Shown here: positions 1 to 64,000 of the stretch, one piece after another
How positions within the stretch are numbered: the first letter of the stretch is position 1
How the letters are laid out: every line of letters starts with the position of its first letter
NCBI GenBank assembly: GCA_016432465.1
Contig: CP066690.1
Location: 317,538-381,537, forward strand
Direction of reading: 5' to 3'
DNA length: 64,000 bases
DNA from: Candidatus Sungiibacteriota bacterium
Lineage (GTDB): Bacteria > Patescibacteriota > Minisyncoccia > Sungbacterales > HO2-52-23
Program-made: the position numbers and the translations under genes
The notes under the pieces: generated by a model
The model's input: the letters and a program-made list of their open reading frames with translations, nothing else
What the model was told of the DNA's origin: nothing
Database searches by the model: none

Positions 1-12
1 CCTTCTTACTCA
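1..12 (-). CDS. 5' end (ATG + first codons) of a minus-strand gene that continues beyond the window start
   Basis: Reverse complement of bases 1-30 reads ctgggcAAGGAGGagtgATGagtaagaagg: strong RBS followed by ATG at 12..10; only 4 codons visible. Confidence 0.3.
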
Positions 13-207
13 TCACTCCTCCTTGCCCAGCCTTATTTGGCTGGGACTTGTTGAGTTGAGGTTTCTCGTCTTGCTCGCCTTAGCCGCAGAAAACGTTTTG
101 GTGTTTGATTTTATTTATCCTTTAAACACCTCCCTTTTAGATTCAAAGACCATACCTGAATCCAAAATACTACCGATTCAGGCGCTTATCCTAATATATA
201 GTTTAGC

Positions 208-255
208 AAAAAAAAGCGGCCTTGTCAAGAGCCCATGGGCTCGTTGAACAAGGCC
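208..255 (-). terminator. Rho-independent terminator for the 269..835 gene
   Basis: GGCCTTGT...CAAGGCC hairpin with inner GAGCCCATGGGCTC palindrome, followed on the minus strand by a T-run (A8 at 208-215 on the plus strand). Confidence 0.6.
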
Positions 256-268
256 TAATTTATTTTCG

Positions 269-835
269 CTACTGCAAGCTCTCGGGAACCTCGGCCGAAG
301 AAACTACTTTTGAAGAAACAAGTACCCCTTCAGTGATTTCTTCTGCTTCAATTTTCAGAAAAACAGGCATTCTTTGCTCAATCCTTACAAAAACAGGGAC
401 AAACTCTGACGTCTTGCTACAGAAATCCAGGGCAACGTAGGTCGGATTCCCCTTGTCTCCACGCTTCCAACAGGAGAAACCAAAGGGTTTCTCCTCTCCC
501 TCACGCGCCAGCATCATGTCTAACCGGCCACGTTGGGGATCTCGGTTGTCCATTTTTCTCCTGAACACCAGGCGCCGCAAAAGTTTACTTTCCTCGGTGA
601 AACGCGGTACGAAAATGAGTCTTCCACCCACATCCGGTCCTATTTCGTAAGCAGGATGGTAGTAGCGCGCCACCCTATCATCGTGATAATCCATGGGTGG
701 GATTGACGCCGGGACCGAAACTAGGGGATTCGGCTGTGGGACCACGTCTTTGGGAAAGGTTGTTTCCAGCGCTACCTTAAGGTCGGGGCCAAAAATCTCT
801 CCTGGGAACTTAAGCCAGATCAGTTTGGGTGGCAT
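269..835 (-). CDS. hypothetical protein
   Basis: 188-aa ORF immediately downstream of 846..1652 (co-oriented, 10-nt gap); no recognisable motifs. Confidence 0.5.
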   Translation of the reverse strand: MPPKLIWLKFPGEIFGPDLKVALETTFPKDVVPQPNPLVSVPASIPPMDYHDDRVARYYHPAYEIGPDVGGRLIFVPRFTEESKLLRRLVFRRKMDNRDPQRGRLDMMLAREGEEKPFGFSCWKRGDKGNPTYVALDFCSKTSEFVPVFVRIEQRMPVFLKIEAEEITEGVLVSSKVVSSAEVPESLQ

Positions 836-845
836 CGGACGGCCC

Positions 846-1652
846 CTACTTCCTTCGTTCCCGTGTTGCCATCAAATGCAAACCGCGCATGGCCACAACA
901 AGCTGAAGAGAGTTAATGCGGTCAGTGATGTACAGAATAGAACCATTCATAATAGTAACCAACCTGCGCAAAAACTTATCAATCAGATGCGAATACTTTG
1001 CACCTATCTTCTCACACTCCTCCATCAGGATCTGGCAGATAGTCAGTGCCCGACGACTCATAGCCAGAAGTTCATCACATCTATCCGGATTATCTTCCCA
1101 CTTCTCTTGGGCAAGATAGGTCCTAAGACCCTTACTAATCTCGCCCACAGCTTCAACCAAAGCCATAACCCACGATCCGGTCAACTCCTCGCAACCAAAC
1201 GTATCTTGTGGACGCTCCCCCAACTTAATAGCCATAATTGACGCCAAAGAGGGCTTGTAGCTGCCAAAAAAAATGTATCCAGCTGCCTGCTCATAAATCA
1301 ACGCTTCGATCGCCTCTTTAAGTGCCCGAAATCTAATAGCCGAAGAACGACCCAGTCTACGCAATCTAAAAATCCTTGCACAGTTGGTGATCAACCCTTC
1401 ATGGACAGTTTGAACATCATCCCTACCTGCCCCGGAATTACAAAACTGGATAAGTTGCTTTGCCAAAGACCTGATAACATTGTCGAGTTCGTAAGCCAAC
1501 TCTATCTGTTGCTTTTGGCTAGAAAAAACATCCTCGGCACGAACTCCAAAGTAAGCTAAGTCTTCTTGCAAGGCAATTATTATATCTTCAAGGCTGATTT
1601 CTTCACCTTCTAGTTCGGGCGCACCAACACCCTTCATTTGATCCATTGACAT
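846..1652 (-). CDS. hypothetical protein
   Basis: 268-aa ORF; RBS aggaggtaggtaATG on the minus strand upstream of 1652; no recognisable motifs. Confidence 0.55.
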   Translation of the reverse strand: MSMDQMKGVGAPELEGEEISLEDIIIALQEDLAYFGVRAEDVFSSQKQQIELAYELDNVIRSLAKQLIQFCNSGAGRDDVQTVHEGLITNCARIFRLRRLGRSSAIRFRALKEAIEALIYEQAAGYIFFGSYKPSLASIMAIKLGERPQDTFGCEELTGSWVMALVEAVGEISKGLRTYLAQEKWEDNPDRCDELLAMSRRALTICQILMEECEKIGAKYSHLIDKFLRRLVTIMNGSILYITDRINSLQLVVAMRGLHLMATRERRK

Positions 1653-1872
1653 TACCTACCTCCTCTTTCTATAGAGGTTTCGCCTCTATAGTCCACGGTG
1701 GTTGAGCCGCAGTTTCAAAGAACTGCTGAAAAGACGCAAACTAGCCCTTAAAAAGGCGGTGTTTATGGCCTTTCAGCAATACCCTTTTTCTATAATACCA
1801 TAATACGTGAACTTAAGTCAAGTTGACAGTATTGAAGAAAATTAGTATACTTCAAAGTAAGGAGGGTTCCTA

Positions 1873-2910
1873 ATGAACCTTGAAAAGGGTGAACCTAACA
1901 CACCCGATAAAGATAAACCGCCCAATATTACGGCCCAAGCGGTCCTCTACCACCCCACGGCTCCAACTACCATATGGATGATACATGACTTAGGAGATCG
2001 GGAACTTTCATGTAATCCGGAAATTCTTGAATTTTACGGCCACACCCGAAAACCGCCCGGCCTTGCCAATCCCGGCGGCGGACTGGAAAGAGGAGAAACC
2101 GTAATACAGGGAATCCGTCGCGAGATACAAGGAGAAACCGGATTTTTGGATTTTGAAATCGTGCCACTTGATTCCACCCGGCTTGACCTTTTGCGATACA
2201 GACATAAAGGCGGACACCAAGTTTTAATGCTGGAGGCGCATCTACGCTCTCTTCAACAGGGCAAAATACTTGAGCCGGAAGAAACAGATGGCGGCTGGTG
2301 GTTTGACCTTGCTGAGTCTCTGATTAGTCAGCTGATGGAATGTCCGGAAAAATTTAGTAAGGACCTATTCTATTGGTCGCATATTCGCAGATTACTGCTG
2401 GCCGTGAGCCAGCGTGATAGGCAACTTCGTTACGACGGATCTGCTGGGGCCTGTATCGGTCATCTTGTGCATCCTTCGGGGCGATTGGTTTTCCAGGTGG
2501 GCGTAGGTGATACGCGTTTTCCCAAGGCAGGGTTTAGAATTCCGTCGCAAACCAAAAAACCCAAAAAAGATTGGTATGATTTTCTGCGCTGGCTTATAGA
2601 AAATAAAATTGTAGACCCCGACCCTGATGTTGTATACCAATTTTTCACGGAAGATATCATCATGGCCAAAAATGCTGAAGAGTTAATAGAGGGAACTGCC
2701 GCTTCCATAGAACTTAAACTAAAAAGTGTGGAGGAAACAAATCCCGAGAAAGGCACAAAAGAAGAGACTGATGCTGGCGACAACGAAGAAGAGCCTGACA
2801 TCTTGCGGTGGCAGGACGCAATTATAGAGGCTCGGGACTTTGCTAGAACTTGTGCGGAAGAGGACGAGCGGTGGAAAAAATGGGCAGAAGCAAATGCCCG
2901 ATCCGACTAA
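1873..2910 (+). CDS. Nudix-hydrolase-domain protein with long C-terminal extension
   Basis: RBS AAGGAGGG 6 nt upstream of ATG 1873; N-terminal region contains GGLERGETVIQGIRREIQGETGF, which fits the Nudix box GX5EX7REUXEEXGU with one E->G substitution. Confidence 0.55.
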   Translation: MNLEKGEPNTPDKDKPPNITAQAVLYHPTAPTTIWMIHDLGDRELSCNPEILEFYGHTRKPPGLANPGGGLERGETVIQGIRREIQGETGFLDFEIVPLDSTRLDLLRYRHKGGHQVLMLEAHLRSLQQGKILEPEETDGGWWFDLAESLISQLMECPEKFSKDLFYWSHIRRLLLAVSQRDRQLRYDGSAGACIGHLVHPSGRLVFQVGVGDTRFPKAGFRIPSQTKKPKKDWYDFLRWLIENKIVDPDPDVVYQFFTEDIIMAKNAEELIEGTAASIELKLKSVEETNPEKGTKEETDAGDNEEEPDILRWQDAIIEARDFARTCAEEDERWKKWAEANARSD

Positions 2911-2948
2911 CCGACCCCGGGGCCTTTCCTGTGAAGGGCCCCAACGTC

Positions 2949-2985
2949 TTGACCCAAAACCTACGGGCACTATAATGCCCGTAGG
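2949..2985 (+). promoter_or_regulatory. sigma70-like promoter with a 10-bp inverted repeat bracketing the -10 box
   Basis: TTGACC (2949-2954), 16-nt spacer, TATAAT (2971-2976); CCTACGGGCA (2960-2969) and TGCCCGTAGG (2976-2985) are exact reverse complements. Confidence 0.5.
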
Positions 2986-3022
2986 TTGCTCCAAGTCTCA
3001 AAGGAGCAAGGAGGAAAAACGC

Positions 3023-3895
3023 ATGAAACGAACGACCGTTCTGGTTGCGACACTCCTGCTTGTTTTGGTGTTTGGAACTTCTTCGGCCTTGGCCAGCGTA
3101 GACATTGGCGGATCTCCCGGTATCTCTGGTAATCCTGAATTTTGTAATCGTGATCTTTCTACTTATAGCTACGAGGCGTGTCTGGCTTCCCTTGCCACCA
3201 ATATGGGGCATGAACTAAAGGCGCTGAGGAAGCAAGTGGCAAGGGAAAAAGGAAAACTGGCTAGAGCGCAAAGACGGTATAAGGCTGAAGTGACAAAGAA
3301 CCATGAACTTGTCAAAAGCGTGGCTAACCTAGAGGAAATGCTTAATACAGCCAAAGCTAAGCTCGCCACCGCCAAAACTCAACTTGGCAACGAGAAAGTA
3401 ACAAATACTTCGCTGCGCGGAAAACTAGATACGGCCGCCAAAACAAACAGCGGTCTATACAGCGAGAATACACAGTTGAGGATTTTTGCCGGTTTCCTAA
3501 TTTTGGTGGGCTTTGTTGTAGGGGGATTCTTTGCCGTTAAAGGACTCGGAGTGCGAAAGGCCGGCATGGGATCCGGAGAAAAGCCCCAAACCGAGAGACC
3601 AGCGTGGGACCTAAACCCCGCACCCCCTGCTACCGAGACTCATACGAACGTAATTAGATATCAGGGACTGGAAATATCTATTGAAAACAAAACTATAGTA
3701 GTAAGGGGTAGTAACCCGGACGCGGTGTTAAAGGTTGGCTTTGCTTGTCCGGAATGCCCCAAACATGGCCTTACGGCCGTAGGGGCTGGCAAATGGCGTG
3801 AGCATATAGCAAAATCGCACCAGGAACTTCTGGCCACACCTGCGCCGGCACCAACCACGGCACGAACCCTGATAGGAGTTCAGGACACAGCATAA
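3023..3895 (+). CDS. secreted/membrane coiled-coil protein with C-terminal C2H2-like zinc-binding motif
   Basis: RBS AAGGAGCAAGGAGG then ATG 3023; signal peptide MKRTTVLVATLLLVLVFGTSSALA; heptad-rich K/A/E region; one TM (FAGFLILVGFVVGGFFAV); C-terminal CPECPKHG...HIAKSH (C-x2-C-x15-H-x4-H). The longer track ORF 2840.. overlaps the upstream gene, so the internal start is preferred. Confidence 0.55.
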   Translation: MKRTTVLVATLLLVLVFGTSSALASVDIGGSPGISGNPEFCNRDLSTYSYEACLASLATNMGHELKALRKQVAREKGKLARAQRRYKAEVTKNHELVKSVANLEEMLNTAKAKLATAKTQLGNEKVTNTSLRGKLDTAAKTNSGLYSENTQLRIFAGFLILVGFVVGGFFAVKGLGVRKAGMGSGEKPQTERPAWDLNPAPPATETHTNVIRYQGLEISIENKTIVVRGSNPDAVLKVGFACPECPKHGLTAVGAGKWREHIAKSHQELLATPAPAPTTARTLIGVQDTA

Positions 3896-4121
3896 AAAAA
3901 CTTCAATCTACAGTAATCCCTTCGGTCTGCGCGGACGGCTCCTGATAAACTTGGGAGACCGGAAGCAAAGGCGTCCCGACTGGTCGGGGTCTGTGACGCA
4001 GAGAGGCTCCGGCCAACCGGAGAACTCAAAGCAACACAGTTCCTCGCGTCAGCGGGGAAGGGAAAGAAACAGTGGCGCCCCAAGCGCCACTTTATGATTA
4101 CCATTACCTTATATACCAAAA

Positions 4122-5312
4122 TCAGTTTGGAACAGGGGGAGTTTCGTTTTTTTCTTCCTTCAACACCCCAAGAGACATCCTGTGTTCTTGAGGATCAATC
4201 AATAAAATCTTAAACTGGTATTCTTTACCAAGTTCCAGCTCCGATCTCATTTTTATTTCTGTGCCAAACTCGGATATGTGAACTAAACCCTGAATTCCTG
4301 ACTCCAGCTGGGCAAAAGACCCAAAGGGGTTAAATTTGGTTACGCGGGCGCGAACCAAATCTCCTTTTTTATACTTTTCAGCTATTTTCACCCAAGGATC
4401 TTCTTTAAGCTGTTTTAAAGAAAGCGATACTTTATCCCCCTGAATGTCAATAATTTTTGCGCTGACCCTCTCCCCGAGTTTCAAAAACTCGCGCGGGTCT
4501 TCAACCAAAGACCAGTCAATTTCCGATACGTGAATCAGGCCCTCAAGTCCGGCCCCTTCGTCAAACCGCATAAACGCACCGAAGTCAACAACCCCCGTTA
4601 TTTCTCCTTCAACCACGTCTCCGATTTTATACTTAGCCAGGGCCGAACGCGTCCCTTCCAGGTCGCGACCGCGCTCGGTGAAAATTAACTTGTCTTCCGC
4701 CGGACTCAAATCAAGTATTTTTACCGTAAGCTTCTGGCCCACCAACTTTTGCAGTTCCTGAAAGATCCTCTCTTTGTCTCCGCCTTCTACCCGGGGGTAA
4801 TTTTTTGCGGAAAGCTGGGAGGCGGGAAGAAACCCCTTTACGCCGCGGGCCTCAAGTATGAGTCCTCCCTTATTGGCTTCCTGAACAGGCAGTTCTAAAA
4901 CCTCTCCCTGCTCCAGCATTTTTTTAAGATCGCTCCAGTTCTTCTCTGTCCCAGCCTCCTTCAGAGAAAGCTCAACATAGCCGTCTTCATTATCCGGATC
5001 AACTACTTTGACGCTTACTATATCGCCGGGTTTTAAATTTTTTATAATATCCTGCGCCGCATAATACTCGCGTCCGTACACAATGCCGCTACCCTGAAAA
5101 CCAATATCAATAAATAATCTGTTAGTCCGCCTTTCAATCACCGCCCCTTCTATAATATCGCCAGCCTTAAAAAGCCTGCTCCCCCCCACGGTTTTCAAAA
5201 GTAATTCCATGGGGTGTTTGCCGTGTAAAGACGTATCGGCGCTGGTTTTGTTATTATTTCCAGTTATCTCTACCATCTTGGTGAGTATACGGGATAAAAC
5301 TTTACCTAGCAA
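4122..5312 (-). CDS. rpsA: 30S ribosomal protein S1 (four S1 domains)
   Basis: Repeated S1-domain signatures (GDIIEGAVIE..., GDIVSVKVV..., GDVVEGEITGVVDFGAF..., GDLVRARVTKFNPFGSFAQL); exact start uncertain (several in-frame Met). Confidence 0.75.
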   Translation of the reverse strand: MLGKVLSRILTKMVEITGNNNKTSADTSLHGKHPMELLLKTVGGSRLFKAGDIIEGAVIERRTNRLFIDIGFQGSGIVYGREYYAAQDIIKNLKPGDIVSVKVVDPDNEDGYVELSLKEAGTEKNWSDLKKMLEQGEVLELPVQEANKGGLILEARGVKGFLPASQLSAKNYPRVEGGDKERIFQELQKLVGQKLTVKILDLSPAEDKLIFTERGRDLEGTRSALAKYKIGDVVEGEITGVVDFGAFMRFDEGAGLEGLIHVSEIDWSLVEDPREFLKLGERVSAKIIDIQGDKVSLSLKQLKEDPWVKIAEKYKKGDLVRARVTKFNPFGSFAQLESGIQGLVHISEFGTEIKMRSELELGKEYQFKILLIDPQEHRMSLGVLKEEKNETPPVPN

Positions 5313-5354
5313 GAGACGCTTCTCTGGCAGAAAAAATTATGCTACACTTAAAGA

Positions 5355-5999
5355 ATGGTTATCACTTGGCTGGGACACTCGTGTTTTAAAATCCAATCAG
5401 GAGAATTTGTTATTGTTACTGATCCCTTTTCTAAAGACATAGGCCTTACCCCGCCCCGTTTCCGGGCGGATATTGTCCTCTCCACCCACGGACATTATGA
5501 TCACTCCAACACCGAAGCCCTTACGGGGGATCCTTTTATTATCAGCGGACCGGGCGAATACGAAGCAAGGGGTGTATACATCCACGGCTTGACAACATTT
5601 CACGATAAAAATCAAGGTAAGGAGCGCGGCACCAACACGATTTATAAAATTTTGGTTGAGGGCATAAACTTGGTGCACTTGGGCGACTTTGGAGAAAAAG
5701 AGTTAAGAAGCACCACCCTTGAAGAAATTGGCGACGCCGATATCCTCATAGTGCCGGTAGGCGGAAAATACACCATAGACGCGGAGGAAGCGGCCAAGGC
5801 GGTAAAACAAATAGAGCCTAAACTGGTAATACCCATGCATTACAAAATTCCGGGCCTGAAAATTACACTTGAAGGCGTGGACGCTTTTTTAAAAGAGCTG
5901 GGTGCGGGAAAAATAGAAGCGCAGGAAAAGCTGGTAATCAAAAAGAAGGACCTGGGTGAGGGGGAAAAAACCAAAGTAGTTTTAATGAAGCCGGCCTGA
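5355..5999 (+). CDS. MBL-fold metal-dependent hydrolase (UPF0173-like)
   Basis: MVITWLGHSCFKIQ... and HGHYDHS (HxHxDH) metallo-beta-lactamase motif. Confidence 0.75.
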   Translation: MVITWLGHSCFKIQSGEFVIVTDPFSKDIGLTPPRFRADIVLSTHGHYDHSNTEALTGDPFIISGPGEYEARGVYIHGLTTFHDKNQGKERGTNTIYKILVEGINLVHLGDFGEKELRSTTLEEIGDADILIVPVGGKYTIDAEEAAKAVKQIEPKLVIPMHYKIPGLKITLEGVDAFLKELGAGKIEAQEKLVIKKKDLGEGEKTKVVLMKPA

Positions 6000-6045
6000 C
6001 CAAAACCAGCCTCCGGAAAACGCGGGTCTCACAAATCCCTAAAAA

Positions 6046-6429
6046 ATGAAACCGCTTATTAAGTTTTTAGATGCGATACGGCGCCTTCCGGAAGAAGTAA
6101 GACGCGCCCTGGCCATAACCAGCACTGTGGCTGCAGCGCTCATAATTTTTTGGGCGTGGCGCGCAGCCGTAGTATCGCGCCTGGAAAGACCCGAAGAATT
6201 TAGAATGGTTAGGGAAACACCGATTTCTACAGAAAAAAATGTTTCATCAGAACCCGATGTCCTCGCACCCTCTGCCGGACTCGTAGAAACATTTCAGTCT
6301 CTAGAAAAATTTATTGTGCCTAAGCAGGGGACCGACCAGAAAAGCATGGGGTCAAAAAGAAACATTCTTGCTAGTATCAGCAGCGGACTAGAAAAAGCGT
6401 GGAGGTATGTTTATGATCCGCTAAAATAA
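6046..6429 (+). CDS. hypothetical membrane protein
   Basis: 127-aa ORF with one TM (ALAITSTVAAALIIFWAW); stop overlaps the gyrA start (taaATG). Confidence 0.5.
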   Translation: MKPLIKFLDAIRRLPEEVRRALAITSTVAAALIIFWAWRAAVVSRLERPEEFRMVRETPISTEKNVSSEPDVLAPSAGLVETFQSLEKFIVPKQGTDQKSMGSKRNILASISSGLEKAWRYVYDPLK

Positions 6430-9400
6430 ATGAACATAGGCAGAATTCAACAAAGAGAAATAGTGGAGGAGATGCGCGAGTCGTACCTTGACTACGCCAT
6501 GTCGGTCATTGTTGCTCGCGCGCTTCCCGACGTAAGAGACGGCCTGAAACCAGTGCACCGCCGGATTTTGTATTCAATGCATGAACTTGGCCTGACGCAT
6601 TCAGCAAAAACAAGAAAATGCGCAACGATTATCGGAGACGTATTGGGTAAATACCATCCTCATGGCGACGTGGCGGTTTATGATGCGCTGGTGCGCATGG
6701 CGCAAGAATTTTCACTTCGTTATCCCCTCGTTGAGGGGCAGGGAAATTTTGGTTGTTTCACGCAAGATACAAAAGTAAAACTCACCGATGGGCGGGATCT
6801 TTCATTCGGAGAGTTGGCGGAGGAACTCAAGACCGGAAAAAAGAATTATACATACACCGTGAACAGTCTTGGGCTTGTTGGTCTCGCGGAAATAAAACAT
6901 CCGCGTCTTACGAAAAAGAAGGCCCGTGTTATCACCGTTGTTTTAGATAACGGAGAAACAATACGCTGTACGCCCGATCACCGATTTATGATGCGAGATG
7001 GAACATATAAAGAAGCCGGGTCCCTTACGGAACATGACTCGTTGATGCCGCTCTACCAAAAACTATCAACGAAAACAGACAGACTGCAACGGGAAGGATA
7101 CCTATTGGTGTACCAGCCCAAAAAAGACGAATGGGTTCCGGCTCACCACTTGGCTGACAACTATAATCTGACGCGCCATATCTACCAAAAAAATGCCGGC
7201 CGCGTACGGCATCATGTGGACTTTAACAAACTCAACAATAACCCGGACAATGTCAAAAGGCTTGGCTGGGGCGAACATTGGAAAATCCACTATACACATG
7301 CGGCAAAACAACACCAAAAACCGGAATATCGGGAAAAAATCGCGTACGGGCGACGGATGTATTGGGCGGACGAGAAAAACAAAGAACACCACCGAAGCTT
7401 ACTTGCGGAGCGAAATCGCGTTAACTGGCAAAATCCCGAGTACCGAGAACGAATGAAGACATTCCTAAGTCAAGTCAACACCGAATATGTCAAGAAGCAT
7501 CCGGAAAAGAGGAACGAGTTTAGCGAGCGGGCAACACGAACGCTCAAACGCCTGTGGCAAGATCCAGAGTACCGGGCGACGATGCATCAAAAAATCATCA
7601 AAGGGAACAAAAATCATGTCAGCAACAAAACAGGAAAGCTAAAATTTTTAAACATTTGTAAAGAAACACTGAATCGTTTTCAGATACTTGAAGAAAAAGT
7701 ATATGAGCAAGCGCGTAAAGAGGTATATCCATATGGACGGGCGCCTTTATGGAAAACCGGATTGCAAAAATACTTTGCCGGAGATTCAAACCTTGTTCAT
7801 CAGGAATTGTTTAAAAATCACCGAGTTATAAGGATTGAGGACAAAAATGAGTACGAAGACGTTTTTGATCTAACCGTTGACGGAACTCATAATTTTGCGT
7901 TAGCAGCAGGTGTTTTTGTACATAATTCAATTGATGGGGACGCCGCCGCACACTATCGCTATACCGAAGCCCGCATGACCAGAATTGCCGAAGAGCTCCT
8001 GCGCGACATTGAAAAAAATACAGTTGAATTTCGCGACAACTACGATGCCACCCGTAAAGAACCCGTAGTACTTCCTGCGGCTCTTCCCGCTCTCCTGCTT
8101 AACGGAACTCTGGGAATAGCGGTGGGAATGGCAACCAGTATTCCTCCGCATAATCTTGGCGAGGTAACTGCGGCCCTGATCCACTTTAGCGACCACCCCA
8201 AGGCCTCGCTGGAGGATCTAATGGAGTTTATCAAGGGGCCGGACTTCCCCACCGGAGGAATAATTTTTGACGAAAAAGAAATCCGCGCCTCTTACGCATC
8301 GGGCAAGGGGGCCATTTTAAATCGTGGTGTGGCCGAGATTGAAGAGGGCGGCCGCGGAGCGCACCAAATTGTAATCACGGAGATTCCGTATCAGGTAAAC
8401 AAGGCCGAACTAATAGAAACCATGGCCGGTCTCGTGCAGGAAAAGAAAATTGAGGGCATACGAGATATTCGTGACGAATCCGACCGGCAAGGCATGCGCA
8501 TAGTGATTGAACTTAAACAAGATGCGCATCCGCAGAAGGTTTTAAACAATCTTTACCGGCACACTGACCTTGAAAAAACGTTTCACCTAAACATGCTTGC
8601 TTTGGTGGATGGGATTCAGCCGCAGGTACTCTCCATAAAAGAGGTGCTGGAAGAATTTCTGAAGCACCGAAACCAAGTAGTAACCCGCCGCACCAAGTTT
8701 GACCTGACCCGAACCCGCGAGCGCCTGCATATTTTAGAAGGACTGAAAAAGGCGCTGGACCACATTGACCGCGTAATTGAAACTATTAAAAAATCCAGAG
8801 ACCGCGATGAAGCGCGTGAAAATTTAATGAAGAAATTTGCCCTAACGGAGCTGCAGGCCGCCGCAATTCTAGAGATGAAACTGCAGACGCTGGCCGGTCT
8901 TGAACGACAAAAAATAGAGGATGAACTCAAAGAAAAGACGGCACTGGCCAAAAATCTTGAGGCCCTGCTGAAAGATCCTAAGAAAATCACAGATGTTATA
9001 AAAAGGGAATTGCACGAAGTAAGGGAAAAATACGGAGACGAGCGAAAAACTAAAGTCATAAAAACATCCCCCAAAGAACTTTCCGAGGAAGATTTGATTC
9101 CCGCAGAAGAGGTAGTGGTGGTGCTGACTCGCGGCGGTTACATAAAACGGATAAAACCGGAACAATACAAAATGCAGAAGCGCGGCGGTAAGGGGCTTAT
9201 CGGGATGGAGACCAAAGAGGAAGACATGGTGGAACATTTGCTAACCTGCAATACTCACTCCAACCTTCTTTTCTTCACCAGTTCCGGAAAGATTTATCAG
9301 GTTCGGACCTACGAAATTCCGGAAGGAAGTCGTATCTCCAAAGGCAAGGCAATCTTTAACTTTTTGGCGCTTTCCAGCAATGAGCAGATAAACTCCCTTC

Positions 9401-10041
9401 TGGCCACTGCCGGAGCGAAAAAGGGAGAACGCGAGGGTTACATAGTAATGGTGACCAAAGACGGCGTCATCAAAAAGGTTACAGCTTCGGCTTTTGAGAA
9501 CGTCCGCCGCTCAGGACTAATTGCTCTAACCCTAAGGGGCGGCGATCTGCTGCGTTGGGCCAAACTAACGAGCGGCTCTGACGAACTTATACTGGTTACC
9601 AAAAAGGGACAGTCCATAAGATTTGCAGAAAAAGATGTGCGTCCCATGGGACGACAAGCCAGCGGTGTTCGGGCCGTACGTCTGAAAAAAGGTGATGAGG
9701 TGGTGGGTATGGACGTAATCAATAAGGAACAAGTAGCCAACGGTAAATTGCTGGTCATAATGGAGAACGGATTTGGCAAACACACGTTAGTTAAACAATA
9801 CAAAAGGCAACGCAGGGGCGGATCAGGCATAAAAACTGCCAAAATTACTTCCAAAACAGGAAATGTTGTCGGGGCGCGTATCGTGGACAAGGAAGAAACG
9901 GAACTAATCACTATATCCAAAAAAGGTCAGGTTATCCACACTACCCTTGCGGCCATACCCGTGCTCGGCCGCGCCACCCAAGGAGTAAGAATTATGAAAT
10001 TGGAAACAGGAGACGCGGTGGCTTCTATTACTGCGCTGTAA
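6430..10041 (+). CDS. gyrA: DNA gyrase subunit A, interrupted by an in-frame intein
   Basis: N-terminus ...[17 protein letters not shown]...GKYHPHGD...GQGNFG, then C-extein [17 protein letters not shown] (catalytic Tyr region), GyrA box and C-terminal beta-pinwheel repeats; 1203 aa against ~810 aa expected without the insert. Confidence 0.9.
6754..7926 (+). mobile_element. Intein (391 aa) in gyrA carrying an HNH-type homing-endonuclease region and NUMOD-like repeats
   Basis: Starts with Cys right after GNFG (tgt at 6754); block-B TPDH; ends VFVHN (His-Asn) followed by +1 Ser (tca 7927); internal [27 protein letters not shown] (I-HmuI-like HNH) plus three ~30-aa repeats ending NPEYRE(K/R)M / DPEYRATM. 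Confidence 0.8.
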
Positions 10042-10087
10042 TAAACCTCATTGTGCCCCTGCTCGTTGCTATAGTAAAATAAAGACA

Positions 10088-10663
10088 GTGGCTGCAGAAC
10101 AACCATCGGCTCTAAAAAATACCGGTACGACCAGCGGATTTCTTGATCCCGAACATATTGTCCGGTATTTTAACTTGCAAAAAGGAGACCACGTGGCGGA
10201 TTTTGGGGCCGGACACGGATATTTCACTATCCCTCTGGCCCGGACCGTAGGAGGAGACGGTAAGGTTTATGCTCTGGATATTCAGAAATCGGTTTTGGAC
10301 ATAGTGCGCGCCAAGGCTAAAATTGAAAACTTATTAAATATAGAACCGGTATGGGCAAATCTGGACGAGACGGGTGGATCAAAATTAAAGGATAAGTTCA
10401 TTGATTTTGTGCTGATCGCCAGTATTATTTTTCAAGCGGAAAAAAAAGAAAACTTGTTTTTGGAGGCTTACCGGATTCTACGCGATGGCGGGCGATTGGC
10501 GGTGATTGAGTGGGAAGAAACGCCAGTCGGAACATTTGGTCCGCCGTCCGAATTTCGGATAAAAAAGGAGTTAGTAAAACAATGGTCAAAGACGGCGGGG
10601 TTTTCGTTTGAACTGGAATTTGAAACGGGGTCGCACCACTACGGCTTAATGTTCAAAAAGTAG
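10088..10663 (+). CDS. class I SAM-dependent methyltransferase
   Basis: GTG start; motif I VADFGAGHGYFTIPLA. Confidence 0.55.
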   Translation: MAAEQPSALKNTGTTSGFLDPEHIVRYFNLQKGDHVADFGAGHGYFTIPLARTVGGDGKVYALDIQKSVLDIVRAKAKIENLLNIEPVWANLDETGGSKLKDKFIDFVLIASIIFQAEKKENLFLEAYRILRDGGRLAVIEWEETPVGTFGPPSEFRIKKELVKQWSKTAGFSFELEFETGSHHYGLMFKK

Positions 10664-10665
10664 TT

Positions 10666-11943
10666 ATGGCTCGTCCTCTAAATACAGTGCTTGTTGTGGC
10701 CGGACTGGTTGCGGTCATTTTGATTCTGGCTCTGGCGGGAATACTGCCGGGAAGGAAAACCGCCAAGCCCCAGCCCGCTACTTTGGAATTTTGGGGATTG
10801 AAGGACGATGACCTTTTGTGGCGTCCTATTCTGGAAAAATTCAGGAAGGAAAAACCCCACCTTACCGTAAACTATCGGCGTTTTGACGAAATCTCTTACG
10901 AAGAAAACCTTATCAACAAAATGGCCGAGGGCCGCGGTCCGGACATCTTTTTCCTAAAAAACTCATGGGTTGAAAAACATCGCGACAAAATTTTACCCCT
11001 GCCGCAGGAAGTTTTAAAATTTACCGTCAAAGATTTTCAAAAAACTTTTGTAGATGTCGCCTCTCAAGATTTAACCACCAGCGACAATCAAATCCTTGGT
11101 CTGCCCCTTTTTGTGGACACCTTGGCTCTTTTTTATAACAAAGATGTTTTTAACGCCGGGGGCGTGGCCGAAACGCCTAAAACTTGGGGCGAGCTGGAAG
11201 CTGTAGCCAAGAATCTTACCAAAAAAACTGCGGCAGGAGACATCACAAAGTCAGGAGTTGCTCTGGGCGGATCTTCCAACATTGAACACGCGCTTGAGAT
11301 TTTAAGCGCTTTCGTACTGCAGGGGGGTGATAAAATTATAAATCGCGCTAACATGGCGCTGGAACTTGGCGCCCCATCCCGGGAGGCTCTGGATTTTTAT
11401 ACCTCATTTGCCAACGCTAAAAACCCAAACTTTTCCTGGACATTGCGCCAACCTAAGTCTCTGGACGCCTTTTCGCAGGAGCTTACGGCCATGGCCCTTG
11501 GCTTTGCGGATGATCTGCCCAGGGTTAAAGCCAAGAATCCGCATCTTAACTTCGGCGTATCTTTTCTGCCCCAGCGCGCCGATGCCAAAACCTTTGTAAC
11601 TTACGGCAGTTATTTTTTCCCGACCGTATCCCGCCTTTCCAACAATCCGCTTCCTGCTTGGGAGTTTATTCTCTTTGCCGCATCGGCTGATTCTTCAGAA
11701 ATTTATACTAAAAACTCGGGGAAGCCTCCGGCCCGACGCGATCTTCTGGCGAAAAACGCCGCGGCCCTTGAACTGGATATTTTTTATCGTCAGGCCCTTA
11801 CGGCCAAAAGCTGGCCCATTACTGACGAAAAAATAACTCGCCGTCTTTTTGAAGATACGATAGAATCCGTAGTAACCGGGGGAAATACCACAGACACGGC
11901 CTTGAATCGTCTAAGGGAGAAACTTAGTCTTAGTCTGCCATGA
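10666..11943 (+). CDS. ABC transporter extracellular solute-binding protein (family 1, sugar-type)
   Basis: N-terminal membrane anchor, then typical SBP_bac_1-like sequence (WGLKDDDLLWRPILEKF..., LPLFVDTLALFYNKDVF). Confidence 0.6.
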   Translation: MARPLNTVLVVAGLVAVILILALAGILPGRKTAKPQPATLEFWGLKDDDLLWRPILEKFRKEKPHLTVNYRRFDEISYEENLINKMAEGRGPDIFFLKNSWVEKHRDKILPLPQEVLKFTVKDFQKTFVDVASQDLTTSDNQILGLPLFVDTLALFYNKDVFNAGGVAETPKTWGELEAVAKNLTKKTAAGDITKSGVALGGSSNIEHALEILSAFVLQGGDKIINRANMALELGAPSREALDFYTSFANAKNPNFSWTLRQPKSLDAFSQELTAMALGFADDLPRVKAKNPHLNFGVSFLPQRADAKTFVTYGSYFFPTVSRLSNNPLPAWEFILFAASADSSEIYTKNSGKPPARRDLLAKNAAALELDIFYRQALTAKSWPITDEKITRRLFEDTIESVVTGGNTTDTALNRLREKLSLSLP

Positions 11944-12947
11944 AAATTATCCGCTATCGCACGCTTTCTTTTTGGACCGCAACAACTGGTTTGGTTTTAA
12001 TTGCGGCTGTTTTCGCAATACCATTTTTTGTTTCTGCTCAAGGTATAATCCCGCAGTGTCCGGACCGAATTATTGTTGATTCTGCGGGCAAAGAGCTGCA
12101 AAGGATTCCCAACGTCTGTACGGCCTGCGACCTTTTTAACCTTTCTCAAAGTGTACTTAATTTTGTCTGGAGGCTATCTGCGGTAGGGGCTGCCCTGATG
12201 CTTGGTTACGGCGGGTTTTTGATGATTGTGCCGGGAATTGGCGGAGAAAAATCAGCAGCCATGTATGAGAAGGGTAAAAAGGTCCTAACCAACACAGTTA
12301 TTGGCCTTGTGATTATCTTCTTTGCATGGCTGGCCGTAGATACTATAATAAAAGTGTTGGGGGGGAAAATAGCAGCTGGCTTTGGCGAAAATACGGAATA
12401 TCTGGGCGGCGGAGGCTTTGAATTCGGACCATGGAACCGGATTAACTGTTCGCCCCCGGAAACCAGAAAAGTTGTAGCATCGCCCGCAACAAAACCAACA
12501 ACACCTACGCCAGCCCCCATTCCATCCCCCACCACTAGTCCAACCCTAAATCACGCCGAAGCTCTTGGGATTTTTGCTGCTAATCGTATAAAAATTGAAT
12601 CCAAGGGAAACTGTGATGACCGAAACAGCGCCGTCTGTACTTCTCTTGAGGGCCTAAGGAGAACCACCCTCAATCGTGTAGTACTGTTTAAACTGGAATG
12701 TAACTGCGAGGTTACCGTAAGCGGAGGAACAGAGACGGGACACGAAGCAGGACAGTTTAGTCATGCCAGCGGGTATAAGGTTGATATTAAAAGAACAGCA
12801 GCGGTTGACTCCTATATCACCCGTAACTACCGCAACGCAGGAAAACGCAGTGACGGAGCACAAATTTTTGTTGCGCCGGACGGAGCAGAGTTTGCGCGTG
12901 AAAGCAGTCACTGGGACGTAAGGGGGTGGGATGTAACCGTCCGCTAA
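11940..12947 (+). CDS. membrane protein with N-terminal TrbC/VirB2-like pilin domain, Pro/Thr linker and C-terminal Cys-containing domain
   Basis: Signal/TM, then two TM helices in the same arrangement as the small pilin paralogs downstream (LMLGYGGFLMIVPG...VIGLVIIFFAWLAVDTIIKVLGG); PTTPTPAPIPSPTTSPT linker. Confidence 0.55.
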   Translation: MKIIRYRTLSFWTATTGLVLIAAVFAIPFFVSAQGIIPQCPDRIIVDSAGKELQRIPNVCTACDLFNLSQSVLNFVWRLSAVGAALMLGYGGFLMIVPGIGGEKSAAMYEKGKKVLTNTVIGLVIIFFAWLAVDTIIKVLGGKIAAGFGENTEYLGGGGFEFGPWNRINCSPPETRKVVASPATKPTTPTPAPIPSPTTSPTLNHAEALGIFAANRIKIESKGNCDDRNSAVCTSLEGLRRTTLNRVVLFKLECNCEVTVSGGTETGHEAGQFSHASGYKVDIKRTAAVDSYITRNYRNAGKRSDGAQIFVAPDGAEFARESSHWDVRGWDVTVR

Positions 12948-13023
12948 AATTAATTAAGTAAACCTATGGATTACGTTTCAGCCACATTTTTAATCAATTT
13001 AATAGTTTTTTATATCGTCACCA

Positions 13024-13383
13024 ATGAGTTGGTTGAACTTTAGGAGGGTGTTTTTAGGATTTGGGGTCTGGCTAAACTGTGTTATACTTACCTTGGTTCG
13101 CTCAACTGTTGTTTTTGCTCAGACCGAAATTCCCAACCCCATCAAATCGCAAGACTTCGGGGAGCTGGTAAAAACCATTGCCCGGGGAATACAGACTATT
13201 GCCTTGCCCTTGGCCGTTGTGGCCATTGTTTTTGCCGGTTTTCAGATGATTATTTCGTCCGGCAACGAGGCCAAGCTCAAGGAGGCCAAAAAAACACTGA
13301 CTTGGGTTTTGGTGGGAACAGCCATTGTGGTTGGGGCAACGGTTCTGGCTGAAGTTATGGTAAACTTTGCCAAAACATTATAA
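13024..13383 (+). CDS. TrbC/VirB2-like (T4SS-type) pilin family small membrane protein
   Basis: Signal peptide ending ...VVFAQ, then two TM helices separated by a SGNEAKLKEAKK loop. Confidence 0.6.
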   Translation: MSWLNFRRVFLGFGVWLNCVILTLVRSTVVFAQTEIPNPIKSQDFGELVKTIARGIQTIALPLAVVAIVFAGFQMIISSGNEAKLKEAKKTLTWVLVGTAIVVGATVLAEVMVNFAKTL

Positions 13384-13420
13384 AAGGTCGACCTTAGTTA
13401 ATCACCATAGAAAAAATATA

Positions 13421-13774
13421 ATGTCTAAACTATTAAAACTCTATCCTACCTTCGTGGTCGGCGCTTCCCTTCTGCCGTTGGTGGCCGGGGCGCAAACCCC
13501 CCAAACTCTGTCAGACATCATTCAAAAGATTAGCGGCACCCTGCAAACAATTATTGGAGTCCTTTTTGTTCTGGCCACGGTCATATTTCTCTGGGGAGTG
13601 ATAAAATTTGTTGCCAGTGCCGGCGATGAAACTGCACGCAGCAAGGCCAAGGGTATTATGACTTGGGGCATAATTGGGCTGGCAGTAATGGCAGCCACTT
13701 GGGCAGTAGTTAATATACTGGTTAACTACTTCGTTGGCACTGATGCCGGCATACCACGGGGGCCGCGTCAATAA
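13421..13774 (+). CDS. TrbC/VirB2-like pilin family small membrane protein (paralog)
   Basis: MSKLLKLYPTFVVGASLLPLVAGAQT signal, two TM helices, SAGDETARSKAKG loop; ATG 13421 chosen over the track start 13367, which overlaps the upstream gene. Confidence 0.6.
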   Translation: MSKLLKLYPTFVVGASLLPLVAGAQTPQTLSDIIQKISGTLQTIIGVLFVLATVIFLWGVIKFVASAGDETARSKAKGIMTWGIIGLAVMAATWAVVNILVNYFVGTDAGIPRGPRQ

Positions 13775-13797
13775 CCAAAAATGTCAGCAACGAGAGT

Positions 13798-14046
13798 ATG
13801 ACAACCATTGCCGACCTCATTAAAAAAATAGAGATCGGACTTTTGAATCCGCTGATAAGTCTGCTTTTTGTTGTAGCCACGGTTGTTTTTTTCTGGGGCA
13901 TTATTCAGTATGTGATCGGTGGTCATGGAGACCCCAAAAAACTTGACCAAGGTAAACAGGCAATGTTTTGGGGAATTATCGGAATGTTTATCATGCTCTC
14001 GGCTTGGGCCATTGTAAATATTCTTGCGAATTTTTTTAAACTCTGA
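13798..14046 (+). CDS. TrbC/VirB2-like pilin family small membrane protein (paralog)
   Basis: 82 aa, two TM helices with a GGHGDPKKLDQGKQA loop; same architecture as the two upstream genes. Confidence 0.6.
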   Translation: MTTIADLIKKIEIGLLNPLISLLFVVATVVFFWGIIQYVIGGHGDPKKLDQGKQAMFWGIIGMFIMLSAWAIVNILANFFKL

Positions 14047-14143
14047 GAAGTAATTAGGTGATAATCCAACCCCGCCCTTTGGGTTTCTCCCCAAAGGGCG
14101 GGGTTGAAATTTGAGCAATTTTTGACTATGATAAAGTTGTGGG

Positions 14144-14250
14144 CTCGCCCCGTTAGAGATTTAGATTGGATATCCTGGTGCACGTTTAAGAACCGAAGTT
14201 AAAGGTATGACTTCTTTTTAGGGCTCACCCTACATCTCTAACGGGGCGAG
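14144..14250. repeat. MITE-like inverted-repeat element (copy Z) whose right arm abuts or overlaps the tRNA-Leu 5' end
   Basis: CTCGCCCCGTTAGAGAT (14144-14160) and ATCTCTAACGGGGCGAG (14234-14250) are exact reverse complements (17 bp) around a ~73-nt core; the same terminal motif recurs at 39025-39143, 39675-39776 and 34954-34967. Confidence 0.6.
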
Positions 14251-14327
14251 TAGCCGAATTGGTATAGGCGCTAGGCCTAGGACCTAGTGGTCGAAAGGCC
14301 GTGGAGGTTCGAGTCCTCTCTCGCCCA
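14244..14327 (+). tRNA. tRNA-Leu (anticodon UAG), type II with long variable arm
   Basis: Acceptor GGGCGAG/CTCGCCC+A, anticodon stem CTAGG/CCTAG, loop CCTAGGA, variable arm GGTC-GAAA-GGCC, T-arm GGAGG-TTCGAGT-CCTCT; position 33 reads C rather than U, which is unusual. Confidence 0.65.
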
Positions 14328-14367
14328 TTTGCCCGTGTAGTTTAACGGCAAAACAACCCCACCCTTT

Positions 14368-14440
14368 GCCCAAGTAGCTCAGTTGGTAGAGCACGATCAT
14401 GGTAAGATCGGGGTCCGCGGTTCGATTCCGCGCTTGGGCT
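14368..14440 (+). tRNA. tRNA-Thr (anticodon GGU)
   Basis: GCCCAAG-TA-GCTC-AGTTGGTA-GAGC-A-CGATC-ATGGTAA-GATCG-GGGTC-CGCGG-TTCGATT-CCGCG-CTTGGGC-T; all stems perfect. Confidence 0.85.
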
Positions 14441-14527
14441 GAACAAAGAGCGGGGTAAACGAGAGTTCAACTCTCTCCTCGGGCTCTGTTAAACATCGAG
14501 TGTTTAACATTAATTAATCAAATAGCT

Positions 14528-14656
14528 ATGGCCCAACTTAATCTCATACGATTGCAGTGTACTGTCTGCAAACGCATCAAAGCCGACGCGTCGGTCGGCT
14601 CCCCGACTTCACTATCGTATTTAAGATCGTGCGTCGGGGCTACTGGACTTAAATAA
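14528..14656 (+). pseudogene. 5' partial duplicate of rpmG (L33), frame-continued into unrelated sequence
   Basis: MAQLNLIRLQCTVCKR matches the L33 N-terminus MPQLNLIRLQCTTCKR of the intact gene 133 nt downstream (~75% nt identity over the first 48 nt); the second CxxC zinc-ribbon half is absent. Confidence 0.5.
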
Positions 14657-14660
14657 AAAT

Positions 14661-14822
14661 ATGCCGCAACTAAATTTAATAAGGTTACAGTGTACCACTT
14701 GTAAACGCTATAACTACTGGACGCGAAAAAATATCCGCAAAGTTGAGCGGAAACTTCAGTTTAAAAAATACTGCAAATGGGATCGGAAACATACACTACA
14801 TAAAGAAGCCAAGAAGACGTAG
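14661..14822 (+). CDS. rpmG: 50S ribosomal protein L33
   Basis: 53-aa ORF MPQLNLIRLQCTTCKRYNYWTRKNIRKVERKLQFKKYCKWDRKHTLHKEAKKT with CxxC...C L33 zinc-ribbon pattern; below the 60-aa cut-off of the ORF track. Confidence 0.8.
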   Translation: MPQLNLIRLQCTTCKRYNYWTRKNIRKVERKLQFKKYCKWDRKHTLHKEAKKT

Positions 14823-14836
14823 CTGTTCCTGAAAGT

Positions 14837-15001
14837 GGGTGCGTGGCGCAATTGGTGGCGCGTCGGTCTCCAATCCCGCCCTTTCATTGGGGGTGTAAGC
14901 TTAGCGGTAAACTGCGGGTCTCCAAAACCCGACTCCTCCGTTCGAATCGGAGCACCCCCGTTGAAAGGGCGGGACGAGCCCTGGCGCACCCGATACTAAA
15001 A
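14837..15001 (+). other. tRNA-like palindromic shell enclosing tRNA-Trp (5' half of a second tRNA-Trp-like sequence plus complementary 3' acceptor strand)
   Basis: GGGTGCG-TG-GCGC-AATTGGT-GGCGC-G-TCGGT-CTCCAAT (acceptor, perfect D-arm, anticodon stem/loop with CCA) at 14837-14884; far side CGCACCC (14995-15001) is complementary to GGGTGCG; inner 12-bp inverted repeat CCCGCCCTTTCA (14885-14896) / TGAAAGGGCGGG (14972-14983). Confidence 0.5.
14899..14970 (+). tRNA. tRNA-Trp (anticodon CCA)
   Basis: GGGGGTG-TA-AGCT-TAGCGGTAA-ACT-G-CGGGT-CTCCAAA-ACCCG-ACTC-CTCCG-TTCGAAT-CGGAG-CACCCCC-G; acceptor and anticodon stems perfect. Confidence 0.8.
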
Positions 15002-15102
15002 GATAACCGCAACCTGCGCGGTTATTTTGGTTGGGTTGGGCTGGACTTGATAGAAAGCTGTAAGAAAGCTAACCTAAAGTTTTTCCCGGCACACACGCAC
15101 TA

Positions 15103-15131
15103 TTGACACTTAGAAAGAAGTACGTTACAAT
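15103..15131 (+). promoter_or_regulatory. sigma70-like promoter for 15197..16078
   Basis: TTGACA (15103-15108), 17-nt spacer, TACAAT (15126-15131); RBS GAAAGGAGAG upstream of ATG 15197. Confidence 0.55.
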
Positions 15132-15196
15132 AATAGATAGAGCCGGGGCCAAATCTACGCCGGCTTCAGGAAAAAACTAGAAAGGAGAGTATAGGC

Positions 15197-16078
15197 ATGA
15201 GTAAAACAATGGTTGTTGCCCCAATCATTGGAGCACTCGTAAAGAGCGAGGATATTCTTGGAAAAGATAGAGACTGGAACGCTATCAATGGGGACCAAAG
15301 CTATTTTCTGGAACGGTTCTTTGCTGCCAAAAATGAACTTCCCAGATACTCAGATAAAGAGCTTCGTAGCTGGGTAAGCTGGGTAGCGTCGGAGCTGAAC
15401 GAGATCCTCAAGAAGGAAGGGTTTGACATTCAACTCAAAGACTTCGATCCAAGGACTTTCGGCGTCGTATCGATTCTTGATGTTCTAGTGGAGTGGTTAG
15501 CGGAGGGTAGCAAAGATAACCTTCGGGTCGGAGGTGTTAGTTACCCCGCGGTTAGGATGAAGCCCGCTGCTGAAGTTGATGGCACATTCAAAACCGTCTT
15601 TGAAGTTTATAGCTCACCTCGGCACCGGCATCCAATTGTAGTGCTTCATACAAAGTCTGGCGATAAACTTTACATGACAGTCGCTGATGGAGCCATGGAT
15701 GGTTTCCGTCTCACCACCAAGATCGATGAAATCCGCGGGAGCTTACAGCCCGATAGAACACGCTATACCTATCTGAGGTTTCCGATGGTTGATCTCAACC
15801 AAGAGATAGATATTAGTTGGCTAATCGGGATGTGGACTGGCCAAGATTCCATCTCTCAAGCCCTACAACAAACAAAGTTCAAAATGAACCAGTTGGGGGC
15901 AAGAGTAAAGAGTGCCGTAGCGATTGCAGTGACACGAAGTGTTAATCGGGAGGTTGGACTAGATATTGACCAACCCTTCTACCTCTGGATTGAAAGGGAC
16001 GGTGTTACGGTACCCGTAATGTATGCCTACCTCGATCAAGAGGACTGGAAAAACCCGGGCAATCTATCCGAGATGTAG
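15197..16078 (+). CDS. hypothetical protein (ORFan, appears GC-richer than surroundings)
   Basis: 293-aa ORF with strong RBS and its own promoter immediately downstream of tRNA-Trp; no recognisable motifs. Confidence 0.55.
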   Translation: MSKTMVVAPIIGALVKSEDILGKDRDWNAINGDQSYFLERFFAAKNELPRYSDKELRSWVSWVASELNEILKKEGFDIQLKDFDPRTFGVVSILDVLVEWLAEGSKDNLRVGGVSYPAVRMKPAAEVDGTFKTVFEVYSSPRHRHPIVVLHTKSGDKLYMTVADGAMDGFRLTTKIDEIRGSLQPDRTRYTYLRFPMVDLNQEIDISWLIGMWTGQDSISQALQQTKFKMNQLGARVKSAVAIAVTRSVNREVGLDIDQPFYLWIERDGVTVPVMYAYLDQEDWKNPGNLSEM

Positions 16079-16236
16079 GCACCAAGGGGTGTACGTGAGG
16101 AAACTCCGTACGCCCTATTTTTTATACAAAAGTGTTTGAGAAAGGCGAGTTTGACTTTTTTCTGAAATGGTCTAAACTATAGATAGTTTTGGGGAGACAG
16201 CATAGAACTGTTTTCCCGAGTAATCAACAAGGGAAG

Positions 16237-16404
16237 ATGACCATGGGGTGGACTACATCTTTTCTCTGTTATATCTTAGGACACAAATGGTGTGTCTTAC
16301 CTGACGAGCTTAGATACTCTCTTGTCAGTAGAATGTTGTGTCGGCGTTGTGGTGGTTCTAAGGTAACCGCCATACACGCCGCCTTGGGTGACGAAGACCA
16401 TTAG
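16237..16404 (+). CDS. small Cys-containing hypothetical protein
   Basis: ORF MTMGWTTSFLCYILGHKWCVLPDEL...CRRCGGSK (C/H-rich); preceded by AAGGGAAG and driven by repeated promoter module copy 1; start (16237 or 16243) uncertain. Confidence 0.4.
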   Translation: MTMGWTTSFLCYILGHKWCVLPDELRYSLVSRMLCRRCGGSKVTAIHAALGDEDH

Positions 16405-16410
16405 GGGGGC

Positions 16411-16446
16411 GTATGTGGGGTTGCTCTCACACACGCCCCGTTTTTT
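16411..16446 (+). terminator. Rho-independent terminator
   Basis: GGGGCGT...ACGCCCC 7-bp stem followed by GTTTTTTAT. Confidence 0.55.
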
Positions 16447-16540
16447 ATGCAGAAACTCCACTAAAATCTGGGGATGACCGCCAGCCGACTTCAAAGACTG
16501 ACGCGGATAAGAAAAGAGAAACCGAGCGAACATGCTCGGC

Positions 16541-16960
16541 TTAATCATAAAGTTGCCACGGGAGAGCTTCATTTCTGAAGTTAAACCCACGGGCCACTTT
16601 AAAGGCGGTAGTCAAAAATCTTTTTGTGGGCTCATCAAGCTTCTCAAAACTTTCCAACCAAAGTTTTTTCGTCTCCTCTGGTAATGCATACGCGTCAAAA
16701 TGGGGACTAGTGGTTACCACGCTTCCTGTCAAACATAATGCCCTTATAAACTCCGTTAGTTCTTCAGATTTCGGGTACGGTCCGTCCCAGTCAAATCCGA
16801 GATTCCCAAAGAAGTCGGGCTTTCCCGCTACGTGAGGCATATTCTTTAACTTGTAAAACAGCGTATGCCACGGTTCAGGAATGCGAAACGAAAACGGTAC
16901 CCCACCCTGATGCAACAAAAGAACTAAGTATTTTACAAAATCGCCCAGCGTTACTTCCAT
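16541..16960 (-). CDS. hypothetical protein
   Basis: 139-aa ORF; no recognisable motifs. Confidence 0.45.
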   Translation of the reverse strand: MEVTLGDFVKYLVLLLHQGGVPFSFRIPEPWHTLFYKLKNMPHVAGKPDFFGNLGFDWDGPYPKSEELTEFIRALCLTGSVVTTSPHFDAYALPEETKKLWLESFEKLDEPTKRFLTTAFKVARGFNFRNEALPWQLYD

Positions 16961-17452
16961 TCAAGTCTCCCTGCAAAATCTATCTACGAGTATACTAGCT
17001 TACTGCTTTATAAGTAGCAACCCAGTGTATAATGCAACCCAATTTTGGACTCTTGAGGGGAAGTCAAACTTCCCTGAGGCAAATAAATTGGTAATGACTC
17101 GGGCTGAAGCGTCAGCATAAATTGTATCAGTTAAAGTCGTTTTTATGTTTACGGGGTTTTACGAGGTTCAACCTCGTAAATAAGGATTTATCTTAACATT
17201 CATTAGACGATCGTCCATAGAGTGTTAAGATAAGTTTTAGCCGACTAAAAACCCCTCTTTTACTCCTTCTGCCGGTCGTTCCAACAAACGTCGGCTTTAC
17301 ATTTTTAAAGAGTTTACGAGGTTAAACCTCGTAAGATATACGCGCCGTTCTTTTTTATGCAAAAGTATCCGAAAGAGACGAGTTTGACTTTTTTAGTAGA
17401 CTTGTTAAAATTATATTAGTTCTAGCATCAGTTTACTGGAGGGAGGAAGACC
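16961..17452. repeat. ~490-nt noncoding region packed with hairpins and a duplicated promoter module
   Basis: TACGAGGTT-NN-AACCTCGTA hairpin twice (17167-17187, 17304-17322); ATCTTAACA...TGTTAAGAT inverted repeat; CGCC..TTTTTTATGCAAAAGT...TTGACT module shared with 16112-16180. Confidence 0.5.
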
Positions 17453-17650
17453 ATGGAACGAATGACGGTAAAAAAGAAAGTGGGCGAGACCGATAGAGTT
17501 TTGCTTTATGGGACTGACCATAATTACCACCTTATAGCTCGCACAGTGGATGATGTGGAAGTTGGCGACACGGTGGAATATGAGCCGTATGGGGTGAATT
17601 TTGGTTGGTTCAAGCGAGTAATTTATCGTCCCTCGTCAAAAGCGGTGTGA
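17453..17650 (+). CDS. small hypothetical protein
   Basis: 65-aa ORF with RBS GGAGGGAGGAAGACC directly upstream of ATG 17453; downstream of repeated promoter module copy 3 (TTGACT, 16 nt, TAAAAT). Confidence 0.5.
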   Translation: MERMTVKKKVGETDRVLLYGTDHNYHLIARTVDDVEVGDTVEYEPYGVNFGWFKRVIYRPSSKAV

Positions 17651-17728
17651 TAATATCAATCCGCTTTTTCATTTGATAATAGCTAAATTAAATGATAACT
17701 TTGGAACGAAGAACTCTTCATCCCCCAT

Positions 17729-18259
17729 ATGGCTTCTCTCTTTTTTATTTTTATAACTTTGGTGCTTGCCGGGGCGGTTTTATTTTTAATTATTGAGTTT
17801 TACGTGGTAATAATAGGAGAATTTTTTGGGGCCCCATACGTAAAATCTAAAAAAGACAAAATAAAAACAATGCTGGAGCTTGCCCAGATTAAACCCGGAG
17901 AAAAGGTGATTGATCTTGGTTCGGGAGACGGTTCTCTTGTGACTGAAGCCGCGGGGCGCGGCGCAGAAGCAATTGGTGTTGAAATAAACCCCTTTCTTGT
18001 CTGGTACTCAAGATGGCGTATCAAAAAAGCCAATCTTCAGGATAAGACAAAGATTATCCGCGGCGACTTCAGAAACTTTTCTTTGGATCAGGCGAATGTT
18101 GTTTTTCTTTATCTCTGGCCGGAGACAGTAGCAAAACTTAAAGAAAAACTTATCAGAGAACTGCGGCCGGGAGCAAGGGTTATATCCAACGGTTTTCCTC
18201 TTGCCGGCTGGCACCCTCAAGCCGCAGAAAACGGCGTATTTCTCTACCGGCGCCGCTGA
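17729..18259 (+). CDS. class I SAM-dependent methyltransferase with N-terminal TM helix
   Basis: Motif I VIDLGSGDGSLV; acidic motif II; post-I motif IGVEINP. Confidence 0.6.
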   Translation: MASLFFIFITLVLAGAVLFLIIEFYVVIIGEFFGAPYVKSKKDKIKTMLELAQIKPGEKVIDLGSGDGSLVTEAAGRGAEAIGVEINPFLVWYSRWRIKKANLQDKTKIIRGDFRNFSLDQANVVFLYLWPETVAKLKEKLIRELRPGARVISNGFPLAGWHPQAAENGVFLYRRR

Positions 18260-18305
18260 ATTGCCTTTATTTTATAAATGCCTATACTGGAAACTGGCAG
18301 AAAAC

Positions 18306-19829
18306 ATGGACGGAGATGAAATTCTAAAAATAAACGGGGAGATATTTCAAGTGGCCGAAGGAGGACAGAGGCCAACCAGCGCAATTACTAAAGAATATCT
18401 TGCCCAAAAAGGGCTTCCTGCTGATATTGCACTGACTTTCGAGGACGTGACCATTTTAGATTTTAAGTCTGACGTCCCTTCCCGCAGCGCTATTACCGAC
18501 ACCAAATCGCGTCTGGCCCGCGATATTTTTTTGCAAACACCTATTGTCTCGGCCAACATGGATACCATTACCGAATCACAGATGGCTATAGCTCTCGCGC
18601 GACTGGGAGGACTGGGATTCATACATCAATTTCTTCCCATAGAGCGAAGGGTGGAAGAAATAAAAAAAGTGAAACGCGCTGACAGCGGAGTCATTGAAAA
18701 CCCGTTTAACATTTCGCCCGAAGCAACCGTGGCCGAGGCAAAAAACTCAATGGAGAATTTTCAGATTTCCGGCCTCCTAGTTATTGACCCCGTAAGTGCC
18801 AAACTGGTGGGCATCATCACCTCCCGCGATGTCCGGTTTGAGACGATGCTTGAAAAACGAGTGGCGGAGGTTATGACCAACTCTCCGCTCATTACCGCCC
18901 CGCCCGGAACCACACTTGAACAAGCACGTGTAATCTTAAAGAAAAATAAAATTGAAAAACTGCCCCTGGTGGATAATGAGGAACGCGTAGTGGGCTTAAT
19001 TACGGCCAAAGACCTTCTAAAAATTGAGCAATACCCCAAGGCCCTCCGCGATCCAAAGGGCCGCCTTAGGGTGGGAGCAACCATAGGGGTCAGCGGAAAA
19101 TTTATAGAAGAGGCCGACCAGCTTCTCCGCGCCGGGGCAGACATTATCCTTATAGATACGGCTCGCGGATTTTCAACGAAACTTGAAGAAGCAATTAAAA
19201 ACTTAAAAAATTCTTTAGGAGAAAAAGTAATAATTGCCGCCGGCAATGTTGATACACCCGAGGGAGCGTTACTTTTAATAGAAGCCGGCGCCGATGCCGT
19301 GAAAATTGGAATTGGCGGAGGCGCGGTTTGTAAAACCCGTGAGGGCCCGGGAGTGGGAGTGCCGCAAATCAGCGCGATTGCCGAGTGTACGGCCGTTGCC
19401 CTTAAACACCGTGTCCCCATAATTGCGGATGGAGGAATTAGAGGCGGGGCTGATTTTTGCAAAGCATTAGCGGCCGGAGCTTCCACCGTAATGATGGGCT
19501 GGATGTTTGCCGGATGCGAGGAAACGCCCGGAGAACCTTTTTATGAGGACGGAGAGCAATGGAAGATTTATCGCGGATCGGCCTCGCTTGAATTTCAACT
19601 ATCGCGATCGGACCGCGACGAAGGAGAAAGAGTCCGCACGCCAGAGGGAGTGCCGAGACGCGTCCGCTACAAAGGGGAAGCCGCTGATGTGATACACGAA
19701 CTTATGAGCTACCTCCGCTCTTCTATGAGTTATGTAGGCACCTGGACACTGGAGGAGTACAGAAAAAAAACAAGGTTTAGGAGACAGACCATTTCCGGAT
19801 ACGAGGAGGGAAAACCGGCAAGACCATAA
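18306..19829 (+). CDS. guaB: inosine-5'-monophosphate dehydrogenase
   Basis: LTFEDVTILDF, tandem CBS region, active-site loop GIGGGAVCKTREGPGVGVPQISAI; ATG 18306 chosen because the longer track ORF overlaps the upstream gene. Confidence 0.85.
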   Translation: MDGDEILKINGEIFQVAEGGQRPTSAITKEYLAQKGLPADIALTFEDVTILDFKSDVPSRSAITDTKSRLARDIFLQTPIVSANMDTITESQMAIALARLGGLGFIHQFLPIERRVEEIKKVKRADSGVIENPFNISPEATVAEAKNSMENFQISGLLVIDPVSAKLVGIITSRDVRFETMLEKRVAEVMTNSPLITAPPGTTLEQARVILKKNKIEKLPLVDNEERVVGLITAKDLLKIEQYPKALRDPKGRLRVGATIGVSGKFIEEADQLLRAGADIILIDTARGFSTKLEEAIKNLKNSLGEKVIIAAGNVDTPEGALLLIEAGADAVKIGIGGGAVCKTREGPGVGVPQISAIAECTAVALKHRVPIIADGGIRGGADFCKALAAGASTVMMGWMFAGCEETPGEPFYEDGEQWKIYRGSASLEFQLSRSDRDEGERVRTPEGVPRRVRYKGEAADVIHELMSYLRSSMSYVGTWTLEEYRKKTRFRRQTISGYEEGKPARP

Positions 19830-19903
19830 TTGTACCTCCGATCCCTTTACAAATTATTTGAAACCTACATAATGGTCCGTAGGCCCTTGAAAGGAGAATC
19901 AGT

Positions 19904-22468
19904 ATGTCTGCACGTATAGGTGCTGAAGAGCTAAAAGAAGCCATTACTAAACTCAAGACCCAACCACGTTATTTAAGAGCTCCTTCCGGAAAAAAGGTTC
20001 TTAAAAAAGCAGTTAAGTCCGGACTTGATTGGAAAAAACTAGAAGAACTTTTTGGCAGATCACAATCAGCCATAGAAAAAGCGCTTAGTTATCATGGGGT
20101 TGCCAAGCCCCGTAATAAAACTTCTGATTATAGCGAAGAACAGCTAAAGATTGCAAAAGAAAAATATACTGCATCGTTTTTGGTTGAATCTAAACAGGGG
20201 TCGGCAGAACTTAGCCAACAAATGGTTCAAGCATTAAATGCCCAACGCCTACAGGAAGGTAAAAAAACAGTAAGTCTAAACGCGCTGCGCTGCGCCATAC
20301 ACGATCTTAAGCCCGATTGGAAATGGGGCTGGCCCGCAGCCAAAACAACCGCAACTAGTCCGCGGACTAAGCGGGAAGAAAAACCGCCAGAATTTCTCCA
20401 ACGACGCTGGCCCGAACCGGAAACAATAGAAGTACCACGTGACAAATGGGAACGTCCCGGAGCACGGGTTGCCTATCTTTCTTACAGCGCTTATAGAAAT
20501 AGCGGCTGGCGTCAAGGACTACCGCAGCTAGCCGTAGAAATCGCAGCAAACTACGGCTGTCACTTTCCGGTATTTGCCGGCGGACTGCTTGATAAGGAGT
20601 GGGTTCAAAAAGAGGTTAAAAGGCTGACCGCCAATTTTGGCAGAAGATACGCTGGTGAGATCACGGAGCATGTTAAAGACGAAATCGTTCGGGCGCTATT
20701 GTCCACTCTCCCTAAGTCCAAAAAACCAGACGGAAGCCTAGCGCGCTGGTATTTAATGGCCAGCATCCCTTACGACGGCCCGGAACAGCAGGCAGAGGCA
20801 ATTTTAAGAAGACTGCAGGAGCTGCGCGAAGACGTGAGACAATATAAAACCGGTGGCGAAAGAATAGAGATTAAACAACCAGACGGAAGACCAAGTATTT
20901 GGCATGGTGTGGTGCTTCCCAAAAAAAGACGTCTTTCCTCAAAATATATGAGCGCCAAACCAGAACGGGATATTGAGGACGTTGAAGATCAAACCTCAAG
21001 AGGTTATCCGGATCTTTGGGTGCATGGCACTTCGGCAACGGCCATCTTCAAACCCAGCGGTGAACGCGCGGTGCCCTATATAACTCTTCCGGCTATACAT
21101 AAACTAGAGGCCGAAAAAAAACAAATCGCGGAAAATCAGGTTGGTCTTGCCATTGTTGAGGAAATGCCGGACGGCGACCGTTTAATTCACTGGTGGAGTT
21201 TACGTGACCTCATTGCCCGTGAACGGGGATTTATTACCGGTATAAAAGAGGGCGCAACCGATCTTCACAAAAAAATCGTTGCCATTATAAAACGGGAAGG
21301 GGCACGCCACCCCGGCCGTTTGGCAGATGAACTTGGAATTGACCGGCAAACCCTAAATCAGGAAATTCAATTTCTGGTAGAACCGAAACGCTCCGGCCGC
21401 CTTACTTGGCCGGGACTACAGTATGACGAACACTCTCAACGATATGATTTCCACGGAGACTGGACTCAGGAGATGCTTCGCTATGCCCTACCCAGAGACG
21501 GCGAGGGCTGGCATGAAGATTCTTTTCTATTTTTTGGATGCTTGCATGCAGGATACACCACTACTGACTATGACTTTGTAGTAAAGAACTTCCCTGAAAT
21601 TATTCTTAAATATGGCATTAAGGTTCTGGCGGGGGTTGGTGACTTTATAGCGGGACTCCATCATAGCTTCATGCATAAAGGCGAAATTTTCCAGTTGAAC
21701 AATACCGAGCAGGAACAGTTTGCCGGAGAGATCGTGGCAACCGTAATCTATAAAGTCTTTACGGCCAGATTTGAGGAAGCACTGAAATTATTTGAGGGAC
21801 GAACCCCCACCACGGAAGAAATAACTTCTTTGGTTGATAAATCGCTTCTTCTCTTCCTGATTAAGAAAGGGAACCACGACACGTGGCAGGAATATGACGG
21901 CAATACTGCCCTACAGAAATTCTACGATACGTTAACCGCACTTCTTCCTTACCATCTTCGGGTCTATCTTGCAGGAAAGGGTTTTACTACTATTGATCCT
22001 ACGGCTATTGTCAGAAAAAAAACGGTTCTTGTGCCCGAACACAGGCCCGTCTACACCCTTCCCTCCGGAATAAATGTTGGTTTAACCCACCCCCACATGG
22101 CCCGCGCTGATACCACCTCTTTAAGAGCAGAAAAGGCGCTTAAGTTTTTCGCCCAAAGATACGGATGTCAGGTTGTAGGTGTAGCCAACTTCCACGTTGC
22201 AGTTTGCGCCCATAAATGGTGGCCTAAAAACGGACAGTGTGTTGTCATGCAAACGGGAACCGAGGTCATCCTTACAGACTTTGAGTATAACAAGCTGAAG
22301 GGTCTTGACTTCGGACCGCTACTCCTTAAAACACTTTCTTATAAAGGAAGAATTTACAGAACAACAATGGCGGCCTTTAATAAGCCGCTGCTTACTGAAG
22401 AGGAAATTCCGCCAAAATGGACGGACGTGACGAAACTCAAGAAGAGACTGGGACTTCTGGGATATTAG
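19904..22468 (+). CDS. large multidomain protein: N-terminal unknown region, central winged-HTH-like segment, C-terminal calcineurin-like metallophosphoesterase domain
   Basis: RBS GAAAGGAGAATC then ATG 19904; C-terminal third carries ordered phosphoesterase motifs FFGCLHAG (variant of GDxHG), GVGDFIAGLHH (GDxxD), KGNHD (GNHE), GLTHPH (GH/xH); HTH-like KKIVAIIKREGARHPGRLADELGIDRQTLNQEIQFLV. Confidence 0.55.
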   Translation: MSARIGAEELKEAITKLKTQPRYLRAPSGKKVLKKAVKSGLDWKKLEELFGRSQSAIEKALSYHGVAKPRNKTSDYSEEQLKIAKEKYTASFLVESKQGSAELSQQMVQALNAQRLQEGKKTVSLNALRCAIHDLKPDWKWGWPAAKTTATSPRTKREEKPPEFLQRRWPEPETIEVPRDKWERPGARVAYLSYSAYRNSGWRQGLPQLAVEIAANYGCHFPVFAGGLLDKEWVQKEVKRLTANFGRRYAGEITEHVKDEIVRALLSTLPKSKKPDGSLARWYLMASIPYDGPEQQAEAILRRLQELREDVRQYKTGGERIEIKQPDGRPSIWHGVVLPKKRRLSSKYMSAKPERDIEDVEDQTSRGYPDLWVHGTSATAIFKPSGERAVPYITLPAIHKLEAEKKQIAENQVGLAIVEEMPDGDRLIHWWSLRDLIARERGFITGIKEGATDLHKKIVAIIKREGARHPGRLADELGIDRQTLNQEIQFLVEPKRSGRLTWPGLQYDEHSQRYDFHGDWTQEMLRYALPRDGEGWHEDSFLFFGCLHAGYTTTDYDFVVKNFPEIILKYGIKVLAGVGDFIAGLHHSFMHKGEIFQLNNTEQEQFAGEIVATVIYKVFTARFEEALKLFEGRTPTTEEITSLVDKSLLLFLIKKGNHDTWQEYDGNTALQKFYDTLTALLPYHLRVYLAGKGFTTIDPTAIVRKKTVLVPEHRPVYTLPSGINVGLTHPHMARADTTSLRAEKALKFFAQRYGCQVVGVANFHVAVCAHKWWPKNGQCVVMQTGTEVILTDFEYNKLKGLDFGPLLLKTLSYKGRIYRTTMAAFNKPLLTEEEIPPKWTDVTKLKKRLGLLGY

Positions 22469-22575
22469 TTCAAAACAAAAACCCCCTCGGGGGTTTTTCC
22501 ATTTGGATTTGATAAAAACAGCAACTTATGCCTATAGTAGACCTAGACTTTTGAAATCATGAAAGGTGGTTGTTT

Positions 22576-24999
22576 ATGGCTCGTAAAAATAAGGGCCCCG
22601 GACGAGGCGGTGGCGCGCCTCCGCAAAACATTCTTCCCTGTATCTGGGCGTACGCACCCGTCTACTTTCCCGGTGCCGACCTCAAAATTTCAGTCAAGAA
22701 AAATCAGGAACTTATAGAAAGACTAACGGAATCGCCGTATATCATTGTTGCCAACGTAAGAGAAGAAGCGCAGGAAGACGCAGACGAAAATTTCCTACAG
22801 GTAAGTATTCTAGCAAAAGTGCTGCGGTTTAGCGAACAAAACAGCGCACTTATAATAGACCTTCGACTAAAAAAAAGAATAGCAATCGTGGGCTGGCCAA
22901 CAGCTAACATACTAAGACTGGCAGAGTGGGAAGACGTGTACGAAGAAAAACCAACGGAAGAGAATATGCAAAACCCGGAAGTTACCGCCAAAATCCTGAA
23001 ATTAATTGAGGCGCCAGCCCGCATACGTGAACTACCCCCAAGAATGCCAAGCGATTGGTTCAGTAAAGGAAGCCTGAACTCAACCATAGATCTCCTGGCC
23101 TATCTTCTTAACCTGCGGCGCTCCTCGCGTGTAATCACGAGGCTCCACGAAATTCTGGAGGAACTTAACATTATAAAAAGACTAGATCTCCTCGTCAAAC
23201 TTCTAGACGACATGGCTGCGCTGCCAGACAACTTCAAACCAGACCACCCGGCGGCCCAAACCAAGACGCCGGATACACCAAGCGGCGCTAGTGAGAACAG
23301 CCCGCAAAAAAGATACGAACAAATCAAGGATAAATTGCCGGAAGAGGCACGGAAAGAGATTGAAAAAGAGTTAGCCAGACTACGCCGGGGTATGCATCCA
23401 TCCGAAGCTTCCATGACCATGGACCACTTGGATCTTTTACTATGGCTACCTTGGGAAGTTTATACCGAAGATACAAAAGACCTGCGCGAAGTAAAAAAAA
23501 GTCTGGACGAAGACCACTGGGGCTTAGAAGATGTTAAAGAAAGAATACTGGAATTTCTGGCCGTAAGGCAGCTTAATCCTTCCGCCAAATCACCAATTCT
23601 TTGTTTTGTCGGACCGCCGGGTGTTGGAAAAACATCACTGGGACAGTCAATTGCGCACGCCCTCGGAAGAAAATTTGCGAGTCTCGCTTTAGGCGGCATG
23701 AGAGACGAGGCCGAAATCAGAGGACACGGCGGCACTTATATAAACGCTAAACCCGGCAAAATCATTGAAGAACTTTTAAGATGCGGCAGTGCCAACCCGG
23801 TATTTATGCTGGACGAAATTGATAAGGTTGGGCAGGACTGGCGAGGGGACCCGGCCGCGGCACTGCTGGAAGCACTAGACCCGGAACAGAACCACAGATT
23901 TTACGATCGGTATCTTAATGTTCGTTTTAATCTGTCACGGGTTCTGTTTATTACTACGGCCAATATCGTGGATACCATAGTTCCGGCATTGATAGACCGA
24001 ATGGAAATTATTGAACTCCCGGGCTATACGCCGCTGGAAAAACTAAAAATTGCGCAGCAACATTTGATAAAAAGAAGGAGAAAAGAAAACGGGTTCCCGG
24101 TAAAACTGGAGGATGGCAGTTTTGTGGATTTAAATTTCTCGGACGGAGCAGTATTAAAACTTATTCACCAGTATACCCAGGAGGCTGGGGTAAGAAATCT
24201 GGAACGGGAAATTGATGAACCATTCCGCAAAATAGCCAAAGAGATACTGATGGGCGAAATCCCATCCCAACATACAGTAGATATTACCAAACAAAATCTC
24301 CATATTTACTGCGGGAATCCGCCATTAGTAGAGCGTCAAGTGCCAGATACGCTGCCGCCGGGTGTGGTACCGATTCTAGCCGTATCTGATGCGGGTGGCC
24401 ACGTGTTTGAGGCAGAGGTAGAAAAAGGGTTTCACGCTGGCGGAAGAAAGATCACTATTACCGGTGTACGGGAATCGTTGGAATCAAAGGAGTCTGTAAA
24501 TAAAATAGAAGAGTCGTTAAAAATTGCGTTTGATGCCTTAACGATGTGCGGAAGAATACTCTTTGAACGTACGAGAGAACTTGAACAAGACGGCCCGCTC
24601 TTTGTCAGAGGTAACATAACTAACGGCGGAATACCCAAAGACGGCCCTTCAGCCGGCGTATCGCTTTGGTTAGCAACTTACGGCGCCCTTACCGGACAAT
24701 CGGTCAAACCAACCAAAGATACTCCCCTGCTGGCCGCCACCGGAGAAATCACGCTAAATCTAAATATGGTTCGCGTTATTGGCGGCATCCGTGACAAAAT
24801 TTTGGCGGCGCACCGATACGGCATTAAAAAACTTATCATCCCCAAAGATAACGAACCCGAACTTGAGGACGTTCCCAGAGAAATACTGGATGAGGTGGAA
24901 ATAATCCCGGTACAATCAATGCTGGAAGCGCTGGCCGTTGCTTACCCCGACGACCAACGCATAAAAAAATATATTGAAAAAGCACAGCAAGGCTCGTAA
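22576..24999 (+). CDS. lon: ATP-dependent Lon protease
   Basis: Walker A GPPGVGKTS, AAA+ region, S16 catalytic motif PKDGPSAGVS; RBS GAAAGGTGG before ATG 22576 (track start 22570 is a TTG). Confidence 0.9.
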   Translation: MARKNKGPGRGGGAPPQNILPCIWAYAPVYFPGADLKISVKKNQELIERLTESPYIIVANVREEAQEDADENFLQVSILAKVLRFSEQNSALIIDLRLKKRIAIVGWPTANILRLAEWEDVYEEKPTEENMQNPEVTAKILKLIEAPARIRELPPRMPSDWFSKGSLNSTIDLLAYLLNLRRSSRVITRLHEILEELNIIKRLDLLVKLLDDMAALPDNFKPDHPAAQTKTPDTPSGASENSPQKRYEQIKDKLPEEARKEIEKELARLRRGMHPSEASMTMDHLDLLLWLPWEVYTEDTKDLREVKKSLDEDHWGLEDVKERILEFLAVRQLNPSAKSPILCFVGPPGVGKTSLGQSIAHALGRKFASLALGGMRDEAEIRGHGGTYINAKPGKIIEELLRCGSANPVFMLDEIDKVGQDWRGDPAAALLEALDPEQNHRFYDRYLNVRFNLSRVLFITTANIVDTIVPALIDRMEIIELPGYTPLEKLKIAQQHLIKRRRKENGFPVKLEDGSFVDLNFSDGAVLKLIHQYTQEAGVRNLEREIDEPFRKIAKEILMGEIPSQHTVDITKQNLHIYCGNPPLVERQVPDTLPPGVVPILAVSDAGGHVFEAEVEKGFHAGGRKITITGVRESLESKESVNKIEESLKIAFDALTMCGRILFERTRELEQDGPLFVRGNITNGGIPKDGPSAGVSLWLATYGALTGQSVKPTKDTPLLAATGEITLNLNMVRVIGGIRDKILAAHRYGIKKLIIPKDNEPELEDVPREILDEVEIIPVQSMLEALAVAYPDDQRIKKYIEKAQQGS

Positions 25000-25031
25000 C
25001 GAGCCTTGTTTTTTGTTAAGATAACAAAATC

Positions 25032-26690
25032 ATGACGTTCAAAAACCGTAAAGAAGCGGGGGAAAAATTAGCAGAAGCGCTCTTAGGCTTCAAAAACGCC
25101 AAGAATACACTTGTCCTTGCGCTGCCGCGTGGAGGAGTTGTGGTTGGGTACGAAATTTCGCAGGCTCTCAATTTACCGCTTGATATTGTGGTACCGCGCA
25201 AAATTGGTGCGCCCTCTGACCCGGAGTATGCCATTGGCGCAATTACTGAAAGCGGAGAAGGAATTTTTAATACCCGGGAACTAGCCGGCATTGACCAAGA
25301 CTGGTTTAAAAAAGAAGTTGAAAAAGAGAAAAAAGAGGCGGAGCGCAGACTCAAGCTTTATCGCGGCAATCGTCCTTACTCCCAGCTTTTAGGAAAAATA
25401 GTAATTATCGTTGATGACGGAGTAGCGACGGGATACACCATGCGTGCGGCCCTTAAATCAGTACGCGGCCAAAAACCACAAAAAATAATTGTCGCAGTGC
25501 CGCATGGAGCCAAAGATTCACTGGAACAATTGCGTAAAGAAGCCGACGAGGTAATTTCTCTGATTGAGCCGGAGTGGTACGGAGCAGTTGGAATGTTTTA
25601 CGAAGAATTTCCTCAAACTACTGACAAGGAAGTAATTCAACTTTTAGGCGGAGTCGGGCGCAAAGAAACGCTCACAATCAAACATGACGAAAAAAGGAGT
25701 ATAAAATTTAGAGTATTTATCTTAATACTTATTGCGGCCGCGGGTTTAATTATAAATGAAGTCTACTTACCTCACACCAAATTTCTCAATGCCCAAACAG
25801 TAGAAATAGCGCCCGGTCTTGGCCCACGTAAAATTGCGGAGCTTCTTAAACAAAACGGCGTCATAAGATCAAGGTGGACTTTTATACTCTATACAGCACT
25901 AACCGGTCGGGCCTCTGACCTTAAACCCGGAAATTACGTATTCTTTAATTCTGCCGCAATCCCATCTGTTGTCCGTGACCTTGTACGCGGCGGAACTAAC
26001 GAGATCGCGCTTACTATTCCAGAGGGATGGAGCACTAAAGATATTGCCCGTTATCTGGAAAGTCGGGGGCTTGGAACCTACCACGATCTCCTAAAACTTA
26101 TATCTGTCCAGCCTCCGGGGTTGGACAAATTTGACTTTCTTAAAGATAAACCAAAAAACGCCGGACTTGAGGGGTATCTTTTTCCTGACACCTATAGAGT
26201 TTTTAAAAACGCAGTGCCGGAAGACATTGTGGTAAAAATGCTTGAAAATTTTGATAAAAAGCTGGGGCCGGAGCTACGTCAAGAAATTTCCCGCCAAGGA
26301 AAAACTACTTTTGAAATTATAACTACGGCCTCGCTCATTGAAAAAGAAGTGGTCTCGGACGAAGATCGCGCGCTAGTTTCGGGGATTCTTTGGAAACGGC
26401 TTGAAACTGGAGTTGGACTTCAGGTGGATGCAACCATAAATTATATCACCGGTAAAAAAACTACAAAAATTTCACGGGAGGAAACCCAAATTGACTCACT
26501 ATATAACACCTATAAATACCGCGGCCTTCCTCCGGGGCCAATTGCCAACCCCGGCCTTTCCGCTATCCGCGCGGCTATTTATCCCCAAGAGTCGCCGTAT
26601 CTTTATTATCTTTCCACACCCAACGGACAAACCATATTTTCAACAACGCTAGAAGAACACAATCTTGCTAAGGCAAAATATCTAAAATGA
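25032..26690 (+). CDS. possible fusion: N-terminal phosphoribosyltransferase domain + C-terminal MltG/YceG endolytic transglycosylase
   Basis: PRTase motif KIVIIVDDGVATGYTMRAA (res ~120-140); then TM RVFILILIAAAGLII and MltG-like region (PEGWSTKDIARYLE..., GLPPGPIANPGLSAIRAAIYP); a single continuous frame with no stop between domains. Confidence 0.6.
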   Translation: MTFKNRKEAGEKLAEALLGFKNAKNTLVLALPRGGVVVGYEISQALNLPLDIVVPRKIGAPSDPEYAIGAITESGEGIFNTRELAGIDQDWFKKEVEKEKKEAERRLKLYRGNRPYSQLLGKIVIIVDDGVATGYTMRAALKSVRGQKPQKIIVAVPHGAKDSLEQLRKEADEVISLIEPEWYGAVGMFYEEFPQTTDKEVIQLLGGVGRKETLTIKHDEKRSIKFRVFILILIAAAGLIINEVYLPHTKFLNAQTVEIAPGLGPRKIAELLKQNGVIRSRWTFILYTALTGRASDLKPGNYVFFNSAAIPSVVRDLVRGGTNEIALTIPEGWSTKDIARYLESRGLGTYHDLLKLISVQPPGLDKFDFLKDKPKNAGLEGYLFPDTYRVFKNAVPEDIVVKMLENFDKKLGPELRQEISRQGKTTFEIITTASLIEKEVVSDEDRALVSGILWKRLETGVGLQVDATINYITGKKTTKISREETQIDSLYNTYKYRGLPPGPIANPGLSAIRAAIYPQESPYLYYLSTPNGQTIFSTTLEEHNLAKAKYLK

Positions 26691-26740
26691 AGCTCTCTGT
26701 GTCAAAAACGCGGAGTATCTTGATTAGTACAAAAAAATTA

Positions 26741-26779
26741 GAGGGTGGGTCATACTGACCTACCCTCTAGTTCAATTTC
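26741..26779. terminator. bidirectional terminator hairpin
   Basis: AGAGGGTGGGTCATACTGACCTACCCTCT between convergent genes. Confidence 0.5.
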
Positions 26780-26828
26780 CTTCAGAAAACTATCAATCCA
26801 ATCGGCCTTTTCTTCGGGCCGAGCAAAT

Positions 26829-27047
26829 TTATCGGGCATTCTTTATAGCGTCGCAAAGGACCGCCCTGCCGACCCTCAGTGTATAATACGCCAAACACGC
26901 GTTGAAAACAAAAACACCACTATTACAAAATGCGGCTGATTCGTCCCGCATTACTAACACGGTTTCTCCGGCCTTAAACTCTTTTCCGCAAGTTGAACAC
27001 TTGGTAAGGGTTGGTTTCTCCCAAGGCGGATATCTTTCCTCCACCAC
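26829..27047 (-). CDS. small hypothetical protein (possible zinc ribbon)
   Basis: GTG start; CSTCGKEF...FCNSG...ACLAYY Cys pattern; weak evidence. Confidence 0.35.
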   Translation of the reverse strand: MVEERYPPWEKPTLTKCSTCGKEFKAGETVLVMRDESAAFCNSGVFVFNACLAYYTLRVGRAVLCDAIKNAR

Positions 27048-27080
27048 CCCTTTCTCCCTTCTCCCTAAGTAGGACTACGT

Positions 27081-27209
27081 AAATGAAGCTCCACGGGCAA
27101 GCCCGTGGTATCCACGGTTACACTTATCAAGCCTGCGGGCTTGCCCGTGAAGCGAAATCCCGCACCGAAGACCACCATTCATCCACGGGCAAGCCCGTGG
27201 TCTTCTGGT
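27081..27209. repeat. GC-rich palindromic repeat cluster (three copies of CCACGGGCAAGCCCGTGG-like hairpin, two orientations)
   Basis: 27084-27101, 27128-27142 (inverted: CGGGCTTGCCCGTG) and 27175-27192, plus flanking inverted repeat GCACCGAAGACC / GGTCTTCTGGTGC. Confidence 0.55.
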
Positions 27210-27239
27210 GCGTGGATAAAACAAGGCGGCTAGTATGCT

Positions 27240-27491
27240 CTATTCAACAGTTATGAATGTAACTTCTTGCGCCCTGATAATTTCTGTTCCGGTTGAATCA
27301 ACGACCTCCACCTCCGCCCATTTAATGAAGGTGGATGGAGACCTCCACTGATTAATCGCGCAACCTGTGATCCTAGCGAATTTCCTAATCGCATCGGACG
27401 CAGTAAAAACATGTCTTGAACTTAGGATAACAATTATTGGTGTCTCTGTGTCGTGGGCCTTACCCGCTTTATAGATTACAAAACCTTTCAT
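27240..27491 (-). CDS. hypothetical protein
   Basis: 83-aa ORF; no recognisable motifs. Confidence 0.45.
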   Translation of the reverse strand: MKGFVIYKAGKAHDTETPIIVILSSRHVFTASDAIRKFARITGCAINQWRSPSTFIKWAEVEVVDSTGTEIIRAQEVTFITVE

Positions 27492-27539
27492 CGCCTACCC
27501 CCCCTTCTGTCTACCTCAAACTTACCACATTATCAAAAT

Positions 27540-27588
27540 CTTGTCAATATTGACAAACAGTTGACAGAATCCTTACACTGTGCTACTA
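27540..27588 (+). promoter_or_regulatory. promoter region of the nfeD-flotillin operon containing a perfect 16-bp palindrome
   Basis: TTGTCAATATTGACAA (27540-27555) is its own reverse complement; second TTGACA (27560-27565) + 17 nt + TACTAA (27583-27588). Confidence 0.55.
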
Positions 27589-27629
27589 ATCTCAATTGGT
27601 TAGGCACCTTGATATCAAAGGAGCAGCTA

Positions 27630-28360
27630 TGTGGTTTATCGTAAAAGAATGGCTTACCTATACTTTTGGCAACCTTTTTGGATTTATGGAGTATCTGGAC
27701 AAGGTTTTTGTCTTTTGGACGTTTCTTGCAATTGCTATAGCCAGCGGAGGTCTTCTGCTAGCGACGTTTATTATTGGCGAGGTTAGCGAGCTTTTGGGTG
27801 ATATTTTTGGGGGAGCCGGAGATACTGACCACGACCTTGGCCACGGGGCTGACACTGACGTCGGTGCAGACCACGATGTTGATCATGACTTTGGACATCT
27901 GGACTCTGACATGGCCGGACTCTCCAGTCCTTCTTTTCTCTCTTTCAGAATACTGCTTGCCTTTTTTGCCGGCTTTGGAGTAACTGGTGCCATTGCTACC
28001 CACTACAAAGAGGCAGTAATCGTCAGCAGTCTTTACGGACTTGCGGTTGGAACAGTATTGATGATCCTGATGTATTTATTTGTGGCTCTTCTTGCCTCGC
28101 AACAAGCCTCATTCAACGTCAGCGAAAAAGACTTTATTGGAAAAGAGGGATACGTAACTGTAGAAGTACCCATAGGAGGCCTCGGACAAGTCCTGCTTGA
28201 TACTGGTGCTGGTTCTATTACCAAGCTTTGCCGGGCCATAAACGACGAACTAATTCCGGAAAGAAGCGTTGTTAAGATAGAAAGGACGTTGGGAGGAGTT
28301 GTATTAGTAAGCAGAGTCAAAACCGACCCCGTTGGCCAAGAGAAACGTCCCACCCCTTAA
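27630..28360 (+). CDS. NfeD-family membrane protein (stomatin/flotillin partner) with His/Asp-rich loop
   Basis: RBS AAGGAG then ATG 27630; TM helices, acidic/His stretch (DTDHDLGHGADTDVGADHDVDHDFGH), C-terminal OB-fold-like tail; sits immediately upstream of an SPFH gene. Confidence 0.6.
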
Positions 28361-28420
28361 GGGGTGGGACCGCAACGGGCCCCTCGCCAAAAAAGGCGAG
28401 ACCAGCAAAAGGAGGCTTGA

Positions 28421-30019
28421 ATGTTTGGATCGTTTCTGATACCGCTTCTCATTGTATTTGGGGCCTTCTCTTTCTTTGCCGGCCTTGCACTCTGGGCAAA
28501 GAGATTTTACAAGATCCCTCCTGACAAGGTAGCCATCATTACCGGTAGAAAAAGGCGGCTGGGAGAAGGCAAAGACGCCAAAGTAGTTGGTTACCGACTC
28601 GTACGCGGTGGCGCAACCTTTGTCTGGCCTGTTCGCGAAACCATTATGTATTTGCCGCTTAATCTTATTACCATTATGGTTGATGTCTCGAAAGCTTTTA
28701 ACAAAGATCTCGTACCGGTTTCTGTAGATGCGGTGGCTAACGTTAAGATCAAAGGCGAAGACACTGCCATTGCTAACGCGGTGGAATGTTTTTTGACCAA
28801 ACCTAACGAAGTTGAAAGCACGGTAAAACAGACACTGGAAGGACATCTCCGTTCAATTATAGGTACTCTTACTATTGAGGAGCTAAACTCTGACCGGAAA
28901 GCATTTTCTCAACGAGTTACTGAAGAGGCGGTGGTGGACCTTGAAAAAATGGGGATTGGTATAAACAGCATTGTTATCAAGAAAATTTCTGATGACCAAG
29001 GTTACCTGGAATCCCTCGGTAGAAAACGTACAGCTGAAGTAAAACGCGATGCCGACATTGGCGTTGCGGAGGCAGAGGCGGACGCTAAGAAAAAGACTAC
29101 AGATGCAGCTCGCGCTGCAGCAGAAATTGCTGCCGAAAACGAACGCCAGATTGCCGAGGCGCAAAAGAAGCTGGAAGTGCAAAGAGCAACCTATCAAGCG
29201 GAGATCAACAAAGAAAGGGCCACCGCAGAACAGGCTGGCCCCAGAGCCAAAGCCGAGGCAGAAAAAAGTGTCTTTGTCGCAATGGAAAATGCCAAAGCAG
29301 CTCAAGCTGGAGCTGCTGCAGACTACGAAAAACAGGAAGCGGGGCGCCGCGAACAGGCGCTTGTGGCTACGATTATAAAACAGGCTGATGCCGAGCGACA
29401 AGCAACAATTCTTGAGGCCGAAGGCAAAGCTGTCGCCAAAGTAAAAACCGCAGATGCGGAGAAACAGGCAGCAGAACTGGAAGCAGAAGGTAAAGCAGCC
29501 CTAGTCAAGCGTGCAGGTGAAGCTGAGGCTGAAGCTAACAGGGCCAAACTTCTGGCTGAAGCTGATGGTACAAAGGCCAAACTTCTGGCTGAAGCTGAAG
29601 GTATAAAGGCCAAACTTCTGGCTGAAGCCGAAGGTAAAGAGAAGTTGGCCGAGGCCCTAAAGAAACTGGATGAAGCCGGCCGGATGCTGTTTATCATGGA
29701 AAAATCGCCGGAAGTAATCACTGCGGTTGGAGAAGCTGGCGGTCAAGTAGCGCGCGGTATTTTTGAACCGCTGGGTGCATCGCTAGGGGCCATTGACAGC
29801 ATCAACGTATACGACTCTGGGGGTGGAAACGGCAGTGGTAAAACTGCAGTGGAAAGAATGACCAGTATTATCCCGGGTATAGTTTTTGACTTTCTGGCCA
29901 AAGCCAAGGCCAACGGCCTGCCCGAACTTGCCAGTCTGGTTACTAATGCTCTTCAGAGTATGAACGTCAGGGTGGAAAAAGATACAGAAGAGCCCCGGCC
30001 AGTTGAGGGTCAACAGTAA
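28421..30019 (+). CDS. flotillin-like SPFH/band-7 protein (FloT/YqiK-like)
   Basis: N-terminal TM, SPFH domain, long Ala/Glu/Lys coiled coil with tandem KAKLLAEAEG repeats. Confidence 0.8.
   Translation: MFGSFLIPLLIVFGAFSFFAGLALWAKRFYKIPPDKVAIITGRKRRLGEGKDAKVVGYRLVRGGATFVWPVRETIMYLPLNLITIMVDVSKAFNKDLVPVSVDAVANVKIKGEDTAIANAVECFLTKPNEVESTVKQTLEGHLRSIIGTLTIEELNSDRKAFSQRVTEEAVVDLEKMGIGINSIVIKKISDDQGYLESLGRKRTAEVKRDADIGVAEAEADAKKKTTDAARAAAEIAAENERQIAEAQKKLEVQRATYQAEINKERATAEQAGPRAKAEAEKSVFVAMENAKAAQAGAAADYEKQEAGRREQALVATIIKQADAERQATILEAEGKAVAKVKTADAEKQAAELEAEGKAALVKRAGEAEAEANRAKLLAEADGTKAKLLAEAEGIKAKLLAEAEGKEKLAEALKKLDEAGRMLFIMEKSPEVITAVGEAGGQVARGIFEPLGASLGAIDSINVYDSGGGNGSGKTAVERMTSIIPGIVFDFLAKAKANGLPELASLVTNALQSMNVRVEKDTEEPRPVEGQQ
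29543..29653 (+). repeat. 3 tandem copies of a 39-nt repeat inside the flotillin coiled-coil region
   Basis: gccaaacttctggctgaagctgatggtacaaag / ...gaaggtataaag / ...gccgaaggtaaagag, encoding AKLLAEA(D/E)G(T/I/K)K. Confidence 0.7.
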
Positions 30020-30020
30020 A

Positions 30021-30539
30021 ATGACAGAACCCGCTATACAGGAAAGGCACCAAGATCCGTCAAACAAAAAGGCACAAAGATACTACCCCCTAAACGACAG
30101 TGCAAAGATTGATGCCGTAGTTGTTCACTGCTCTGATCCGCGTTTTCAGGAAGCATTTAGACGCTTTATAAAAGAGGAACTTAAAATGGAGCATCCTGCA
30201 CCACTTGTTGTCCCGGGCAGTATAAGCTCTGTGGGACTTGAACTTGCTATGCCCAAACACTTGAAAACCCTTAAAGATCAGGTTGCATTTATGCTAAAGC
30301 ACGGAGAACGGCCGCGCCTTGTACTTATAAACCACGAAGATTGTCGCGCCTATGCAGCCTTCCATGGAAAACTGATGCATCTTCTGCTAAATAGACAGCT
30401 TGCTGACCTTAGAAAAGCTGCACAGATCTTTCAAAAGATTGTTCCTACTCTAAGCAACTTACCGATTTCGGTGTATATGGCCAGACTGGACGATAAAAAG
30501 CCGCCCGAGGAGCGGGTATACTTTGAAAAAATAGTCTAA
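30021..30539 (+). CDS. hypothetical protein (third gene of nfeD-flotillin operon)
   Basis: ORF overlapping the flotillin stop; start taken at MTEPAIQ; no recognisable motifs. Confidence 0.45.
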   Translation: MTEPAIQERHQDPSNKKAQRYYPLNDSAKIDAVVVHCSDPRFQEAFRRFIKEELKMEHPAPLVVPGSISSVGLELAMPKHLKTLKDQVAFMLKHGERPRLVLINHEDCRAYAAFHGKLMHLLLNRQLADLRKAAQIFQKIVPTLSNLPISVYMARLDDKKPPEERVYFEKIV

Positions 30540-30573
30540 ATAAAAAGAATGGGTCGTTTGACCCATTTTGTTT

Positions 30574-31059
30574 TTAGCTAAGTACTGGAAGCAGGACAAG
30601 TCCAAAGAACAGCGATAGAATACCAAAAAACATTTTTGACGAGTTTACCTCGTAAATGCCGTCCGGCCCTGTCTCAACGGAAAGATACAATAGCCGCGAT
30701 CCCAAAATTTGAAAAACATAGGCAAGTGCAATAACCAACAAACCGAATAGGGCAAACCAGGAACCAATCAACAAACCAGCAACACCTCCCAGGGGACCAG
30801 CAAGAAGCGTGCCAACTCCGGCCGAACCAGAAAGGACTACTAAACTCACTATGAAAGTAAGCAGGGCAGCAACTATTAAGTACCAGTGGTACAAAAAGTT
30901 AGCGGCCGACTTGAGAACTTTAAGGGGTGGTGTACTTTTCAGCACCATCACAAGCGAATAAAGAAAAGCTACGCCCAGTCCAAACATGGCTGACCCCCCA
31001 CGGATGAACCAGATAGGAGCTTTGTCTAAGCTAGCCCTATCTGGAGGTGCCACAACCAC
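30574..31059 (-). CDS. hypothetical integral membrane protein (4-5 TM)
   Basis: 161-aa hydrophobic ORF; a TTGTCAATGTTGACAG palindrome lies in its upstream region. Confidence 0.5.
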   Translation of the reverse strand: MVVAPPDRASLDKAPIWFIRGGSAMFGLGVAFLYSLVMVLKSTPPLKVLKSAANFLYHWYLIVAALLTFIVSLVVLSGSAGVGTLLAGPLGGVAGLLIGSWFALFGLLVIALAYVFQILGSRLLYLSVETGPDGIYEVNSSKMFFGILSLFFGLVLLPVLS

Positions 31060-31080
31060 CTTACAATATCAAGTGCTTTT

Positions 31081-31096
31081 TTGTCAATGTTGACAG
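31081..31096. promoter_or_regulatory. second copy of the TTGTCAAT-N-TTGACA palindrome, in the divergent region between 30574..31059(-) and rplJ
   Basis: TTGTCAATGTTGACAG, 14/16 identical to the perfect palindrome at 27540-27555. Confidence 0.5.
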
Positions 31097-31257
31097 GTTT
31101 TCTCACTTGACTAATTATTGTTTTCCTTTGTATACTTATCTTATCGTTCCAAAGACCGCCGGCAGGCAACAAAATGCCGCAAGTTTCCGGCAGAGGAGCG
31201 CTAAATAAATTTAGATAATTTAGCTTTGGTCTTTGGGCGGATATACGCCTATTTTTT

Positions 31258-31803
31258 ATGTTAACCAAGAGCCAGAAGCAAAAAATAGTTGAAGATCTTA
31301 CCGACAAATTTAAGCGAACCAAAATCGCGATTTTTAGCGACTTTCGGGGCATTTCTGTTGCCAAATCCCAGAATCTGCGGCGCCTATTGAAAAAAATAGA
31401 AGCAGAGTATAGGGTGGCCAAAAAGACACTGCTTGACCGAGTGCTGGAGAAACTTGGCTTGAACTTAAAAACAAAAAGTATGGAAGGGGAAATCAGTGTT
31501 ACTTTTGGCTACGGGGACGAGATAAATTCGGCCAAAACTCTGTTTAAGTTCGGCAAAGAGAATGAAACCTTTAAAATTTTGGGGGGAATTTTGGGTGAGC
31601 GAATCTTAAACGCGCAAGAGGTTATTGCGCTGGCTAAACTGCCGCCGCGCGAAGTTCTATTATCCAAACTTGTTAGTGTTCTTTCTTCTCCTATACAAGG
31701 ACTGGTTACGGTTCTTGGGGAAAATATAAGAAACTTGGTCGTCATTATTAATAAAATAAAGGAGGTAGAGGCAAGAAAGACGCAAATGGCTACGCAAAAA
31801 TAA
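31258..31803 (+). CDS. rplJ: 50S ribosomal protein L10
   Basis: MLTKSQKQKIVEDLTDKFKRTKIAIFSDFRGISVAKSQNLRR... typical L10 N-terminus. Confidence 0.85.
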   Translation: MLTKSQKQKIVEDLTDKFKRTKIAIFSDFRGISVAKSQNLRRLLKKIEAEYRVAKKTLLDRVLEKLGLNLKTKSMEGEISVTFGYGDEINSAKTLFKFGKENETFKILGGILGERILNAQEVIALAKLPPREVLLSKLVSVLSSPIQGLVTVLGENIRNLVVIINKIKEVEARKTQMATQK

Positions 31804-31861
31804 ACGCAATTGCGTTTAAGGTTGCGTGATCAGTTGCATTTACGATTGCTTCTAACACATT

Positions 31862-32239
31862 ATGGATAAAGAAAAATTTATAGAAACCATAGAAAAAATG
31901 TCAGTAATTGAGCTCTCAGAGCTCGTCAAGGCCCTTGAGGAAAAATTTGGCGTGTCTGCCGCCATGCCCATGGCCGTTGCAGCTGTTTCGGCCGGAGACG
32001 CGGAAGAAGGTGAGAAAAAAGAGGAAAAAACCTCTTTTGCGGTTGAACTTACCGGCGCCGGAGGGCAGAAAATACAGGTTATTAAGGCGCTCCGGGAAGT
32101 AACAACTCTTGGCCTTAAAGAGGCCAAAGACCTTGTGGAGGCCGCTCCAAAAGTGGTAAAAGAGGGTGTGGCCAAAGAAGAAGCCGAAGAGATCAAAAAG
32201 AAACTGGAAGAGGCCGGGGCAACGGTAACTATAAAATAG
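31862..32239 (+). CDS. rplL: 50S ribosomal protein L7/L12
   Basis: [31 protein letters not shown]..., Ala-rich hinge, conserved C-terminal domain [37 protein letters not shown]. Confidence 0.9.
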
Positions 32240-32246
32240 GAGACTT

Positions 32247-32888
32247 ATGGAACAGGTATTAGAAAAACTCTTTGAGTCGGTGCCAAGAGTCCGACTGCTT
32301 CGGCTTTTTATGCGAAATCCAGAGGCGGAGTTTACTTTTCCTGATATTGTAAAAAGAAGCCAACTACGCAGCCGTGCTCTCCGCGTAGAACTTAAAAAAC
32401 TTCTAAAAATCGGGCTTATTAAAAAGAAAAGGGCCATCCTCCGTTATGAAATTGTTAGGAAGTCACGATCTCGGAAAAAGCCACCCAAAATAATCATAAA
32501 AACCAAACGAACGCAGGTATTTTTAACTAATCAGGATTTCCCGTTTCTAAAAGAGCTTCAAGATTTAATCATAAGGGCCACTGCGGCTTCGCGTAAAAAA
32601 TTAATCAGACAAATAAAGGGGCTCGGCAAAATTAAACTTGCTGTATTGTCTGGAATATTTATAAATAGCGACAACTCCAGAACCGACCTACTTATTGTTG
32701 GAGATGGCATTAAAAAGTCGCTGATGGAGAAGTTTCTAGAGCAAGTAGAGTCAGAGCTTGGCAGATCGCTGCAATACACAGTTATGGACACGGCCGAGTT
32801 TAAATACCGGCTTGATATGTATGACCGATTCCTGCGGGATATTCTTGAATATCCGCACGATAAATTGATAAATAAGTTGCACGTGTAA
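32247..32888 (+). CDS. hypothetical protein (basic N-terminal region, possible wHTH)
   Basis: 213-aa ORF directly after rplL; Lys/Arg-rich centre; no confident domain call. Confidence 0.45.
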   Translation: MEQVLEKLFESVPRVRLLRLFMRNPEAEFTFPDIVKRSQLRSRALRVELKKLLKIGLIKKKRAILRYEIVRKSRSRKKPPKIIIKTKRTQVFLTNQDFPFLKELQDLIIRATAASRKKLIRQIKGLGKIKLAVLSGIFINSDNSRTDLLIVGDGIKKSLMEKFLEQVESELGRSLQYTVMDTAEFKYRLDMYDRFLRDILEYPHDKLINKLHV

Positions 32889-32892
32889 TTTC

Positions 32893-32929
32893 AAAATCGT
32901 CCCGGCCGGCCGGGACGATTTTGAAATTG
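32893..32929 (+). terminator. Rho-independent terminator
   Basis: AAAATCGTCCCGGCC/GGCCGGGACGATTTT perfect 15-bp stem. Confidence 0.7.
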
Positions 32930-32983
32930 CTTTTTAAAAATATCGGGCTAAAATATAGTCAGTGTGAAAACCGAATTCACACT

Positions 32984-33055
32984 GGGCGACTAGCTCAGTG
33001 GTAGAGCGTTCCGTTCACATCGGAAAGATCACAGGTTCGATCCCTGTGTCGCCCA
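32984..33055 (+). tRNA. tRNA-Val (anticodon CAC)
   Basis: GGGCGAC-TA-GCTC-AGTGGTA-GAGC-G-TTCCG-TTCACAT-CGGAA-AGATC-ACAGG-TTCGATC-CCTGT-GTCGCCC-A. Confidence 0.85.
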
Positions 33056-33211
33056 CACTTTAGAAAAACGCAAATTATCAAGGTCCGCCTCGCTTCGCTC
33101 GGCGATTTTATCGTAAGGTTCTGCCCACACAAAACGGAACTGGCGGTCGTGCGGTAAAAGAAAATTTTTCTATTATCAAAAACAGTTGAAATGGCCGACT
33201 TTTTGTTGCTA

Positions 33212-33240
33212 TTGACATAATATATAAAATTTGCTATAAT
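33212..33240 (+). promoter_or_regulatory. consensus sigma70 promoter for 33363..33956
   Basis: TTGACA (33212-33217), 17 nt, TATAAT (33235-33240). Confidence 0.65.
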
Positions 33241-33278
33241 ATAAACAGTGGGATTGCTCTTTGTTGTTGTCAATTTTT

Positions 33279-33331
33279 CCTTACAACACATTAATGCGGA
33301 AAATATATTTATGTGTTAATGTGTTGTAAGG
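33279..33331 (+). promoter_or_regulatory. perfect 16-bp inverted repeat in the 5' leader (operator or RNA hairpin)
   Basis: CCTTACAACACATTAA (33279-33294), 21-nt AT-rich loop, TTAATGTGTTGTAAGG (33316-33331). Confidence 0.55.
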
Positions 33332-33362
33332 AAATAAAAAAAACTTACGAAAGGAGGACACA

Positions 33363-33956
33363 ATGGGTGAGCATTACATGGCGGATGGTTTCTACCAAGG
33401 ACGAATCACTTCCATCAAACGGGCGGAGAGTAGGAACGTTTACGAGGACGAACATCGAAAGCAACTCGTTGTTTCAGTAGACGGCGTGCCCTTTCTGGTT
33501 CACAAGAGGGACGTTTGCCGCCCACTGAGACGTGGTGCGCTCGTGGTGTTCACGGCCAACGGCGGCTGGATCTCGTACGACCCATACAAGTTCGATCAGA
33601 AGTGGCATTACCGCATCGAGTGGCTGGCGGAGGAGGCCAAGAAAAGGAACGTGAAAGGTTCCCGGCATGGTTTCAAGGTGTGTGTCTTTGACCAGCTTCA
33701 AGTTCCTGTGCCGCACACCGATGTCTGGAAGAAAGGTCCATTCATGTCCGAGAAATTGAAGCCCGACACGGTTTTCCGTCCAGCTCTCAAGTTCCCCACG
33801 GACATGAATCGGCGTGACCAGAAATTCTTCCAGGGAACCATGCGCGCTATCGCAGCTGGCGTCCCCATCAACCCCCTTCCCGAAAGCGCCTACCGAGAGA
33901 GGTGTCCGCACTATCCGTTTTCGCCGTTCAAGGCGATTTGCGGAGATTGTGCATAG
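33363..33956 (+). CDS. hypothetical protein (appears GC-richer than surroundings; tRNA-Val-adjacent cassette gene A)
   Basis: RBS GAAAGGAGGACACA then ATG 33363; 197 aa; C-terminal CPHYPFSPFKAICGDC. Confidence 0.55.
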   Translation: MGEHYMADGFYQGRITSIKRAESRNVYEDEHRKQLVVSVDGVPFLVHKRDVCRPLRRGALVVFTANGGWISYDPYKFDQKWHYRIEWLAEEAKKRNVKGSRHGFKVCVFDQLQVPVPHTDVWKKGPFMSEKLKPDTVFRPALKFPTDMNRRDQKFFQGTMRAIAAGVPINPLPESAYRERCPHYPFSPFKAICGDCA

Positions 33957-34205
33957 CACCAACGACGGGTGGTCGAGCAAGACTCGATCACCCGTTTTCA
34001 ATTATACGAATTTGCCGCCAAAGATAAAATCTGATAGATTTTACTCGTGAGCAAGGCTCACGAAAAAACTTTAAATTGTCAAAAATCAGTCTGTCGCCGC
34101 CGAATTTTTTGCCCCCTCATTTTGCGGCTTTGCCGCAAAATGCGTTCGGACTATTTCCAGAATACTCCAGTGTGAATTCGAAATAGATAAACCCCAGGAA
34201 GAGCG

Positions 34206-34252
34206 CTTGATTCACATTCAAGGGGTCGTAGGTTCGACACCTGCATCGCGCA
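34206..34252 (+). other. tRNA-Val-like 3' half fragment (anticodon arm with CAC, T-arm, 3' acceptor strand; no acceptor 5' strand or D-arm)
   Basis: CTTGA-TTCACAT-TCAAG-GGGTC-GTAGG-TTCGACA-CCTGC-ATCGCGC-A; same architecture as the second half of tRNA-Val at 32984 but with different stem sequences. Confidence 0.5.
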
Positions 34253-34339
34253 GTAGTGGATTCTTAGTGCCAGCGCCGCGCTAAAAATATTTAGATTTCA
34301 GAAATTTTGTTGGTTCTAACCACAAATCCCCTCCCCCCA

Positions 34340-34368
34340 TTGACATCAGCGCCTAAAAAGAGTAATAT
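34340..34368 (+). promoter_or_regulatory. sigma70-like promoter for 34420..34878
   Basis: TTGACA (34340-34345), 17 nt, TAATAT (34363-34368). Confidence 0.55.
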
Positions 34369-34419
34369 GAAAATAGGAATGGGGCAAAGGCCTACAGTTA
34401 GGGCTCAGAGGAGGCACAG

Positions 34420-34878
34420 ATGCGTATTTTGAAAACAAGGTTCCGAGTACAAGACATTCAGAGGCTAAAAGAACGTGGAATTGTTCATAACTGCCACCTT
34501 CGTGGCACACCTTTTGACGAGGCGTGGAATGCCGCATACAACGACATGGTGGATATCAACGTCTGGTTTCCAAAGGACAAAGTGCCCGTGTGGATGAATG
34601 TGCGTGTTGACATGCAAGATGGGGTGCCGTGGCTCGTTAATGTGGTTTTCAAAATACCCGCGGCTATTCGGGACATTGAAGGACTTGCCAATGAATTGGC
34701 AGGCCAATTTAGTCTCAGCAAATACAGGGTTTCAATCAGCGCATATCACGCCAATCCTGATCTACAAAGTTTTGGTTCTTTCGGACGAGTTCTCCAAATT
34801 AACTCAAGTAACGAAAACCCCAAGAAACTTCTCTCGTTTTTGAGAGCGTTGGAAAAAAAACTACAGGCCGTTTCGTAG
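34420..34878 (+). CDS. hypothetical protein (cassette gene B)
   Basis: 152-aa ORF; no recognisable motifs. Confidence 0.5.
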   Translation: MRILKTRFRVQDIQRLKERGIVHNCHLRGTPFDEAWNAAYNDMVDINVWFPKDKVPVWMNVRVDMQDGVPWLVNVVFKIPAAIRDIEGLANELAGQFSLSKYRVSISAYHANPDLQSFGSFGRVLQINSSNENPKKLLSFLRALEKKLQAVS

Positions 34879-34953
34879 CACATCTAGTTGCCGCGCAAGC
34901 GGCCTTTTTTATTTAAAATCGAGGTTCGTCGTCTATAAAAGTGCATAAGAAGT

Positions 34954-35005
34954 CTAACGGGGCGAGCATTGCAAGGGTCACAGGTTCAAATCCTGTACTG
35001 CCCAT
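34954..35005 (+). other. chimeric tRNA fragment: tRNA-Leu 5' leader/acceptor motif fused to a tRNA-Val-like T-arm and 3' acceptor
   Basis: TCTAACGGGGCGAG (identical to 14237-14250 upstream of tRNA-Leu) + CATTGCAAG-GGTC-ACAGG-TTCAAAT-CCTGT-ACTGCCC-A; T-stem ACAGG/CCTGT matches the tRNA-Val T-stem. Confidence 0.45.
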
Positions 35006-35010
35006 TTTAA

Positions 35011-35037
35011 AACGGCAATCAAGACGATTGCCGTTTA
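35011..35037. terminator. bidirectional terminator
   Basis: AAACGGCAATC-aagac-GATTGCCGTTT, 11-bp stem with A/T runs on both sides. Confidence 0.6.
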
Positions 35038-35405
35038 CTTAAAATTAAGTCTGTTTTCATGTTGCCCCGCGGATTTATATCTATACGCACATAAAGAGAT
35101 TGGGGATCAAGTTCCTGCCAAAGAGTCTCAAAAATCTCGTCAGCTAGTTTCTCGTAACCAATGTATCTGTCCCGAAAACTATTAAACCAAAGTTTTAACG
35201 ACCTTAATTCCAAAAATCTTATTTTGGGAACATATCTGATGGTAATTCTCGCAAAATCGGGATACCCCTGTTCCTGACACTTCCAAGTAAGCTCTGGGAA
35301 GCATACACGGATCACTGGTGTATTTTGTACCTTTAATTTAAAGGATCTCGGCCTGGCTTCACTAATTTCTTTATCTCCGCGCAATTCTGACATCTTTAGG
35401 CCCAC
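35019..35405 (-). CDS. queF: NADPH-dependent 7-cyano-7-deazaguanine reductase (type I QueF-like)
   Basis: QueF motif ELRSLKLWFNSFRD (E-S/L-K-S/A-hy-K-hy-Y/F/W) and WKCQEQGYPDF resembling the QueF catalytic-Cys segment (CPxTGQPDF). Confidence 0.6.
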   Translation of the reverse strand: MGLKMSELRGDKEISEARPRSFKLKVQNTPVIRVCFPELTWKCQEQGYPDFARITIRYVPKIRFLELRSLKLWFNSFRDRYIGYEKLADEIFETLWQELDPQSLYVRIDINPRGNMKTDLILSKRQSS

Positions 35406-35456
35406 CGAAGGTGCTATGGGTTTATTGAAGTATAAAACATCGTTATTGTCTAGTTT

Positions 35457-36095
35457 TTAACAGCCACCTTCTAGAAAGTATGGCCTTAATCTATCTCTAG
35501 TGCTTGACCAAAGCGTAAAATCAATACCCATATCCATTGTTTTCCAGTTTGCCCTTTCCGGTCTCCCTACTAATTTTGCCAAAACCAAACGCAGATATTG
35601 GCGCGGGATTTTTTCCGGATCGCTTACCGGAAACACAAACATTTTACCAAGACGGTCAGTACAAAAAATGTAATATCGGTGAGATTCTCGTACCTTACGC
35701 AGATCATTAAGAGAAGCGGTTTCCTTACCTTCACCCAAACTTTTCGCAACATAAGACAAAACGTCAACATGTGTAGGTACCACATGCAAATGAGCGTGCT
35801 TGATGGTTTGTCCAACATCACCATGCTCAAAAAAGACCGGCCGTCTGCCTAAAACCACATACTCATACATATATTCTTCTTTCATCGCATCTAAAAGTCG
35901 TCTCAACCAATTGGAAACTGCTATCATCTCCTCATCACTTAAATCACCGAGACAGATCTTATGCGTTTTAGGAATAATAAGTGTATAGCCATCCTCAATT
36001 TGGCCAACCGACGCAATAATATATAAGTAATCATTTTCAAAGATCAATCGTTCTACAAAAGAATTTCTGTCGCAAAACACGCACTGGTTTTCCAC
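35457..36095 (-). CDS. HIT-family (histidine triad) hydrolase-like protein
   Basis: N-terminal CVFC, histidine triad HAHLHVVP; GTG start. Confidence 0.55.
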   Translation of the reverse strand: MENQCVFCDRNSFVERLIFENDYLYIIASVGQIEDGYTLIIPKTHKICLGDLSDEEMIAVSNWLRRLLDAMKEEYMYEYVVLGRRPVFFEHGDVGQTIKHAHLHVVPTHVDVLSYVAKSLGEGKETASLNDLRKVRESHRYYIFCTDRLGKMFVFPVSDPEKIPRQYLRLVLAKLVGRPERANWKTMDMGIDFTLWSSTRDRLRPYFLEGGC

Positions 36096-36216
36096 TTCAA
36101 GTCCCTATTTCGCCGTAACTTAGCTTATGATAGACTGATAGTTACATAAGTCAATGTTTAAAAATAATAAATTATATAATTGTCCAATAAACTGTCCATT
36201 ACCTGTTAAAGACATA

Positions 36217-36654
36217 ATGGACAAACTGTTAATTTCTATCGGACAGTTTCATGTTTTACAAAACATGCCTTCTGTAAAACGCCAATTTGGAGATATCGGA
36301 GAAAAAGAAGCGATTTGTTATTTAAAGAATAGTGGGTATCAAATACTAGATACAAACTATAGGGTCAAGAATCTGGGAGAATTAGATATCATTGGAGAAA
36401 AAAATAATAAGCTATTCTTTTTTGAGGTTAAAACAAGAGACGTGAAACATGAGAGTAACTTCCCCCACTGGACGAGTATAACCCCAAAAAAGAAAAGAAA
36501 TCTTAAGCGAATCTGTAACCTATACTTGGTAGACAAACAGTTTCCATCTAACAAAGAATGGCAGGTGGACGCAATTTTTGTTAAAGTTGATTTTAATACT
36601 AAGAATAGCTTTATAGAACATCTTGAAAATATACTCTGTGAAGAATATTATTAA
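36217..36654 (+). CDS. YraN/UPF0102-family endonuclease-like protein
   Basis: GEKEAICYLKNSGYQILDTNYRV...GELDIIGEKNNKLFFFEVKTR matches the UPF0102 core; region looks AT-rich. Confidence 0.5.
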   Translation: MDKLLISIGQFHVLQNMPSVKRQFGDIGEKEAICYLKNSGYQILDTNYRVKNLGELDIIGEKNNKLFFFEVKTRDVKHESNFPHWTSITPKKKRNLKRICNLYLVDKQFPSNKEWQVDAIFVKVDFNTKNSFIEHLENILCEEYY

Positions 36655-36778
36655 CTATGAAACTACGTGAAACGTAAAACGTGGAACACTGTATCATAGT
36701 ATAACTGTAGTACCGGTCTGCATAGCCAAGCGAGGTCTTAGCGGGCGCGACGAGTCCTTTTTATCTACCTAAATTTAA

Positions 36779-36852
36779 CGGGGTGTAGTATACCGGTAGT
36801 ACGCCTGCTTTGGGAGCAGGTAGACCGAGTTCGATTCTCGGCACCCCGACCA
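36779..36852 (+). tRNA. tRNA-Pro (anticodon UGG), CCA encoded
   Basis: CGGGGTG-TA-GTA...-CCTGC-TTTGGGA-GCAGG-TAGAC-CGAG-TTCGATT-CTCG-GCACCCCG-A-CCA. Confidence 0.75.
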
Positions 36853-36855
36853 TTC

Positions 36856-36894
36856 AAAACAAACCCGCCCTGATTATCGTGGCGGGTTTGTTTT
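36856..36894. terminator. bidirectional terminator
   Basis: AAACAAACCCGCC...GGCGGGTTTGTTTT. Confidence 0.65.
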
Positions 36895-36906
36895 AATGCA
36901 AAAATT

Positions 36907-37608
36907 TTAAACAAACACTAACCTTCGAAATTCTTCTGCATAACGCATGCCATATCTTTTTCCGATTTCTTCAGCGCGTTTAGTGAGAAACTCCCTAAAC
37001 TCTTCTCTGGTATGCGGGGCATGCGGCGCAAACTGGCTTTTGTGCATGAAAAGTGCCTTTAACTTATCTTCAAAAAAATCAGAAACATCTTCTGCGTAAT
37101 TCGGCTCCAAAGAACTTGATAAATAAAGTTCTCTTGTACTATGCGGTTCCACGCCATCTTCAAGTTGTTCGTGATAAAAATGCCAATTACCTGCTGGGAG
37201 AATACTGTTTATAACAACCCAGCCAATAGCCCTGTGGTCGCTATGGTTAATATAATTCTGCATAAAAACACTGGTTGGGTCCGGAGCAATAATCAAATCT
37301 GGCTTATATATGCGAATAAGTTTTACGACAATTTCCCTTGTTTTACGGTTGTCCTCAAGCTCACCATCCAAGTAATCAAGGTGCACCACCTCTTTAATGC
37401 CAATAAACTCAGCCGCATCTTTAGTCTCTTTTTTCCTTGTGGCGGCTACTTCCTTTAAATCTGCTTTGGGATCCTGCGAACCCTTTTCTCCTTTTGTCAT
37501 AATGACCAAAATCACCCTACTTCCCTCCTTTGCGTATTTAATCATTGTGCCGCCGCAACTTATTTCCGGATCGTCGGGGTGGGCATAAATTGCCAAAATT
37601 GTTTTCAT
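36907..37608 (-). CDS. PIG-L/LmbE-family N-acetylglucosaminyl deacetylase
   Basis: AHPDDPE motif near the N-terminus and conserved HxDH region (NHSDHRA). Confidence 0.7.
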   Translation of the reverse strand: MKTILAIYAHPDDPEISCGGTMIKYAKEGSRVILVIMTKGEKGSQDPKADLKEVAATRKKETKDAAEFIGIKEVVHLDYLDGELEDNRKTREIVVKLIRIYKPDLIIAPDPTSVFMQNYINHSDHRAIGWVVINSILPAGNWHFYHEQLEDGVEPHSTRELYLSSSLEPNYAEDVSDFFEDKLKALFMHKSQFAPHAPHTREEFREFLTKRAEEIGKRYGMRYAEEFRRLVFV

Positions 37609-37751
37609 GGATCTTTAAATTATAAAATAAAATAATTAAAATATAAATAGTTCTACGAAACTTGACATTGAACTAAAACGGTGCTAAAATAGTATAGAGT
37701 GGTGCACCGCCCGTCTTGGGCGGTATTTGAAAAACAAAAGGAGGGAACCCC

Positions 37752-38315
37752 ATGAAATTCATTCTTGCGGCGCTTGCTGTTGCGACGGTCATAGCACTGT
37801 CGTCGCAAACAACTGCTCCACCAGAAAAAGAAGCCGGGGATCCCTCAAAACGCAGTCAAGCCGTAAAGGGCGACTGTTGCGGGACTCTCGGACCCTTATC
37901 AGAATCAGTAGTCATTTTTGTAAGGGTTGGAAAAAGCGAGGTAATTCCCATTAAAAGCTATATGCAGTTGTGGTCAATTTATGCTTGGCACAGGATTGAG
38001 AGTGTACCTCGTATCTTAACCGCAAGCTGGTATGGCCCCAGATTTCACAGAAAAAAGACGTGTCATGGCGAACGGTTTAATATGTACAATCTGACGGCTG
38101 CCCACAAAGAACTTCCGGCAGGAACAATGTTAACGCTTAGGAATCCAAAAAATGGGAAAAAGACTTCAGTTAGAATTACCGACTGTGGTCCTTATATTGA
38201 GGGAAGAGAGCTAGACCTTTCTTTTCGTGCAGCTCGTGAGCTTGGATTTGTGAAAACCGGAGTTACGGAACTGATAGTTGAAGAAGTTTCTTTTCCCGCA
38301 CCAAAGAAAAAGTAG
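37752..38315 (+). CDS. RlpA-like double-psi beta-barrel lipoprotein/secreted protein
   Basis: Signal peptide; ASWYGPRFHRKKTCHGERFN...AAHKELPAGTMLTLRNPKNGKKTSVRITDCGPY matches the RlpA/DPBB core. Confidence 0.6.
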   Translation: MKFILAALAVATVIALSSQTTAPPEKEAGDPSKRSQAVKGDCCGTLGPLSESVVIFVRVGKSEVIPIKSYMQLWSIYAWHRIESVPRILTASWYGPRFHRKKTCHGERFNMYNLTAAHKELPAGTMLTLRNPKNGKKTSVRITDCGPYIEGRELDLSFRAARELGFVKTGVTELIVEEVSFPAPKKK

Positions 38316-38379
38316 GGCCTCAAAACGGGGCCCTAAAAAATTTGAAAAGTAATACTTATGTATTATAATTCTATAATCT

Positions 38380-38450
38380 GCGGGTGTAGCACAATGGTAG
38401 TGCGCTTGCCTTCCAAGCAAGATACGTGGGTTCGATTCCCGTCACCCGCT
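38380..38450 (+). tRNA. tRNA-Gly (anticodon UCC)
   Basis: GCGGGTG-TA-GCAC-AATGGTA-GTGC-G-CTTGC-CTTCCAA-GCAAG-ATAC-GTGGG-TTCGATT-CCCGT-CACCCGC-T; promoter TTGAAA...TATAAT upstream. Confidence 0.8.
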
Positions 38451-38553
38451 TCAAAAAAATAACCCCTTAGATATTGGGTTATTTTTTATACTGGTGAGGG
38501 GAAATAGAACCGCATAAACAAAAAAGCAAAACTTAATTTGCTTCTAAAAATGT

Positions 38554-38583
38554 TGCAGGGGGCTTCTGTGGTGGAAGCCCCCT
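38554..38583 (-). terminator. terminator for 38604..38861
   Basis: AGGGGGCTTC-tgtggtg-GAAGCCCCCT, 10-bp GC-rich stem. Confidence 0.55.
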
Positions 38584-38603
38584 ACTTCTTGGATCGCGTG
38601 GCG

Positions 38604-38861
38604 TTAGTAACCGAGATGGTCCGTCATTGTCCGAAGGACCGTGTCAGGGTCTGTGTCAGGCAAATAGAAACCTACCGCCTGCGGAGCACCATTGAGAACA
38701 TCTTCGGAGGGTTCTCCTAAGAGCTCCCGTAAGTCTTCTGCCTCTAGTCGGGGAGCCCACACCATGCAATACCCAAAGTGGTCCACGATGACAGGACCTT
38801 CTCCAGCCGCAAGCGAAGCCACGATTATACTGCTACTAACTTCATCGGTCACGATCTTCAT
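38604..38861 (-). CDS. hypothetical protein (appears GC-richer than surroundings)
   Basis: RBS AAAGGAGGAGTCAG then ATG at 38861 (MKIVTDEVSSS...); 85 aa. Confidence 0.5.
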   Translation of the reverse strand: MKIVTDEVSSSIIVASLAAGEGPVIVDHFGYCMVWAPRLEAEDLRELLGEPSEDVLNGAPQAVGFYLPDTDPDTVLRTMTDHLGY

Positions 38862-39024
38862 CTGACTCCTCCTTTCAGTTGTGGGCCCGTGGGCCTGGAA
38901 CATTACTAATCATAACATTTAGACCATTAAAAGTCAAGTTTTTTGAGTTAAGCCAATAAATCACGCGAAATTTGGAATAGCGAATAATCCGGGCCCTATA
39001 CTCCAACAGGTTCTAACATCATTC

Positions 39025-39143
39025 ATCCCGTTAGAAATAGGACGCGGACGGAGTTCTTTACATTTTACTTGTCATTTTTGGGCGAAAGTTACCCTGGAAA
39101 CAAAAGCCGTGTTTGGATACGCGTCCGCGATTTCTAACGGGAT
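39025..39143. repeat. MITE-like inverted-repeat element (copy X)
   Basis: ATCCCGTTAGAAATAGGACGCGGACG ... CGTCCGCGATTTCTAACGGGAT, imperfect ~22-bp terminal inverted repeats. Confidence 0.55.
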
Positions 39144-39429
39144 TCACTAACCCGCTTGTAACCGAAAATAAACCCTCCTACCTACTAACCACAGGGGCAC
39201 GAATAAAAATAACAAGAGTATTGCTGTAAATTCTCCTTGCTATCATCTCAAACTTTTCTGGTTAGTAAGTGGGGGGTAAACAGAAAGAATATGGAAAGTG
39301 AGAAATACCCATAGATACGAGGTTTTTGTTACGAACAGTGAAAAATTGTAACCGCCCGCCTTGACACATAATGAGTAATATGCAACTAATTTATTTAGTT
39401 CCCCATACCACTACATAAGGAGTAAACCA

Positions 39430-39621
39430 ATGGTAGAGATTCATAGACATCCGGTATGGCCGTATAGAGTTGTTTATGGTGAAAAACTTCGTGCAGGTGA
39501 CACCATTCAGTCTGACGATGTATACGATTCAACCTCGGGAAATTGGGAAAAGGCCCCATGTCCAGGTGTCATCTTACAAGAAGGTTGTAACACTTATTGG
39601 GTACGTCCATCACCTACTTAA
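39430..39621 (+). CDS. small hypothetical protein
   Basis: RBS TAAGGAGTAAACCA then ATG 39430; 63 aa; followed by a hairpin + T-run terminator (39636-39670). Confidence 0.5.
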   Translation: MVEIHRHPVWPYRVVYGEKLRAGDTIQSDDVYDSTSGNWEKAPCPGVILQEGCNTYWVRPSPT

Positions 39622-39674
39622 CAAGGTGGTGTGATTCTTCATCTATCCGTCAAGTGATCTTGGCGGTCTTTTTT

Positions 39675-39776
39675 ATCCCGTTAGAGATTTAGGTAATACC
39701 GAAATAATTAATACTCGCACTCCGCCGTCCTTATCGATGTCATAGAGAGCATTGCGTTCCGCATCTCTAACGGGAT
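39675..39776. repeat. MITE-like inverted-repeat element (copy Y)
   Basis: ATCCCGTTAGAGAT ... ATCTCTAACGGGAT, perfect 14-bp terminal inverted repeats around a ~74-nt core. Confidence 0.55.
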
Positions 39777-39869
39777 TTATTCAAAACTAGGCCTATACCC
39801 GCCCCTTGACATTACTTTATGACCGAACTATTATTGTAATATAAATTATTACAGTAACTGAAAACTATT

Positions 39870-40085
39870 ATGCGAAACATAATTAACCTTTCGTTGCCGC
39901 AGAAGATGACAGAAGTTGTAGAGGAAAATGTTAAAAAGGGCCATTTTTCCAGCAAAAGCGAATTTTTCCGCATGCTCCTTCGTCTCTGGATGGAAGGGAA
40001 ACTTGCGGAAGAACTTGAGGAAAGCCGTAAGGAACTGCGCGGAGGCAAAGGCAAACTACTGAAATCGTTTAAAAACTTCCGATAA
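39870..40085 (+). CDS. type II antitoxin, ribbon-helix-helix (CopG/ParD-like)
   Basis: 71 aa, RHH-like N-terminus (ISLPQKMTEVVEENVKKGHFSSKSEFFRMLLRLW); 9-nt gap to a RelE/ParE-like toxin gene; an inverted repeat TTGTAATA-taaat-TATTACAG sits upstream. Confidence 0.6.
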   Translation: MRNIINLSLPQKMTEVVEENVKKGHFSSKSEFFRMLLRLWMEGKLAEELEESRKELRGGKGKLLKSFKNFR

Positions 40086-40094
40086 GACGACCGT

Positions 40095-40352
40095 ATGCGG
40101 ATTTATTATTCCTCAAAATTTGAACGCGAATATAGAAAACTACCGAAGGAAATCAAGATAGTAGCCGAAGAAAAAGGCGTTATTTTCAGGAAAAATCCGT
40201 TTGACCCCCGGCTTGATACGCATAAATTACACGGTCGCCTGAAAGAGTACTGGGCTTTTTCTATTGTAGACAAATACCGGATTATTTTTGAGTTTGCAGA
40301 AAAAGACATAATCTGGTTTCATTCCGTTGGCGACCATTCAATTTATCAGTAG
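40095..40352 (+). CDS. type II toxin, RelE/ParE family
   Basis: 85 aa; MRIYYSSKFEREYRKLPKEIK...LHGRLKEYWAFSIVDKYRIIFEF...IIWFHSVGDHSIY matches the RelE/ParE fold signature. Confidence 0.6.
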   Translation: MRIYYSSKFEREYRKLPKEIKIVAEEKGVIFRKNPFDPRLDTHKLHGRLKEYWAFSIVDKYRIIFEFAEKDIIWFHSVGDHSIYQ

Positions 40353-40393
40353 AGAGAAAACCGAAAGTAAATAGAAAATGAAAACCGCGTTGA

Positions 40394-40882
40394 TTAACGC
40401 GGCAAGCTTTCTTGTAATTTTCTCCTCACAAAATACACAAATTGTTTGATGCCCCAGCCAACTCGCAGATATTTCCCGCGTCTATCAAATATCTCAAACC
40501 TTATTGCATCACCATTCTTTTTTATTGCTTTCAGAAAGGCATCTCTGTATCTACCAACATTTAACCAAACCAGCACAAGGTCGTATTTTGAAAATTTCCA
40601 CATTCCTTTTACCACTGCATCAGTTAATTCTTCTTGGGTTATTTTTGAATCGTTGGGATAAATATCGTAGCCCTTAACTACTTCCATTTCGCTCTCGCGA
40701 ACTATCGCATCATGTCCCAGTTCTACCGCGATACAATCCATCGCGGCGTATTCAAAGTCGGCAAGATGCGGGAGTGAAGCAAGAGACTTCTTTACCATTT
40801 TCCAGTTTTGTCCCAAATTATAGTTTCCGTGAAATGCACCAGGGTTGCACGGCAAAAGAATACACACTTTTTGACGCGACAT
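40394..40882 (-). CDS. hypothetical protein
   Basis: 162-aa ORF; convergent terminator hairpin CCGCGTT-gat-TAACGCGG at 40367-40387. Confidence 0.45.
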   Translation of the reverse strand: MSRQKVCILLPCNPGAFHGNYNLGQNWKMVKKSLASLPHLADFEYAAMDCIAVELGHDAIVRESEMEVVKGYDIYPNDSKITQEELTDAVVKGMWKFSKYDLVLVWLNVGRYRDAFLKAIKKNGDAIRFEIFDRRGKYLRVGWGIKQFVYFVRRKLQESLPR

Positions 40883-41094
40883 TCTTTGTCTTCCTATTTA
40901 GTAAAGGTTCTAAAAGAATCTGTATCATAAAAAAATAGGCGCGGCAAATGCTTGTTTCATGCCCTCAAAACAGGTTCTCCGCCTTCGTCGAGTCTGACTC
41001 GACTTCGGCGGACAAGTAACATCATACACTAACATGCTAGTCAGTAGAAAGTTCTCCGAAAGAAAATGGAAAATGGGCGATTACTCGCCCAATC

Positions 41095-41709
41095 TTATGC
41101 CCCGCGAGGAGAAAGCATACCGTGTTTTCCGCACTCCAAACAATCAAATGTGATTTTAACAGGTGAGCGGCGTAAATTTGTAGCGAATGCACTCTTTTTG
41201 CAATGAGAACAACGCACAGACACAACACCAACCTCTTCTAACGCCTCGGCAACAATTCGCAGAGGAACATTGTAAGTTCTGACAGCACCGTGCGGTGGTT
41301 TGAACGGCACTGGTTCTACAAACCGCTTCAAATTCTTGAACTCATACCGATAGTCGGCGGCACCGGTACCGATGTAGTCGCCGTTGCCAAATTCTCTATC
41401 AATCTGGTCTCGCTCATCTTCGGTAAGTTCTCGTACGGGCAGAAGTTCTCCAACGCCAACCAATACCATTCTTGGTGTGGTGTGCACTTCATCTTCAAGC
41501 CCGTGTGCCCCAACCACATCCCAAGCAGTGCTGGTTGAAGTATAAAGCAGCGTCAGGCCGGTATGCTTCCATCGCCAAGTTCTTGTTTTGGCAGAGAGTT
41601 TTCCGTTAAGGAGCAACTCGTTGTAAGGAAAATGGTTAGGAAGTGCAGGAATGGTCTTTTGGGCCATTGGATGCTCCTTAAGATAGTGTTCCGAGGTCAT
41701 TCGTATCAT
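41095..41709 (-). CDS. hypothetical protein with C-terminal zinc-ribbon-like Cys pairs (appears GC-richer than surroundings)
   Basis: 204 aa; CSHC...17 aa...CLEC at the C-terminus. Confidence 0.5.
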   Translation of the reverse strand: MIRMTSEHYLKEHPMAQKTIPALPNHFPYNELLLNGKLSAKTRTWRWKHTGLTLLYTSTSTAWDVVGAHGLEDEVHTTPRMVLVGVGELLPVRELTEDERDQIDREFGNGDYIGTGAADYRYEFKNLKRFVEPVPFKPPHGAVRTYNVPLRIVAEALEEVGVVSVRCSHCKKSAFATNLRRSPVKITFDCLECGKHGMLSPRGA

Positions 41710-41903
41710 ACTCCTGTTGGAATGGCAAGTAGGTGGTTGTTTCTGATAAAACAGGTCCCGCCTCGCTCACTTTGTGAGCGGGCGAGGCTCGCCTCGTCCC
41801 AGCTTTGCTGGGCGGGCGGCCCGCTTTTCAACAGGGGATTGCAAAAGTAGCATGGAAGTGCTACTTTTGTTTTTGGGACATTCAAAAAAAGAAAGGGGAT
41901 AAA

Positions 41904-42278
41904 ATGGACATTAGCCAAACCATATTGTTGGAGATGGGTATGAAGACTCTTCAACGGTCAATCCCAGAAGATGAACGCTGCCCAAGTTGTAAGGGGCGGG
42001 GTCAACTTCGTGTTGGTTGCGCATTATCACACGCGATATATAACACTTGTTATGTTTGCTTTGGAGGGGGCAGAGCAAAAGCATATCTAATCGGTGAAAG
42101 GTACAATGCAAAAGAAAAAGTAAAGCGGATAGAGTTATGTCCATCATGTAAACAGCACGCCAATTCTCTAAATATAAATAGGAATAAAAAACTAAACTCA
42201 AATGACTACCATTGCAAAAAAGGACACGGTTGGAGATTGAACAGAAACACAATGGTGATTGAAGAAATACCTGCATAA
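41904..42278 (+). CDS. small Cys-rich zinc-finger-like protein
   Basis: RBS GAAAGGGGATAAA then ATG 41904; CPSC...CxxC..CYVC...CPSC pattern. Confidence 0.45.
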   Translation: MDISQTILLEMGMKTLQRSIPEDERCPSCKGRGQLRVGCALSHAIYNTCYVCFGGGRAKAYLIGERYNAKEKVKRIELCPSCKQHANSLNINRNKKLNSNDYHCKKGHGWRLNRNTMVIEEIPA

Positions 42279-42430
42279 AGTATTAACTGCCTGGTCAACC
42301 AGGCTTTTAACTTATCCAAAACTCGGCATAAAATAGTTTTTAAGCAAACAAAGACAACCCCGTAGGGTTGTTTTGTTTTTGGGAGTTTTTTGCCAGATAC
42401 CTCCTCTCTTGTGTGATTAATGGTTAACTG

Positions 42431-42751
42431 CTAGAAGTTCTCGAAGACCGTGCCGACGGGATTGAGGACAAAAGCATCGCCCTCTCCTCCAACCACTACA
42501 GCCCAGGCCCTTCCTCTGTCAAACTCATCACCCTTCTTCTCGTCAAGGAGTGAGAATTCAACATAGGAGTTTCCGCCGTCCTCTTCGCAGAGGAAACAGG
42601 AGCGGTCAAGCTGCCCGAGGAGTGTATTCCGGGTATCCTCCTCGTCTACACGATCTCCTCGTACTTTTACGTCCACGTGACCGTGCGGAATATTTCCGTC
42701 CGGCCATCCGTGGCAGTACAACTCTGCCCTGATGAGTATCATCGTGCTCAC
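42431..42751 (-). CDS. hypothetical protein (appears GC-richer than surroundings)
   Basis: RBS AAAGGAGGTGAGCACG then ATG at 42751; 106 aa. Confidence 0.5.
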   Translation of the reverse strand: MSTMILIRAELYCHGWPDGNIPHGHVDVKVRGDRVDEEDTRNTLLGQLDRSCFLCEEDGGNSYVEFSLLDEKKGDEFDRGRAWAVVVGGEGDAFVLNPVGTVFENF

Positions 42752-42877
42752 CTCCTTTCTTAGTATTATTATATCATTTTTAATAAGTTATGTCAAATAA
42801 AACTGAGCACCAAACTCATTTCTTTGAAATGAGTGGGTCGCTCCAAGATTAATTCGTTTCAAACTGCGATAGTAAAA

Positions 42878-43150
42878 TCACTTCACCGCAGCTTTTAATG
42901 CCTTTCCCGCTCTGAATTTCGGGGTTACCGTCTCGGCAATCTGGATTTTCTGGCCAGTGCGAGGGTTCACGCCTGCTCGCGCAGTCCTTTTCTTCACGAA
43001 AAATAGCCCAAATCCGGAGACCAAAACCTCTTCGCCCTTTCCAAGGGCCTGCATAATAGTATCAAAAACCGTATCTACTGCATCTTCGGCTGTTTTTTTA
43101 CTGCCGCTTATTTTAGCGTGGACTGCGTCTACCAAACCCATTTTATTCAT
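42878..43150 (-). CDS. HU family DNA-binding protein
   Basis: 90 aa; MNKMGLVDAVHAKISGSKKTAEDAVDTVFDTI...GFGLFFVKKRTARAGVNPRTGQKIQI with typical HU arm. Confidence 0.85.
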   Translation of the reverse strand: MNKMGLVDAVHAKISGSKKTAEDAVDTVFDTIMQALGKGEEVLVSGFGLFFVKKRTARAGVNPRTGQKIQIAETVTPKFRAGKALKAAVK

Positions 43151-43215
43151 AAATTTTATAAAAAGTTAGACCATGACCTTTGTTTTAATTATAACAAAAA
43201 CTGACCTATCTATAA

Positions 43216-43338
43216 ACCCCCCCCACTTTCCCAGCGGGTATTGGACCCCGCGGGAAGGACTTCTACGGCGCCCATTCATCCCCGCAGCAATGGAAGTCTG
43301 ACTTCCTAAACTGCAGGGTATTCTGGGAAGGTGGGGGG
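43216..43338. ncRNA. candidate structured RNA/regulatory element bounded by complementary C8 and G6 tracts
   Basis: CCCCCCCCACTTTCCCAG (5') pairs with CTGGGAAGGTGGGGGG (3'); internal hairpins GGAAG-TCTGA-CTTCC and GCAG..CTGC; sits in the divergent region between HU and 43399 gene. Confidence 0.35.
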
Positions 43339-43398
43339 ATAAATTTTTTCTCTGTGGATATCTTTTACCAACGACCAGTGTTATAATAATTGTGTATA

Positions 43399-43683
43399 AT
43401 GCCCGAAAATAAGGCGCCAAACTATATTATTATAGCGATTGTGGTCATTACTATCGCTGTTTTGGGTTTTCTGGTATGGCGCTCAAAACAAACCGCTAAA
43501 AAAGCCGGACCCGAAGAGCAAAAACCATCAATGCAGCAAGTACTGGAAAATCTTACTGCCCCAAACACTGTACCAGCCATACCGGATAGGGGAGTCTTAC
43601 AATCTATTTCTGCTCCCAAAAAATCTACTCCCGCCAAAATTGATCCAAAAATTATTAATTCATTAACAGCACCCGCTAAGTAG
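43399..43683 (+). CDS. small membrane-anchored hypothetical protein
   Basis: N-terminal TM (YIIIAIVVITIAVLGFLVW), then Pro/Lys-rich tail. Confidence 0.45.
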   Translation: MPENKAPNYIIIAIVVITIAVLGFLVWRSKQTAKKAGPEEQKPSMQQVLENLTAPNTVPAIPDRGVLQSISAPKKSTPAKIDPKIINSLTAPAK

Positions 43684-43757
43684 CTAATAGCGGATGGCCA
43701 ATGGCCAATAGTGGATATATTTGCCATCAGCTGTCTGTCATTAGCTTAATAAAGACC

Positions 43758-44411
43758 ATGTCTCATTTCAAACACCCATCCACTATTGTCGCCTTTATTT
43801 TGGGGGCACTAATTTTTACAGCGCCGTTGGTGTTTTCCTTTACCGAACCAGGCTCGTCTCCACCCGGCGGAAATGTGCCGGCGCCGTTAAACATAGGCCC
43901 AACAGGCCAGTCCAAGACTGGTGGGCTTATATTAAATACCGGAGGCGCAGCCAACGGCCTTATTATTGATCAAGGAAACGTCGGAATCGGAACTTCCGGT
44001 CCCGGCTACAAACTTCATGTAAAAGGGGGGAACTTTAACGTAGAAAATGGGAAAGTCTTTCAGGGGGGCTCCGAACTTTTACCAGCCGGAGCAGTGCTTT
44101 ATTTTAACCTAACCTCCTGTCCCGGCGGATGGTCTGAACTCACGGCTGCTCGCGGTAGATATATTGTCGGACTTCAACAGGGTGGTTCTCTGGGGACAAC
44201 CGTAGGAACAGCTCTTTCCAACCAAGAAAACCGCGCCACAGGAAAGCATAATCACCAATTAGGGGGCCTTTGGGTAAATCAGGGCAATGGAAACAATCCG
44301 GCAGGCACTGCCAATCCAGAACGATGGGCCCCTTATGAAACTGGTTATGCGGGGGACGTGGATGGAACAAATGCTCCGTATATTCAACTTTTGGCCTGTC
44401 AGAAAAATTAG
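43758..44411 (+). CDS. phage-tail-collar-domain-like secreted/membrane-anchored protein
   Basis: N-terminal TM; C-terminal region LPAGAVLYFNLTSCPGGWSELTAARGRYIVGLQQGG...HNHQ resembles the phage tail collar / MdpB-like domain; start uncertain (43701 or 43758). Confidence 0.45.
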   Translation: MSHFKHPSTIVAFILGALIFTAPLVFSFTEPGSSPPGGNVPAPLNIGPTGQSKTGGLILNTGGAANGLIIDQGNVGIGTSGPGYKLHVKGGNFNVENGKVFQGGSELLPAGAVLYFNLTSCPGGWSELTAARGRYIVGLQQGGSLGTTVGTALSNQENRATGKHNHQLGGLWVNQGNGNNPAGTANPERWAPYETGYAGDVDGTNAPYIQLLACQKN

Positions 44412-44452
44412 CTCGCAGTTGCGGTTCCCTAGGCTATTTCAATACAGCACAA

Positions 44453-45322
44453 ATGAAACTACGATTTCACCAACGTATATTTCTTATCGGAATCTTCCTG
44501 ACCTTAGGAGTAGCTGGTATTTTAATTGTCAAAAATTCTGCCGCCAGCGCCAGCGTCTCCGACAACCTATCCGGTTGGGCTTGGAGTGAAAACATCGGCT
44601 GGATTAGTTTTAATTGCTCCAACTCGGGCTCCTGCGGCTCTTCCAATTACGGAGTAAACGTAAAAAATAACGGAGACCTTGAAGGATATGCTTGGTCTGA
44701 AAATATCGGCTGGATAAGTTTTGAGAAGAATGATGTCAAAAACTGCCCCTCTACTCCGTGTAATCCAAAATTCAATAAGGGTCCGGTAACAGTGGAAGGC
44801 TGGGCCAAGGCTCTGGCTGCCGACAACAACGGCTGGGACGGGTGGATTCACCTGAGGGGTTCTAATTATGGAGTTACGGCTAGCGGCTGCAGCTGGGACG
44901 GATATGCGTGGGGCTCTGATGTTTTGGGCTGGATTCATTTCAAAGGAGCAAACTACGGGGTTACGGGTTCGGGAGACGCCTGCGCAGTTGTCTGCAATGA
45001 CACAGTTGATAACGACGGTGATGGTTTTATAGACTATCCTGCTGACGTAGGTTGCTCTTCAACTACTGATATGGATGAGAGAAATCAGTGCACTGATGGT
45101 TTAGACAATGATGCTGATGGAAAAATTGATTTCCCGGCTGATTCCGGATGTACCAGTGCTCAAGATAACGATGAGCTGGACGTAACTCAATGTTCTGACG
45201 GCATTGATAATGACGCTGATGGCAAAATAGACTATCCCAACGATATTGGCTGCGCAACAGTCTCGGACAACGACGAGACAGACCCTCCGGAGCCATTTTT
45301 CAAAGAGGTTCCTCCTGAATAG
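44453..45322 (+). CDS. secreted Cys-rich repeat protein (GWxWSENIGWISF repeats + four CxDGxDNDxDGxIDxPxDxGC repeats)
   Basis: Signal anchor; two WSENIGWISF repeats; four tandem 22-24-aa Asp-rich Cys-bounded repeats (calcium-binding-like); C-terminus PEPFFKEVPPE. Confidence 0.6.
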   Translation: MKLRFHQRIFLIGIFLTLGVAGILIVKNSAASASVSDNLSGWAWSENIGWISFNCSNSGSCGSSNYGVNVKNNGDLEGYAWSENIGWISFEKNDVKNCPSTPCNPKFNKGPVTVEGWAKALAADNNGWDGWIHLRGSNYGVTASGCSWDGYAWGSDVLGWIHFKGANYGVTGSGDACAVVCNDTVDNDGDGFIDYPADVGCSSTTDMDERNQCTDGLDNDADGKIDFPADSGCTSAQDNDELDVTQCSDGIDNDADGKIDYPNDIGCATVSDNDETDPPEPFFKEVPPE

Positions 45323-45458
45323 ACAAAAAGGAAAGAGTAGACAAAATAAGCCATTCCACGGCAATATAATGCCGTGGAATTGCTTTTTGTGTAAAATGGG
45401 TGTATAATATAGATATAAAGACGGAGGCAAAGAAACCCTAAAACGGAGGAAAGAAAAA

Positions 45459-45974
45459 ATGAAGATAGCCGTACTTTTGGGGTTGCTTATTTTCGGAGCC
45501 TTTCAAGAGACACCCGTACCTTTTGTCAACGCCGGCCTTGAGCTCAAGGCCGCGCTCCCAACACACCCCACCATCAGTAATGTCGCCGCATGGCAGAGCG
45601 GCGAAGACATCAACGTCCGATTTGAGTATGCCGACCTCGCCGGCGGGATGGGCCAAGCCGAGTTTTGGGTACAGTGTTTCCAGGTCTGGCAACAAAAAGG
45701 CCTGGAGACACAAACGGTCTGGCCGCTCCTTAGGTTTGTCCTGCCCCAAGATCCACGCCACGACGCTGAACCCAACGGGACGTTTGCGGCCTCCATTCCT
45801 CTCTACTACATCACCCCCAGAGGCGGGTGGACAGGAGAGAGGTTGCGCTGCCGATTCTTCATCTACGGCGCGCGACAGGAGGTCGCTACAAGCGCCAACA
45901 GCAGTCAAACCGTCAGGAACTCCAGCAATATTCTGGAGATAGAACTGACGCCAACGCGGCAGCGTGAGGCATGA
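45459..45974 (+). CDS. secreted hypothetical protein (appears GC-richer than surroundings)
   Basis: RBS GGAGGAAAG then ATG 45459; signal peptide MKIAVLLGLLIFGAFQ; the overlapping minus-strand ORF 45438..45977 is judged spurious. Confidence 0.5.
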   Translation: MKIAVLLGLLIFGAFQETPVPFVNAGLELKAALPTHPTISNVAAWQSGEDINVRFEYADLAGGMGQAEFWVQCFQVWQQKGLETQTVWPLLRFVLPQDPRHDAEPNGTFAASIPLYYITPRGGWTGERLRCRFFIYGARQEVATSANSSQTVRNSSNILEIELTPTRQREA

Positions 45975-46123
45975 CACGTCCTAGATAGACCGAACAGTAG
46001 TTCAGAGCAGGGTAACCACCCCCTGCTCGTTCCTTTTTGTTAGAGACCATGTTTGTAGACTTAGTAGTCTACAACAAAACCACACTGGGCAAAGATTAAA
46101 AGCCGTGGTTTAATGAAAGCATC

Positions 46124-47617
46124 ATGACTTTTGTAAATAAAAAGACGTTACTGGTTCTACTAATTTTAGTGGTGTTGGTAGTATTCATCTATCCGCATCC
46201 GGCTGACGCTTTTTTCCATAAAAGTTTCTTCAAGTTTTTAAAAAAATTGCTTCCAATAATCATTATTGTTGCGGCGGCTGTTGTAGGCGGCATGGCGGTA
46301 TCGGGTATTATCCTTGTTAAGGCTATTGGCACGACAAGTCTTTTGATCGTAGGGACAGCAGTAGCCGTAACCTCGGTGCTGGGTTTGGACTGCGTTCTGC
46401 CCAATGTTGGTACTGACCCCAACTTTGTATGTAAGGGCACCACCGCCGCGCAAAGTTTTCTCGGTGGAGACAGAATTCTTGGATGCGATCCCTCGGCTGG
46501 GAGTACGCTTGGGGTAGATGTCAAAGCAAAAAGTGAAGATGGTCCAGTTGCGCTCACGGAACCGGCATTCTATAACGTGGCCTGGTGCATTAACGGAGTA
46601 AAAGCAGGGTCTATTCAGGATGAAGAAGGTACGGGAAAACAATATGTTGCCTTTGACAATGAAGGTAACAACGCAGTGCTCAGTGAGTGCGGTTGGGGCG
46701 GAAATAGATTTAGCGGAAGAGTGACGTCTTTTTCAGATTTTAATCAGGAACTGGGTGATTCCATAGATAAAGGCGGCGGTAAAAGAGAATACCAGGGAAT
46801 GAAAGTTGGAACATATACCTACACTGTCAACTGCACCCAACCCAAAACCGAAAGCGTGGACCTTGGCGAGGGTCGCATACGAGAATACGTGGTTGGCATT
46901 GAATCTTCTTCAGATACGGTTGTGGTAATAGTAAATCCAAAACAGACTGGCGGAGGCAGTACCGGAGGAGGACAGACAGGCGGCGGACAAACCGGAGGCG
47001 GACAAACTGGGGGTGGGCAACAACAGCAACAACAGCAGCAACAGCAGCAGCAAACACAACCTCAAGCCGGAACCCAATGCAATCCTCCTCGTTGGAATGA
47101 TATAAGAGTGGATGCGTGTCTGGACGAGGAAGGTGGTAAGGCAAACTGTGACAAAAAACAAGAGGCAGCCAATGGATGGTGCAGTATTGCTTGTGGGGGA
47201 GGAGAGGCATTGGGTTTTAACACTTTCTGGGACGATACTGGCCCCGGTACAAAATACGTACCCACTGGCAGAGTATGCCCAACCTGTAATTTCTACTTCA
47301 CCAGTGTTTCTTGCGGCAGACGCGAAGCGACCAAACCGCCACCGCCAGCCCCTGCGGCCATTATGAATTTCCTTGCTGCGCCAAAATCTATTAACCCCGG
47401 AGAATCCACAACTTTGTCTTGGTCTTCAATAAATGCGACTTCCTGCAATATAGATCAAGGAATCGGCCCTGTTGATACCAGAGGTTCTCGCTCTGTAAAC
47501 CCAACCAAAAGTACCACCTATACTCTGACCTGCTCCGGAGAAGGGGGCTCGCATTCTGCCAGCGTTACGGTTGATGTTTCCAAAATACCATTTCAAAAAG
47601 AAGTAGTGCCGGAATGA
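46124..47617 (+). CDS. large Cys-rich surface protein, paralog 1 (N-terminal TMs, Cys-rich domain, GGGQT/poly-Q linker, Cys-rich module, Ig-like C-terminal domain)
   Basis: Two N-terminal TM helices; (TGGGQ)x4 + Q12 low-complexity linker; C-terminal ~190 aa nearly identical to 50253..51674; ends KIPFQKEVVPE. Confidence 0.65.
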   Translation: MTFVNKKTLLVLLILVVLVVFIYPHPADAFFHKSFFKFLKKLLPIIIIVAAAVVGGMAVSGIILVKAIGTTSLLIVGTAVAVTSVLGLDCVLPNVGTDPNFVCKGTTAAQSFLGGDRILGCDPSAGSTLGVDVKAKSEDGPVALTEPAFYNVAWCINGVKAGSIQDEEGTGKQYVAFDNEGNNAVLSECGWGGNRFSGRVTSFSDFNQELGDSIDKGGGKREYQGMKVGTYTYTVNCTQPKTESVDLGEGRIREYVVGIESSSDTVVVIVNPKQTGGGSTGGGQTGGGQTGGGQTGGGQQQQQQQQQQQQTQPQAGTQCNPPRWNDIRVDACLDEEGGKANCDKKQEAANGWCSIACGGGEALGFNTFWDDTGPGTKYVPTGRVCPTCNFYFTSVSCGRREATKPPPPAPAAIMNFLAAPKSINPGESTTLSWSSINATSCNIDQGIGPVDTRGSRSVNPTKSTTYTLTCSGEGGSHSASVTVDVSKIPFQKEVVPE

Positions 47618-47639
47618 AGCTCCGACCAGCAAGCTGGTC

Positions 47640-47716
47640 GGTATTTGGCGAAGGAGAAGTTAAGTTCTAAAAAGTCCCGACCAGTCGGGGCTTTTTAGAA
47701 CTTAACTTCTCCTATC
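47640..47716. terminator. bidirectional terminator (long palindrome)
   Basis: GGAGAAGTTAAGTTCTAAAAAG-TCCCGACCAGTCGGGGC-TTTTTAGAACTTAACTTCTCC, >20-bp outer stem. Confidence 0.65.
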
Positions 47717-49182
47717 AAAACATTAAATTGATTGGCAAAACCAATACTTTCTATGCTGCCATCGGGTGTAAAAATACCCGCAATATCGCGCCTTCCGCTC
47801 ACAATAATCGGGACCCGCAGCCATACTGCCTCAATTCTGCGAAGATTATTTGTTAATGCCAGATAATTTTCTATTCCCAGCGGCACCCAAAGATTGCTTG
47901 AAGTATTTATAATAATATTTGCGCCGCCCCGAACCGCGCGCCGAAGCCGGGTGGGGTCATGAATCTCAAGACAAATAGGAGAGGCAATTTTGAGATTATC
48001 AAACAAAACCGTACCGCCCTTGCCAAAGGAAAATGAGTACTCGGGGTGAAACACGACGTTGTCGCCGTAGCGCGCCGCATTGGCTTGAGACCCCTTCAGA
48101 AACCAACCAAAATAAAACGGTCGCCATGTCCCAAATGGCCAGTACTCGCCGCCTATGGCCAGACTCCGTTTGTGATAAACCGCCTCCAGCTCGCCAGAAG
48201 GAGAAAAAAAGAGGTTTGAGTTATACTTCTTTCCCTGTTCAATTGTGGTTAGATTGGCAACCACGCGCGTCCCTGCCGAGCGCGCCAGCGCGCGATAGGA
48301 CTGGATCAAGCCTCCGTTATTTGTGATATTAAACTTTTGCAATGCTTCCTTATCAACGTCGTTGGTAACATTCACGTCAACAAGCGCCTCCGGCAGCGCC
48401 ACCAAGTCAACTTGACGCGCTGAAAGTTTTTCTTTAAGCGGCGCGAGAAACGCCTCAATGCGCGCGAGAAACTCTGCCTGCTTTTCCGGCGTGATCTCTA
48501 TGTTCCGTAACCCGTCAAATTCAGTGCCCAAGGGGTTTGTAGAAATAGCGGCAATACGAAAACTTCGGGGTAGAACTTCGTAGGCCTTGAGGCGGCTTGC
48601 AAGGGTCGCCGAAGAAATCTGCCATCCCAGCAGCAAAAAACCCACTGCCAGTAAAATAGGAATTAGGGGGCGTGAATGCCGCCGGTAGTAACCGAGGAAA
48701 ATCAACCAATTCACAAGTATCACAAAAAAACCCATACCCAAAAACCCTCCCCACCGCGCCAGACCCAAAAACGGACCTTGGCCCAAAATCGCCCCGGAAT
48801 TTATGGCAAATGAAGGGAAAAACCCACTTGCGGAAGCAAGATAGTCAAAAACGGCCCAAAATAGGGGCAAAGAAAAAATCGCCGCGCGTTCTCCCAAAAA
48901 ACGCCGCGCAACAAAAAATGCCACGGGAAAACCAAGAAATACAATGATGGGTATGCCAAAAACAACCGGGTCAAAAATAAAATAAACCGCACCCAAAGCA
49001 AAAAGGAACCGGTATATCAATGTCCCAAAAATCAGACGCCACAGCCGCCCCTCTTTTAAATAAAAAACAAAAAGTGGCACGGCAAACAAAAACCCCAACC
49101 ACCAGAAATTATACGGCGGCAGAGAAAAAATCTGCAGCGCCGCCGATACTACCACTAAAATAATCCACAGGCGTGCTTTCAT
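47695..49182 (-). CDS. lnt: apolipoprotein N-acyltransferase
   Basis: N-terminal polytopic membrane region followed by a C-N hydrolase domain (..EYWPFG.., ..ASPICLEIHDP.. with catalytic Cys context). Confidence 0.65.
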   Translation of the reverse strand: MKARLWIILVVVSAALQIFSLPPYNFWWLGFLFAVPLFVFYLKEGRLWRLIFGTLIYRFLFALGAVYFIFDPVVFGIPIIVFLGFPVAFFVARRFLGERAAIFSLPLFWAVFDYLASASGFFPSFAINSGAILGQGPFLGLARWGGFLGMGFFVILVNWLIFLGYYRRHSRPLIPILLAVGFLLLGWQISSATLASRLKAYEVLPRSFRIAAISTNPLGTEFDGLRNIEITPEKQAEFLARIEAFLAPLKEKLSARQVDLVALPEALVDVNVTNDVDKEALQKFNITNNGGLIQSYRALARSAGTRVVANLTTIEQGKKYNSNLFFSPSGELEAVYHKRSLAIGGEYWPFGTWRPFYFGWFLKGSQANAARYGDNVVFHPEYSFSFGKGGTVLFDNLKIASPICLEIHDPTRLRRAVRGGANIIINTSSNLWVPLGIENYLALTNNLRRIEAVWLRVPIIVSGRRDIAGIFTPDGSIESIGFANQFNVLIGEVKF

Positions 49183-49211
49183 CTTTTCTTTTAGTATACT
49201 ACGATTAAAAA

Positions 49212-49661
49212 ATGGAACCGACTCCTCCTATAATAAAAATCATATTTAAGATTTTGGCGCTTGCTATACTCATAGTCGCTGCGCTTTCTTTTATCGGCCT
49301 ATGGCTTCAGGTATTTTCCGCCAGAGCCGACTTTTGGTATATAATCCGTGCCGCAACTTTAGTTCTTCTTAACCTTGTGGGGTTTTACGGATTTTGGAAT
49401 ATGCGGACTTGGCTTGTGTCCATCCTTCTCCTAAACCTTATCAACATGGCGGTAAGCCAAGCCCTTGGCCTCGGCTCCTTCTCAACAGTAACTCTTTTGG
49501 TGGTGGTAGGCATTTTTGTCTTGGTGGCGCTGCTCCGCAGACACCTTAGCGGAAGGTACGAAGAGCCCCTGCCGCTTATTCTTTTTATCGGAGGCGCTCT
49601 CTTGAGCCATATCGCGGCTCGCTTTATAACCTCTGGTGCTGTTGACTTTTTCGTGAAATAG
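49212..49661 (+). CDS. hypothetical integral membrane protein
   Basis: 149-aa ORF with 4 predicted TM helices. Confidence 0.5.
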   Translation: MEPTPPIIKIIFKILALAILIVAALSFIGLWLQVFSARADFWYIIRAATLVLLNLVGFYGFWNMRTWLVSILLLNLINMAVSQALGLGSFSTVTLLVVVGIFVLVALLRRHLSGRYEEPLPLILFIGGALLSHIAARFITSGAVDFFVK

Positions 49662-49720
49662 GGGTATAATTAGAGTATAGTAAACCCCAAAAAGCCAGAA
49701 AACCAGAAAAGGAGGCAGAA

Positions 49721-50206
49721 ATGAAAAACAGGGGGTTCGCTCTTTTCACACTAGTTGCGGTGGCCCTCGTTTTTGGGGGCTGCGCAGTCGTCAATACCAG
49801 CGTAAGACCGAGTGCCCCGTTCCTCAACATCGACGGCTTCAATGCCGTCGAAATCAAGGGCAAGATCACGGACAAACAACGGGTCGAGGAGCTGAAGAAG
49901 TTCCTCGACGCCAAGATTGGGGGACTGGGCGAAGGGTCTGCTTCCCTCCTCATAGATTTCACCGTCTATGATGAGGGGGACGACCTCACACGCAGGATGC
50001 TTGGCTTTGGGGCGGGGAAGGTCCGCTTCGGAGCACAGGTGTCGATTCTGAAGAACGGACAGGCCGTATTTACGTGGCCTGTCTGGATAGATTCCAGCAT
50101 CACCGCTCACATCACGGTGGGCGGAATGCTGGAGAGGTTCGCCGAGAAGGTTGCGGCGGACCTTGCATCCATTCTTCGTAAGACCCCCCAGCCCTCAACG
50201 GGTTAG
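49721..50206 (+). CDS. putative lipoprotein (appears GC-richer than surroundings)
   Basis: TATAAT at 49667; RBS AAAGGAGGCAG; signal + lipobox-like LVFGGC. Confidence 0.5.
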   Translation: MKNRGFALFTLVAVALVFGGCAVVNTSVRPSAPFLNIDGFNAVEIKGKITDKQRVEELKKFLDAKIGGLGEGSASLLIDFTVYDEGDDLTRRMLGFGAGKVRFGAQVSILKNGQAVFTWPVWIDSSITAHITVGGMLERFAEKVAADLASILRKTPQPSTG

Positions 50207-50252
50207 GGGGTTTTATATTGTTTTAGTACTAAGAAAACATTATTATAAATTT

Positions 50253-51674
50253 GTGGACCAGAGACTTCGCACAAACACAAAGGATAACAAAGTAGCATGG
50301 AGACTACTGATCGTTTTTTTACTTATATCTTTATTACTGCCGTCCGCAACCTATGCGGCCATACTCCCATTTCCAATTATAATCGCCCTCATTGCGGCCA
50401 CCGGAATTGCCGTGACGATTGACTACGCCACCTGCGTCGTAAATGTCGTCTGGGGCGGATGCGGCAACGGCGGTAAGAGTTTTGAAGGAGAACGGGGGAT
50501 TGGTTGTGATCCTCGTTCCGATACGCTCGGCGTTGACGTGAAAGCTAATAATTCCGATGCGCCGGAACCTTTTAATGAACCGGCATTTTATAACATTAAC
50601 TTTTGTATAAAGGGCCCGTGGGCGGAATACACGGAAGGCGGGCAGAGTTTTAACACCAATAGAATGCAGTGCGGATGGAGCGGCAATAGATTTGGCAGCG
50701 AAGAGACCAGAAACTCCGGCAGCTTTCGGGAGTGGGGGGAATGGGGCGGTCCCGGAGGCTCAATTCCTCAAGGCATGAAAGCGGGAACCTATACTTATAC
50801 CCTTTCCTGCACAGGAGCATCCAAAGATCTTGAAGGAGGAGGACCAGAGCAGTCAGCTTCGGACACGGTGGTGGTCAATGTAACCGCAAAAACTACATGC
50901 GTTGCCGATACCTGGAGTTGTGGAGACTGGAGCTCTTGTTCAAACGGCAACCAAACCCGTTCGTGTAATAAAACCTTTGATTGTTCGTCAACAGACACTC
51001 CTTCGCCGCCAACTAGTCAGTCCTGTACAATCAGCAGTGAAACTGATGGGGGTAAAAAGGACGATGGAAGTAAAAAAGATGATGGAAGTAAAAAGGACGA
51101 CGGACAACAGCAACAACAACAGCAGCAAACACAACCCCAAGCCGGAACCCAGTGTAATCCTCCTCGTTGGAATGATATAAGAGTGGATGCGTGTCTGGAC
51201 GAGGAAGGTGGTAAAGCAAACTGCGATAAAAAACAAGAGGCAGCCAATGGGTGGTGCAGTATTGCTTGTGGGGGAGGAGAGGCATTGGGTTTTAACACTT
51301 TCTGGGATACTAGTGGTCCCGGTACTAAATACGTTCCTACGGGCAGAGTATGCCCAACTTGTAGTTTCTACTTCACCAGTGTTTCTTGCGGCAGACGCCG
51401 ACCACCTCCGGCAGCCATTATGAGCTTTATTGCCTCACCCCGCTCCATCAATCCCGGAGAGTCAACCACTCTTTCTTGGTCCTCATTAAACGCCACCTCT
51501 TGTAACCTTAATCAGGGCATTGGTTCGGTTTCCACCAGCGGTTCTCGCTCTGTAAACCCAACCAAAAGTACCACCTATACTCTGACCTGCTCCGGAGAAG
51601 GGGGCTCGCATTCTGCCAGCGTTACGGTTGATGTTTCCAAAATACCATTTCAAAAAGAAGTAGTGCCGGAATGA
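50253..51674 (+). CDS. large Cys-rich surface protein, paralog 2
   Basis: Same architecture as 46124..47617; (DGGKKD/DGSKKD)x3 + Q8 linker; C-terminal module near-identical at nucleotide level; the track ORF begins at ATG 50151 overlapping the upstream gene, an in-frame GTG at 50253 is an alternative start; start unresolved. Confidence 0.55.
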   Translation: MDQRLRTNTKDNKVAWRLLIVFLLISLLLPSATYAAILPFPIIIALIAATGIAVTIDYATCVVNVVWGGCGNGGKSFEGERGIGCDPRSDTLGVDVKANNSDAPEPFNEPAFYNINFCIKGPWAEYTEGGQSFNTNRMQCGWSGNRFGSEETRNSGSFREWGEWGGPGGSIPQGMKAGTYTYTLSCTGASKDLEGGGPEQSASDTVVVNVTAKTTCVADTWSCGDWSSCSNGNQTRSCNKTFDCSSTDTPSPPTSQSCTISSETDGGKKDDGSKKDDGSKKDDGQQQQQQQQTQPQAGTQCNPPRWNDIRVDACLDEEGGKANCDKKQEAANGWCSIACGGGEALGFNTFWDTSGPGTKYVPTGRVCPTCSFYFTSVSCGRRRPPPAAIMSFIASPRSINPGESTTLSWSSLNATSCNLNQGIGSVSTSGSRSVNPTKSTTYTLTCSGEGGSHSASVTVDVSKIPFQKEVVPE

Positions 51675-51699
51675 ATTCTAAAAAGTCCCGACTGGTCGG

Positions 51700-51990
51700 G
51701 ACTTTTTAGATTACCTTAAGAAAACTAAATTTTCTTCTAAGAGTGTGAACGGAGAGCGCGGTCGAAGCTATTTGGGTTTCCAGACAGTGGGAGGCGAAGT
51801 TTGCTTGGCCCGCCGAAGGCGGAAACTTCGCCGACCCTTAGTGAGGTCGCCGTCCCTAGGCGGCGAAGCCGCCGGTGGCTAGGCTCTTAAAGCCGCCATC
51901 CCGGCTAATGCCTAGGGAGATGCCGGCCTGAAGGGCCTAGGCACTGGACGACCGAATCGTGTCTGGAACCTAAATAGCTGAGGGAACCGC
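51700..51990. ncRNA. GC-rich, highly structured noncoding region (candidate ncRNA, family not identified)
   Basis: ~290 nt between convergent genes with many nested palindromes (GGCGGC-GAA-GCCGCC, CCTAGG...CTAGG, GCCGGCC..GGGCC) and no plausible ORF. Confidence 0.3.
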
Positions 51991-51994
51991 GCGA

Positions 51995-53533
51995 TTATCT
52001 TGCATACTCCACCACCCTTGTTTCCCTGATCACGTGCACCTTAATCTCTCCCGGATACTTTAGCTCGCCCTCAACCTGCTGGGCAATTTTTCGCGCCAGC
52101 TCCCGCGCCTCAAGGTCGTTTATTTTATCCGGGGTGACGAAAATGCGTATTTCCCGTCCGGCAGAAATCGCATAAGCCTTCTCTACTCCTTCAAACGAAG
52201 TCGCAATACGCTCCAAGTCCTCAAGGCGTTTTAAGTAATTTTCAATGGTATCACGCCGCGCTCCGGGGCGAGAAGCAGAAACAGCATCCACGGTCTGCAC
52301 AATAATTGATTCCAAGGTTTCGTACGGATATTCCTCGTGATGTGACTGCATGGCTTGAACCACTCGGTTATCAACTCCGAATTTTTGCAAAATTCTTCGG
52401 CCAATCTCAACGTGGGTTCCCGTAACCTCATGGTCAACCGCCTTGCCGATATCATGAAGTAATGCTCCTTTTTTGGCTATGGCCACGTCCCCGCCAACTT
52501 CCTCTGCCAGCATTCCTGCCAAATGCGTCATTTCAATGGAGTGCTGCAGTACGTTTTGACCGTAGCTGGTGCGAAATTTAAGCCTACCCAGAAGCGTGAT
52601 AAGCCTGGGGTCAAGATCAAAAATTCCAACCTCGTAAGAGGCTTGATCTCCGGCATCTTTAATTTGTTTTTCAATGTTCTCGCGTGCTTTGTCAGCCGCC
52701 TCTTCAATGCGCGCCGGCTGAATTCTCCCGTCCTGAATCAGTATTTCAAGAGCGGTTTTGGCAATCTGGCGCCTGACCGGATCAAAAGCGGATATTACAA
52801 TGGAGCCGGGCGTATCATCCACAATAATTTCCACCCCTGCGGCGCGCTCCAGAGCCTTAATATTGCGCCCTTCACGTCCAATAATTTTACCCTTCAGGTC
52901 GTCCGAGGGAATAACAACGGTGGTGGTAGTAACTTCCGAGGTGGTGGCTGTGGCCAGTCTTTGAATCAGCGCCGCCAAAATATTTTTTGCTCTTTTTTCC
53001 AAATCCTCTATGCCCATCTGTTCCAGTTTCTTTATTCTCATCATAAGGTCTTCAGCATGTTCTTTTTCAATTCGCTTCATTAGTTCTCCGATCGCCTGAT
53101 CTTTGGAAAGACCCGATACGCGCTCCAATTCCTTAAGAATCTCTTCGCGACGCGCCTCAACCTCGGCTTTGATTTCTTTTACTTTAGCCACGCGCTCCTC
53201 AAAATCTTTTTCTTTTTTTTCAAATTCCTGCACCCGCCTGTCCACCATGGCTTCTCGTTCCATCAACCGCTCCTCCAGTCTCCGAACCTGCGCGAGTCTT
53301 TCTTTTTCCTCGCTCTTTGCCTCCTCCAAAACCTTGGCTGCTTTTTCTTTGGCCTCCAACAATATTTCTTTGGACTCGGCCCTGGAATCATCAATTAGTT
53401 TTTTGAGTTTTCCCTCAATCGTTGACTTTCGCTGTTGGGCAATGAGCTGACGTATAAAATAGCCCAGAGCGATTCCAAGACCAAGCGCCAAAACTCCTAA
53501 TACGATAAATGTAGACATAAATTTACGGAGCAA
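51995..53533 (-). CDS. rny: ribonuclease Y
   Basis: N-terminal TM, long coiled coil, KH domain, HD domain (LLHDIGKAVDHEV...). Confidence 0.85.
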   Translation of the reverse strand: MLRKFMSTFIVLGVLALGLGIALGYFIRQLIAQQRKSTIEGKLKKLIDDSRAESKEILLEAKEKAAKVLEEAKSEEKERLAQVRRLEERLMEREAMVDRRVQEFEKKEKDFEERVAKVKEIKAEVEARREEILKELERVSGLSKDQAIGELMKRIEKEHAEDLMMRIKKLEQMGIEDLEKRAKNILAALIQRLATATTSEVTTTTVVIPSDDLKGKIIGREGRNIKALERAAGVEIIVDDTPGSIVISAFDPVRRQIAKTALEILIQDGRIQPARIEEAADKARENIEKQIKDAGDQASYEVGIFDLDPRLITLLGRLKFRTSYGQNVLQHSIEMTHLAGMLAEEVGGDVAIAKKGALLHDIGKAVDHEVTGTHVEIGRRILQKFGVDNRVVQAMQSHHEEYPYETLESIIVQTVDAVSASRPGARRDTIENYLKRLEDLERIATSFEGVEKAYAISAGREIRIFVTPDKINDLEARELARKIAQQVEGELKYPGEIKVHVIRETRVVEYAR

Positions 53534-53828
53534 GACTCATAAATACAAATAGCCCCCTTCGGGCCGCGGGGTAATGCGGATGAGGTTAAACCAAATTTAC
53601 CGATCCAGTTTTATCGGTGCCCTTAAAAACTTATAGTTCCTAAGAGAAATTAATAACACGTTAAACTATGAAGTGGTCAAAAACGGAAAGCTCACCGCAC
53701 ATTACCACCAGCCGACTATTTATAATTCTGTGCCTCTTTCCTAGTTTCCAATGATTTCAACTTTTGTAACTCCAGTATAGCAAACCAGGTTTCTGGTGTC
53801 AAATATTAACTGTGTTAAAATAGGAAAC

Positions 53829-55400
53829 ATGGCCAAACCCAAACCCCTGCTTTTAATAATTCTTGACGGCTTCGGCATCTCTTTGGAAAAAGAAGGTAAC
53901 CCTGTTTATGAAGCCAAAAAACCAACGCTGGATGAAATTGAGCGCAATTTTCCTTTTACCACGCTTCAGGCGTCCGGCGTGGCTGTTGGACTTCCGTGGG
54001 GAGAAGCGGGCAACTCGGAAGTGGGACATTTAACCATGGGCGCGGGACGCGTGATTTATCATCATCTGCCAAGAATTATAAACGCCATATCTGACGGTTC
54101 TTTTTTTAAAAATCCGGCGTTTATCGGGGCGGCGGAGCACGTCAGGAAAAATAAATCGCGGCTCCATATCGCGGGACTGGTATCTTCCGGCTCGGTGCAT
54201 AGCTACATTGACCATCTCTACGCGCTTTTGGACTTCACAAAAAAAGAGAAACTTGAGGAAGTACATCTTCATATTTTTACCGACGGCAAAGATGCCCCGC
54301 CGCAAGAAGGAGTAAAATTTATTGAACTGCTTGAAGAAAGAATAAAAAAAGAATGGCCCCAGACGCATCTAGCAACTGTCGTGGGAAGATTTTACGCCAT
54401 GGATCGCGACGAGAAATGGGAACGCATCCAGACATCGTACGGACTACTGACTGGTGGTAAGGGTGAAAAAATAACTTCAATTCCTGAATACATCAGAACC
54501 CAGTATAAAAAAGATTTAACTGACGAATTTATCGGGGCGGCAGTTGCGGACGGGAACGGAATCATAAAAGATGGCGACGCCTTGATTTTTTTCAACTTCC
54601 GTGAAGACTCTATGAGAGAACTTGCTCACGCCTTTGCGGATGAAGATTTTGATAAATTTCCGAGAAAGAAAAGTAAGAACTTATTCCTCGTGACCATGAC
54701 CGAATATCAAAAAGACCTCAAGGCCCATGCCGCTTTTGAGCCGCTGGATATTGGGTGGCCGCTGGCGCGGATTTTAGGTGAGGCCGGACTCCGGCACCTG
54801 CATATTGCCGAGACCGAAAAATACGCGCATGTGACTTATTTCTTAAACGGCGGCACGGAAAAACTTTTTCCGGGAGAGGAACGAATTTTGATTCCCTCCA
54901 TTACCGCCGCCCACTTTGACGAGGTACCCGAGATGCGAGCCAAAGAAATTACAGCCAAAATCTTGGAATATTTTGATACTTACGACGTGATCATTGCTAA
55001 TTTTGCCAACGCCGATTTAGTAGGACACTCCGGTAACTTTCAGGCAGCCATACGGGCCGTGGAGATTCTGGACGGGGCGCTACAGCAAATTATGAACGCG
55101 GTTTTAGCTTCGGACGGGGCCGCGCTGATTACCGGAGACCACGGAAATATTGAACTAAAAAGAAATGTCATCACGGGCGAGAAGTTAACGGAGCACTCTC
55201 TCAATGCCGTTCCCTTGTATCTTATTGGCAGAAAATTCCGCCTGACAAAACAACGCAGTGAGTCCGAAAGAGAAAAACAAAAAACCGAAGCGGGCGGCAT
55301 GTTAACTGATATTGCGCCCACAATTCTTGAGCTTTTGGGACTAAAAAAACCCGCCGAGATGACGGGCAAGGACCTGCTAAAAACACTACTTGGTCAATGA
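53829..55400 (+). CDS. gpmI: 2,3-bisphosphoglycerate-independent phosphoglycerate mutase
   Basis: MAKPKPLLLIILDGFG... and conserved iPGM blocks (GNSEVGHLTMGAGRV, ...ADLVGHSGN...). Confidence 0.85.
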   Translation: MAKPKPLLLIILDGFGISLEKEGNPVYEAKKPTLDEIERNFPFTTLQASGVAVGLPWGEAGNSEVGHLTMGAGRVIYHHLPRIINAISDGSFFKNPAFIGAAEHVRKNKSRLHIAGLVSSGSVHSYIDHLYALLDFTKKEKLEEVHLHIFTDGKDAPPQEGVKFIELLEERIKKEWPQTHLATVVGRFYAMDRDEKWERIQTSYGLLTGGKGEKITSIPEYIRTQYKKDLTDEFIGAAVADGNGIIKDGDALIFFNFREDSMRELAHAFADEDFDKFPRKKSKNLFLVTMTEYQKDLKAHAAFEPLDIGWPLARILGEAGLRHLHIAETEKYAHVTYFLNGGTEKLFPGEERILIPSITAAHFDEVPEMRAKEITAKILEYFDTYDVIIANFANADLVGHSGNFQAAIRAVEILDGALQQIMNAVLASDGAALITGDHGNIELKRNVITGEKLTEHSLNAVPLYLIGRKFRLTKQRSESEREKQKTEAGGMLTDIAPTILELLGLKKPAEMTGKDLLKTLLGQ

Positions 55401-55730
55401 CGGATGTATATACAAATCCCACAAGGCAAAATAAGGAGTTCCCTGCGTGTACCAGTGGCTCCAAAGATCTACCGCCACAAGACCAACCCCGATGAAAAAT
55501 GCCACCCTCGCTACGGTTAATATGACCTTCGTTGCGCCGAATCTCCAAAGAACTAAGCTTATCAAAAGAGATAAAAACCCCCAAAACATTTTATGAAGAT
55601 GGTATCCCGAAACAACAATCCAGTATTTATCCGGCGTATCCAGAAAGAATAGAAAAATCTGACGCGGTAGATCAAAGTATACCAATATCAAAAACGCCAA
55701 GGCAAGGAACACTGAGGAAAGACCCAACAC
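55386..55730 (-). CDS. hypothetical membrane protein
   Basis: 114-aa ORF with 3 TM helices; overlaps the gpmI stop by 15 nt. Confidence 0.45.
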   Translation of the reverse strand: MLGLSSVFLALAFLILVYFDLPRQIFLFFLDTPDKYWIVVSGYHLHKMFWGFLSLLISLVLWRFGATKVILTVARVAFFIGVGLVAVDLWSHWYTQGTPYFALWDLYIHPSLTK

Positions 55731-55802
55731 GGAAGCCCCCAGTCCCTAAGTTCTAATTTCACAATAGCATAATCCGACTAGAAAATCAAATCATATTATC
55801 TT

Positions 55803-55834
55803 AACATCACCTATGCGATCGCATAGGTGATGTT
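55803..55834. promoter_or_regulatory. 32-bp perfect palindrome
   Basis: AACATCACCTATGCGATCGCATAGGTGATGTT is exactly self-complementary. Confidence 0.6.
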
Positions 55835-55862
55835 ACGATAAAGTTGATGCCCAAACCAAAAC

Positions 55863-55935
55863 TATTTGCTGCTGTTTATCTTCCTCTTAATGATCTCGTC
55901 AATAATACCGTACTTCTTCGCTTCTTCGGCGTCCA
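55863..55935 (-). pseudogene. orphan duplicate of the clpP 3' end (last ~24 codons)
   Basis: Minus-strand translation [24 protein letters not shown] against genuine ClpP C-terminus [23 protein letters not shown]; ~80% nt identity to 56069-56141. Confidence 0.5.
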
Positions 55936-56051
55936 CCCCGCACTAAAATTTTGACTGCCGCGATCTTGAATAAAAAGCCCATTTTCATTTTTAACAGCTG
56001 TCACGTTGATCTCGCCAGCTTAGTCGGGGCGGCATAACTATAGTCAAAATT
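55936..56051. repeat. small inverted-repeat element between the clpP 3' duplicate and the true clpP end
   Basis: CCCCGCACTAAAATTTTGACT (55937-55957) vs reverse complement of AGTCAAAATTTAGTGACGGGG (56031-56051): 20/22 match. Confidence 0.5.
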
Positions 56052-56068
56052 TAGTGACGGGGCAAGTA

Positions 56069-56686
56069 TTACTTGCTGTTTGTTTTCCTTTTAATTATTT
56101 CATCTATAATGCCATACTTCTTCGCTTCTTCGGCGTCCATGTAAAAATCGCGGTCTGTGTCTTTTTCAACTTGCGTGAGCAGTTTTCCGGTATGTTTTGA
56201 TAAAATATGGCTTAAGCGCTCCTTGAGGCGCAGAACATGTTTGGCTGAAATTTCAATTTCGGTTGCCTGACCCTCAATGCCTCCGGCCATTACTTGATGT
56301 ATTAAAACTTCGGAGTTGGGGAGCGCAAAACGTTTACCCTTGGCTCCCGATGCTAAAAGTAAAGCCGCGCCCGAAGCCGCCATCCCAATACAAATAGTGG
56401 AAACATCCGGCTTAACGTACTGCATCGTGTCATAAACCGCCAAGGTCGCGGGCACCGAGCCGCCGGGGGAATTAATATAAAGCTTGATGTCCTTTTTCTC
56501 GTCCTCTGACTCCAAAAATAAAAGCTGGGCAATAATGGAATTAGCAATCGGATCCACAATCGGCCCGCCCAGAAAAATAATACGCTCTTTGAGAAGCCGC
56601 GAATAAATATCATAAGCCCGCTCGCCAAATTGCGACTTTTCAATGACGGTGGGAATTAAATATTGTGCAAAAATTTCGTCGTCCAT
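56069..56686 (-). CDS. clpP: ATP-dependent Clp protease proteolytic subunit
   Basis: Full-length ClpP with catalytic GMAAS and conserved blocks (YINSPGG, HQVMAGG). Confidence 0.9.
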
Positions 56687-56688
56687 AT

Positions 56689-58020
56689 TTACATTTTCTC
56701 CAAAAACTCAAAAACTTTTTGGTTCTTTAATATGCCTTTAGTATATTCCTTTAATTCTTCGGCGTCAATGTGCTTTTTGGCGTCCTCAACAGATTTGTAT
56801 TGGCTTAAAAGCTGATTAGCGCGTGTCTCAATTTCTTCTGCCGTCGGCTCTATTTTTTCTACTTTTGCGATTTCGCGCAGGACCAGCGCAATCCTCACCC
56901 TTTTTTCTGCCTCATCTCGCCAATCTTTTTGGAGCTCTTCCACGCCTTTTTTTATATGAAGCAAATAGTCTTCCCACTTCATACCCATCTGCTCTACGCC
57001 GGATTTTAATTCTGTAAACATTTTGTCAAGCTCGCCCTCAATTAATACGTCCGGGACTTCTATTTTTGTCTCCTCTGCAATTTTTTCAATAGTGAGCGCG
57101 CGCAGTCTCTGGATCTCTTTCTCTTCTTTTTCTTTACCAATTCCTTCACGGATACTCTTCTTTAGAGCCTCAACCGATGGAAAATCGCCAAGATTTTTGA
57201 CAGATTCATCAGTCAGTTCCGGCAACTTACGTTCCTGCACCAGTTTCATGGTGACTATAAAATCAAACGCTTTTCCGGCCATTGACTTTTCGTGCCAATT
57301 TTCCGGCGCAACAAGGGTAAATGACTTCTCGTCTCCGACTTTCATGCCAATAAGATTATCCTCAAATCCCGGCAGAAATTTTCCTTGACCAATAACCAAT
57401 GGGTGATTTTTGGACTCGCTTAAGATGGGGCTATTGTCTTTTACTTCTCCGCCGGAGGCGGATCCGCCTCGGGCGGAAAAGTCAATCTCGACCGTATCGC
57501 CGGATTGCGCCGGACGATCAACCGTAATCAGGGGCGCGCGCGATTCCCGGAGCCACTCCAATGTTTTCTCAACTTCTTCGTCGGTTATGGAAACCGCCTT
57601 TTTTTCTTTTTGTACTCTTCGGGCAATGACTTTATAATCAGACAGTTTTACTTCGGGCATTACTGCTAACCTGATTTTAAATTCTAAGTCGTTTCCGGGC
57701 ACAAGTTTGATTATAGTAATTTCCGGTCTTCCTATCGGAGGGCGACTTGGAGAAACCTCACCGCTGTCCAGCATTTTCTGCATCAGCTCCGGATAGGTTT
57801 TGCGTACGGCCAAGTCCGCCGCCCGCTCGTAAATCGCATTCTCCCCGAATTTTTGTTTAACAATTTCATACGGAGCTTTACCCCTGCGAAAACCCTCAAT
57901 TTCTGTTTCCTCCGAAATTAAAGTTGCCGCGCGCGCAAGATGCGGCTCAAATTCCCGAAAAGGAATACTTACATCTATCTCCGCTTGTGATTTTAGCGAC
58001 TTTGTGAAATTATAGTCCAT
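56689..58020 (-). CDS. tig: trigger factor
   Basis: N-terminal ribosome-binding domain, FKBP-type PPIase centre, C-terminal arm; sits immediately upstream of clpP as in the canonical tig-clpP arrangement. Confidence 0.85.
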
Positions 58021-58037
58021 AGTTCAATCCTTGAGGC

Positions 58038-58697
58038 TTGATTATGAGAAAGTATACTTGGCCTGTTTTTGTCGGATTTATCACCCTCCTGATGCTCCTG
58101 CTGCCTATTAAATTGGTCGGGGTGATAGTGACCTATTTCGACGACCTTTGGAACGTAACCGTCTGGCAACCTTTTCTGGGAAGAAGTTTACCGCTCGCGG
58201 GATTGATAGCATCTGTCGTTATCTTTTATCTCGTTGGTAAGTTAGCGGAAACGAAGTGGGGCATCTGGGTTAACGAAAACATCTTGCAGCATATTCCTAT
58301 TCTGGGGGGTTTTCTGTCCTCGTTTAACCCTAATACTAAAAAGGTTCTGGAAGAGACAAATGGATTTATAATCGCTCGTTACTTAAGCGAGTGGCGTCCG
58401 GCCAAATTAATGTCTGTCCTCAAAAAAAAGGATGGTTATTTTGGGGTGGTAATGTTCTTTACCTTCCCGCCCACGCCCCAGTTTATTCCCGATGACTCGC
58501 CAATTTATGTTTTGGAAAACCCCGAAGGAAAATATGACGTTATTCCCAACCGCGTCGCATTTAAACTGGAGGTATCGGCCGGCACTGCAGTTCCAGAGAA
58601 TTGCATAGAAGGAGCAGTACTGACTACTATGGGCGAATTCATTCGCGCCCGCAACCTGATAAGAAAACCTAATCCTACTAGTAACAACGGCTCTTAA
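58038..58697 (+). CDS. hypothetical membrane protein (DUF502-like)
   Basis: Two N-terminal TM helices followed by a soluble domain; family assignment tentative. Confidence 0.4.
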   Translation: MIMRKYTWPVFVGFITLLMLLLPIKLVGVIVTYFDDLWNVTVWQPFLGRSLPLAGLIASVVIFYLVGKLAETKWGIWVNENILQHIPILGGFLSSFNPNTKKVLEETNGFIIARYLSEWRPAKLMSVLKKKDGYFGVVMFFTFPPTPQFIPDDSPIYVLENPEGKYDVIPNRVAFKLEVSAGTAVPENCIEGAVLTTMGEFIRARNLIRKPNPTSNNGS

Positions 58698-58748
58698 GAG
58701 CCGTTTTGCTATACATAGATGTTAACCGTTGATCGCGTTTAGGTAGCC

Positions 58749-60839
58749 TTACAATAACCGAGCTATAAGCAAAGCAACAATGTTTACTATTTTTATCATG
58801 GGATTAATGGCGGGTCCTGCTGTATCTTTATATGGGTCTCCCACCGTATCTCCGGTGACTGCGGCTTGATGCGCCGGAGATTTTTTGCCGCCGTAGTTTC
58901 CTTCTTCAATATATTTTTTGGCATTGTCCCAAGCAGCTCCGCCTGAAGTCATGGAAATCGCCACAAAAAGTCCGGTCACAATAGAACCCACCAGTAGTCC
59001 GCCAAGCGCCTGCGGCGCGTTTGACCCAAGTACTACCACAAGTAAAATCGGCACAGCCACCGGAATCAGCGCCGGTATAATCATCTGACGAATCGCAGCC
59101 TTGGTCACAATATCCACTGCTTTATCATACTGTGGCTGGCCCGTGCCTGTTCCCGACGCCCCATTTTTATCTTTTAATAAGGAAGTCGGGATCCCGACAT
59201 CCGACGTAGCGTCGGATCGTCGGGACATAATTCCTTCTTTGTCCTTTTGAATGCTCTCCCAAAGCCCCGGTATCTCTTTAAACTGCCTTCGCACCTCCTC
59301 CACCACGCCCTGCGCCGCTTTCCCAACGGCCCGCATGGCAATGGAACTAAAAAGATAAGGCATCATACCGCCGATAAAAAGACCCACAATAACATAGGGG
59401 TCGGAAAGGTTGAAAAATACCGCCTTCCCAAAATTTTTCAGCTCTTCAACAAAAGACGCAAAAAGAACCAAGGCCGCGAGTCCGGCTGATGCAATAGCAT
59501 ATCCTTTGGTAATGGCTTTGGTGGTATTTCCCACCGCATCTAAAGGATCAGTGACCTTGCGTACTTCTTCGGGCAACCCCGCCATCTCAGCAATACCTCC
59601 GGCATTATCAGTAATCGGGCCAAAAGAATCTATAGCCACGATAATTCCGGCTTGAGCCAGCATGGTCATCGCGGCCAAAGCCACACCGTAAAGTCCCGCA
59701 AAAAGAAAAGCAAAAAGCATGCCGGCAGAAATTACCAGAATCGGAAACGCGGTTGCTTCCAGAGAATAGGCAAGGCCAATAATTATATTGGTGCCATGCC
59801 CGGTGAGTGAAGCGCGGGCAATTGCCTTTACCGGACGGAATTTTTTAGAAGTGTAATACTCGGTTGCAACCACCATCAAAGCAGTAACGCCAATACCGGC
59901 CAGAGCCGCCATAAAATAAGGATTTACGAGCGACCGATCAAGTGTAATAGCAAAAGCGGGCCACAAAAGTATGACGGCCATAAGGGAAGAGCCGATAAGT
60001 CCGCGGTAAAGCCCTCCCATAATTGAGCCGCCTTCTTTAACCCGCACTAAAAAACTGCCTAAAATTGAGGCCGCGATCGCAACACCTCCAATAATAAGGG
60101 GTAAAAGCACAATACTTTGATTTCCCGGGAAAAGCAGCGAGCCCAAAAGCATAGCCGCAATCGCGGTTACGGCATAAGTTTCAAAAAGGTCCGCGGCCAT
60201 TCCCGCACAATCTCCCACGTTGTCTCCCACGTTATCTGCAATTACGGCCGGATTTCTGGGGTCGTCTTCCGGAATCCCTGCCTCAATTTTACCTACTAAG
60301 TCCGCTCCCACGTCCGCGCCTTTGGTATAAATTCCTCCGCCAAGACGCGCAAAAATAGAAATCAAAGAACCCCCAAAAGCAAGACCCACGAGCGAAGAAA
60401 TATTTTGTGTAATAGCGTAAAAAAGACTTACGGATAAAAGTCCAAGGCCCACCACTAAAAATCCAGTTACTGAACCTCCCAAGAAAGCAACCCGAAACGC
60501 CTTGGACAGGCCGGATTTGGCAGCTTCTGTGGTGCGAACATTAGTATCTACCGCAGTCATCATACCCAGATACCCGGCCAGTGTTGAGGAAACAGCGCCA
60601 ACCAAAAATCCCATTGCGGTTTCTCCTCCAAAAACTTGCCAAATAATTATGGCCAAAACCAAAGCCACAAACCCAACCGTAGTATTTTGGCGCTTGAGAT
60701 AGGCCCTAGAACCAGCTTTTATGGCTTGCCAAATTTCAATTTGTTTTCCTGTTCCAGTCGGATATTTTTTTATTAAATAAATCAGCACCAAAGCAAAGGC
60801 GATGGAAACCAAAGAAGTTATTATTGGAAATAAAATCAT
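58749..60839 (-). CDS. hppA: membrane-bound proton/sodium-translocating pyrophosphatase
   Basis: ~16 TM helices; signature [18 protein letters not shown] and [10 protein letters not shown]. Confidence 0.85.
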
Positions 60840-60900
60840 AAACTATTTCGTCACAAAGCCTATACTGCCGACCGTCAATAAAACCCGGTGGGTAGTATAT

Positions 60901-62022
60901 TTATTCTCTGCGAACTAACTCTTCTTGATACTCTGAGTTGAAAAGTTCTATAAAGGACGAAGAATTTAAAGACTGGAGAAGGCCCAACCTTTGTAAACTA
61001 GAAATTAAATCTTGCAGGGATCCGCGGGCCATTGAAAGGTCCCCTTTGTAAAACCATTCTTTGCTGTGAATAACCCCGAAACGTCTGTAGTCTTCAATCT
61101 TATCCCTTACCGACGCGACCGAATCGAGGTCAACAATACGACAATCAAGGGTTATGTTATGACTGGTTAAGTATCCGTTGTGGAGCCCAAGGTTCCTGAT
61201 TTTAGCAACTTGCTGGCCCAGTGTCTTAACAAACCACTCGGTATACTCTTCCCAAGAAAATTTTTGAGGATCTTTCCCTAACTCCTGAGCAACTAAGGCC
61301 TTGGCATCGTCAAGGGCCATTCTCTCACGATCTTGACCACCACTCGCAAGATAATCTATACGCTCCGTTGTTCCAAAAGCCCGTACTTCGATAACCGGAT
61401 TCATTCCTTCTGGAATAATTTTAAGTCTTTTTGCTTCAAATACAGAAATTTTTTGTCCGTTTTCATCAACGATTTCCTCAAGGGATGCAATGGCAACTAT
61501 GCGATACGTTCTGATGCCTGAACGTAAAAAGTCTTCCGCATAATCCCAGTCACGAATTGCATGGGGATAATTAACCAAACCCAAGGCTTCATGCGGACCT
61601 TGTTCTATCACGCGTGCAACCTCCGCAGAGCCAGTATCAAAAGAGAGGTTAAAAACCCCTATCCCTTTAATACCTAAGTCACGATAACGTCTTCCTTGCT
61701 GATCCTCAAATACCACTGATCCGATAAGTCCGCTTCTGCCTCTGCCCGGTACCTCTTTATACCCCCTTTCCGGCATTACCGACACGTGATGTATTTTTTC
61801 TTCAGGGCTTTGGCTGGGCGTGGGTGTAAAAAAGTAAGCAAAAGGCAACGGTTTACCCTGTTCAATTTTGAAAGGAAGTGTTCCCTCAAACGCGGGATTT
61901 AGACTTATTACTTTATTCTTTACTTCAATGGCAGGCAACCTTAATTCCTTTCTTTTCTCAAGAAATTCTCCTCCGGTGCCGGTAATGGGTTTTTCAAGTT
62001 TTGGTTGTTCGGATCTCTCCAT
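60901..62022 (-). CDS. hypothetical protein, possibly kinase-like
   Basis: 373 aa; segment GLHNGYLTSHNITLDCRIVDLDSV loosely resembles a protein-kinase-like catalytic loop (H-x-D/N...N...D); weak. Confidence 0.4.
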   Translation of the reverse strand: MERSEQPKLEKPITGTGGEFLEKRKELRLPAIEVKNKVISLNPAFEGTLPFKIEQGKPLPFAYFFTPTPSQSPEEKIHHVSVMPERGYKEVPGRGRSGLIGSVVFEDQQGRRYRDLGIKGIGVFNLSFDTGSAEVARVIEQGPHEALGLVNYPHAIRDWDYAEDFLRSGIRTYRIVAIASLEEIVDENGQKISVFEAKRLKIIPEGMNPVIEVRAFGTTERIDYLASGGQDRERMALDDAKALVAQELGKDPQKFSWEEYTEWFVKTLGQQVAKIRNLGLHNGYLTSHNITLDCRIVDLDSVASVRDKIEDYRRFGVIHSKEWFYKGDLSMARGSLQDLISSLQRLGLLQSLNSSSFIELFNSEYQEELVRRE

Positions 62023-62041
62023 TTCAATAATGTTTCGTGCT

Positions 62042-63475
62042 TTAGGCAGCCCTTTTTTCTTCGGTTATTTCTTTCTTTGTTGTTTTCTTTGTTGTTTTCT
62101 TTTTCTTTTGTGTTTCAACCTTGCCATCCGTAGTCTTGGGTTCTTTTTTCTTTTCCTCTGATTTCGTCTCGCCCATTACCTCGGCCAGCGCTTCGCGGAC
62201 CCCTTCTGTAGAAACTGCCGGGGTTTTTTCTTCTTCGGGCGCCTCTTCAACTTGAGACTCTTCCGGTTTTTTGCTGGATCTTACATCAATTTTCCATCCG
62301 GTAAGTTTAGCCGCAAGACGCACGTTTTGTCCGCCCTTGCCAATAGCAAGAGAGAGCTGTTCGTCCGGCACAACCGCCCGCGCTTCTTTTCTTTTCTCGT
62401 TTATTTCAACATCAAGGACTTTGGCCGGAGACAAAGAGTGGGTGATAAACTCTGCCGGATCCTCGGACCATTCAATAACATCAATCTTCTCTCCCCCCAA
62501 CTCGTTTATAACCGTAGTAACCCGCACACCCCTTTGCCCCACCAGAGAACCCACAGGATCAATGCCCTCTTCATGAGATAGTACCGCAACCTTGGAGCGT
62601 GACCCCGGTTCGCGCGCCACGGATTTAATCTCCACGGTGCCCGATGCAATTTCCGGGACCTCAATCTCAAAAAGTTTTTTCAAAAGACGCGGGTGGGAAC
62701 GCGACAAAAACACCCCCGGCCCCTTAGGGTTTTTCTCAACTAAAGTAATCAGAACTTTAATACGATCTCCCACCCGGTAGCGTTCATAGGGAACCTGCTC
62801 CTCGGGTATTAAAATACCCACAGTTCTTCCAATATCTACAAAGATATTCCGCCCCTCAATCCGCTGGATCAATCCGCTTACAAGCTCCCCTTCTTTGGAT
62901 TTAAATTCATCAAAAACGGCCTCGCGTTCGGCTTCACGGATACGCTGTACAATCACCTGCTTGGCGGTTTGGGCCGCAATTCGTCCGTATTCCTCGTGAT
63001 ACTCAAGAGGAAACTCAAGTTCGTCTCCGGGTTTTATATCCTTTTTAATCTTGCGGGCCTCTTCAATCATCATGTGTTTTTCCTCATTAAAGCGTATCTT
63101 TTTAGGCTCTGTGTCTTCTGCTATTTCCGTCCCTTCCTTTTCCGCTTCAACCATTTCCTCTCTTTTCCGCTCCTCCTGGTCTCCAGCCTTGCCCTCCGCG
63201 GCTTCAACCAGCTTTCGGGCCCGCTCTTCCTCTTCAGCCTGAATCTCCTCTTCGGATTTAATCATAGTCTCATCCATCACAATCTTTATTTGCTTCATTT
63301 CTACCTTTCCGGTATCCGGGTCCATTTTGGCGCGAACAATTTGACCCCTCTGGCCATAGTCGCGCTTATAAGCCGCAGCCAAAGCCAGCTCTATGGTTTC
63401 AAGAATTTTTTCCTTGGGTATTCCTTTTTCATCGGCAATCTGCTGTATTGCCTGCGCAAATGATTTTAAGTCCAA
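62042..63475 (-). CDS. nusA: transcription termination/antitermination factor NusA (with acidic insertion and basic C-terminal tail)
   Basis: N-terminal NusA domain, S1 domain (GELVSGLIQRIEGRNIFVDIG), two KH domains (GIDPVGSLVGQRGVRV..., LAIGKGGQNVRLAAKLTGWKIDV). Confidence 0.85.
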   Translation of the reverse strand: MDLKSFAQAIQQIADEKGIPKEKILETIELALAAAYKRDYGQRGQIVRAKMDPDTGKVEMKQIKIVMDETMIKSEEEIQAEEEERARKLVEAAEGKAGDQEERKREEMVEAEKEGTEIAEDTEPKKIRFNEEKHMMIEEARKIKKDIKPGDELEFPLEYHEEYGRIAAQTAKQVIVQRIREAEREAVFDEFKSKEGELVSGLIQRIEGRNIFVDIGRTVGILIPEEQVPYERYRVGDRIKVLITLVEKNPKGPGVFLSRSHPRLLKKLFEIEVPEIASGTVEIKSVAREPGSRSKVAVLSHEEGIDPVGSLVGQRGVRVTTVINELGGEKIDVIEWSEDPAEFITHSLSPAKVLDVEINEKRKEARAVVPDEQLSLAIGKGGQNVRLAAKLTGWKIDVRSSKKPEESQVEEAPEEEKTPAVSTEGVREALAEVMGETKSEEKKKEPKTTDGKVETQKKKKTTKKTTKKEITEEKRAA

Positions 63476-63661
63476 ACTTGTGGCTTGTAACTTACAGCTT
63501 GTAGCTTTAAGAGATTTTCTCCTAACGCCTACAAGCTAATTCCTACAAGCTAGTAAAATGGGCCCGTTTCCACGGACCACCATCCAACATCTATCCATAA
63601 ATCTAGTATACCTCCCAGTAAAACCAATGTCAATAAGAAAAAGCCGGTTGCCCGGCTTTGT

Positions 63662-64000
63662 TCATCTATTTCCAAAAGGAACCAGTTTGTAGTCGGCGCG
63701 GCTTCTTAACCATTCTTCAATGTCCTGTCTATCCCTACGGAGCCATTTGATTTTTGATCTGATGGATTCAAGAACTTGACGCTTGGTCCTGTCCAGCCCC
63801 ATCCGACGTTCTTTCCGGAAAAAGGCCGCAACGTCCCTTAGCTCTTCCTCCGAAGAAAACCCAGCGGCAAACTCCACCATCATAGAAAGAAGTCCTAAAC
63901 CGGATCCTTCATAACGCCCCAGAAGTTTTTTCCAATTTCTTTTGACGAAGTCCCAAGCCGCACTTCTACCTACCGAGTGGGAGCCGATACCGGCAATAAG
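63662..64000 (-). CDS. C-terminal part of an M1-family aminopeptidase-like protein (gene continues beyond the window end)
   Basis: The minus-strand frame stays open through base 64000; ...AWDFVKRNWKKLLGRYEGSGLGLLS...FSSEEELRDVAAFF...IRSKIKWLRRD resembles the C-terminal (ERAP1_C-like) domain of PepN-type aminopeptidases. Confidence 0.4.
   Translation of the reverse strand, partial: LIAGIGSHSVGRSAAWDFVKRNWKKLLGRYEGSGLGLLSMMVEFAAGFSSEEELRDVAAFFRKERRMGLDRTKRQVLESIRSKIKWLRRDRQDIEEWLRSRADYKLVPFGNR

Follow-up and report, generated by a model that had tools for sequence, protein, structure and literature searches.

We wondered what the gene at the centre of this analysis encodes: its 854-residue product, 100 % identical to the NCBI MAG protein HYW89_01750 (Candidatus Sungiibacteriota), lies in a stretch of 64,000 nucleotides (the window) and was originally predicted to combine a winged-helix-like segment with a calcineurin-like phosphoesterase whose first motif, GCLHAG, has Cys where a metal-ligand Asp should be. 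The combination is confirmed and the reading first given to it partly supported; the gene divides into the following regions (MPE, metallophosphoesterase; wHTH, winged helix):

19904..22468, + strand: whole gene, from the open reading frame list; product, the 854-aa tandem-MPE/wHTH protein
19904..20383, + strand: N-extension, aa 1-160; basic, all-helical, lineage-specific and missing from most family members
20396..21238, + strand: domain A, aa 165-445; degenerate, ligand-less MPE-fold domain
21251..21451, + strand: wHTH, aa 450-516; three helices and a β-hairpin wing with a conserved W-P-G
21494..22465, + strand: domain B, aa 531-854; predicted catalytic MPE domain

The protein has 21 close homologues, and its family comprises at least 187 clusters at 50 % identity, spread through CPR/Patescibacteria from WWE3 to Parcubacteria. 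Repeating the homologue search with the wide alignment returned the close clade and nothing further. The conserved core of the family is most likely a degenerate, ligand-less MPE domain, a wHTH and an MPE domain predicted to be catalytically competent. The gene is most likely inherited vertically as part of the chromosomal core genome, to judge from housekeeping neighbours shared between CPR phyla, the lack of copies found on viral contigs and the lack of any meaningful PADLOC match. Our literature search returned no description of such a fusion, of a prokaryotic Cys-x-His MPE or of a CPR tandem-MPE family.

Both large domains display the four-layer α/β/β/α sandwich of the MPE superfamily. The 854-aa protein itself matches no MPE model directly: a Pfam search gave nothing at E ≤ 10 except two sub-threshold HTH models, and searches of NCBIfam, PADLOC and the PDB (phmmer) gave no match for the MPE domain. 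The domain is found by family-level and structure-level searches only. Of 65 family members, 11 match PF00149 at E ≤ 0.01, the lowest value being 5.5e-6. In structure comparisons, the nuclease-type MPEs DP1, Mre11 and SbcD rank among the top matches of domains A and B alike. Profile searches, proposed originally as the test of the phosphoesterase fold, give a divided answer: the PF00149 matches of family members and the structure support it, while the direct search with the protein is empty.

The active site motifs of domain B are located as follows:

21536..21553, + strand: motif I, G545-C546-L-H548-A-G550; Cys in place of the canonical Asp
21638..21664, + strand: motif II, G579-D580-F-I-A-G584-L-H-H587; D580 is the bridging Asp
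21869..21886, + strand: motif III, G656-N657-H658-D659-x-W661; in 129 sequences G, N and H are conserved 129/129, D659 104/129 (Cys in 20) and W661 123/129
22088..22093, + strand: motif IV, H729-P730; H729 129/129, P730 118/129
22187..22195, + strand: motif V, N762-F763-H764; Asn in place of the first His of G-H-x-H

C546 and H548 are present in 129/129 sequences, and hhalign places C546 in register with the Asp of SbcD (S-D-W-H) and with the Cys of EhDbr1 (G-C-V-H), so that the substitution noticed in the single sequence proves to be conserved in homologues. Motif II is similarly constant (G579, D580 and G584 129/129, H587 122/129), as are N762 and H764 (128/128, and invariant in the wide alignment). 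The downstream motifs GDFIAG, GNHD and GLTHPH had been described as present and correctly ordered. In order and spacing the five motifs agree with those of the superfamily (D-x-H, G-D, G-N-H-[DE], H, G-H-x-H); in residues, motif I differs at Cys546 and motif V at Asn762. Across 65 sequences reaching down to 20 % identity, the sole invariant columns are C546, H548, G579, D580, G584, G656, N657, H658, H729, N762, H764 and E794, and the same columns are invariant in the 129 sequences. All eight canonical ligand or catalytic positions of domain B are thus invariant across the family. Six of them (H548, D580, N657, H658, H729 and H764) carry the canonical residue; the other two, C546 for the motif I Asp and N762 for the first motif V His, are non-canonical yet ligand-capable.

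We consider it likely that domain B is a working MPE hydrolase with two metals and Cys as one of their ligands, accompanied by a dead MPE partner domain. Judging from the motifs, it would bind two metal ions, with site 1 predicted to be formed by Cys546, His548, the bridging Asp580 and His764, and site 2 by Asp580, Asn657, His729 and Asn762. A metal-activated water would hydrolyse the phosphoester, and His658 would act as transition-state stabiliser or general acid. By analogy with the eukaryotic RNA lariat debranching enzyme Dbr1, the thiolate may give site 1 a preference for a soft metal (Fe2+/Zn2+). The motif I Cys of Dbr1 is essential, with C11D retaining only 7 % activity (PMC5113202), and that enzyme co-purifies with Fe2+/Zn2+ (PMC10470207); a functional Cys at motif I in Dbr1 makes Cys546 compatible with catalysis. 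Nearly all MPE relatives have Asp at this position, whereas the live copy of the tandem family always has Cys. The family differs from the MPE superfamily at large (PF00149, Metallophos clan) in this Cys-x-His, in the Asn-x-His of motif V, and in its fusion to a wHTH and to a further MPE domain devoid of ligands.

The roughly 500 residues at the N-terminus, in which no feature had originally been recognised, include domain A: structure search with this domain alone settles its MPE fold, which retains none of the canonical metal ligands. An hhalign comparison of domains A and B gave no signal of internal duplication with 21 sequences and a weak in-register match with 129 (P 0.018). A dead and a live MPE in one chain offer a tidy natural case of a duplicated domain of which one copy has since been inactivated. 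Domain A may serve as a built-in pseudo-dimer partner, in analogy to the homodimers of Mre11/SbcD. Unlike Mre11/SbcD, the family has replaced both the motif I Asp and the first motif V His, and NCBIfam models of SbcD/Mre11 find 0 matches in the protein or the 65 members. An SMC-like gene, as expected of a Rad50/SbcC partner, stands next to the tandem-MPE gene neither in the window nor at any of 20 related loci, and neither a capping domain nor an OB fold is recognised in the protein.

The wHTH, which lies ahead of the catalytic domain as predicted, is a three-helix bundle with a β-hairpin wing, has a profile match and belongs to a MarR/ArsR/Zα-like class. Searching the PDB by hmmsearch with the close-family and wide profiles gave matches for the wHTH alone and none for an MPE. 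The N-extension has a pI of 9.9 and consists of helices only in the AF2 model. More than 30 residues precede domain A in only about a quarter of family representatives. The extension of the 854-aa protein has 0 Pfam matches; those of some relatives match Myb_DNA-binding (2.8e-5) or, below threshold, HTH_69 (0.0026) and HTH_32 (0.0017).

Several of these features point toward nucleic acid: the wHTH, the Myb-like and HTH modules of some N-extensions, the basic pI, the nuclease-type MPE matches and a match to PHROG 7339, 'DNA repair exonuclease' (E 0.005). In the other direction, a wHTH can also serve protein contacts or regulation, and its recognition helix shows little conservation in the wide-family alignment; the Lon, AAA+ and PCMT neighbours, if meaningful, suggest protein quality control instead.

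A nucleic-acid substrate, taken by itself, is a tentative proposal that falls just short of an even chance. Such a substrate would be held by the wHTH and, in the Sungbacteria lineage, by the basic helical N-extension. The whole reading, of a two-metal MPE with a Cys ligand and a dead partner acting as a housekeeping nuclease or phosphodiesterase on DNA or RNA, is likewise held tentatively, at slightly below even.

An unlikely though plausible alternative is that the enzyme hydrolyses small nucleotides, as a 5'/3'-nucleotidase, cyclic-nucleotide phosphodiesterase or Ap4A hydrolase in nucleotide salvage or signalling, with the wHTH coupling it to regulation. The structural likeness to UshA/NadN covers only about 198 aligned residues, all within the MPE domain. 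Unlike 5'-nucleotidase/NadN/UshA, the protein has no C-terminal substrate-binding domain (it ends some 30 residues past the MPE core in the AF2 model, and Pfam 5_nucleotid_C has no match in it or the 65 members), and no secretion signal was noted. The ligand set also differs, as UshA has the motifs Asp-x-His and His-x-Gln.

The genomic neighbourhood raises a second alternative, which we regard as improbable: a protein phosphatase or phospho-signal eraser working with neighbouring quality control factors (Lon, a ClpB-D2-like AAA+ and the repair methyltransferase PCMT). PPP protein phosphatases do belong to the MPE superfamily. The guaB/lon setting described originally is confirmed, as a guaB-to-gene spacer lies upstream and Lon is linked in the window. 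Related loci, collected through a single peptide pattern from a narrower alignment, come from at least 14 genomes, a number which is a lower bound since one pattern was used. Upstream guaB occurs in four loci, and Lon or a ClpB-like AAA+, PCMT, YceG and rplJL are found nearby in WWE3, Wolfebacteria, Sungbacteria and 'Saccharibacteria' bins. Lon linkage is seen in the window and in L002, and that of an AAA_2/ClpB_D2-small ATPase in L007, L009, L014, L015, L016 and L018; together with PCMT, these linkages recur over several CPR phyla, in favour of the phosphatase.

We think it quite improbable that the protein lacks catalytic activity and serves as a scaffold or transcription factor, with the wHTH as its active part and its MPE domains purely structural, as in the B-subunits of Pol α/δ/ε, Vps29 and GAP50. 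Known inactive MPEs lose their ligands, whereas every ligand position of domain B stays unchanged in at least 129 diverged sequences, although identity over the remainder of the protein falls as low as 20 %. This pattern indicates a maintained active site; the decayed state is displayed by domain A of the same protein. Unlike those inactive modules, the dead module here is fused to a live MPE, and, unlike the Pol B-subunits, it has neither a polymerase partner nor an OB fold.

We give very little credence to a convergent bacterial counterpart of Dbr1, that is, a 2'-5' phosphodiesterase debranching lariats or other branched nucleic acids (group II intron lariats, msDNA-like branches). In its favour, the Cys-x-His said to set Dbr1 apart from other MPE clades (PMC5113202) is invariant here, in register with the Dbr1 Cys, and would likewise replace Asp-x-His as the holder of one catalytic metal. 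Orthology to Dbr1, considered for this Cys, was rejected: the Dbr1-specific C-terminal domain (Pfam DBR1) is absent, the Pfam matches of the protein and 65 members being to HTH and Metallophos families only; motif V is Asn-x-His rather than His-x-His; and Dbr1 is not the closest neighbour in sequence or structure.

Anti-phage defence or a mobile-element nuclease, the theme raised by the original prediction, is largely refuted and hardly credible: defence systems often contain HTH-nuclease fusions and the best Foldseek match is B. subtilis YydB, but PADLOC-DB v2 gives 0 matches for the protein and weak ones for family members (best 1.6e-4, mostly the CRISPR-associated regulator models CasR, Csa3 and CARF3), no copy of the family was found on viral contigs, no integrase, transposase or known defence gene lies near it in the loci examined, gene G+C equals that of the flanks and the housekeeping synteny is kept over phylum-level distances.

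Returning to the two-metal MPE with a thiolate ligand, this gives a family beyond current profile libraries a testable biochemical prediction. CPR/Patescibacteria account for a considerable part of bacterial diversity, and no function has been assigned to most of the conserved proteins specific to their lineages. The family is also a second, independent natural clade with Cys-x-His, a feature so far regarded as peculiar to Dbr1, and could thereby shed light on the role of the cysteine (metal selectivity, redox sensitivity or leaving-group chemistry). A bolder version, which we think rather unlikely, is that the family constitutes an undescribed CPR-wide class of nucleic-acid-processing enzymes, with this protein as its first example: a single-chain pseudo-dimer of dead and live MPEs bridged by a winged helix, whose Cys/His/Asp/His and Asp/Asn/His/Asn metal centre arose independently of Dbr1. 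That centre would bring with it an uncommon choice of metal (Fe/Zn) or an uncommon reaction, perhaps the cleavage of 2'-5' or other atypical phosphodiester bonds, and the enzyme would fill a housekeeping nuclease role otherwise missing from reduced genomes.

Two smaller features were also located:

19846..19873, + strand: promoter-like site in the guaB-to-gene spacer, TTTACA-16-CATAAT (10/12), a consensus match only
20918..21019, + strand: domain A loop, aa 339-372, PKxxRLxSKYMSA...ExDIxD; conserved in sequence and predicted to be disordered

Promoter-like sites in the region overall are not more frequent than the shuffled expectation. The loop has a pLDDT below 50 in both structure models, and its residues R343, Y348, S350, E354, I357 and D359 are invariant in the close-family alignment.

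The ORF list gives the 854-aa protein a single ORF and, as originally predicted, places it between guaB (IMPDH), which ends at 19829, and the Lon protease gene, which starts at 22570:

19904..22468, + strand: gene for the 854-aa protein

The G+C content of the gene (0.47) is equal to that of its flanks, and the product is identical to an NCBI hypothetical protein from a Candidatus Sungiibacteriota MAG. The predicted motifs GCLHAG, GDFIAG, GNHD and GLTHPH are all read in the translation (FFGCLHAGY, aa 543-551; GVGDFIAGL, 577-585; KKGNHDTW, 654-661; GLTHPHM, 726-732), as is ANFH at aa 761-764. With cut-offs as loose as E<=10, searches of Pfam, NCBIfam, PADLOC and PDB sequences with this protein did not hit any metallophosphoesterase (MPE), the sole output being sub-threshold winged-helix matches at aa 453-492; in PHROGs, a “DNA repair exonuclease” match spanning motifs I-II was marginal (E 0.005). 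Because these single-protein library searches found no MPE, the motifs could, on sequence alone, still have been coincidental.

A word-indexed search found 21 related proteins, all Sungbacteria-like, and when 1.84 billion cluster representatives were searched exhaustively with a profile, 187 matched, 133 of them at E<=1e-30. These 187 are mostly 650-720 aa long and span profile positions ~105-770, which puts the start of the conserved core near aa 165 in the window protein. Only about a quarter have more than 30 residues before the core; residues 1 to ~160 of the window protein form an extension specific to its lineage. Scanning with one peptide pattern gave 14 loci from GTDB species representatives, from candidate division WWE3, Kaiserbacteria, Wolfebacteria, other Parcubacteria and Patescibacteria, and bins labelled Saccharibacteria. 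A single family member lies in a “Gammaproteobacteria” bin (L019, contig CAYPMU010000252.1, 1558 bp), which is probably mis-binning rather than a genuine non-CPR occurrence. Two differing copies occur on two contigs of the MAG WY5.bin81 (L011 and L012), each followed after 3-4 bp by a PCMT gene; the explanation is either genuine paralogy or mixing of genomes in the bin. No viral copy was found among 2.9 million viral contigs searched with four different peptide patterns.

The AF2 model of the window protein, built on a 21-sequence alignment (pLDDT 78, pTM 0.73), matched only calcineurin-like MPEs when compared with the PDB by Foldseek: YydB, purple acid phosphatases, SbcD, SMPDL3A, Pol zeta/delta B-subunits, Mre11, LpxH and PolD DP1. 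Pfam Metallophos is also reached individually by 11 of 65 family members (best 5.5e-6), and the predicted calcineurin-like phosphoesterase fold is thus upheld. In an alignment of 129 full-length representatives (pairwise ≤50 % identity), C546, H548, G579, D580, G584, G656, N657, H658 and H729 are present in 129/129, N762 and H764 in 128/128, H587 in 122/129 and D659 in 104/129, with Cys in 20. In a second alignment of 65 sequences, with identity to the query as low as 20 %, the first nine of these together with N762, H764 and E794 are the sole invariant columns of the whole protein, a pattern that marks a maintained active site. When the 129-sequence profile of domain B (aa 531-854) was aligned to the PDB sequences of E. 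histolytica Dbr1 and E. coli SbcD, the family's G-C-x-H fell on G-C-V-H of Dbr1 and S-D-W-H of SbcD, and its G-D on motif II; Cys546 thus sits where the first Asp is canonically found. The Cys that the original prediction had seen in place of the motif I Asp is, at 129/129, a family-defining feature and not a local oddity. Domain B thus has an MPE fold in which each canonical ligand or catalytic position is filled by an invariant, ligand-capable residue. Around the site, the conserved residues H587, R734, T737, S739, R741, E794 and K799 fall within or next to loops that the AF2 model predicts with low confidence; they are candidate substrate-binding elements.

By fold and motif order the protein belongs to the MPE superfamily, with two ligand substitutions. 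Its Cys-x-His is shared with Dbr1, the eukaryotic RNA lariat debranching enzyme, and has been presented as setting Dbr1 apart from all other clades (PMC5113202). However, Dbr1 is neither a close structural nor a close sequence neighbour, its motif V is unlike, and its specific Pfam domain was not detected in the window protein or 65 members; we therefore reject membership in Dbr1, and the common Cys is best read as convergence. SbcD/Mre11 membership is rejected on differing motifs and the lack of a Rad50/SbcC partner gene or family-model match, and a UshA-type nucleotidase because the C-terminal substrate domain is missing. A literature search found no description of the dead MPE – wHTH – live MPE architecture. 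The window protein is the type member of an MPE family that lacks annotation, is restricted to the CPR, has a Cys ligand like that of Dbr1 and carries its own dead partner domain; the family is conserved, missed by current libraries and open to biochemical testing, and its fold and general chemistry are familiar.

That dead partner is domain A (aa 165-445), a second, ligand-less copy of the MPE fold. Profile-profile comparison of domains A and B gives a weak alignment (P 0.018) that puts beta1-alpha-beta2 in register with motifs I and II. In this weak register, the column matching Cys546 holds Arg/Gly/Tyr, that matching His548 holds Asp/Asn/Pro/Ala, Gly227 (105/129) stands in place of the bridging Asp, and there is no Asn-His or His-x-His equivalent. 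The metal site has thus been lost, as in polymerase B-subunits or GAP50. A loop of domain A (aa 339-372, nt 20918-21019) is strongly conserved in sequence: all close homologues share R343, Y348, S350, E354, I357 and D359. Both models nevertheless predict the loop to be disordered; it may serve in partner binding or extend as far as the active site.

The winged-helix-like stretch predicted ahead of the catalytic domain proved to be a wHTH between the two MPE domains (aa 450-516). We set aside a functional reading of its similarity to Zalpha: these are minimal wHTHs and, as we read the alignment, the window protein does not retain the Tyr position of Zalpha. Its N-terminal extension is helical in the AF2 model and basic (pI 9.9), and no model matches it; extensions in some relatives match Myb_DNA-binding (2.8e-5) or, below threshold, HTH_69 and HTH_32.

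Function beyond a conserved MPE active site is something we infer. Under the two-metal mechanism established for the superfamily and laid out for Rv0805, Mre11 and Dbr1 (PMC5113202), site 1 would be liganded by Cys546, His548, Asp580 and His764 and site 2 by Asp580, Asn657, His729 and Asn762, with a metal-bound water as the likely nucleophile and His658 as putative transition-state stabiliser or general acid. The Dbr1 Cys is essential, with 7 % activity left in C11D (PMC5113202), and Dbr1 co-purifies with Fe2+/Zn2+ (PMC10470207); by analogy, the Cys546 thiolate should confer a preference for Fe2+/Zn2+. Our preferred reading is that the substrate is a nucleic acid and that domain A would be an intramolecular substitute for the second subunit of Mre11/SbcD-type dimers. 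It draws on the wHTH, on the HTH-type modules that extend some relatives and on the nuclease-type MPEs among the best matches for both domains.

For genomic context, all ORFs of 20 related loci (L001-L020, each with a family member from another genome or contig) were clustered and recurrent neighbours annotated.

Recurrent neighbours of the family gene
guaB (IMPDH): directly upstream; window, L001, L003, L016
PCMT methyltransferase and/or YceG: downstream, same strand in most of 12 loci; opposite strand in L006, L020
AAA_2/ClpB-D2-like ATPase: 6 loci; WWE3, Wolfebacteria, a “Saccharibacteria” bin
Lon: window and L002; fills the ATPase slot in Sungbacteria
rplJ-rplL, mraZ-rsmH, uvrD, HU, alaS, metK: near the family gene; various loci

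PCMT starts 3-17 bp past the family gene in L011, L012 and L016. The linkage to Lon, AAA+ and PCMT is either functional or merely ancestral gene order. No integrase, transposase, SMC-like partner or known defence gene was found nearby in the 20 loci or the window, which more widely is ordinary chromosome (gyrA, methyltransferases, a solute-binding protein, an SPFH protein). PADLOC models did not match the window protein, and the anti-phage framing of the original prediction is not supported; family members have weak PADLOC matches (E>=1.6e-4), mostly to the CRISPR-associated regulator models CasR, Csa3 and CARF3. Given its housekeeping neighbours and the lack of mobile or defence genes, this is a vertically inherited core gene in part of the CPR, not part of a defence island. 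Both flanking spacers contain promoter-like hexamers; going downstream from the gene, a terminator-like hairpin on the + strand is first met past lon. Both kinds of feature are consensus matches at background frequency.

In WWE3 genomes the AAA_2 (ClpB-D2-like) ATPase gene precedes the MPE gene (L007 2837-4544, L009 4093-5761, L015 4032-5871, L018 800-2465), and is overlapped by an ORF of ~130-160 aa that carries “HLIPQSRGGKH...” and has no Pfam match. Further features of the window and of a related Sungbacteria contig are as follows:

6430-10041, + strand: 1203-aa GyrA homologue (DNA_topoisoIV 4e-156, gyrase C-terminal repeats) split by an intein (Pfam Intein_splicing E 2.4e-20, aa 119-499)
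11940-12947, + strand: 335-aa protein with a T4SS_pilin domain (E 4.8e-9), adjoining the solute-binding protein
17729-18259, + strand: 176-aa class I methyltransferase ORF, weak PCMT-family match (1.9e-6)
18201-19829, + strand: longest guaB ORF, with a TTG start and ~60 nt overlap with the methyltransferase ORF; the true start is probably further downstream
25032-26690, + strand: YceG/MltG downstream of lon with an N-terminal phosphoribosyltransferase fusion (Pribosyltran aa 8-187, YceG aa 257-548)
L002 5266-7005: PCMT+YceG fusion in the same slot

Follow-up and report, generated by a model that had tools for sequence, protein, structure and literature searches.

In symmetric bidirectional promoters, divergent transcription arises from the symmetry of the DNA sequence itself, with a shared -10 region and start sites about 18 bp apart. 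Symmetry over a promoter element is also a feature of repressor operators, since 7-2-7 inverted repeats over a -35 box are used by NarL/GerE-type regulators and by many dimers of the TetR, MarR and Xre types. Back-to-back divergent promoters whose activities are coupled by supercoiling or by competition are established (PMC5175336, PMC4469952), and this coupling has been demonstrated for ilvY/ilvC and for the dmp system (PMC4469952, PMC5175336). Another described element with inverted half-sites is the BirA operator, TTGTcAACC-N14/15-GGTTgACAA (PMC545781).

Here we analyse a 16-bp palindrome that occurs twice in a 64-kb stretch of DNA from a Candidatus Sungiibacteriota bacterium of the CPR, and the term window refers to this whole stretch. 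Judged from its letters and from those of related loci, each palindrome is probably a compact back-to-back pair of divergent sigma-70-type promoters whose -35 hexamers lie 2 bp apart. This would be an arrangement of a known kind, in an unusually tight and symmetric form.

Results

A 16-bp palindrome at two divergent intergenic regions

The two sites and their hexamers are as follows.

27541-27556, unstranded: site 1, the 16-bp perfect palindrome TTGTCAATATTGACAA, made of two outward-facing -35 hexamers
27542-27547 and 27550-27555: hexamers of site 1, TGTCAA (TTGACA on the minus strand) and TTGACA, with TA in between
31081-31096, unstranded: site 2, TTGTCAATGTTGACAG
31082-31087 and 31090-31095: hexamers of site 2, TGTCAA and TTGACA, with TG in between

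The palindrome is real, rare and non-random. Its 14-bp core TGTCAANNTTGACA (TGTCAA-NN-TTGACA) has two exact copies in the 64-kb window and none in 100 dinucleotide-preserving shuffles, and a search of the window with the 16-mer, allowing up to three mismatches, returned the same two matches only (0.34 expected). The hexamer TTGACA alone is present in 38 copies, with 30 expected. Sites 1 and 2 are identical at 14 of 16 positions and share two of their four non-hexamer bases, and outside the 16 bp they have no similarity. Because a TTGACA that stands 2 bp from its own reverse complement makes the DNA read as a palindrome, the symmetry is a necessary consequence of how the hexamers are placed.

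Both sites are intergenic and lie between divergent genes, site 1 between an 83-aa ORF (27240-27491, minus strand) and an NfeD-like gene (ATG at 27629), and site 2 between the gene of a 137-aa membrane protein and rplJ (31258). An earlier sequence-only reading of this DNA had reported a perfect 16-bp palindrome at 27540-27555, which exists but starts one base later, and had correctly given the position (31081-31096) and the 14/16 identity of the second copy as well as the divergent setting of both. It had also noted an overlap with a -35-like TTGACA, of which there are in fact two, one per strand. Its own reservation, that the motif might be abundant and randomly distributed, disagrees with the counts in the window and in the shuffles.

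Genes flanking the two sites

The genes around the sites are listed below, together with the extent of the block that they form here and in related loci.

27240-27491, minus strand: 83-aa orphan ORF, leftward from site 1
27629-30539, plus strand: operon of an NfeD-like membrane protein (27629-28360), a flotillin/SPFH protein (28421-30019) and a Pro_CA_2-like protein (30021-30539)
30574-30987, minus strand: polytopic membrane protein of 137 aa, whose gene converges on the operon and is conserved along with it, leftward from site 2
27629-30987 in the window: the four-gene block; the same block at 9122-12705 in L004, 891-4306 in L007 and 807-4096 in L020, and partial in L013 and L014

The NfeD-like, flotillin and Pro_CA_2-like genes and the convergent gene for a protein of about 137 aa are found together in at least six related lineages, and the surroundings of this four-gene block differ from lineage to lineage. 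Since the 137-aa gene belongs to the block, the two palindromes mark its two outward-facing promoter regions. The earlier placement of the palindrome at the promoter of the NfeD-like/flotillin operon is borne out, and the link of the second copy to a membrane-protein gene becomes tighter than had been supposed, because that gene, the one for the 137-aa protein, closes the same conserved block as its last member. This protein is polytopic, as had been stated, but the gene does not extend over 30574-31059 (minus strand) as then drawn: its start is most likely ATG 30987, giving 137 aa, and not GTG 31059, in view of a public gene call that uses ATG 30987 and of orthologues that begin with MFGL, MIGL or MLGL. 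Pfam gave no match for the 137-aa protein or for the NfeD-like protein. The flotillin is 100% identical to a protein annotated from a Candidatus Sungiibacteriota MAG, which places the window in a CPR/Patescibacteria genome, and the NfeD-like gene carries the locus tag HYW89_01765.

The 83-aa ORF to the left of site 1 may not be a real gene. Neither Pfam, nor a search among 5.8 billion proteins, nor a full HMMER scan of 1.84 billion representatives returned a match or homologue for it, and it has no similarity to, and no alignment with, the 89-aa ORF that occupies the same place in L004. Its AF2 model is unusable (pLDDT 42.6), with no detectable fold. A plausible ribosome-binding site precedes the ORF. 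Either the 83-aa and 89-aa ORFs are lineage-specific small genes, or the leftward promoter would yield a non-coding transcript.

Several other features accompany these genes. A hairpin at 30546-30569 with T-runs on both strands, between the convergent Pro_CA_2-like and 137-aa genes, resembles a shared bidirectional terminator. To the left of the 83-aa ORF, a stretch of about 550 bp (26691-27239) contains short ORFs only, with no family match and no Rfam hit, and within it, downstream of a YceG-fusion gene, is a long hairpin of 17 pairs, seven of which are G-C (26736-26772). The fusion gene (25032-26690) encodes a 552-aa protein that joins a phosphoribosyltransferase domain to a YceG (MltG-like) domain and is situated just downstream of a Lon protease gene (22570-24999). 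Elsewhere in the window, at 11940-13774, three adjacent genes encode proteins of 335, 119 and 135 aa with TrbC/VirB2-type pilin domains (type IV secretion). On the right, rplJ-rplL occur here without a preceding rplK-rplA, and an L10-leader-like RNA lies upstream of rplJ at 31131-31266 (plus strand; 24.3 bits, with an Rfam gathering score of 44). It contains a helix that resembles an L10/L12-binding site and a terminator-like hairpin at 31234-31251, with a T-run to 31257.

Predicted promoter elements at both sites

Sigma-70-type promoters close to consensus (TTGACA-17-TAnnnT, often with an extended TG) occur upstream of many window genes and in related loci, so that TTGACA/TATAAT-type promoters appear to be what the RNA polymerase of this organism uses. 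Examples from intergenic regions of the window are given below by the position of the TTGACA hexamer, with the -10 sequence that follows it at 17 bp.

33212: TGcTATAAT
37662: TGcTAAAAT
42791: TGaTATAAT
53797: TGcTATACT
63628: TATACT

In Bacillus subtilis, flotillin/NfeD operons are under an ECF sigma factor; the promoters here are of the sigma-70 type. At both sites an outward -35-like hexamer is found on each strand between the divergent genes. All four hexamers of sites 1 and 2 are exact -35 consensus and point outward, each towards a -10-like box at 17-18 bp; with the corresponding site of L004 included, a -10-like hexamer with A at position 2 and T at position 6 stands 16-18 bp downstream in each case, as expected of a promoter pair. 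The promoter elements around the two sites are as follows.

27519-27524, minus strand: TAAGTT, -10-like box of the leftward promoter of site 1, TTGACA-17-TGgTAAGTT, with an extended -10 (TGg) and a score of 10.5; predicted promoter of the 83-aa ORF
27574-27579, plus strand: -10-like box of the rightward promoter of site 1, TTGACA-18-TACACT; predicted promoter of the NfeD-like/flotillin/Pro_CA_2-like operon
27561-27589, plus strand: tandem second -35 near site 1, TTGACA at 27561-27566 with TGcTACTAA 17 bp downstream; a candidate weaker alternative promoter
31058-31063, minus strand: -10-like box of the leftward promoter of site 2, TTGACA-18-TAAGGT; predicted promoter of the 137-aa gene, with a 5' UTR of about 60 nt
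31113-31118, plus strand: -10-like box of the rightward promoter of site 2, TTGACA-17-AATTAT; would be a second, upstream start for rplJ
31107-31136, plus strand: best-scoring rplJ promoter, TTGACT-18-TATACT, 11 bp downstream of the palindrome

Of the -10 boxes in the window, the two leftward ones, TAAGTT and TAAGGT, are weak, with three of six consensus matches each. The tandem promoter at 27561 is ranked as the weaker one because its -10 lacks the final T. Upstream of rplJ, TTGACT-18-TATACT at 31107-31136 is probably the main promoter, and it abuts the match to the L10-leader-like RNA. Both rightward genes have a second -35 downstream of the right half of the palindrome, and strictly they could do without that half as a promoter.

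If each palindrome is a promoter pair, RNA polymerase would initiate outward from all four hexamers. At site 1 the left hexamer would drive the 83-aa ORF and the right hexamer the NfeD-like/flotillin/Pro_CA_2-like operon, and at site 2 the left hexamer would drive the 137-aa gene and the right hexamer would give an upstream start for rplJ beside the stronger TTGACT-18-TATACT. Starts are predicted near 27512 and 31051 on the minus strand and near 27586, 31125 and 31143 on the plus strand. Independent occupancy of the two promoters of a pair by two holoenzymes is probably impossible, the centres of the hexamers being 8 bp apart. The divergent units would then be coupled by competition for the site, by the negative supercoiling behind each polymerase, or by both, and such coupling would link the expression of divergent partners without a dedicated regulator.

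Comparison with orthologous loci

Orthologous loci were compared from about 10 lineages, in which the flotillin or the NfeD-like protein shares 47-62% identity with its counterpart in the window. Their sources include a scan of genome contigs, which gave one distant locus, and a metagenome scan, which gave three loci; one further contig, L389, covers neither site. At the position of site 1, a consensus TTGACA stands upstream of the NfeD-like gene in nearly every lineage, and the opposite hexamer at a gap of 2 bp is found only in the window and in L004. In L007, L010/L020, L012 and L015 there is no divergent gene directly upstream and a single TTGACA only, and in L018 and L028 a divergent gene is present but its -35 lies at least 27 bp away. 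At the position of site 2, the gene for the protein of about 137 aa always keeps a good -10 and a -35 of its own (TTGACA or TTGACG). The partner hexamer there has a gap of 2 bp in the window, of 3 bp in L007 (TGTCAA-TAT-TTGACA) and of 6 bp in L004, where it reads TTGATT; it is absent in L013 and L014, and L020 has only a weak TTGCCA 16 bp away. Among orthologous promoters, the full inverted repeat with its fixed spacing, which an operator would be expected to conserve, recurs only at site 1 of L004. The conservation of the single -35 together with the variability of the opposite hexamer fits selection on individual promoters, not on a fixed dimer operator.

The case of L004 deserves separate attention. 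The 17-mer cTTGTCAATATTGACAA is identical (17/17) in the window and at 9010-9026 of L004, in the orthologous place, and both promoters of L004 site 1 are strong (TTGACA-17-TATACT and TTGACA-16-GATAAT). The flotillin of L004 is 59% identical to that of the window, the rest of the intergenic region is unalignable, the ORFs on the left are not related to each other, and nothing obvious marks L004 as the closest relative. Of the 17 identical positions, twelve belong to the two hexamers and five are non-hexamer bases. Under promoter constraint alone, the same gap and the five extra identical bases are unlikely, with a chance that we roughly estimate at 0.003-0.01. The coincidence is softened by the central TA, since this is the commonest context just upstream of -35 boxes in the clade (T at -2 in 16/32, A at -1 in 10/32). 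In L004 itself, the 137-aa gene has a DDE transposase gene as its immediate outer neighbour, and next come a gene for an ECF-type sigma factor and an ORF of 141 aa (13194-15986).

Abutting -35 pairs elsewhere

A third abutting pair is present in the window, away from the flotillin block.

1816-1828, unstranded: AGTCAA-g-TTGACA, gap of 1 bp
Leftward from it: TTGACT-18-TATTAT, towards the gene at 846-1652 (minus strand)
Rightward from it: TTGACA-17-TATACT, towards the ORF at 1873-2910 (plus strand), 345 aa, behind an AGGAGG ribosome-binding site

The -10 boxes of this third pair are good in both directions, and its genes are unrelated to the flotillin block. A simple detector for abutting pairs with gaps of 0-3 bp finds three in the window and 0.1 in shuffles, and in about 180 kb of CPR sequence the gaps of the detected pairs are either 1-3 bp (6 pairs) or, for all others, 12-38 bp, with none at 4-11 bp. 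Five of the six tight pairs are strong (window 1816, 27542 and 31082; L004 9012; L007 4388), and the remaining one, a low-scoring pair with a gap of 2 bp, comes from the distant locus L003. These genomes thus seem to use abutting -35 boxes repeatedly, and the layout does not look special to a flotillin regulon.

Search for a regulator or a known operator

Pfam scans of about 50 proteins of the 64-kb window found no specific DNA-binding factor, the only hits of this kind being an HU-like protein and a RelE/YafQ-like toxin. The TetR/MarR/Xre-family regulator gene that the sequence-only reading had suggested looking for is thus missing among the proteins scanned. The gene for the YafQ/RelE-like toxin lies at 40095-40352 (plus strand; 28.3 bits, with a Pfam cut-off of 30), and the small divergent ORF that adjoins it (39812-40054, minus strand) has no family match; together they may be a toxin-antitoxin remnant. 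The 83-aa ORF was considered as an autoregulator and rejected, given its lack of a Pfam match or homologue, of an alignment with the L004 ORF and of a usable model.

A literature search with the exact 14-mer returned only unrelated eukaryotic sequences and no description of it as an operator, and matches to the half-site (Aca11 probes and a list of Thermus CRP-family sites) did not fit. To our knowledge, the LexA box does not fit either, since its geometry, CTGT-N8-ACAG, is there but the sequence here has TTGT and no SOS genes are involved, and neither do the Rex, NrdR, CIRCE, RutR and TyrR boxes.

Discussion

Beside the promoter pair that we favour, an operator has to be weighed most carefully. 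On that account the 16-mer, as a 7-2-7 inverted repeat (TTGTCAA-TA-TTGACAA), would be bound by a symmetric dimeric regulator encoded elsewhere in the genome. With the two -35 hexamers covered together, this regulator would switch off the divergent promoters on either end of the block, or coordinate them. We regard this as possible but unlikely. What speaks for it is that the 64 kb contain exactly two copies, which stand at the ends of a single conserved and functionally coherent block, that the gap is 2 bp alike at both window sites and at L004 site 1, and that the right halves look redundant as promoters, with an additional -35 downstream at both rightward genes. The 17/17 identity with L004 amid otherwise unalignable DNA is the main reason why a minority share of our belief is kept on a protein that reads the whole site. 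The outer flanking bases of the sites with a 2-bp gap add a weak signal, being purines in 6/6 positions compared with 12/32 at ordinary promoters; the idea of a purine after the hexamer as an extra constraint is weakened by these same 12 ordinary promoters. Against an operator stands the fact that each half is an exact -35 consensus with a correctly spaced -10, neither of which an operator requires. Most relatives have no such site at the orthologous position but conserve single -35 boxes there, and the partner hexamer, where present, stands at 1, 3 or 6 bp, a variation that does not suit a rigid dimer. Furthermore, no protein with a helix-turn-helix or another specific DNA-binding domain is encoded among the roughly 50 window proteins scanned, the small ORF on the divergent side has neither a homologue nor a detectable fold, and no published operator in the literature searched matches. 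For these reasons, and because a third pair stands at unrelated genes, the shared dimeric transcription factor that had been proposed from the letters alone is not supported. Operator and promoter are compatible, for an operator could be built out of the two -35 boxes. A more specific version, in which a subset of Sungbacteria has a symmetric regulator (possibly sigma-region-4-like or with a GerE-type helix-turn-helix) that recognises TTGTCAAT-ATTGACAA, so that one dimer gates both promoters of the divergent pair at each end of the block, seems doubtful to us; if true, it would explain why 17/17 positions are conserved in L004 and why the gap is always 2 bp at these sites.

The remaining explanations fare worse. 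That two consensus -35 boxes came to lie at the same spacing by chance, in an abutting arrangement without selective meaning, is improbable. TTGACA is indeed common in the window, and scans of viral contigs with TTGTCAA-N1/N2/N3-TTGACAA gave at least 120 matches per gap, of which 65-76% of those listed lie inside genes, so that most of the listed matches are chance events; but the two exact cores against 0/100 shuffles, the three abutting pairs against 0.1 expected, the clustering of gaps at 1-3 bp with none at 4-11 bp in about 180 kb of CPR sequence, and the conservation of the site in L004 all argue against chance. Even less credible is a sequence that acts through an RNA hairpin, a terminator or a DNA cruciform, or that is a recombination, partition or mobile-element end site flanking the flotillin block. 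A perfect inverted repeat in two copies that bracket a block found in differing genomic contexts could suggest as much, but the hairpin has only 5-7 pairs (-4.2 to -5.5 kcal/mol; z -1.7 to -2.5; 5-15 of 200 shuffles fold as well) and is followed by no T-run, and at site 1 no Rfam hit reaches the gathering score, with only two chance-level hits nearby. The two sites have no similarity beyond 16 bp, and the repeat does not bracket the four-gene block in other lineages. A hairpin or terminator role would call for stronger structures than these, and the structural or mobile-element explanation is largely refuted.

Returning to the promoter pair, the locus carries a caution for genome interpretation: where promoters are close to consensus, a palindrome that is long, perfect and placed between divergent genes can simply be two back-to-back -35 boxes, and comparative support is needed before it is called an operator. 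The excess of -35 pairs abutting at 1-3 bp in a streamlined CPR genome may reflect selection that favours divergent promoters which are compact or coupled to each other. In addition, the comparison defines a conserved four-gene membrane block in Sungbacteria-like lineages. Should a regulator read the site after all, it would offer a rare handle on the regulation of transcription in uncultivated CPR bacteria, and under the symmetric version the site would be a first regulon motif for this CPR lineage.

Comparison with known systems

The closest described relatives of the proposed promoter pairs are ilvY/ilvC and fepA/fes of E. coli, in which, as proposed here, promoters on opposite strands fire apart from one short intergenic region (PMC5175336, PMC4469952). 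Compared with these back-to-back promoters, both -35 elements here are exact consensus, and at 1-3 bp apart they make the DNA read as a perfect palindrome; a regulator site between them is not evident, the layout occurs three times in 64 kb, and it is known from sequence alone. The BirA operator shares TTGTCAA and TTGACAA with the palindrome in its half-sites, but these are 14-15 bp apart and not abutting as here, and the targets here are not biotin genes, so that an identity with it was rejected. With the 7-2-7 repressor operators the palindrome has in common a 16-bp perfect inverted repeat over -35 elements in the middle of a divergent promoter region, with copies at two transcription units that are functionally linked; it differs from them in that its half-site is the -35 consensus, that no cognate regulator was found in the window, that most orthologous loci do not conserve the site as a unit and that the gap varies among relatives. 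Finally, the likeness to symmetric bidirectional promoters is that the symmetry of promoter elements, and not a regulator, makes the sequence look like a palindrome; in those promoters it is the -10 region that is shared, whereas here it is the -35 elements that are symmetric, with a predicted distance of about 75-85 bp between the start sites.

Follow-up and report, generated by a model that had tools for sequence, protein, structure and literature searches.

Layered tRNA-Val genes and interposed foreign genes: a probable history of a tRNA-Val locus in a Candidatus Sungiibacteriota bacterium

Genes and conserved order at the locus

The stretch of DNA analysed here, hereafter the window (64,000 nucleotides of contig CP066690.1), carries an intact tRNA-Val(CAC) gene followed by two single genes, A and B, two partial tRNA-Val genes, and a queF-like and a HIT-family gene on the opposite strand (Table 1). 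An initial annotation of the sequence had placed the tRNA gene at 32984-33055, and ARAGORN confirms it with its end at 33056. The terminator-like hairpin behind this gene opens a module of about 220 nt, made up of terminator and promoter, which is also present in a distant genome (L086); the two sequences have the exact 19-mer GCCTCGCTTCGCTCGGCGA in common, and their alignment over the tRNA and the module has a mean column identity of 74%.

Gene A had been described as GC-richer and as having a consensus promoter, and both descriptions are correct: its GC content is 0.549 (GC3 0.662) against 0.462 for the window, and its promoter agrees with the consensus at every scored position. An inverted repeat in its leader had also been noticed, but it is perfect over 19 bp rather than 16 bp. 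The hairpin spanning this repeat (33276-33334) gives only miRNA-like matches in Rfam, which we judged spurious. The product of gene A matches nothing but itself, both among 5.8e9 proteins and in a full HMMER scan of 1.84e9 representatives; it has no match in Pfam, PHROG or NCBIfam, and its AF2 model reaches a pLDDT of 36.

Table 1. Features of the tRNA-Val locus, in positions of the window
Feature	Coordinates	Strand	Remarks
Local leader hairpin	32960-32984		contains most of the left inverted repeat
Left inverted repeat CGAATTCACACTGG	32972-32985	+	overlaps first 2 nt of tRNA-Val
Intact resident tRNA-Val(CAC)	32984-33056	+	ARAGORN; Rfam tRNA 69.2 bits
Terminator-like hairpin and T-run, 3' of tRNA-Val	33090-33105	+	terminator scan
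Gene A sigma-70 promoter	33212-33240	+	TTGACA-17-TATAAT, 12/12, TG present
Perfect 19-bp inverted repeat (hairpin), gene A 5' leader	33276-33294 / 33316-33334	+	
Gene A, 197-aa ORFan, GC-rich	33363-33956	+	
Right inverted repeat CCAGTGTGAATTCG	34167-34180	+	partner of 32972-32985
Fragment 1, 3' remnant of a tRNA-Val(CAC) allele, presumably older	34197-34252	+	nhmmer, Rfam, allele comparison
Boundary motif GGTTCTAAC upstream of gene B promoter	34312-34320	+	exact match
Gene B promoter	34340-34368	+	TTGACA-17-TAATAT, 10/12
Gene B, 152-aa protein, small family	34420-34878	+	
Gene B intrinsic terminator	34887-34903	+	also kept in L006 cassette
Degenerate boundary module GAGGTTC..GTCGTCTATAAAAGTGCA	34921-34945	+	19/19 match to L066 5104-5122
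Right terminal inverted repeat and tip TCTAACGGGGCGAG of the CCCGTTAGA hairpin family	34953-34966	+	forms junction with fragment 2
Fragment 2, 3' remnant of a tRNA-Val(CAC) gene, presumably the oldest layer	34967-35004	+	nhmmer, allele comparison
queF-like gene	35019-35405	-	Pfam QueF 1.4e-20; non-syntenic
HIT-family gene	35457-36095	-	Pfam HIT 7.9e-9; non-syntenic
Conserved flank, GGACA-rich upstream region and UPF0102 gene	36190-36654	+	L015/L028 alignment

In many loci the conserved order is ANCH, tRNA-Val, UPF0102, tRNA-Pro and tRNA-Gly, and in the window the true start of the UPF0102 gene lies at about 36262. The initial annotation expected an empty site in which tRNA-Val is directly followed by the queF and HIT genes. 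Such a site is absent: UPF0102 is the conserved flank, neither queF nor HIT finds a tblastn match in any of 80 orthologous loci, and no exact copy of the queF product is on record. The closest relative (L015) does provide an empty site of the kind known for tRNA-targeting elements, since nothing lies there between tRNA-Val and UPF0102 except a tRNA-Val relic of 53 nt and intergenic sequence. The 3.1 kb of the window that hold A, B, queF and HIT are therefore lineage-specific. The gap between tRNA-Val and UPF0102 contains unrelated genes in each genome; the region is a hypervariable hotspot with different genes in every relative. Gene A, gene B and queF-HIT follow tRNA-Val, fragment 1 and fragment 2 in turn, so that a tRNA-Val 3' end immediately precedes each of these modules. 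The hotspot of one locus, L016, holds a gene for a LAGLIDADG endonuclease, possibly a trans-acting nuclease; as it was seen at that single locus, no conclusion is drawn from it.

Partial tRNA-Val genes downstream of the resident gene

What had been called tRNA-Val-like fragments are both significant partial tRNA-Val(CAC) genes when searched with an nhmmer profile made from 62 such genes. Fragment 1 covers profile positions 17-72 (E=4.2e-11), from the 3' strand of the D stem to the 3' end of the acceptor, so that its break lies in the D loop, and fragment 2 covers positions 35-72 (E=3.1e-5), starting at nt 36 in the anticodon loop and running to the same end. Fragment 1 had been rightly assigned to tRNA-Val but drawn too short, at 34206-34252, and it reaches 5' into the D stem. 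In covariance-model scoring, proposed earlier as a check for spurious similarity, the Rfam tRNA model gives fragment 1 19.1 bits (34184-34244, model positions 8-63), under the gathering score, and fragment 2 has no match in Rfam. The T-loop motif GGTTCRANNCC occurs six times in the 64 kb against 1.26 expected, namely in four true tRNAs and in the two fragments.

From which tRNA genes were these pieces derived? Identity to the resident tRNA-Val is 36/53 for fragment 1 and 28/38 for fragment 2, or 66% and 74% when both are compared over 38 nt, and these are not the near-identical repeats of the 3' part of a target tRNA that att sites would be. Fragment 1 agrees with alleles of the L092/L084 type at 44-46 of 53-55 aligned positions, in L027, where tRNA-Val is intact, the 3' half of that gene equals fragment 2 at 37/38 positions, and the differences between the fragments and the alleles of other genomes preserve the stems. 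Judged by these alignments, the fragments are genuine remnants of other tRNA-Val alleles in direct orientation. Since they resemble other alleles better than the resident gene, it is not supported that they are att duplicates of its 3' end.

The classical way to obtain such a locus would be tandem accretion, in which integrase-bearing elements enter the 3' part of the gene serially and each displaces one att copy of that part, after which the integrases and most of the cargo decay to leave mini-islands of one gene. Foreign genes between 3' relics, all in direct orientation behind an intact tRNA, are what this process predicts, and the tRNA-seeded islands of Prochlorococcus, the tycheposons, are indeed described as degenerate elements separated by partial tRNAs (bioRxiv 10.1101/2020.12.28.424599). 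The window shares with them a full-length tRNA at the proximal end, direct partial copies that separate foreign genes, content that is hypervariable among relatives, and degenerate elements without an integrase. However, the copies in the window belong to other alleles. The recombinase that should mark an integrase-mediated, tRNA-targeting element is also absent: 33057-36153 contains no ORFs besides A, B, queF and HIT, none of which matches a recombinase family, tyrosine and serine recombinases included, so that the earlier statement that no integrase is present holds within these 3.1 kb; nor was an integrase or transposase found among 10 candidate-size ORFs elsewhere in the window. The junctions support neither the dinucleotide crossover of serine recombinases nor the 7-bp overlap of tyrosine recombinases. 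Williams is said to have defined, in 2002, classes of site-specific integrative elements by their sublocation in the tRNA gene.

Nested tRNA genes in related genomes

No 5' relic is detectable upstream of the window's tRNA-Val, which agrees with tandem accretion, and any reading of the window locus as nested thus depends on homology to relatives, all of the compared sequences being metagenome assemblies. This homology is found at both fragments. Fragment 1 together with its leader is homologous to a cargo-free arrangement in L015 and L032; the junction at fragment 2 is homologous to those of L023, L065, L097 and L107, and junctions of this type were found in L023, L065 and L095-L107. Relatives carrying A and B without the fragments had been named beforehand as the finding that would speak against the fragments, and the reverse is seen: fragments without A and B occur in L015, L023, L028, L032, L036, L065, L075, L076, L080 and L084.

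In an unbiased set of 61 tRNA-Val(CAC) loci, picked via a neighbouring HTH protein, relics were detected at E<=0.01 in 12 (20%). Their placement follows a strict rule, as all 11 of the 3'-part relics lie downstream of the intact gene and all five of the 5'-part relics upstream of it, every one on the strand of the tRNA with no discordant case. Inverted repeats flank 15 of 157 tRNAs as compared with 1 of 157 in the control. The 5' halves upstream of the intact gene are accompanied by complementary junction repeats. Such an arrangement implies that a complete tRNA cassette was inserted inside the old gene, not that an element was integrated at its 3' end, and the initial reading of the fragments as displaced att sites is not supported on this account as well as on that of their foreign alleles.

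The insertion itself can be seen in a before/after pair of loci. L106 (empty) and L098 (filled) are identical over about 565 nt with one mismatch, except for an insert of 116-118 nt in L098, which consists of a hairpin arm, a tRNA-Val and a second hairpin arm and lies in the anticodon loop of the tRNA-Val that is intact in L106. L080 is a clean nest: its insert is bordered by a TTCA/TTCA duplication, and in-silico removal of the insert leaves a perfect outer tRNA-Val that is then called by ARAGORN. Among such in-silico restorations, L080 and L076 are counted, while L036, L023 and the tRNA-Thr of the window are discounted, as their constructs contained bases that we had added. The same nested architecture was found for tRNA-Pro, Thr, Trp and Leu, with the Thr and Trp cases located within the window. 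One and the same junction can be found in more than one allele, as might be expected if the inserts spread by recombination via the exon halves on either side.

These observations weigh against tandem accretion, as relics in relatives are accompanied by inverted repeats and the matching 5' halves but by no cargo, and as the before/after pair shows a whole tRNA, bounded by inverted repeats, inserted inside a gene; tycheposons differ from the present case at the same points. Together with the allelic differences and the missing integrase, they make accretion unlikely. A simpler scheme would be local tandem duplication of tRNA-Val followed by deletions and decay, with unrelated genes inserted later. 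L093 does hold two tRNA-Val-like genes in tandem, but duplication does not account for the rule of 5' parts upstream and 3' parts downstream, for the complementary arms, the 4-bp duplications described below or the before/after insertion, and the relic alleles are nearer to genes of other genomes than to the resident one; we find this scheme scarcely credible.

Might the pieces be functional RNA? They could be selected structures, such as RNase P/Z processing signals or stabilising 3' signals for the transcripts of A and B, or the nested genes could be intron-like precursors spliced to yield two tRNAs. The pairing of T-arm and anticodon-arm is kept with compensatory differences among loci, and leader and trailer arms are complementary. 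The compensatory differences are, however, explained if the relics are distinct alleles that were once functional; many relics are truncated or without their partner half, in relatives they occur with no gene next to them, and no known RNA family other than tRNA matches. Moreover, no splicing could regenerate TTCACAT from TT-TTCA|...|CAAG-CAT, the most frequent of the junctions, and a functional RNA of either sort is very improbable. Group I introns do sit in anticodon loops of tRNAs in Patescibacteria (PMC13011429) and thus share the phylum and the target with these inserts; unlike them, an insert of about 117 nt is far too short for a ribozyme, matches no Rfam intron family at the gathering score, and leaves the rescue of function to an internal replacement gene instead of to splicing, which could not restore the loop. 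The nests also resemble archaeal tRNA genes. Split, permuted and multi-intron tRNA genes, in which halves lie apart with complementary junctions, exist in Nanoarchaeum and Thermoproteales. In the present loci, too, tRNA halves are separated in the DNA and junction sequences are complementary, but the halves flank an intact paralogue and decay, and the loop is not regenerated at the junction. We know of no splicing endonuclease in this bacterial lineage.

Inverted repeats and the hairpin family

A perfect 14-bp inverted repeat (14/14 complementary) encloses tRNA-Val and gene A in the window, where its left and right copies are the only two; this repeat was absent from the initial annotation. 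Comparable repeats, with a CGAAT/ATTCG core in common, surround tRNA-Val in L015 and L032, and by alignment the spacer 3' of the right copy is homologous to the right end of the element in these two loci.

Next to fragment 2 stands TCTAACGGGG, a repeat that forms the ends of a hairpin family which is abundant and MITE-like. The 14-mer TCTAACGGGGCGAG recurs exactly at 14237-14250, with the complement at 14144-14157, and its exact match at tRNA-Leu lies in the 5' flank and the acceptor stem; the initial annotation was right about this sharing and mistaken in taking the sequence for a tRNA-Leu leader motif, as it is a terminal inverted repeat of the hairpin family. The family (CCCGTTAGAR) is represented in the window by three full copies, as convergent exact pairs, and by the solo arm at fragment 2; dozens of copies are found in related loci and in some viral contigs. 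Identical 4-bp flanks (TTCA, TTGA, TGAA, TCCA, TTTA or TAAA) border 21 copies across loci, including the copy in L080 that carries tRNA-Val (TTCA).

In many respects these units are like MITEs and other non-autonomous transposons of the DDE type: they are about 100-125 bp long, non-coding and present in many copies per genome, with shared terminal inverted repeats (C/T)CCCGTTAGA..., 4-bp target-site duplications and presence/absence polymorphism. They differ in that some copies carry a functional tRNA, land in the cognate tRNA gene and replace it. Their arms differ in sequence and yet remain complementary, co-varying rather than being conserved, which is unusual for terminal repeats bound by a transposase. 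Many nest junctions have no clean target duplication, among them the common TTCA/CAAG junction and the single-armed junction at fragment 2. Furthermore, no parent transposon was found: among the repeat pairs with a spacing of 0.4-4 kb in about 1.9 Mb of loci, none has a transposase-like ORF between its two members. Tn3-type ends and IS200/IS605 hairpins were considered and are not supported by the junctions.

Probable repeated replacement of tRNA-Val

Taken together, the locus probably consists of tRNA-Val genes nested in one another, among whose layers foreign genes have settled. Small cassettes of the Sungiibacteriota/Parcubacteria lineage, each with a complete tRNA gene between two matching inverted-repeat arms, would insert into the anticodon loop or the D loop of a resident tRNA gene of the same isotype. 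The insertion would kill the old gene, the tRNA of the cassette would take over, and the old 5' half would remain upstream and the old 3' half downstream, with relics piling up through successive insertions. In the window, fragment 2 would be the 3' half of the oldest tRNA-Val, joined to a terminal repeat of the hairpin family, and fragment 1 that of the next one, broken in the D loop, the matching 5' relics having been lost; the resident tRNA-Val is the newest, innermost layer. If tRNA-Val(CAC) is single-copy, as we presume, the insertions would be self-rescuing. Movement may be due to a trans-acting, transposase-like enzyme, or the cassettes may have spread secondarily by homologous recombination through the tRNA halves.

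We regard it as an even bet that Parcubacteria harbour self-rescuing selfish elements, i.e., hairpin-ended miniature cassettes with a tRNA gene as the only cargo, which target the D loop or the anticodon loop in a cognate tRNA gene that is presumably single-copy, destroy this gene and substitute for it, and which would be impossible to lose, drive a rapid turnover of tRNA alleles between genomes, stack relics and occasionally ferry promoter-equipped genes like A and B. If so, mobile cassettes overwrite essential tRNA genes in these ultra-small genomes time and again and supply the substitute themselves, and killing a gene and then replacing it would be a new strategy of selfish elements. This would account for the fact that tRNA-Val sequences of related CPR genomes are so strikingly diverse and for the tRNA pseudo-fragments that confuse annotation, and would help to explain why tRNA flanks are hotspots of gene gain where classical integrative elements are largely missing. 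Nested tRNA replacement and MITEs in CPR were looked for in the literature, and neither was found described. The defined ends, the defined target and the before/after pair offer a testable system.

Cassettes of genes A and B

Genes A and B are self-sufficient cassettes of promoter, gene and terminator and of foreign origin. A promoter of its own had been claimed for gene B and is indeed present with a score of 10/12; homology to a cassette in L006 starts at the -35 of this promoter, and the gene B cassette is found elsewhere with identical limits from promoter to terminator. Viral origin was tested in IMG/VR, where no relatives of A and B were found. When did they enter the stack? Gene A sits between the current tRNA-Val and its right repeat, and gene B between fragment 1 and the right repeat that comes next; among the loci compared, the window alone was seen to hold cargo in the interval from a tRNA to its right repeat. 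That A and B came as cargo of the elements is somewhat doubtful, and there is about an even chance that they were inserted later than the elements. Logan contigs of the same species, in which strain variants without A or B were sought, end at the tRNA/palindrome region.

Single-gene units in arrays, parted by short imperfect palindromes or boundary motifs, are reminiscent of integron cassettes, but the present cassettes have their own promoters and terminators, and no IntI or attI was found. The attC consensus (RYYYAAC...GTTRRRY) was rejected for the boundary hairpins CCCGTTAGA...TCTAACGGG, whose GTT...AAC shows the opposite polarity. Boundary repeats at L009 and L010, two loci with gene B homologues, were considered as tRNA-like and ruled out by Rfam. 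The motif upstream of the gene B promoter shows no genome-wide enrichment at one mismatch and is retained as a local cassette-boundary motif only; as GAGGTTCTAAC it delimits cassettes in L066 in three copies, and in L006 it stands behind the homologue of gene B, which has the variant GAGGTTCTCC upstream. The stretch of L066 that matches the degenerate module behind gene B lies immediately upstream of a NUDIX cassette.

Resident tRNA-Val and its conserved surroundings

The window comes from a 923-kb MAG contig of Candidatus Sungiibacteriota (CPR/Parcubacteria), and the best-supported reading of its tRNA-Val locus is that hairpin-ended cassettes carrying a tRNA have serially replaced tRNA-Val, and that foreign gene cassettes, each self-contained, lie at the boundaries of the layers. 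With the HTH protein just upstream of tRNA-Val as an anchor, 80 orthologous loci were retrieved; the conserved order is L10, L7/L12, anchor, tRNA-Val(CAC), UPF0102, tRNA-Pro and tRNA-Gly. L015, the closest relative with 69% identity in the anchor, has nothing but a tRNA-Val relic of 53 nt and intergenic sequence between tRNA-Val and UPF0102, whose upstream region is alignable from about 36190 of the window onward, and queF and HIT have no match in any of the 80 loci. Therefore, 33057-36150 is lineage-specific, including queF and HIT. The initial annotation had proposed to look for relatives in which queF/HIT directly follow tRNA-Val; a relative without genes A and B does exist, but the conserved flank is UPF0102.

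Other genomes carry unrelated genes in this gap: PNPOx and a LAGLIDADG endonuclease in L016, a serine hydrolase in L024, an orphan and a NUDIX gene in L066, and an orphan in L086. The L016 endonuclease (8339-8791, minus strand; Pfam E=1.1e-6) is a free-standing single-domain gene, possibly a trans-acting nuclease for local rearrangements. Upstream of UPF0102 (window 36190-36260; also L015, L017, L022, L030 and L031) several GGACA/TGTCC repeats are conserved, which may be the operator of some regulator. In L024, tRNA-Pro (8318-8388, minus strand) is inverted relative to every other locus; the repeat pair CCCCGCACTAAA / TTTAGTGCGGGG (7593-8528) surrounds it together with UPF0102 (7738-8127, plus strand), and 28 bp of its leader recur, perfectly and in inverted orientation, some 600 nt away from the tRNA, which together suggest inversion between arms of hairpin elements.

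Features of the window
Feature	Position	Remark
tRNA-Thr nest	14331-14486	relics 14331-14360 and 14457-14486; intact tRNA-Thr(GGT) 14368-14440
tRNA-Trp nest	14835-14995	intact tRNA-Trp(CCA) 14888-14961
HTH anchor gene	32247-32888	
Palindrome	32887-32928	
tRNA-Val(CAC)	32984-33056	resident intact gene
Terminator after tRNA-Val	33090-33105	
Gene A promoter	33212-33240	perfect consensus
Gene A	33363..33956	HYW89_01805
Fragment 1	34197-34252	profile positions 17-72
Gene B promoter	34340-34368	
Gene B	34420..34878	HYW89_01810
Gene B terminator	34887-34903	
Fragment 2	34967-35004	profile positions 35-72
queF-like and HIT-family genes	35019..36095 (-)	

The two fragments downstream of tRNA-Val are genuine tRNA pieces, as had been claimed. 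With Rfam's tRNA model, fragment 1 (34184-34244, matching positions 8-63 of the model) reaches 19.1 bits, under the gathering score; a tRNA-Val profile made from 62 tRNA-Val(CAC) genes finds both fragments (E=4.2e-11 and 3.1e-5); and the 64 kb contain six copies of the T-loop motif GGTTCRANNCC (1.26 expected), four of them in tRNAs and two in the fragments. Over the 3' half, fragment 2 agrees with the intact L027 tRNA-Val at 37/38 positions and with the resident gene at 28/38; for fragment 1, the nearest alleles are of the L092/L084/L020 type, with 44-46 matches in 53-55 aligned positions (resident, 36/53). Fragment 2 with its junction can be aligned with relics of L023, L065, L097 and L107, and fragment 1, together with the spacer 5' of it and the repeat CCAGTGTGAATTCG at 34167-34180, with the stretch directly 3' of tRNA-Val in L015 and L032. 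The perfect 14-bp partner of this repeat (32972-32985) adjoins the window tRNA-Val; the 5' relics expected upstream of that gene are absent from the window. Compared with L015, gene A is placed between tRNA-Val and its right repeat, gene B between fragment 1 and the next right repeat, and queF-HIT after fragment 2, so that each module lies directly 3' of some tRNA-Val 3' end. The first 220 nt or so 3' of the window tRNA, a terminator hairpin and a promoter, are homologous to the post-tRNA-Val region of L086, a distant genome in which another gene is under the control of the promoter. A loopless, perfect palindrome of 42 bp with arms of 21 bp terminates the HTH gene, and short-read contigs of the window species all break there or inside the tRNA region.

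Nested tRNA genes

The case named initially against the view of att-site remnants, genes A and B in relatives without fragments, turned out reversed: ten loci (L015, L023, L028, L032, L036, L065, L075, L076, L080 and L084) hold 3' tRNA-Val-like pieces directly after tRNA-Val without cargo. At least one relic at E<=0.01 is found in 12 of the 61 loci having tRNA-Val(CAC) (20%), where relics of the 3' part lie downstream (11/11) and those of the 5' part upstream (5/5), all on the strand of the tRNA. The sequences joining relics to the intact gene are complementary between the two sides, and inverted repeats flank 15/157 tRNAs vs 1/157 in the control. The cleanest nest, L080, reads GCGCGCATAGCTCAGCTGGTTAGAGCGTTGCA TTCA / CCCCGTTACAAGTCCTAT, intact tRNA-Val, ATGAGACTTGTAACGGGG / TTCA CATTGCAAAGGTCCCTGGTTCGAGTCCAGGTGCGCGCA; in-silico removal of the insert leaves an outer gene that ARAGORN calls and that is a perfect tRNA-Val. 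Two or three layers are present in L021, L028, L036, L065 and L075, and the same architecture is seen for tRNA-Pro (L066, L016, L075 and L028), tRNA-Thr, tRNA-Trp and tRNA-Leu, including the window's own tRNA-Thr and tRNA-Trp.

The window tRNA-Thr lies inside an older tRNA-Thr (5' relic GCCCGTGTAGTTTAACGGCAAAAC, 3' relic TAAACGAGAGTTCAACTCTCTCCTCGGGCT) with complementary arms CCCCACCCTTT / AAAGAGCGGGG at the joins, and the relics agree with the intact tRNA-Thr allele of L036. In the tRNA-Trp nest, the older 5' part reaches through the anticodon loop (GGGTGCGTGGCGCAATTGGTGGCGCGTCGGTCTCCAA), the arms TCCCGCCCTTTCA / TGAAAGGGCGGGA pair perfectly over 13 bp, and the 3' relic is truncated without a T arm.

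A metagenome scan with the fragment 2-type junction gave 13 loci, of which 10 contain tRNA-Val, and all 10 show the nest. Among them is a before/after pair. L100, L104 and L106 have an intact tRNA-Val with the acceptor GGGCAGT; in L098 and L105, whose flanks are identical to these apart from 1 mismatch in about 565 nt, a GGGCAGT-type tRNA is split at the anticodon loop by an insert of 116-118 nt, reading ...CTGCATT / TTCACCCCGTTGCAATTTTAA, tRNA-Val (GGACACT...), TAGGCCTAAATTGCAACGGGGCAAG / CATTGCAG... Since splicing at this junction could not restore TTCACAT, the inner gene replaces an outer gene that is dead. The order of alleles varies among genomes, GGGCGCA being the outer relic in L098 and the innermost intact gene in L028, which implies a pool of mutually invading cassettes.

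A family of hairpin repeats

TCTAACGGGGCGAG beside fragment 2, first taken for a tRNA-Leu leader motif, is an arm of the CCCGTTAGAR hairpin family. The window holds six exact matches of this motif (about 0.24 expected by our own estimate from window length) as three convergent pairs (14149/14236, 39027/39132 and 39677/39765), and a seventh, solo arm with one mismatch at fragment 2. In CPR loci, the family has (C/T)CCCG... arms with 55-125 nt inside, and the arms differ from copy to copy yet remain complementary. Identical 4-bp flanks (TTGA, TGAA, TTCA, TCCA, TTTA, TAAA, CAAG and CTCG) are seen in 21 copies; one is the tRNA-Val-carrying copy of L080, whose TTCA duplication corresponds to nt 32-35 of the anticodon loop TTCACAT. 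In its behaviour, the family thus resembles a MITE with a 4-bp target duplication, some members carrying a tRNA. The commonest nest junction, TT-TTCA...CAAG-CAT, has no clean duplication; that it recurs suggests a secondary spread via recombination in the tRNA halves. Neither a transposase nor an integrase nor an autonomous copy turned up, in searches that covered ten candidate-size ORFs of the window and repeat pairs in about 1.9 Mb of loci. A few IMG/VR contigs contain related hairpins, some of them nested within others.

A 107-nt element at 14144-14250 (CTCGCCCCGTTAGAG...77 nt...CTCTAACGGGGCGAG) abuts tRNA-Leu(TAG), its right arm being the first bases of the acceptor stem. Of two tandem L33-like ORFs starting MxQLNLIRLQCTxCKR (14528-14822), the first (14528-14656) is, by eye, broken by a CCCCGAC...GTCGGGG hairpin element and ends early, and the second (14661-14822) looks intact; the pair may be a further case of a disrupted gene beside its replacement copy. 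Downstream of tRNA-Gly, a second island of small genes (38451-40352), with the motif GGTTCTAAC at 39009, contains elements at 39024-39143 (flanks TTCA/TTCA) and 39678-39775 (TTTA/TTTA), which divide a gene (39430-39621) that codes for 63 aa and has a promoter to itself from two genes (39870-40085 and 40095-40352) that by sequence look like an RHH-antitoxin / RelE-like toxin pair. Another hairpin family (CCCCGACG...CGTCGGGG, AGCCGAC...GTCGGCT) sits in D loops of tRNA-Val genes or relics (L027, L028, L084 and L093), and hairpins of this type are also nested in viral IMG/VR contigs (L145/L154). Hairpins of the type CCCCGTTAGAA...TTCTAACGGGG with a CAAGCATTGCA tail surround short non-tRNA inserts in the GC-richer contigs L101 (2739-2808) and L103 (2183-2240 and 6630-6750), where no tRNA-Val relic was detected; their occurrence there suggests that the family is wider than Parcubacteria.

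Relation to known systems

Among established concepts, tRNA-seeded islands that contain partial tRNAs, such as tycheposons, come nearest. Two of their defining features, an integrase and att identity, were both tested at the locus, and neither was found. The initial view stands as to a foreign, tRNA-linked hotspot with relics of tRNA genes, but not as to mechanism or the nature of the fragments. The hairpin family resembles MITEs in shared repeats, target duplication and presence/absence polymorphism; no autonomous parent of it is known. For Patescibacteria, group I introns of tRNA anticodon loops have been documented (PMC13011429), in a report that does not mention nested genes or relics; unlike these introns, the inserts here are not ribozymes. 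We found no description in the literature of tRNA genes replaced from within. The locus is rated as a combination of known kinds, MITE and tRNA-linked island, and it is fairly likely that the cassettes are self-rescuing, tRNA-replacing elements.

Genes A and B

Both genes have their own promoter, as first described. The inverted repeat in the leader of gene A is present and perfect, with 19 bp instead of the 16 bp claimed, and the gene is indeed GC-richer (GC 0.549 and GC3 0.662 vs 0.462 for the window). Gene A is a strict ORFan: only its self-match was found among 5.8e9 proteins and 1.84e9 cluster representatives, protein families gave no match, and its structure model is unusable (pLDDT 36). 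IMG/VR holds no relatives of either gene. Homologues of gene B occur in unrelated contexts, beside cysS and corA in L006 and downstream of tRNA-Arg in L008-L013. Because homology between the window and L006 spans only the -35 element through the terminator, gene B travels as a promoter-gene-terminator cassette. GAGGTTCTAAC-type motifs bound it on both sides in the window; in L006, GAGGTTCTAAC follows the cassette and the variant GAGGTTCTCC precedes it, and the motif also bounds cassettes of L066. In no nest but that of the window does cargo lie between the tRNA and the repeat on its right, and A and B may have come either as passengers of tRNA cassettes or by later insertion.

In L008-L013, from another organism, a direct repeat of about 60 nt (CCTCAAACTCYAAAGAYTCTGTTGGGGTAAKGTAGCAACTACYCA...), which Rfam does not score as tRNA-like, precedes the gene B homologue and each neighbouring orphan gene (for example, L009 733-795 and 1508-1562), and contains a small hairpin with a compensatory change.
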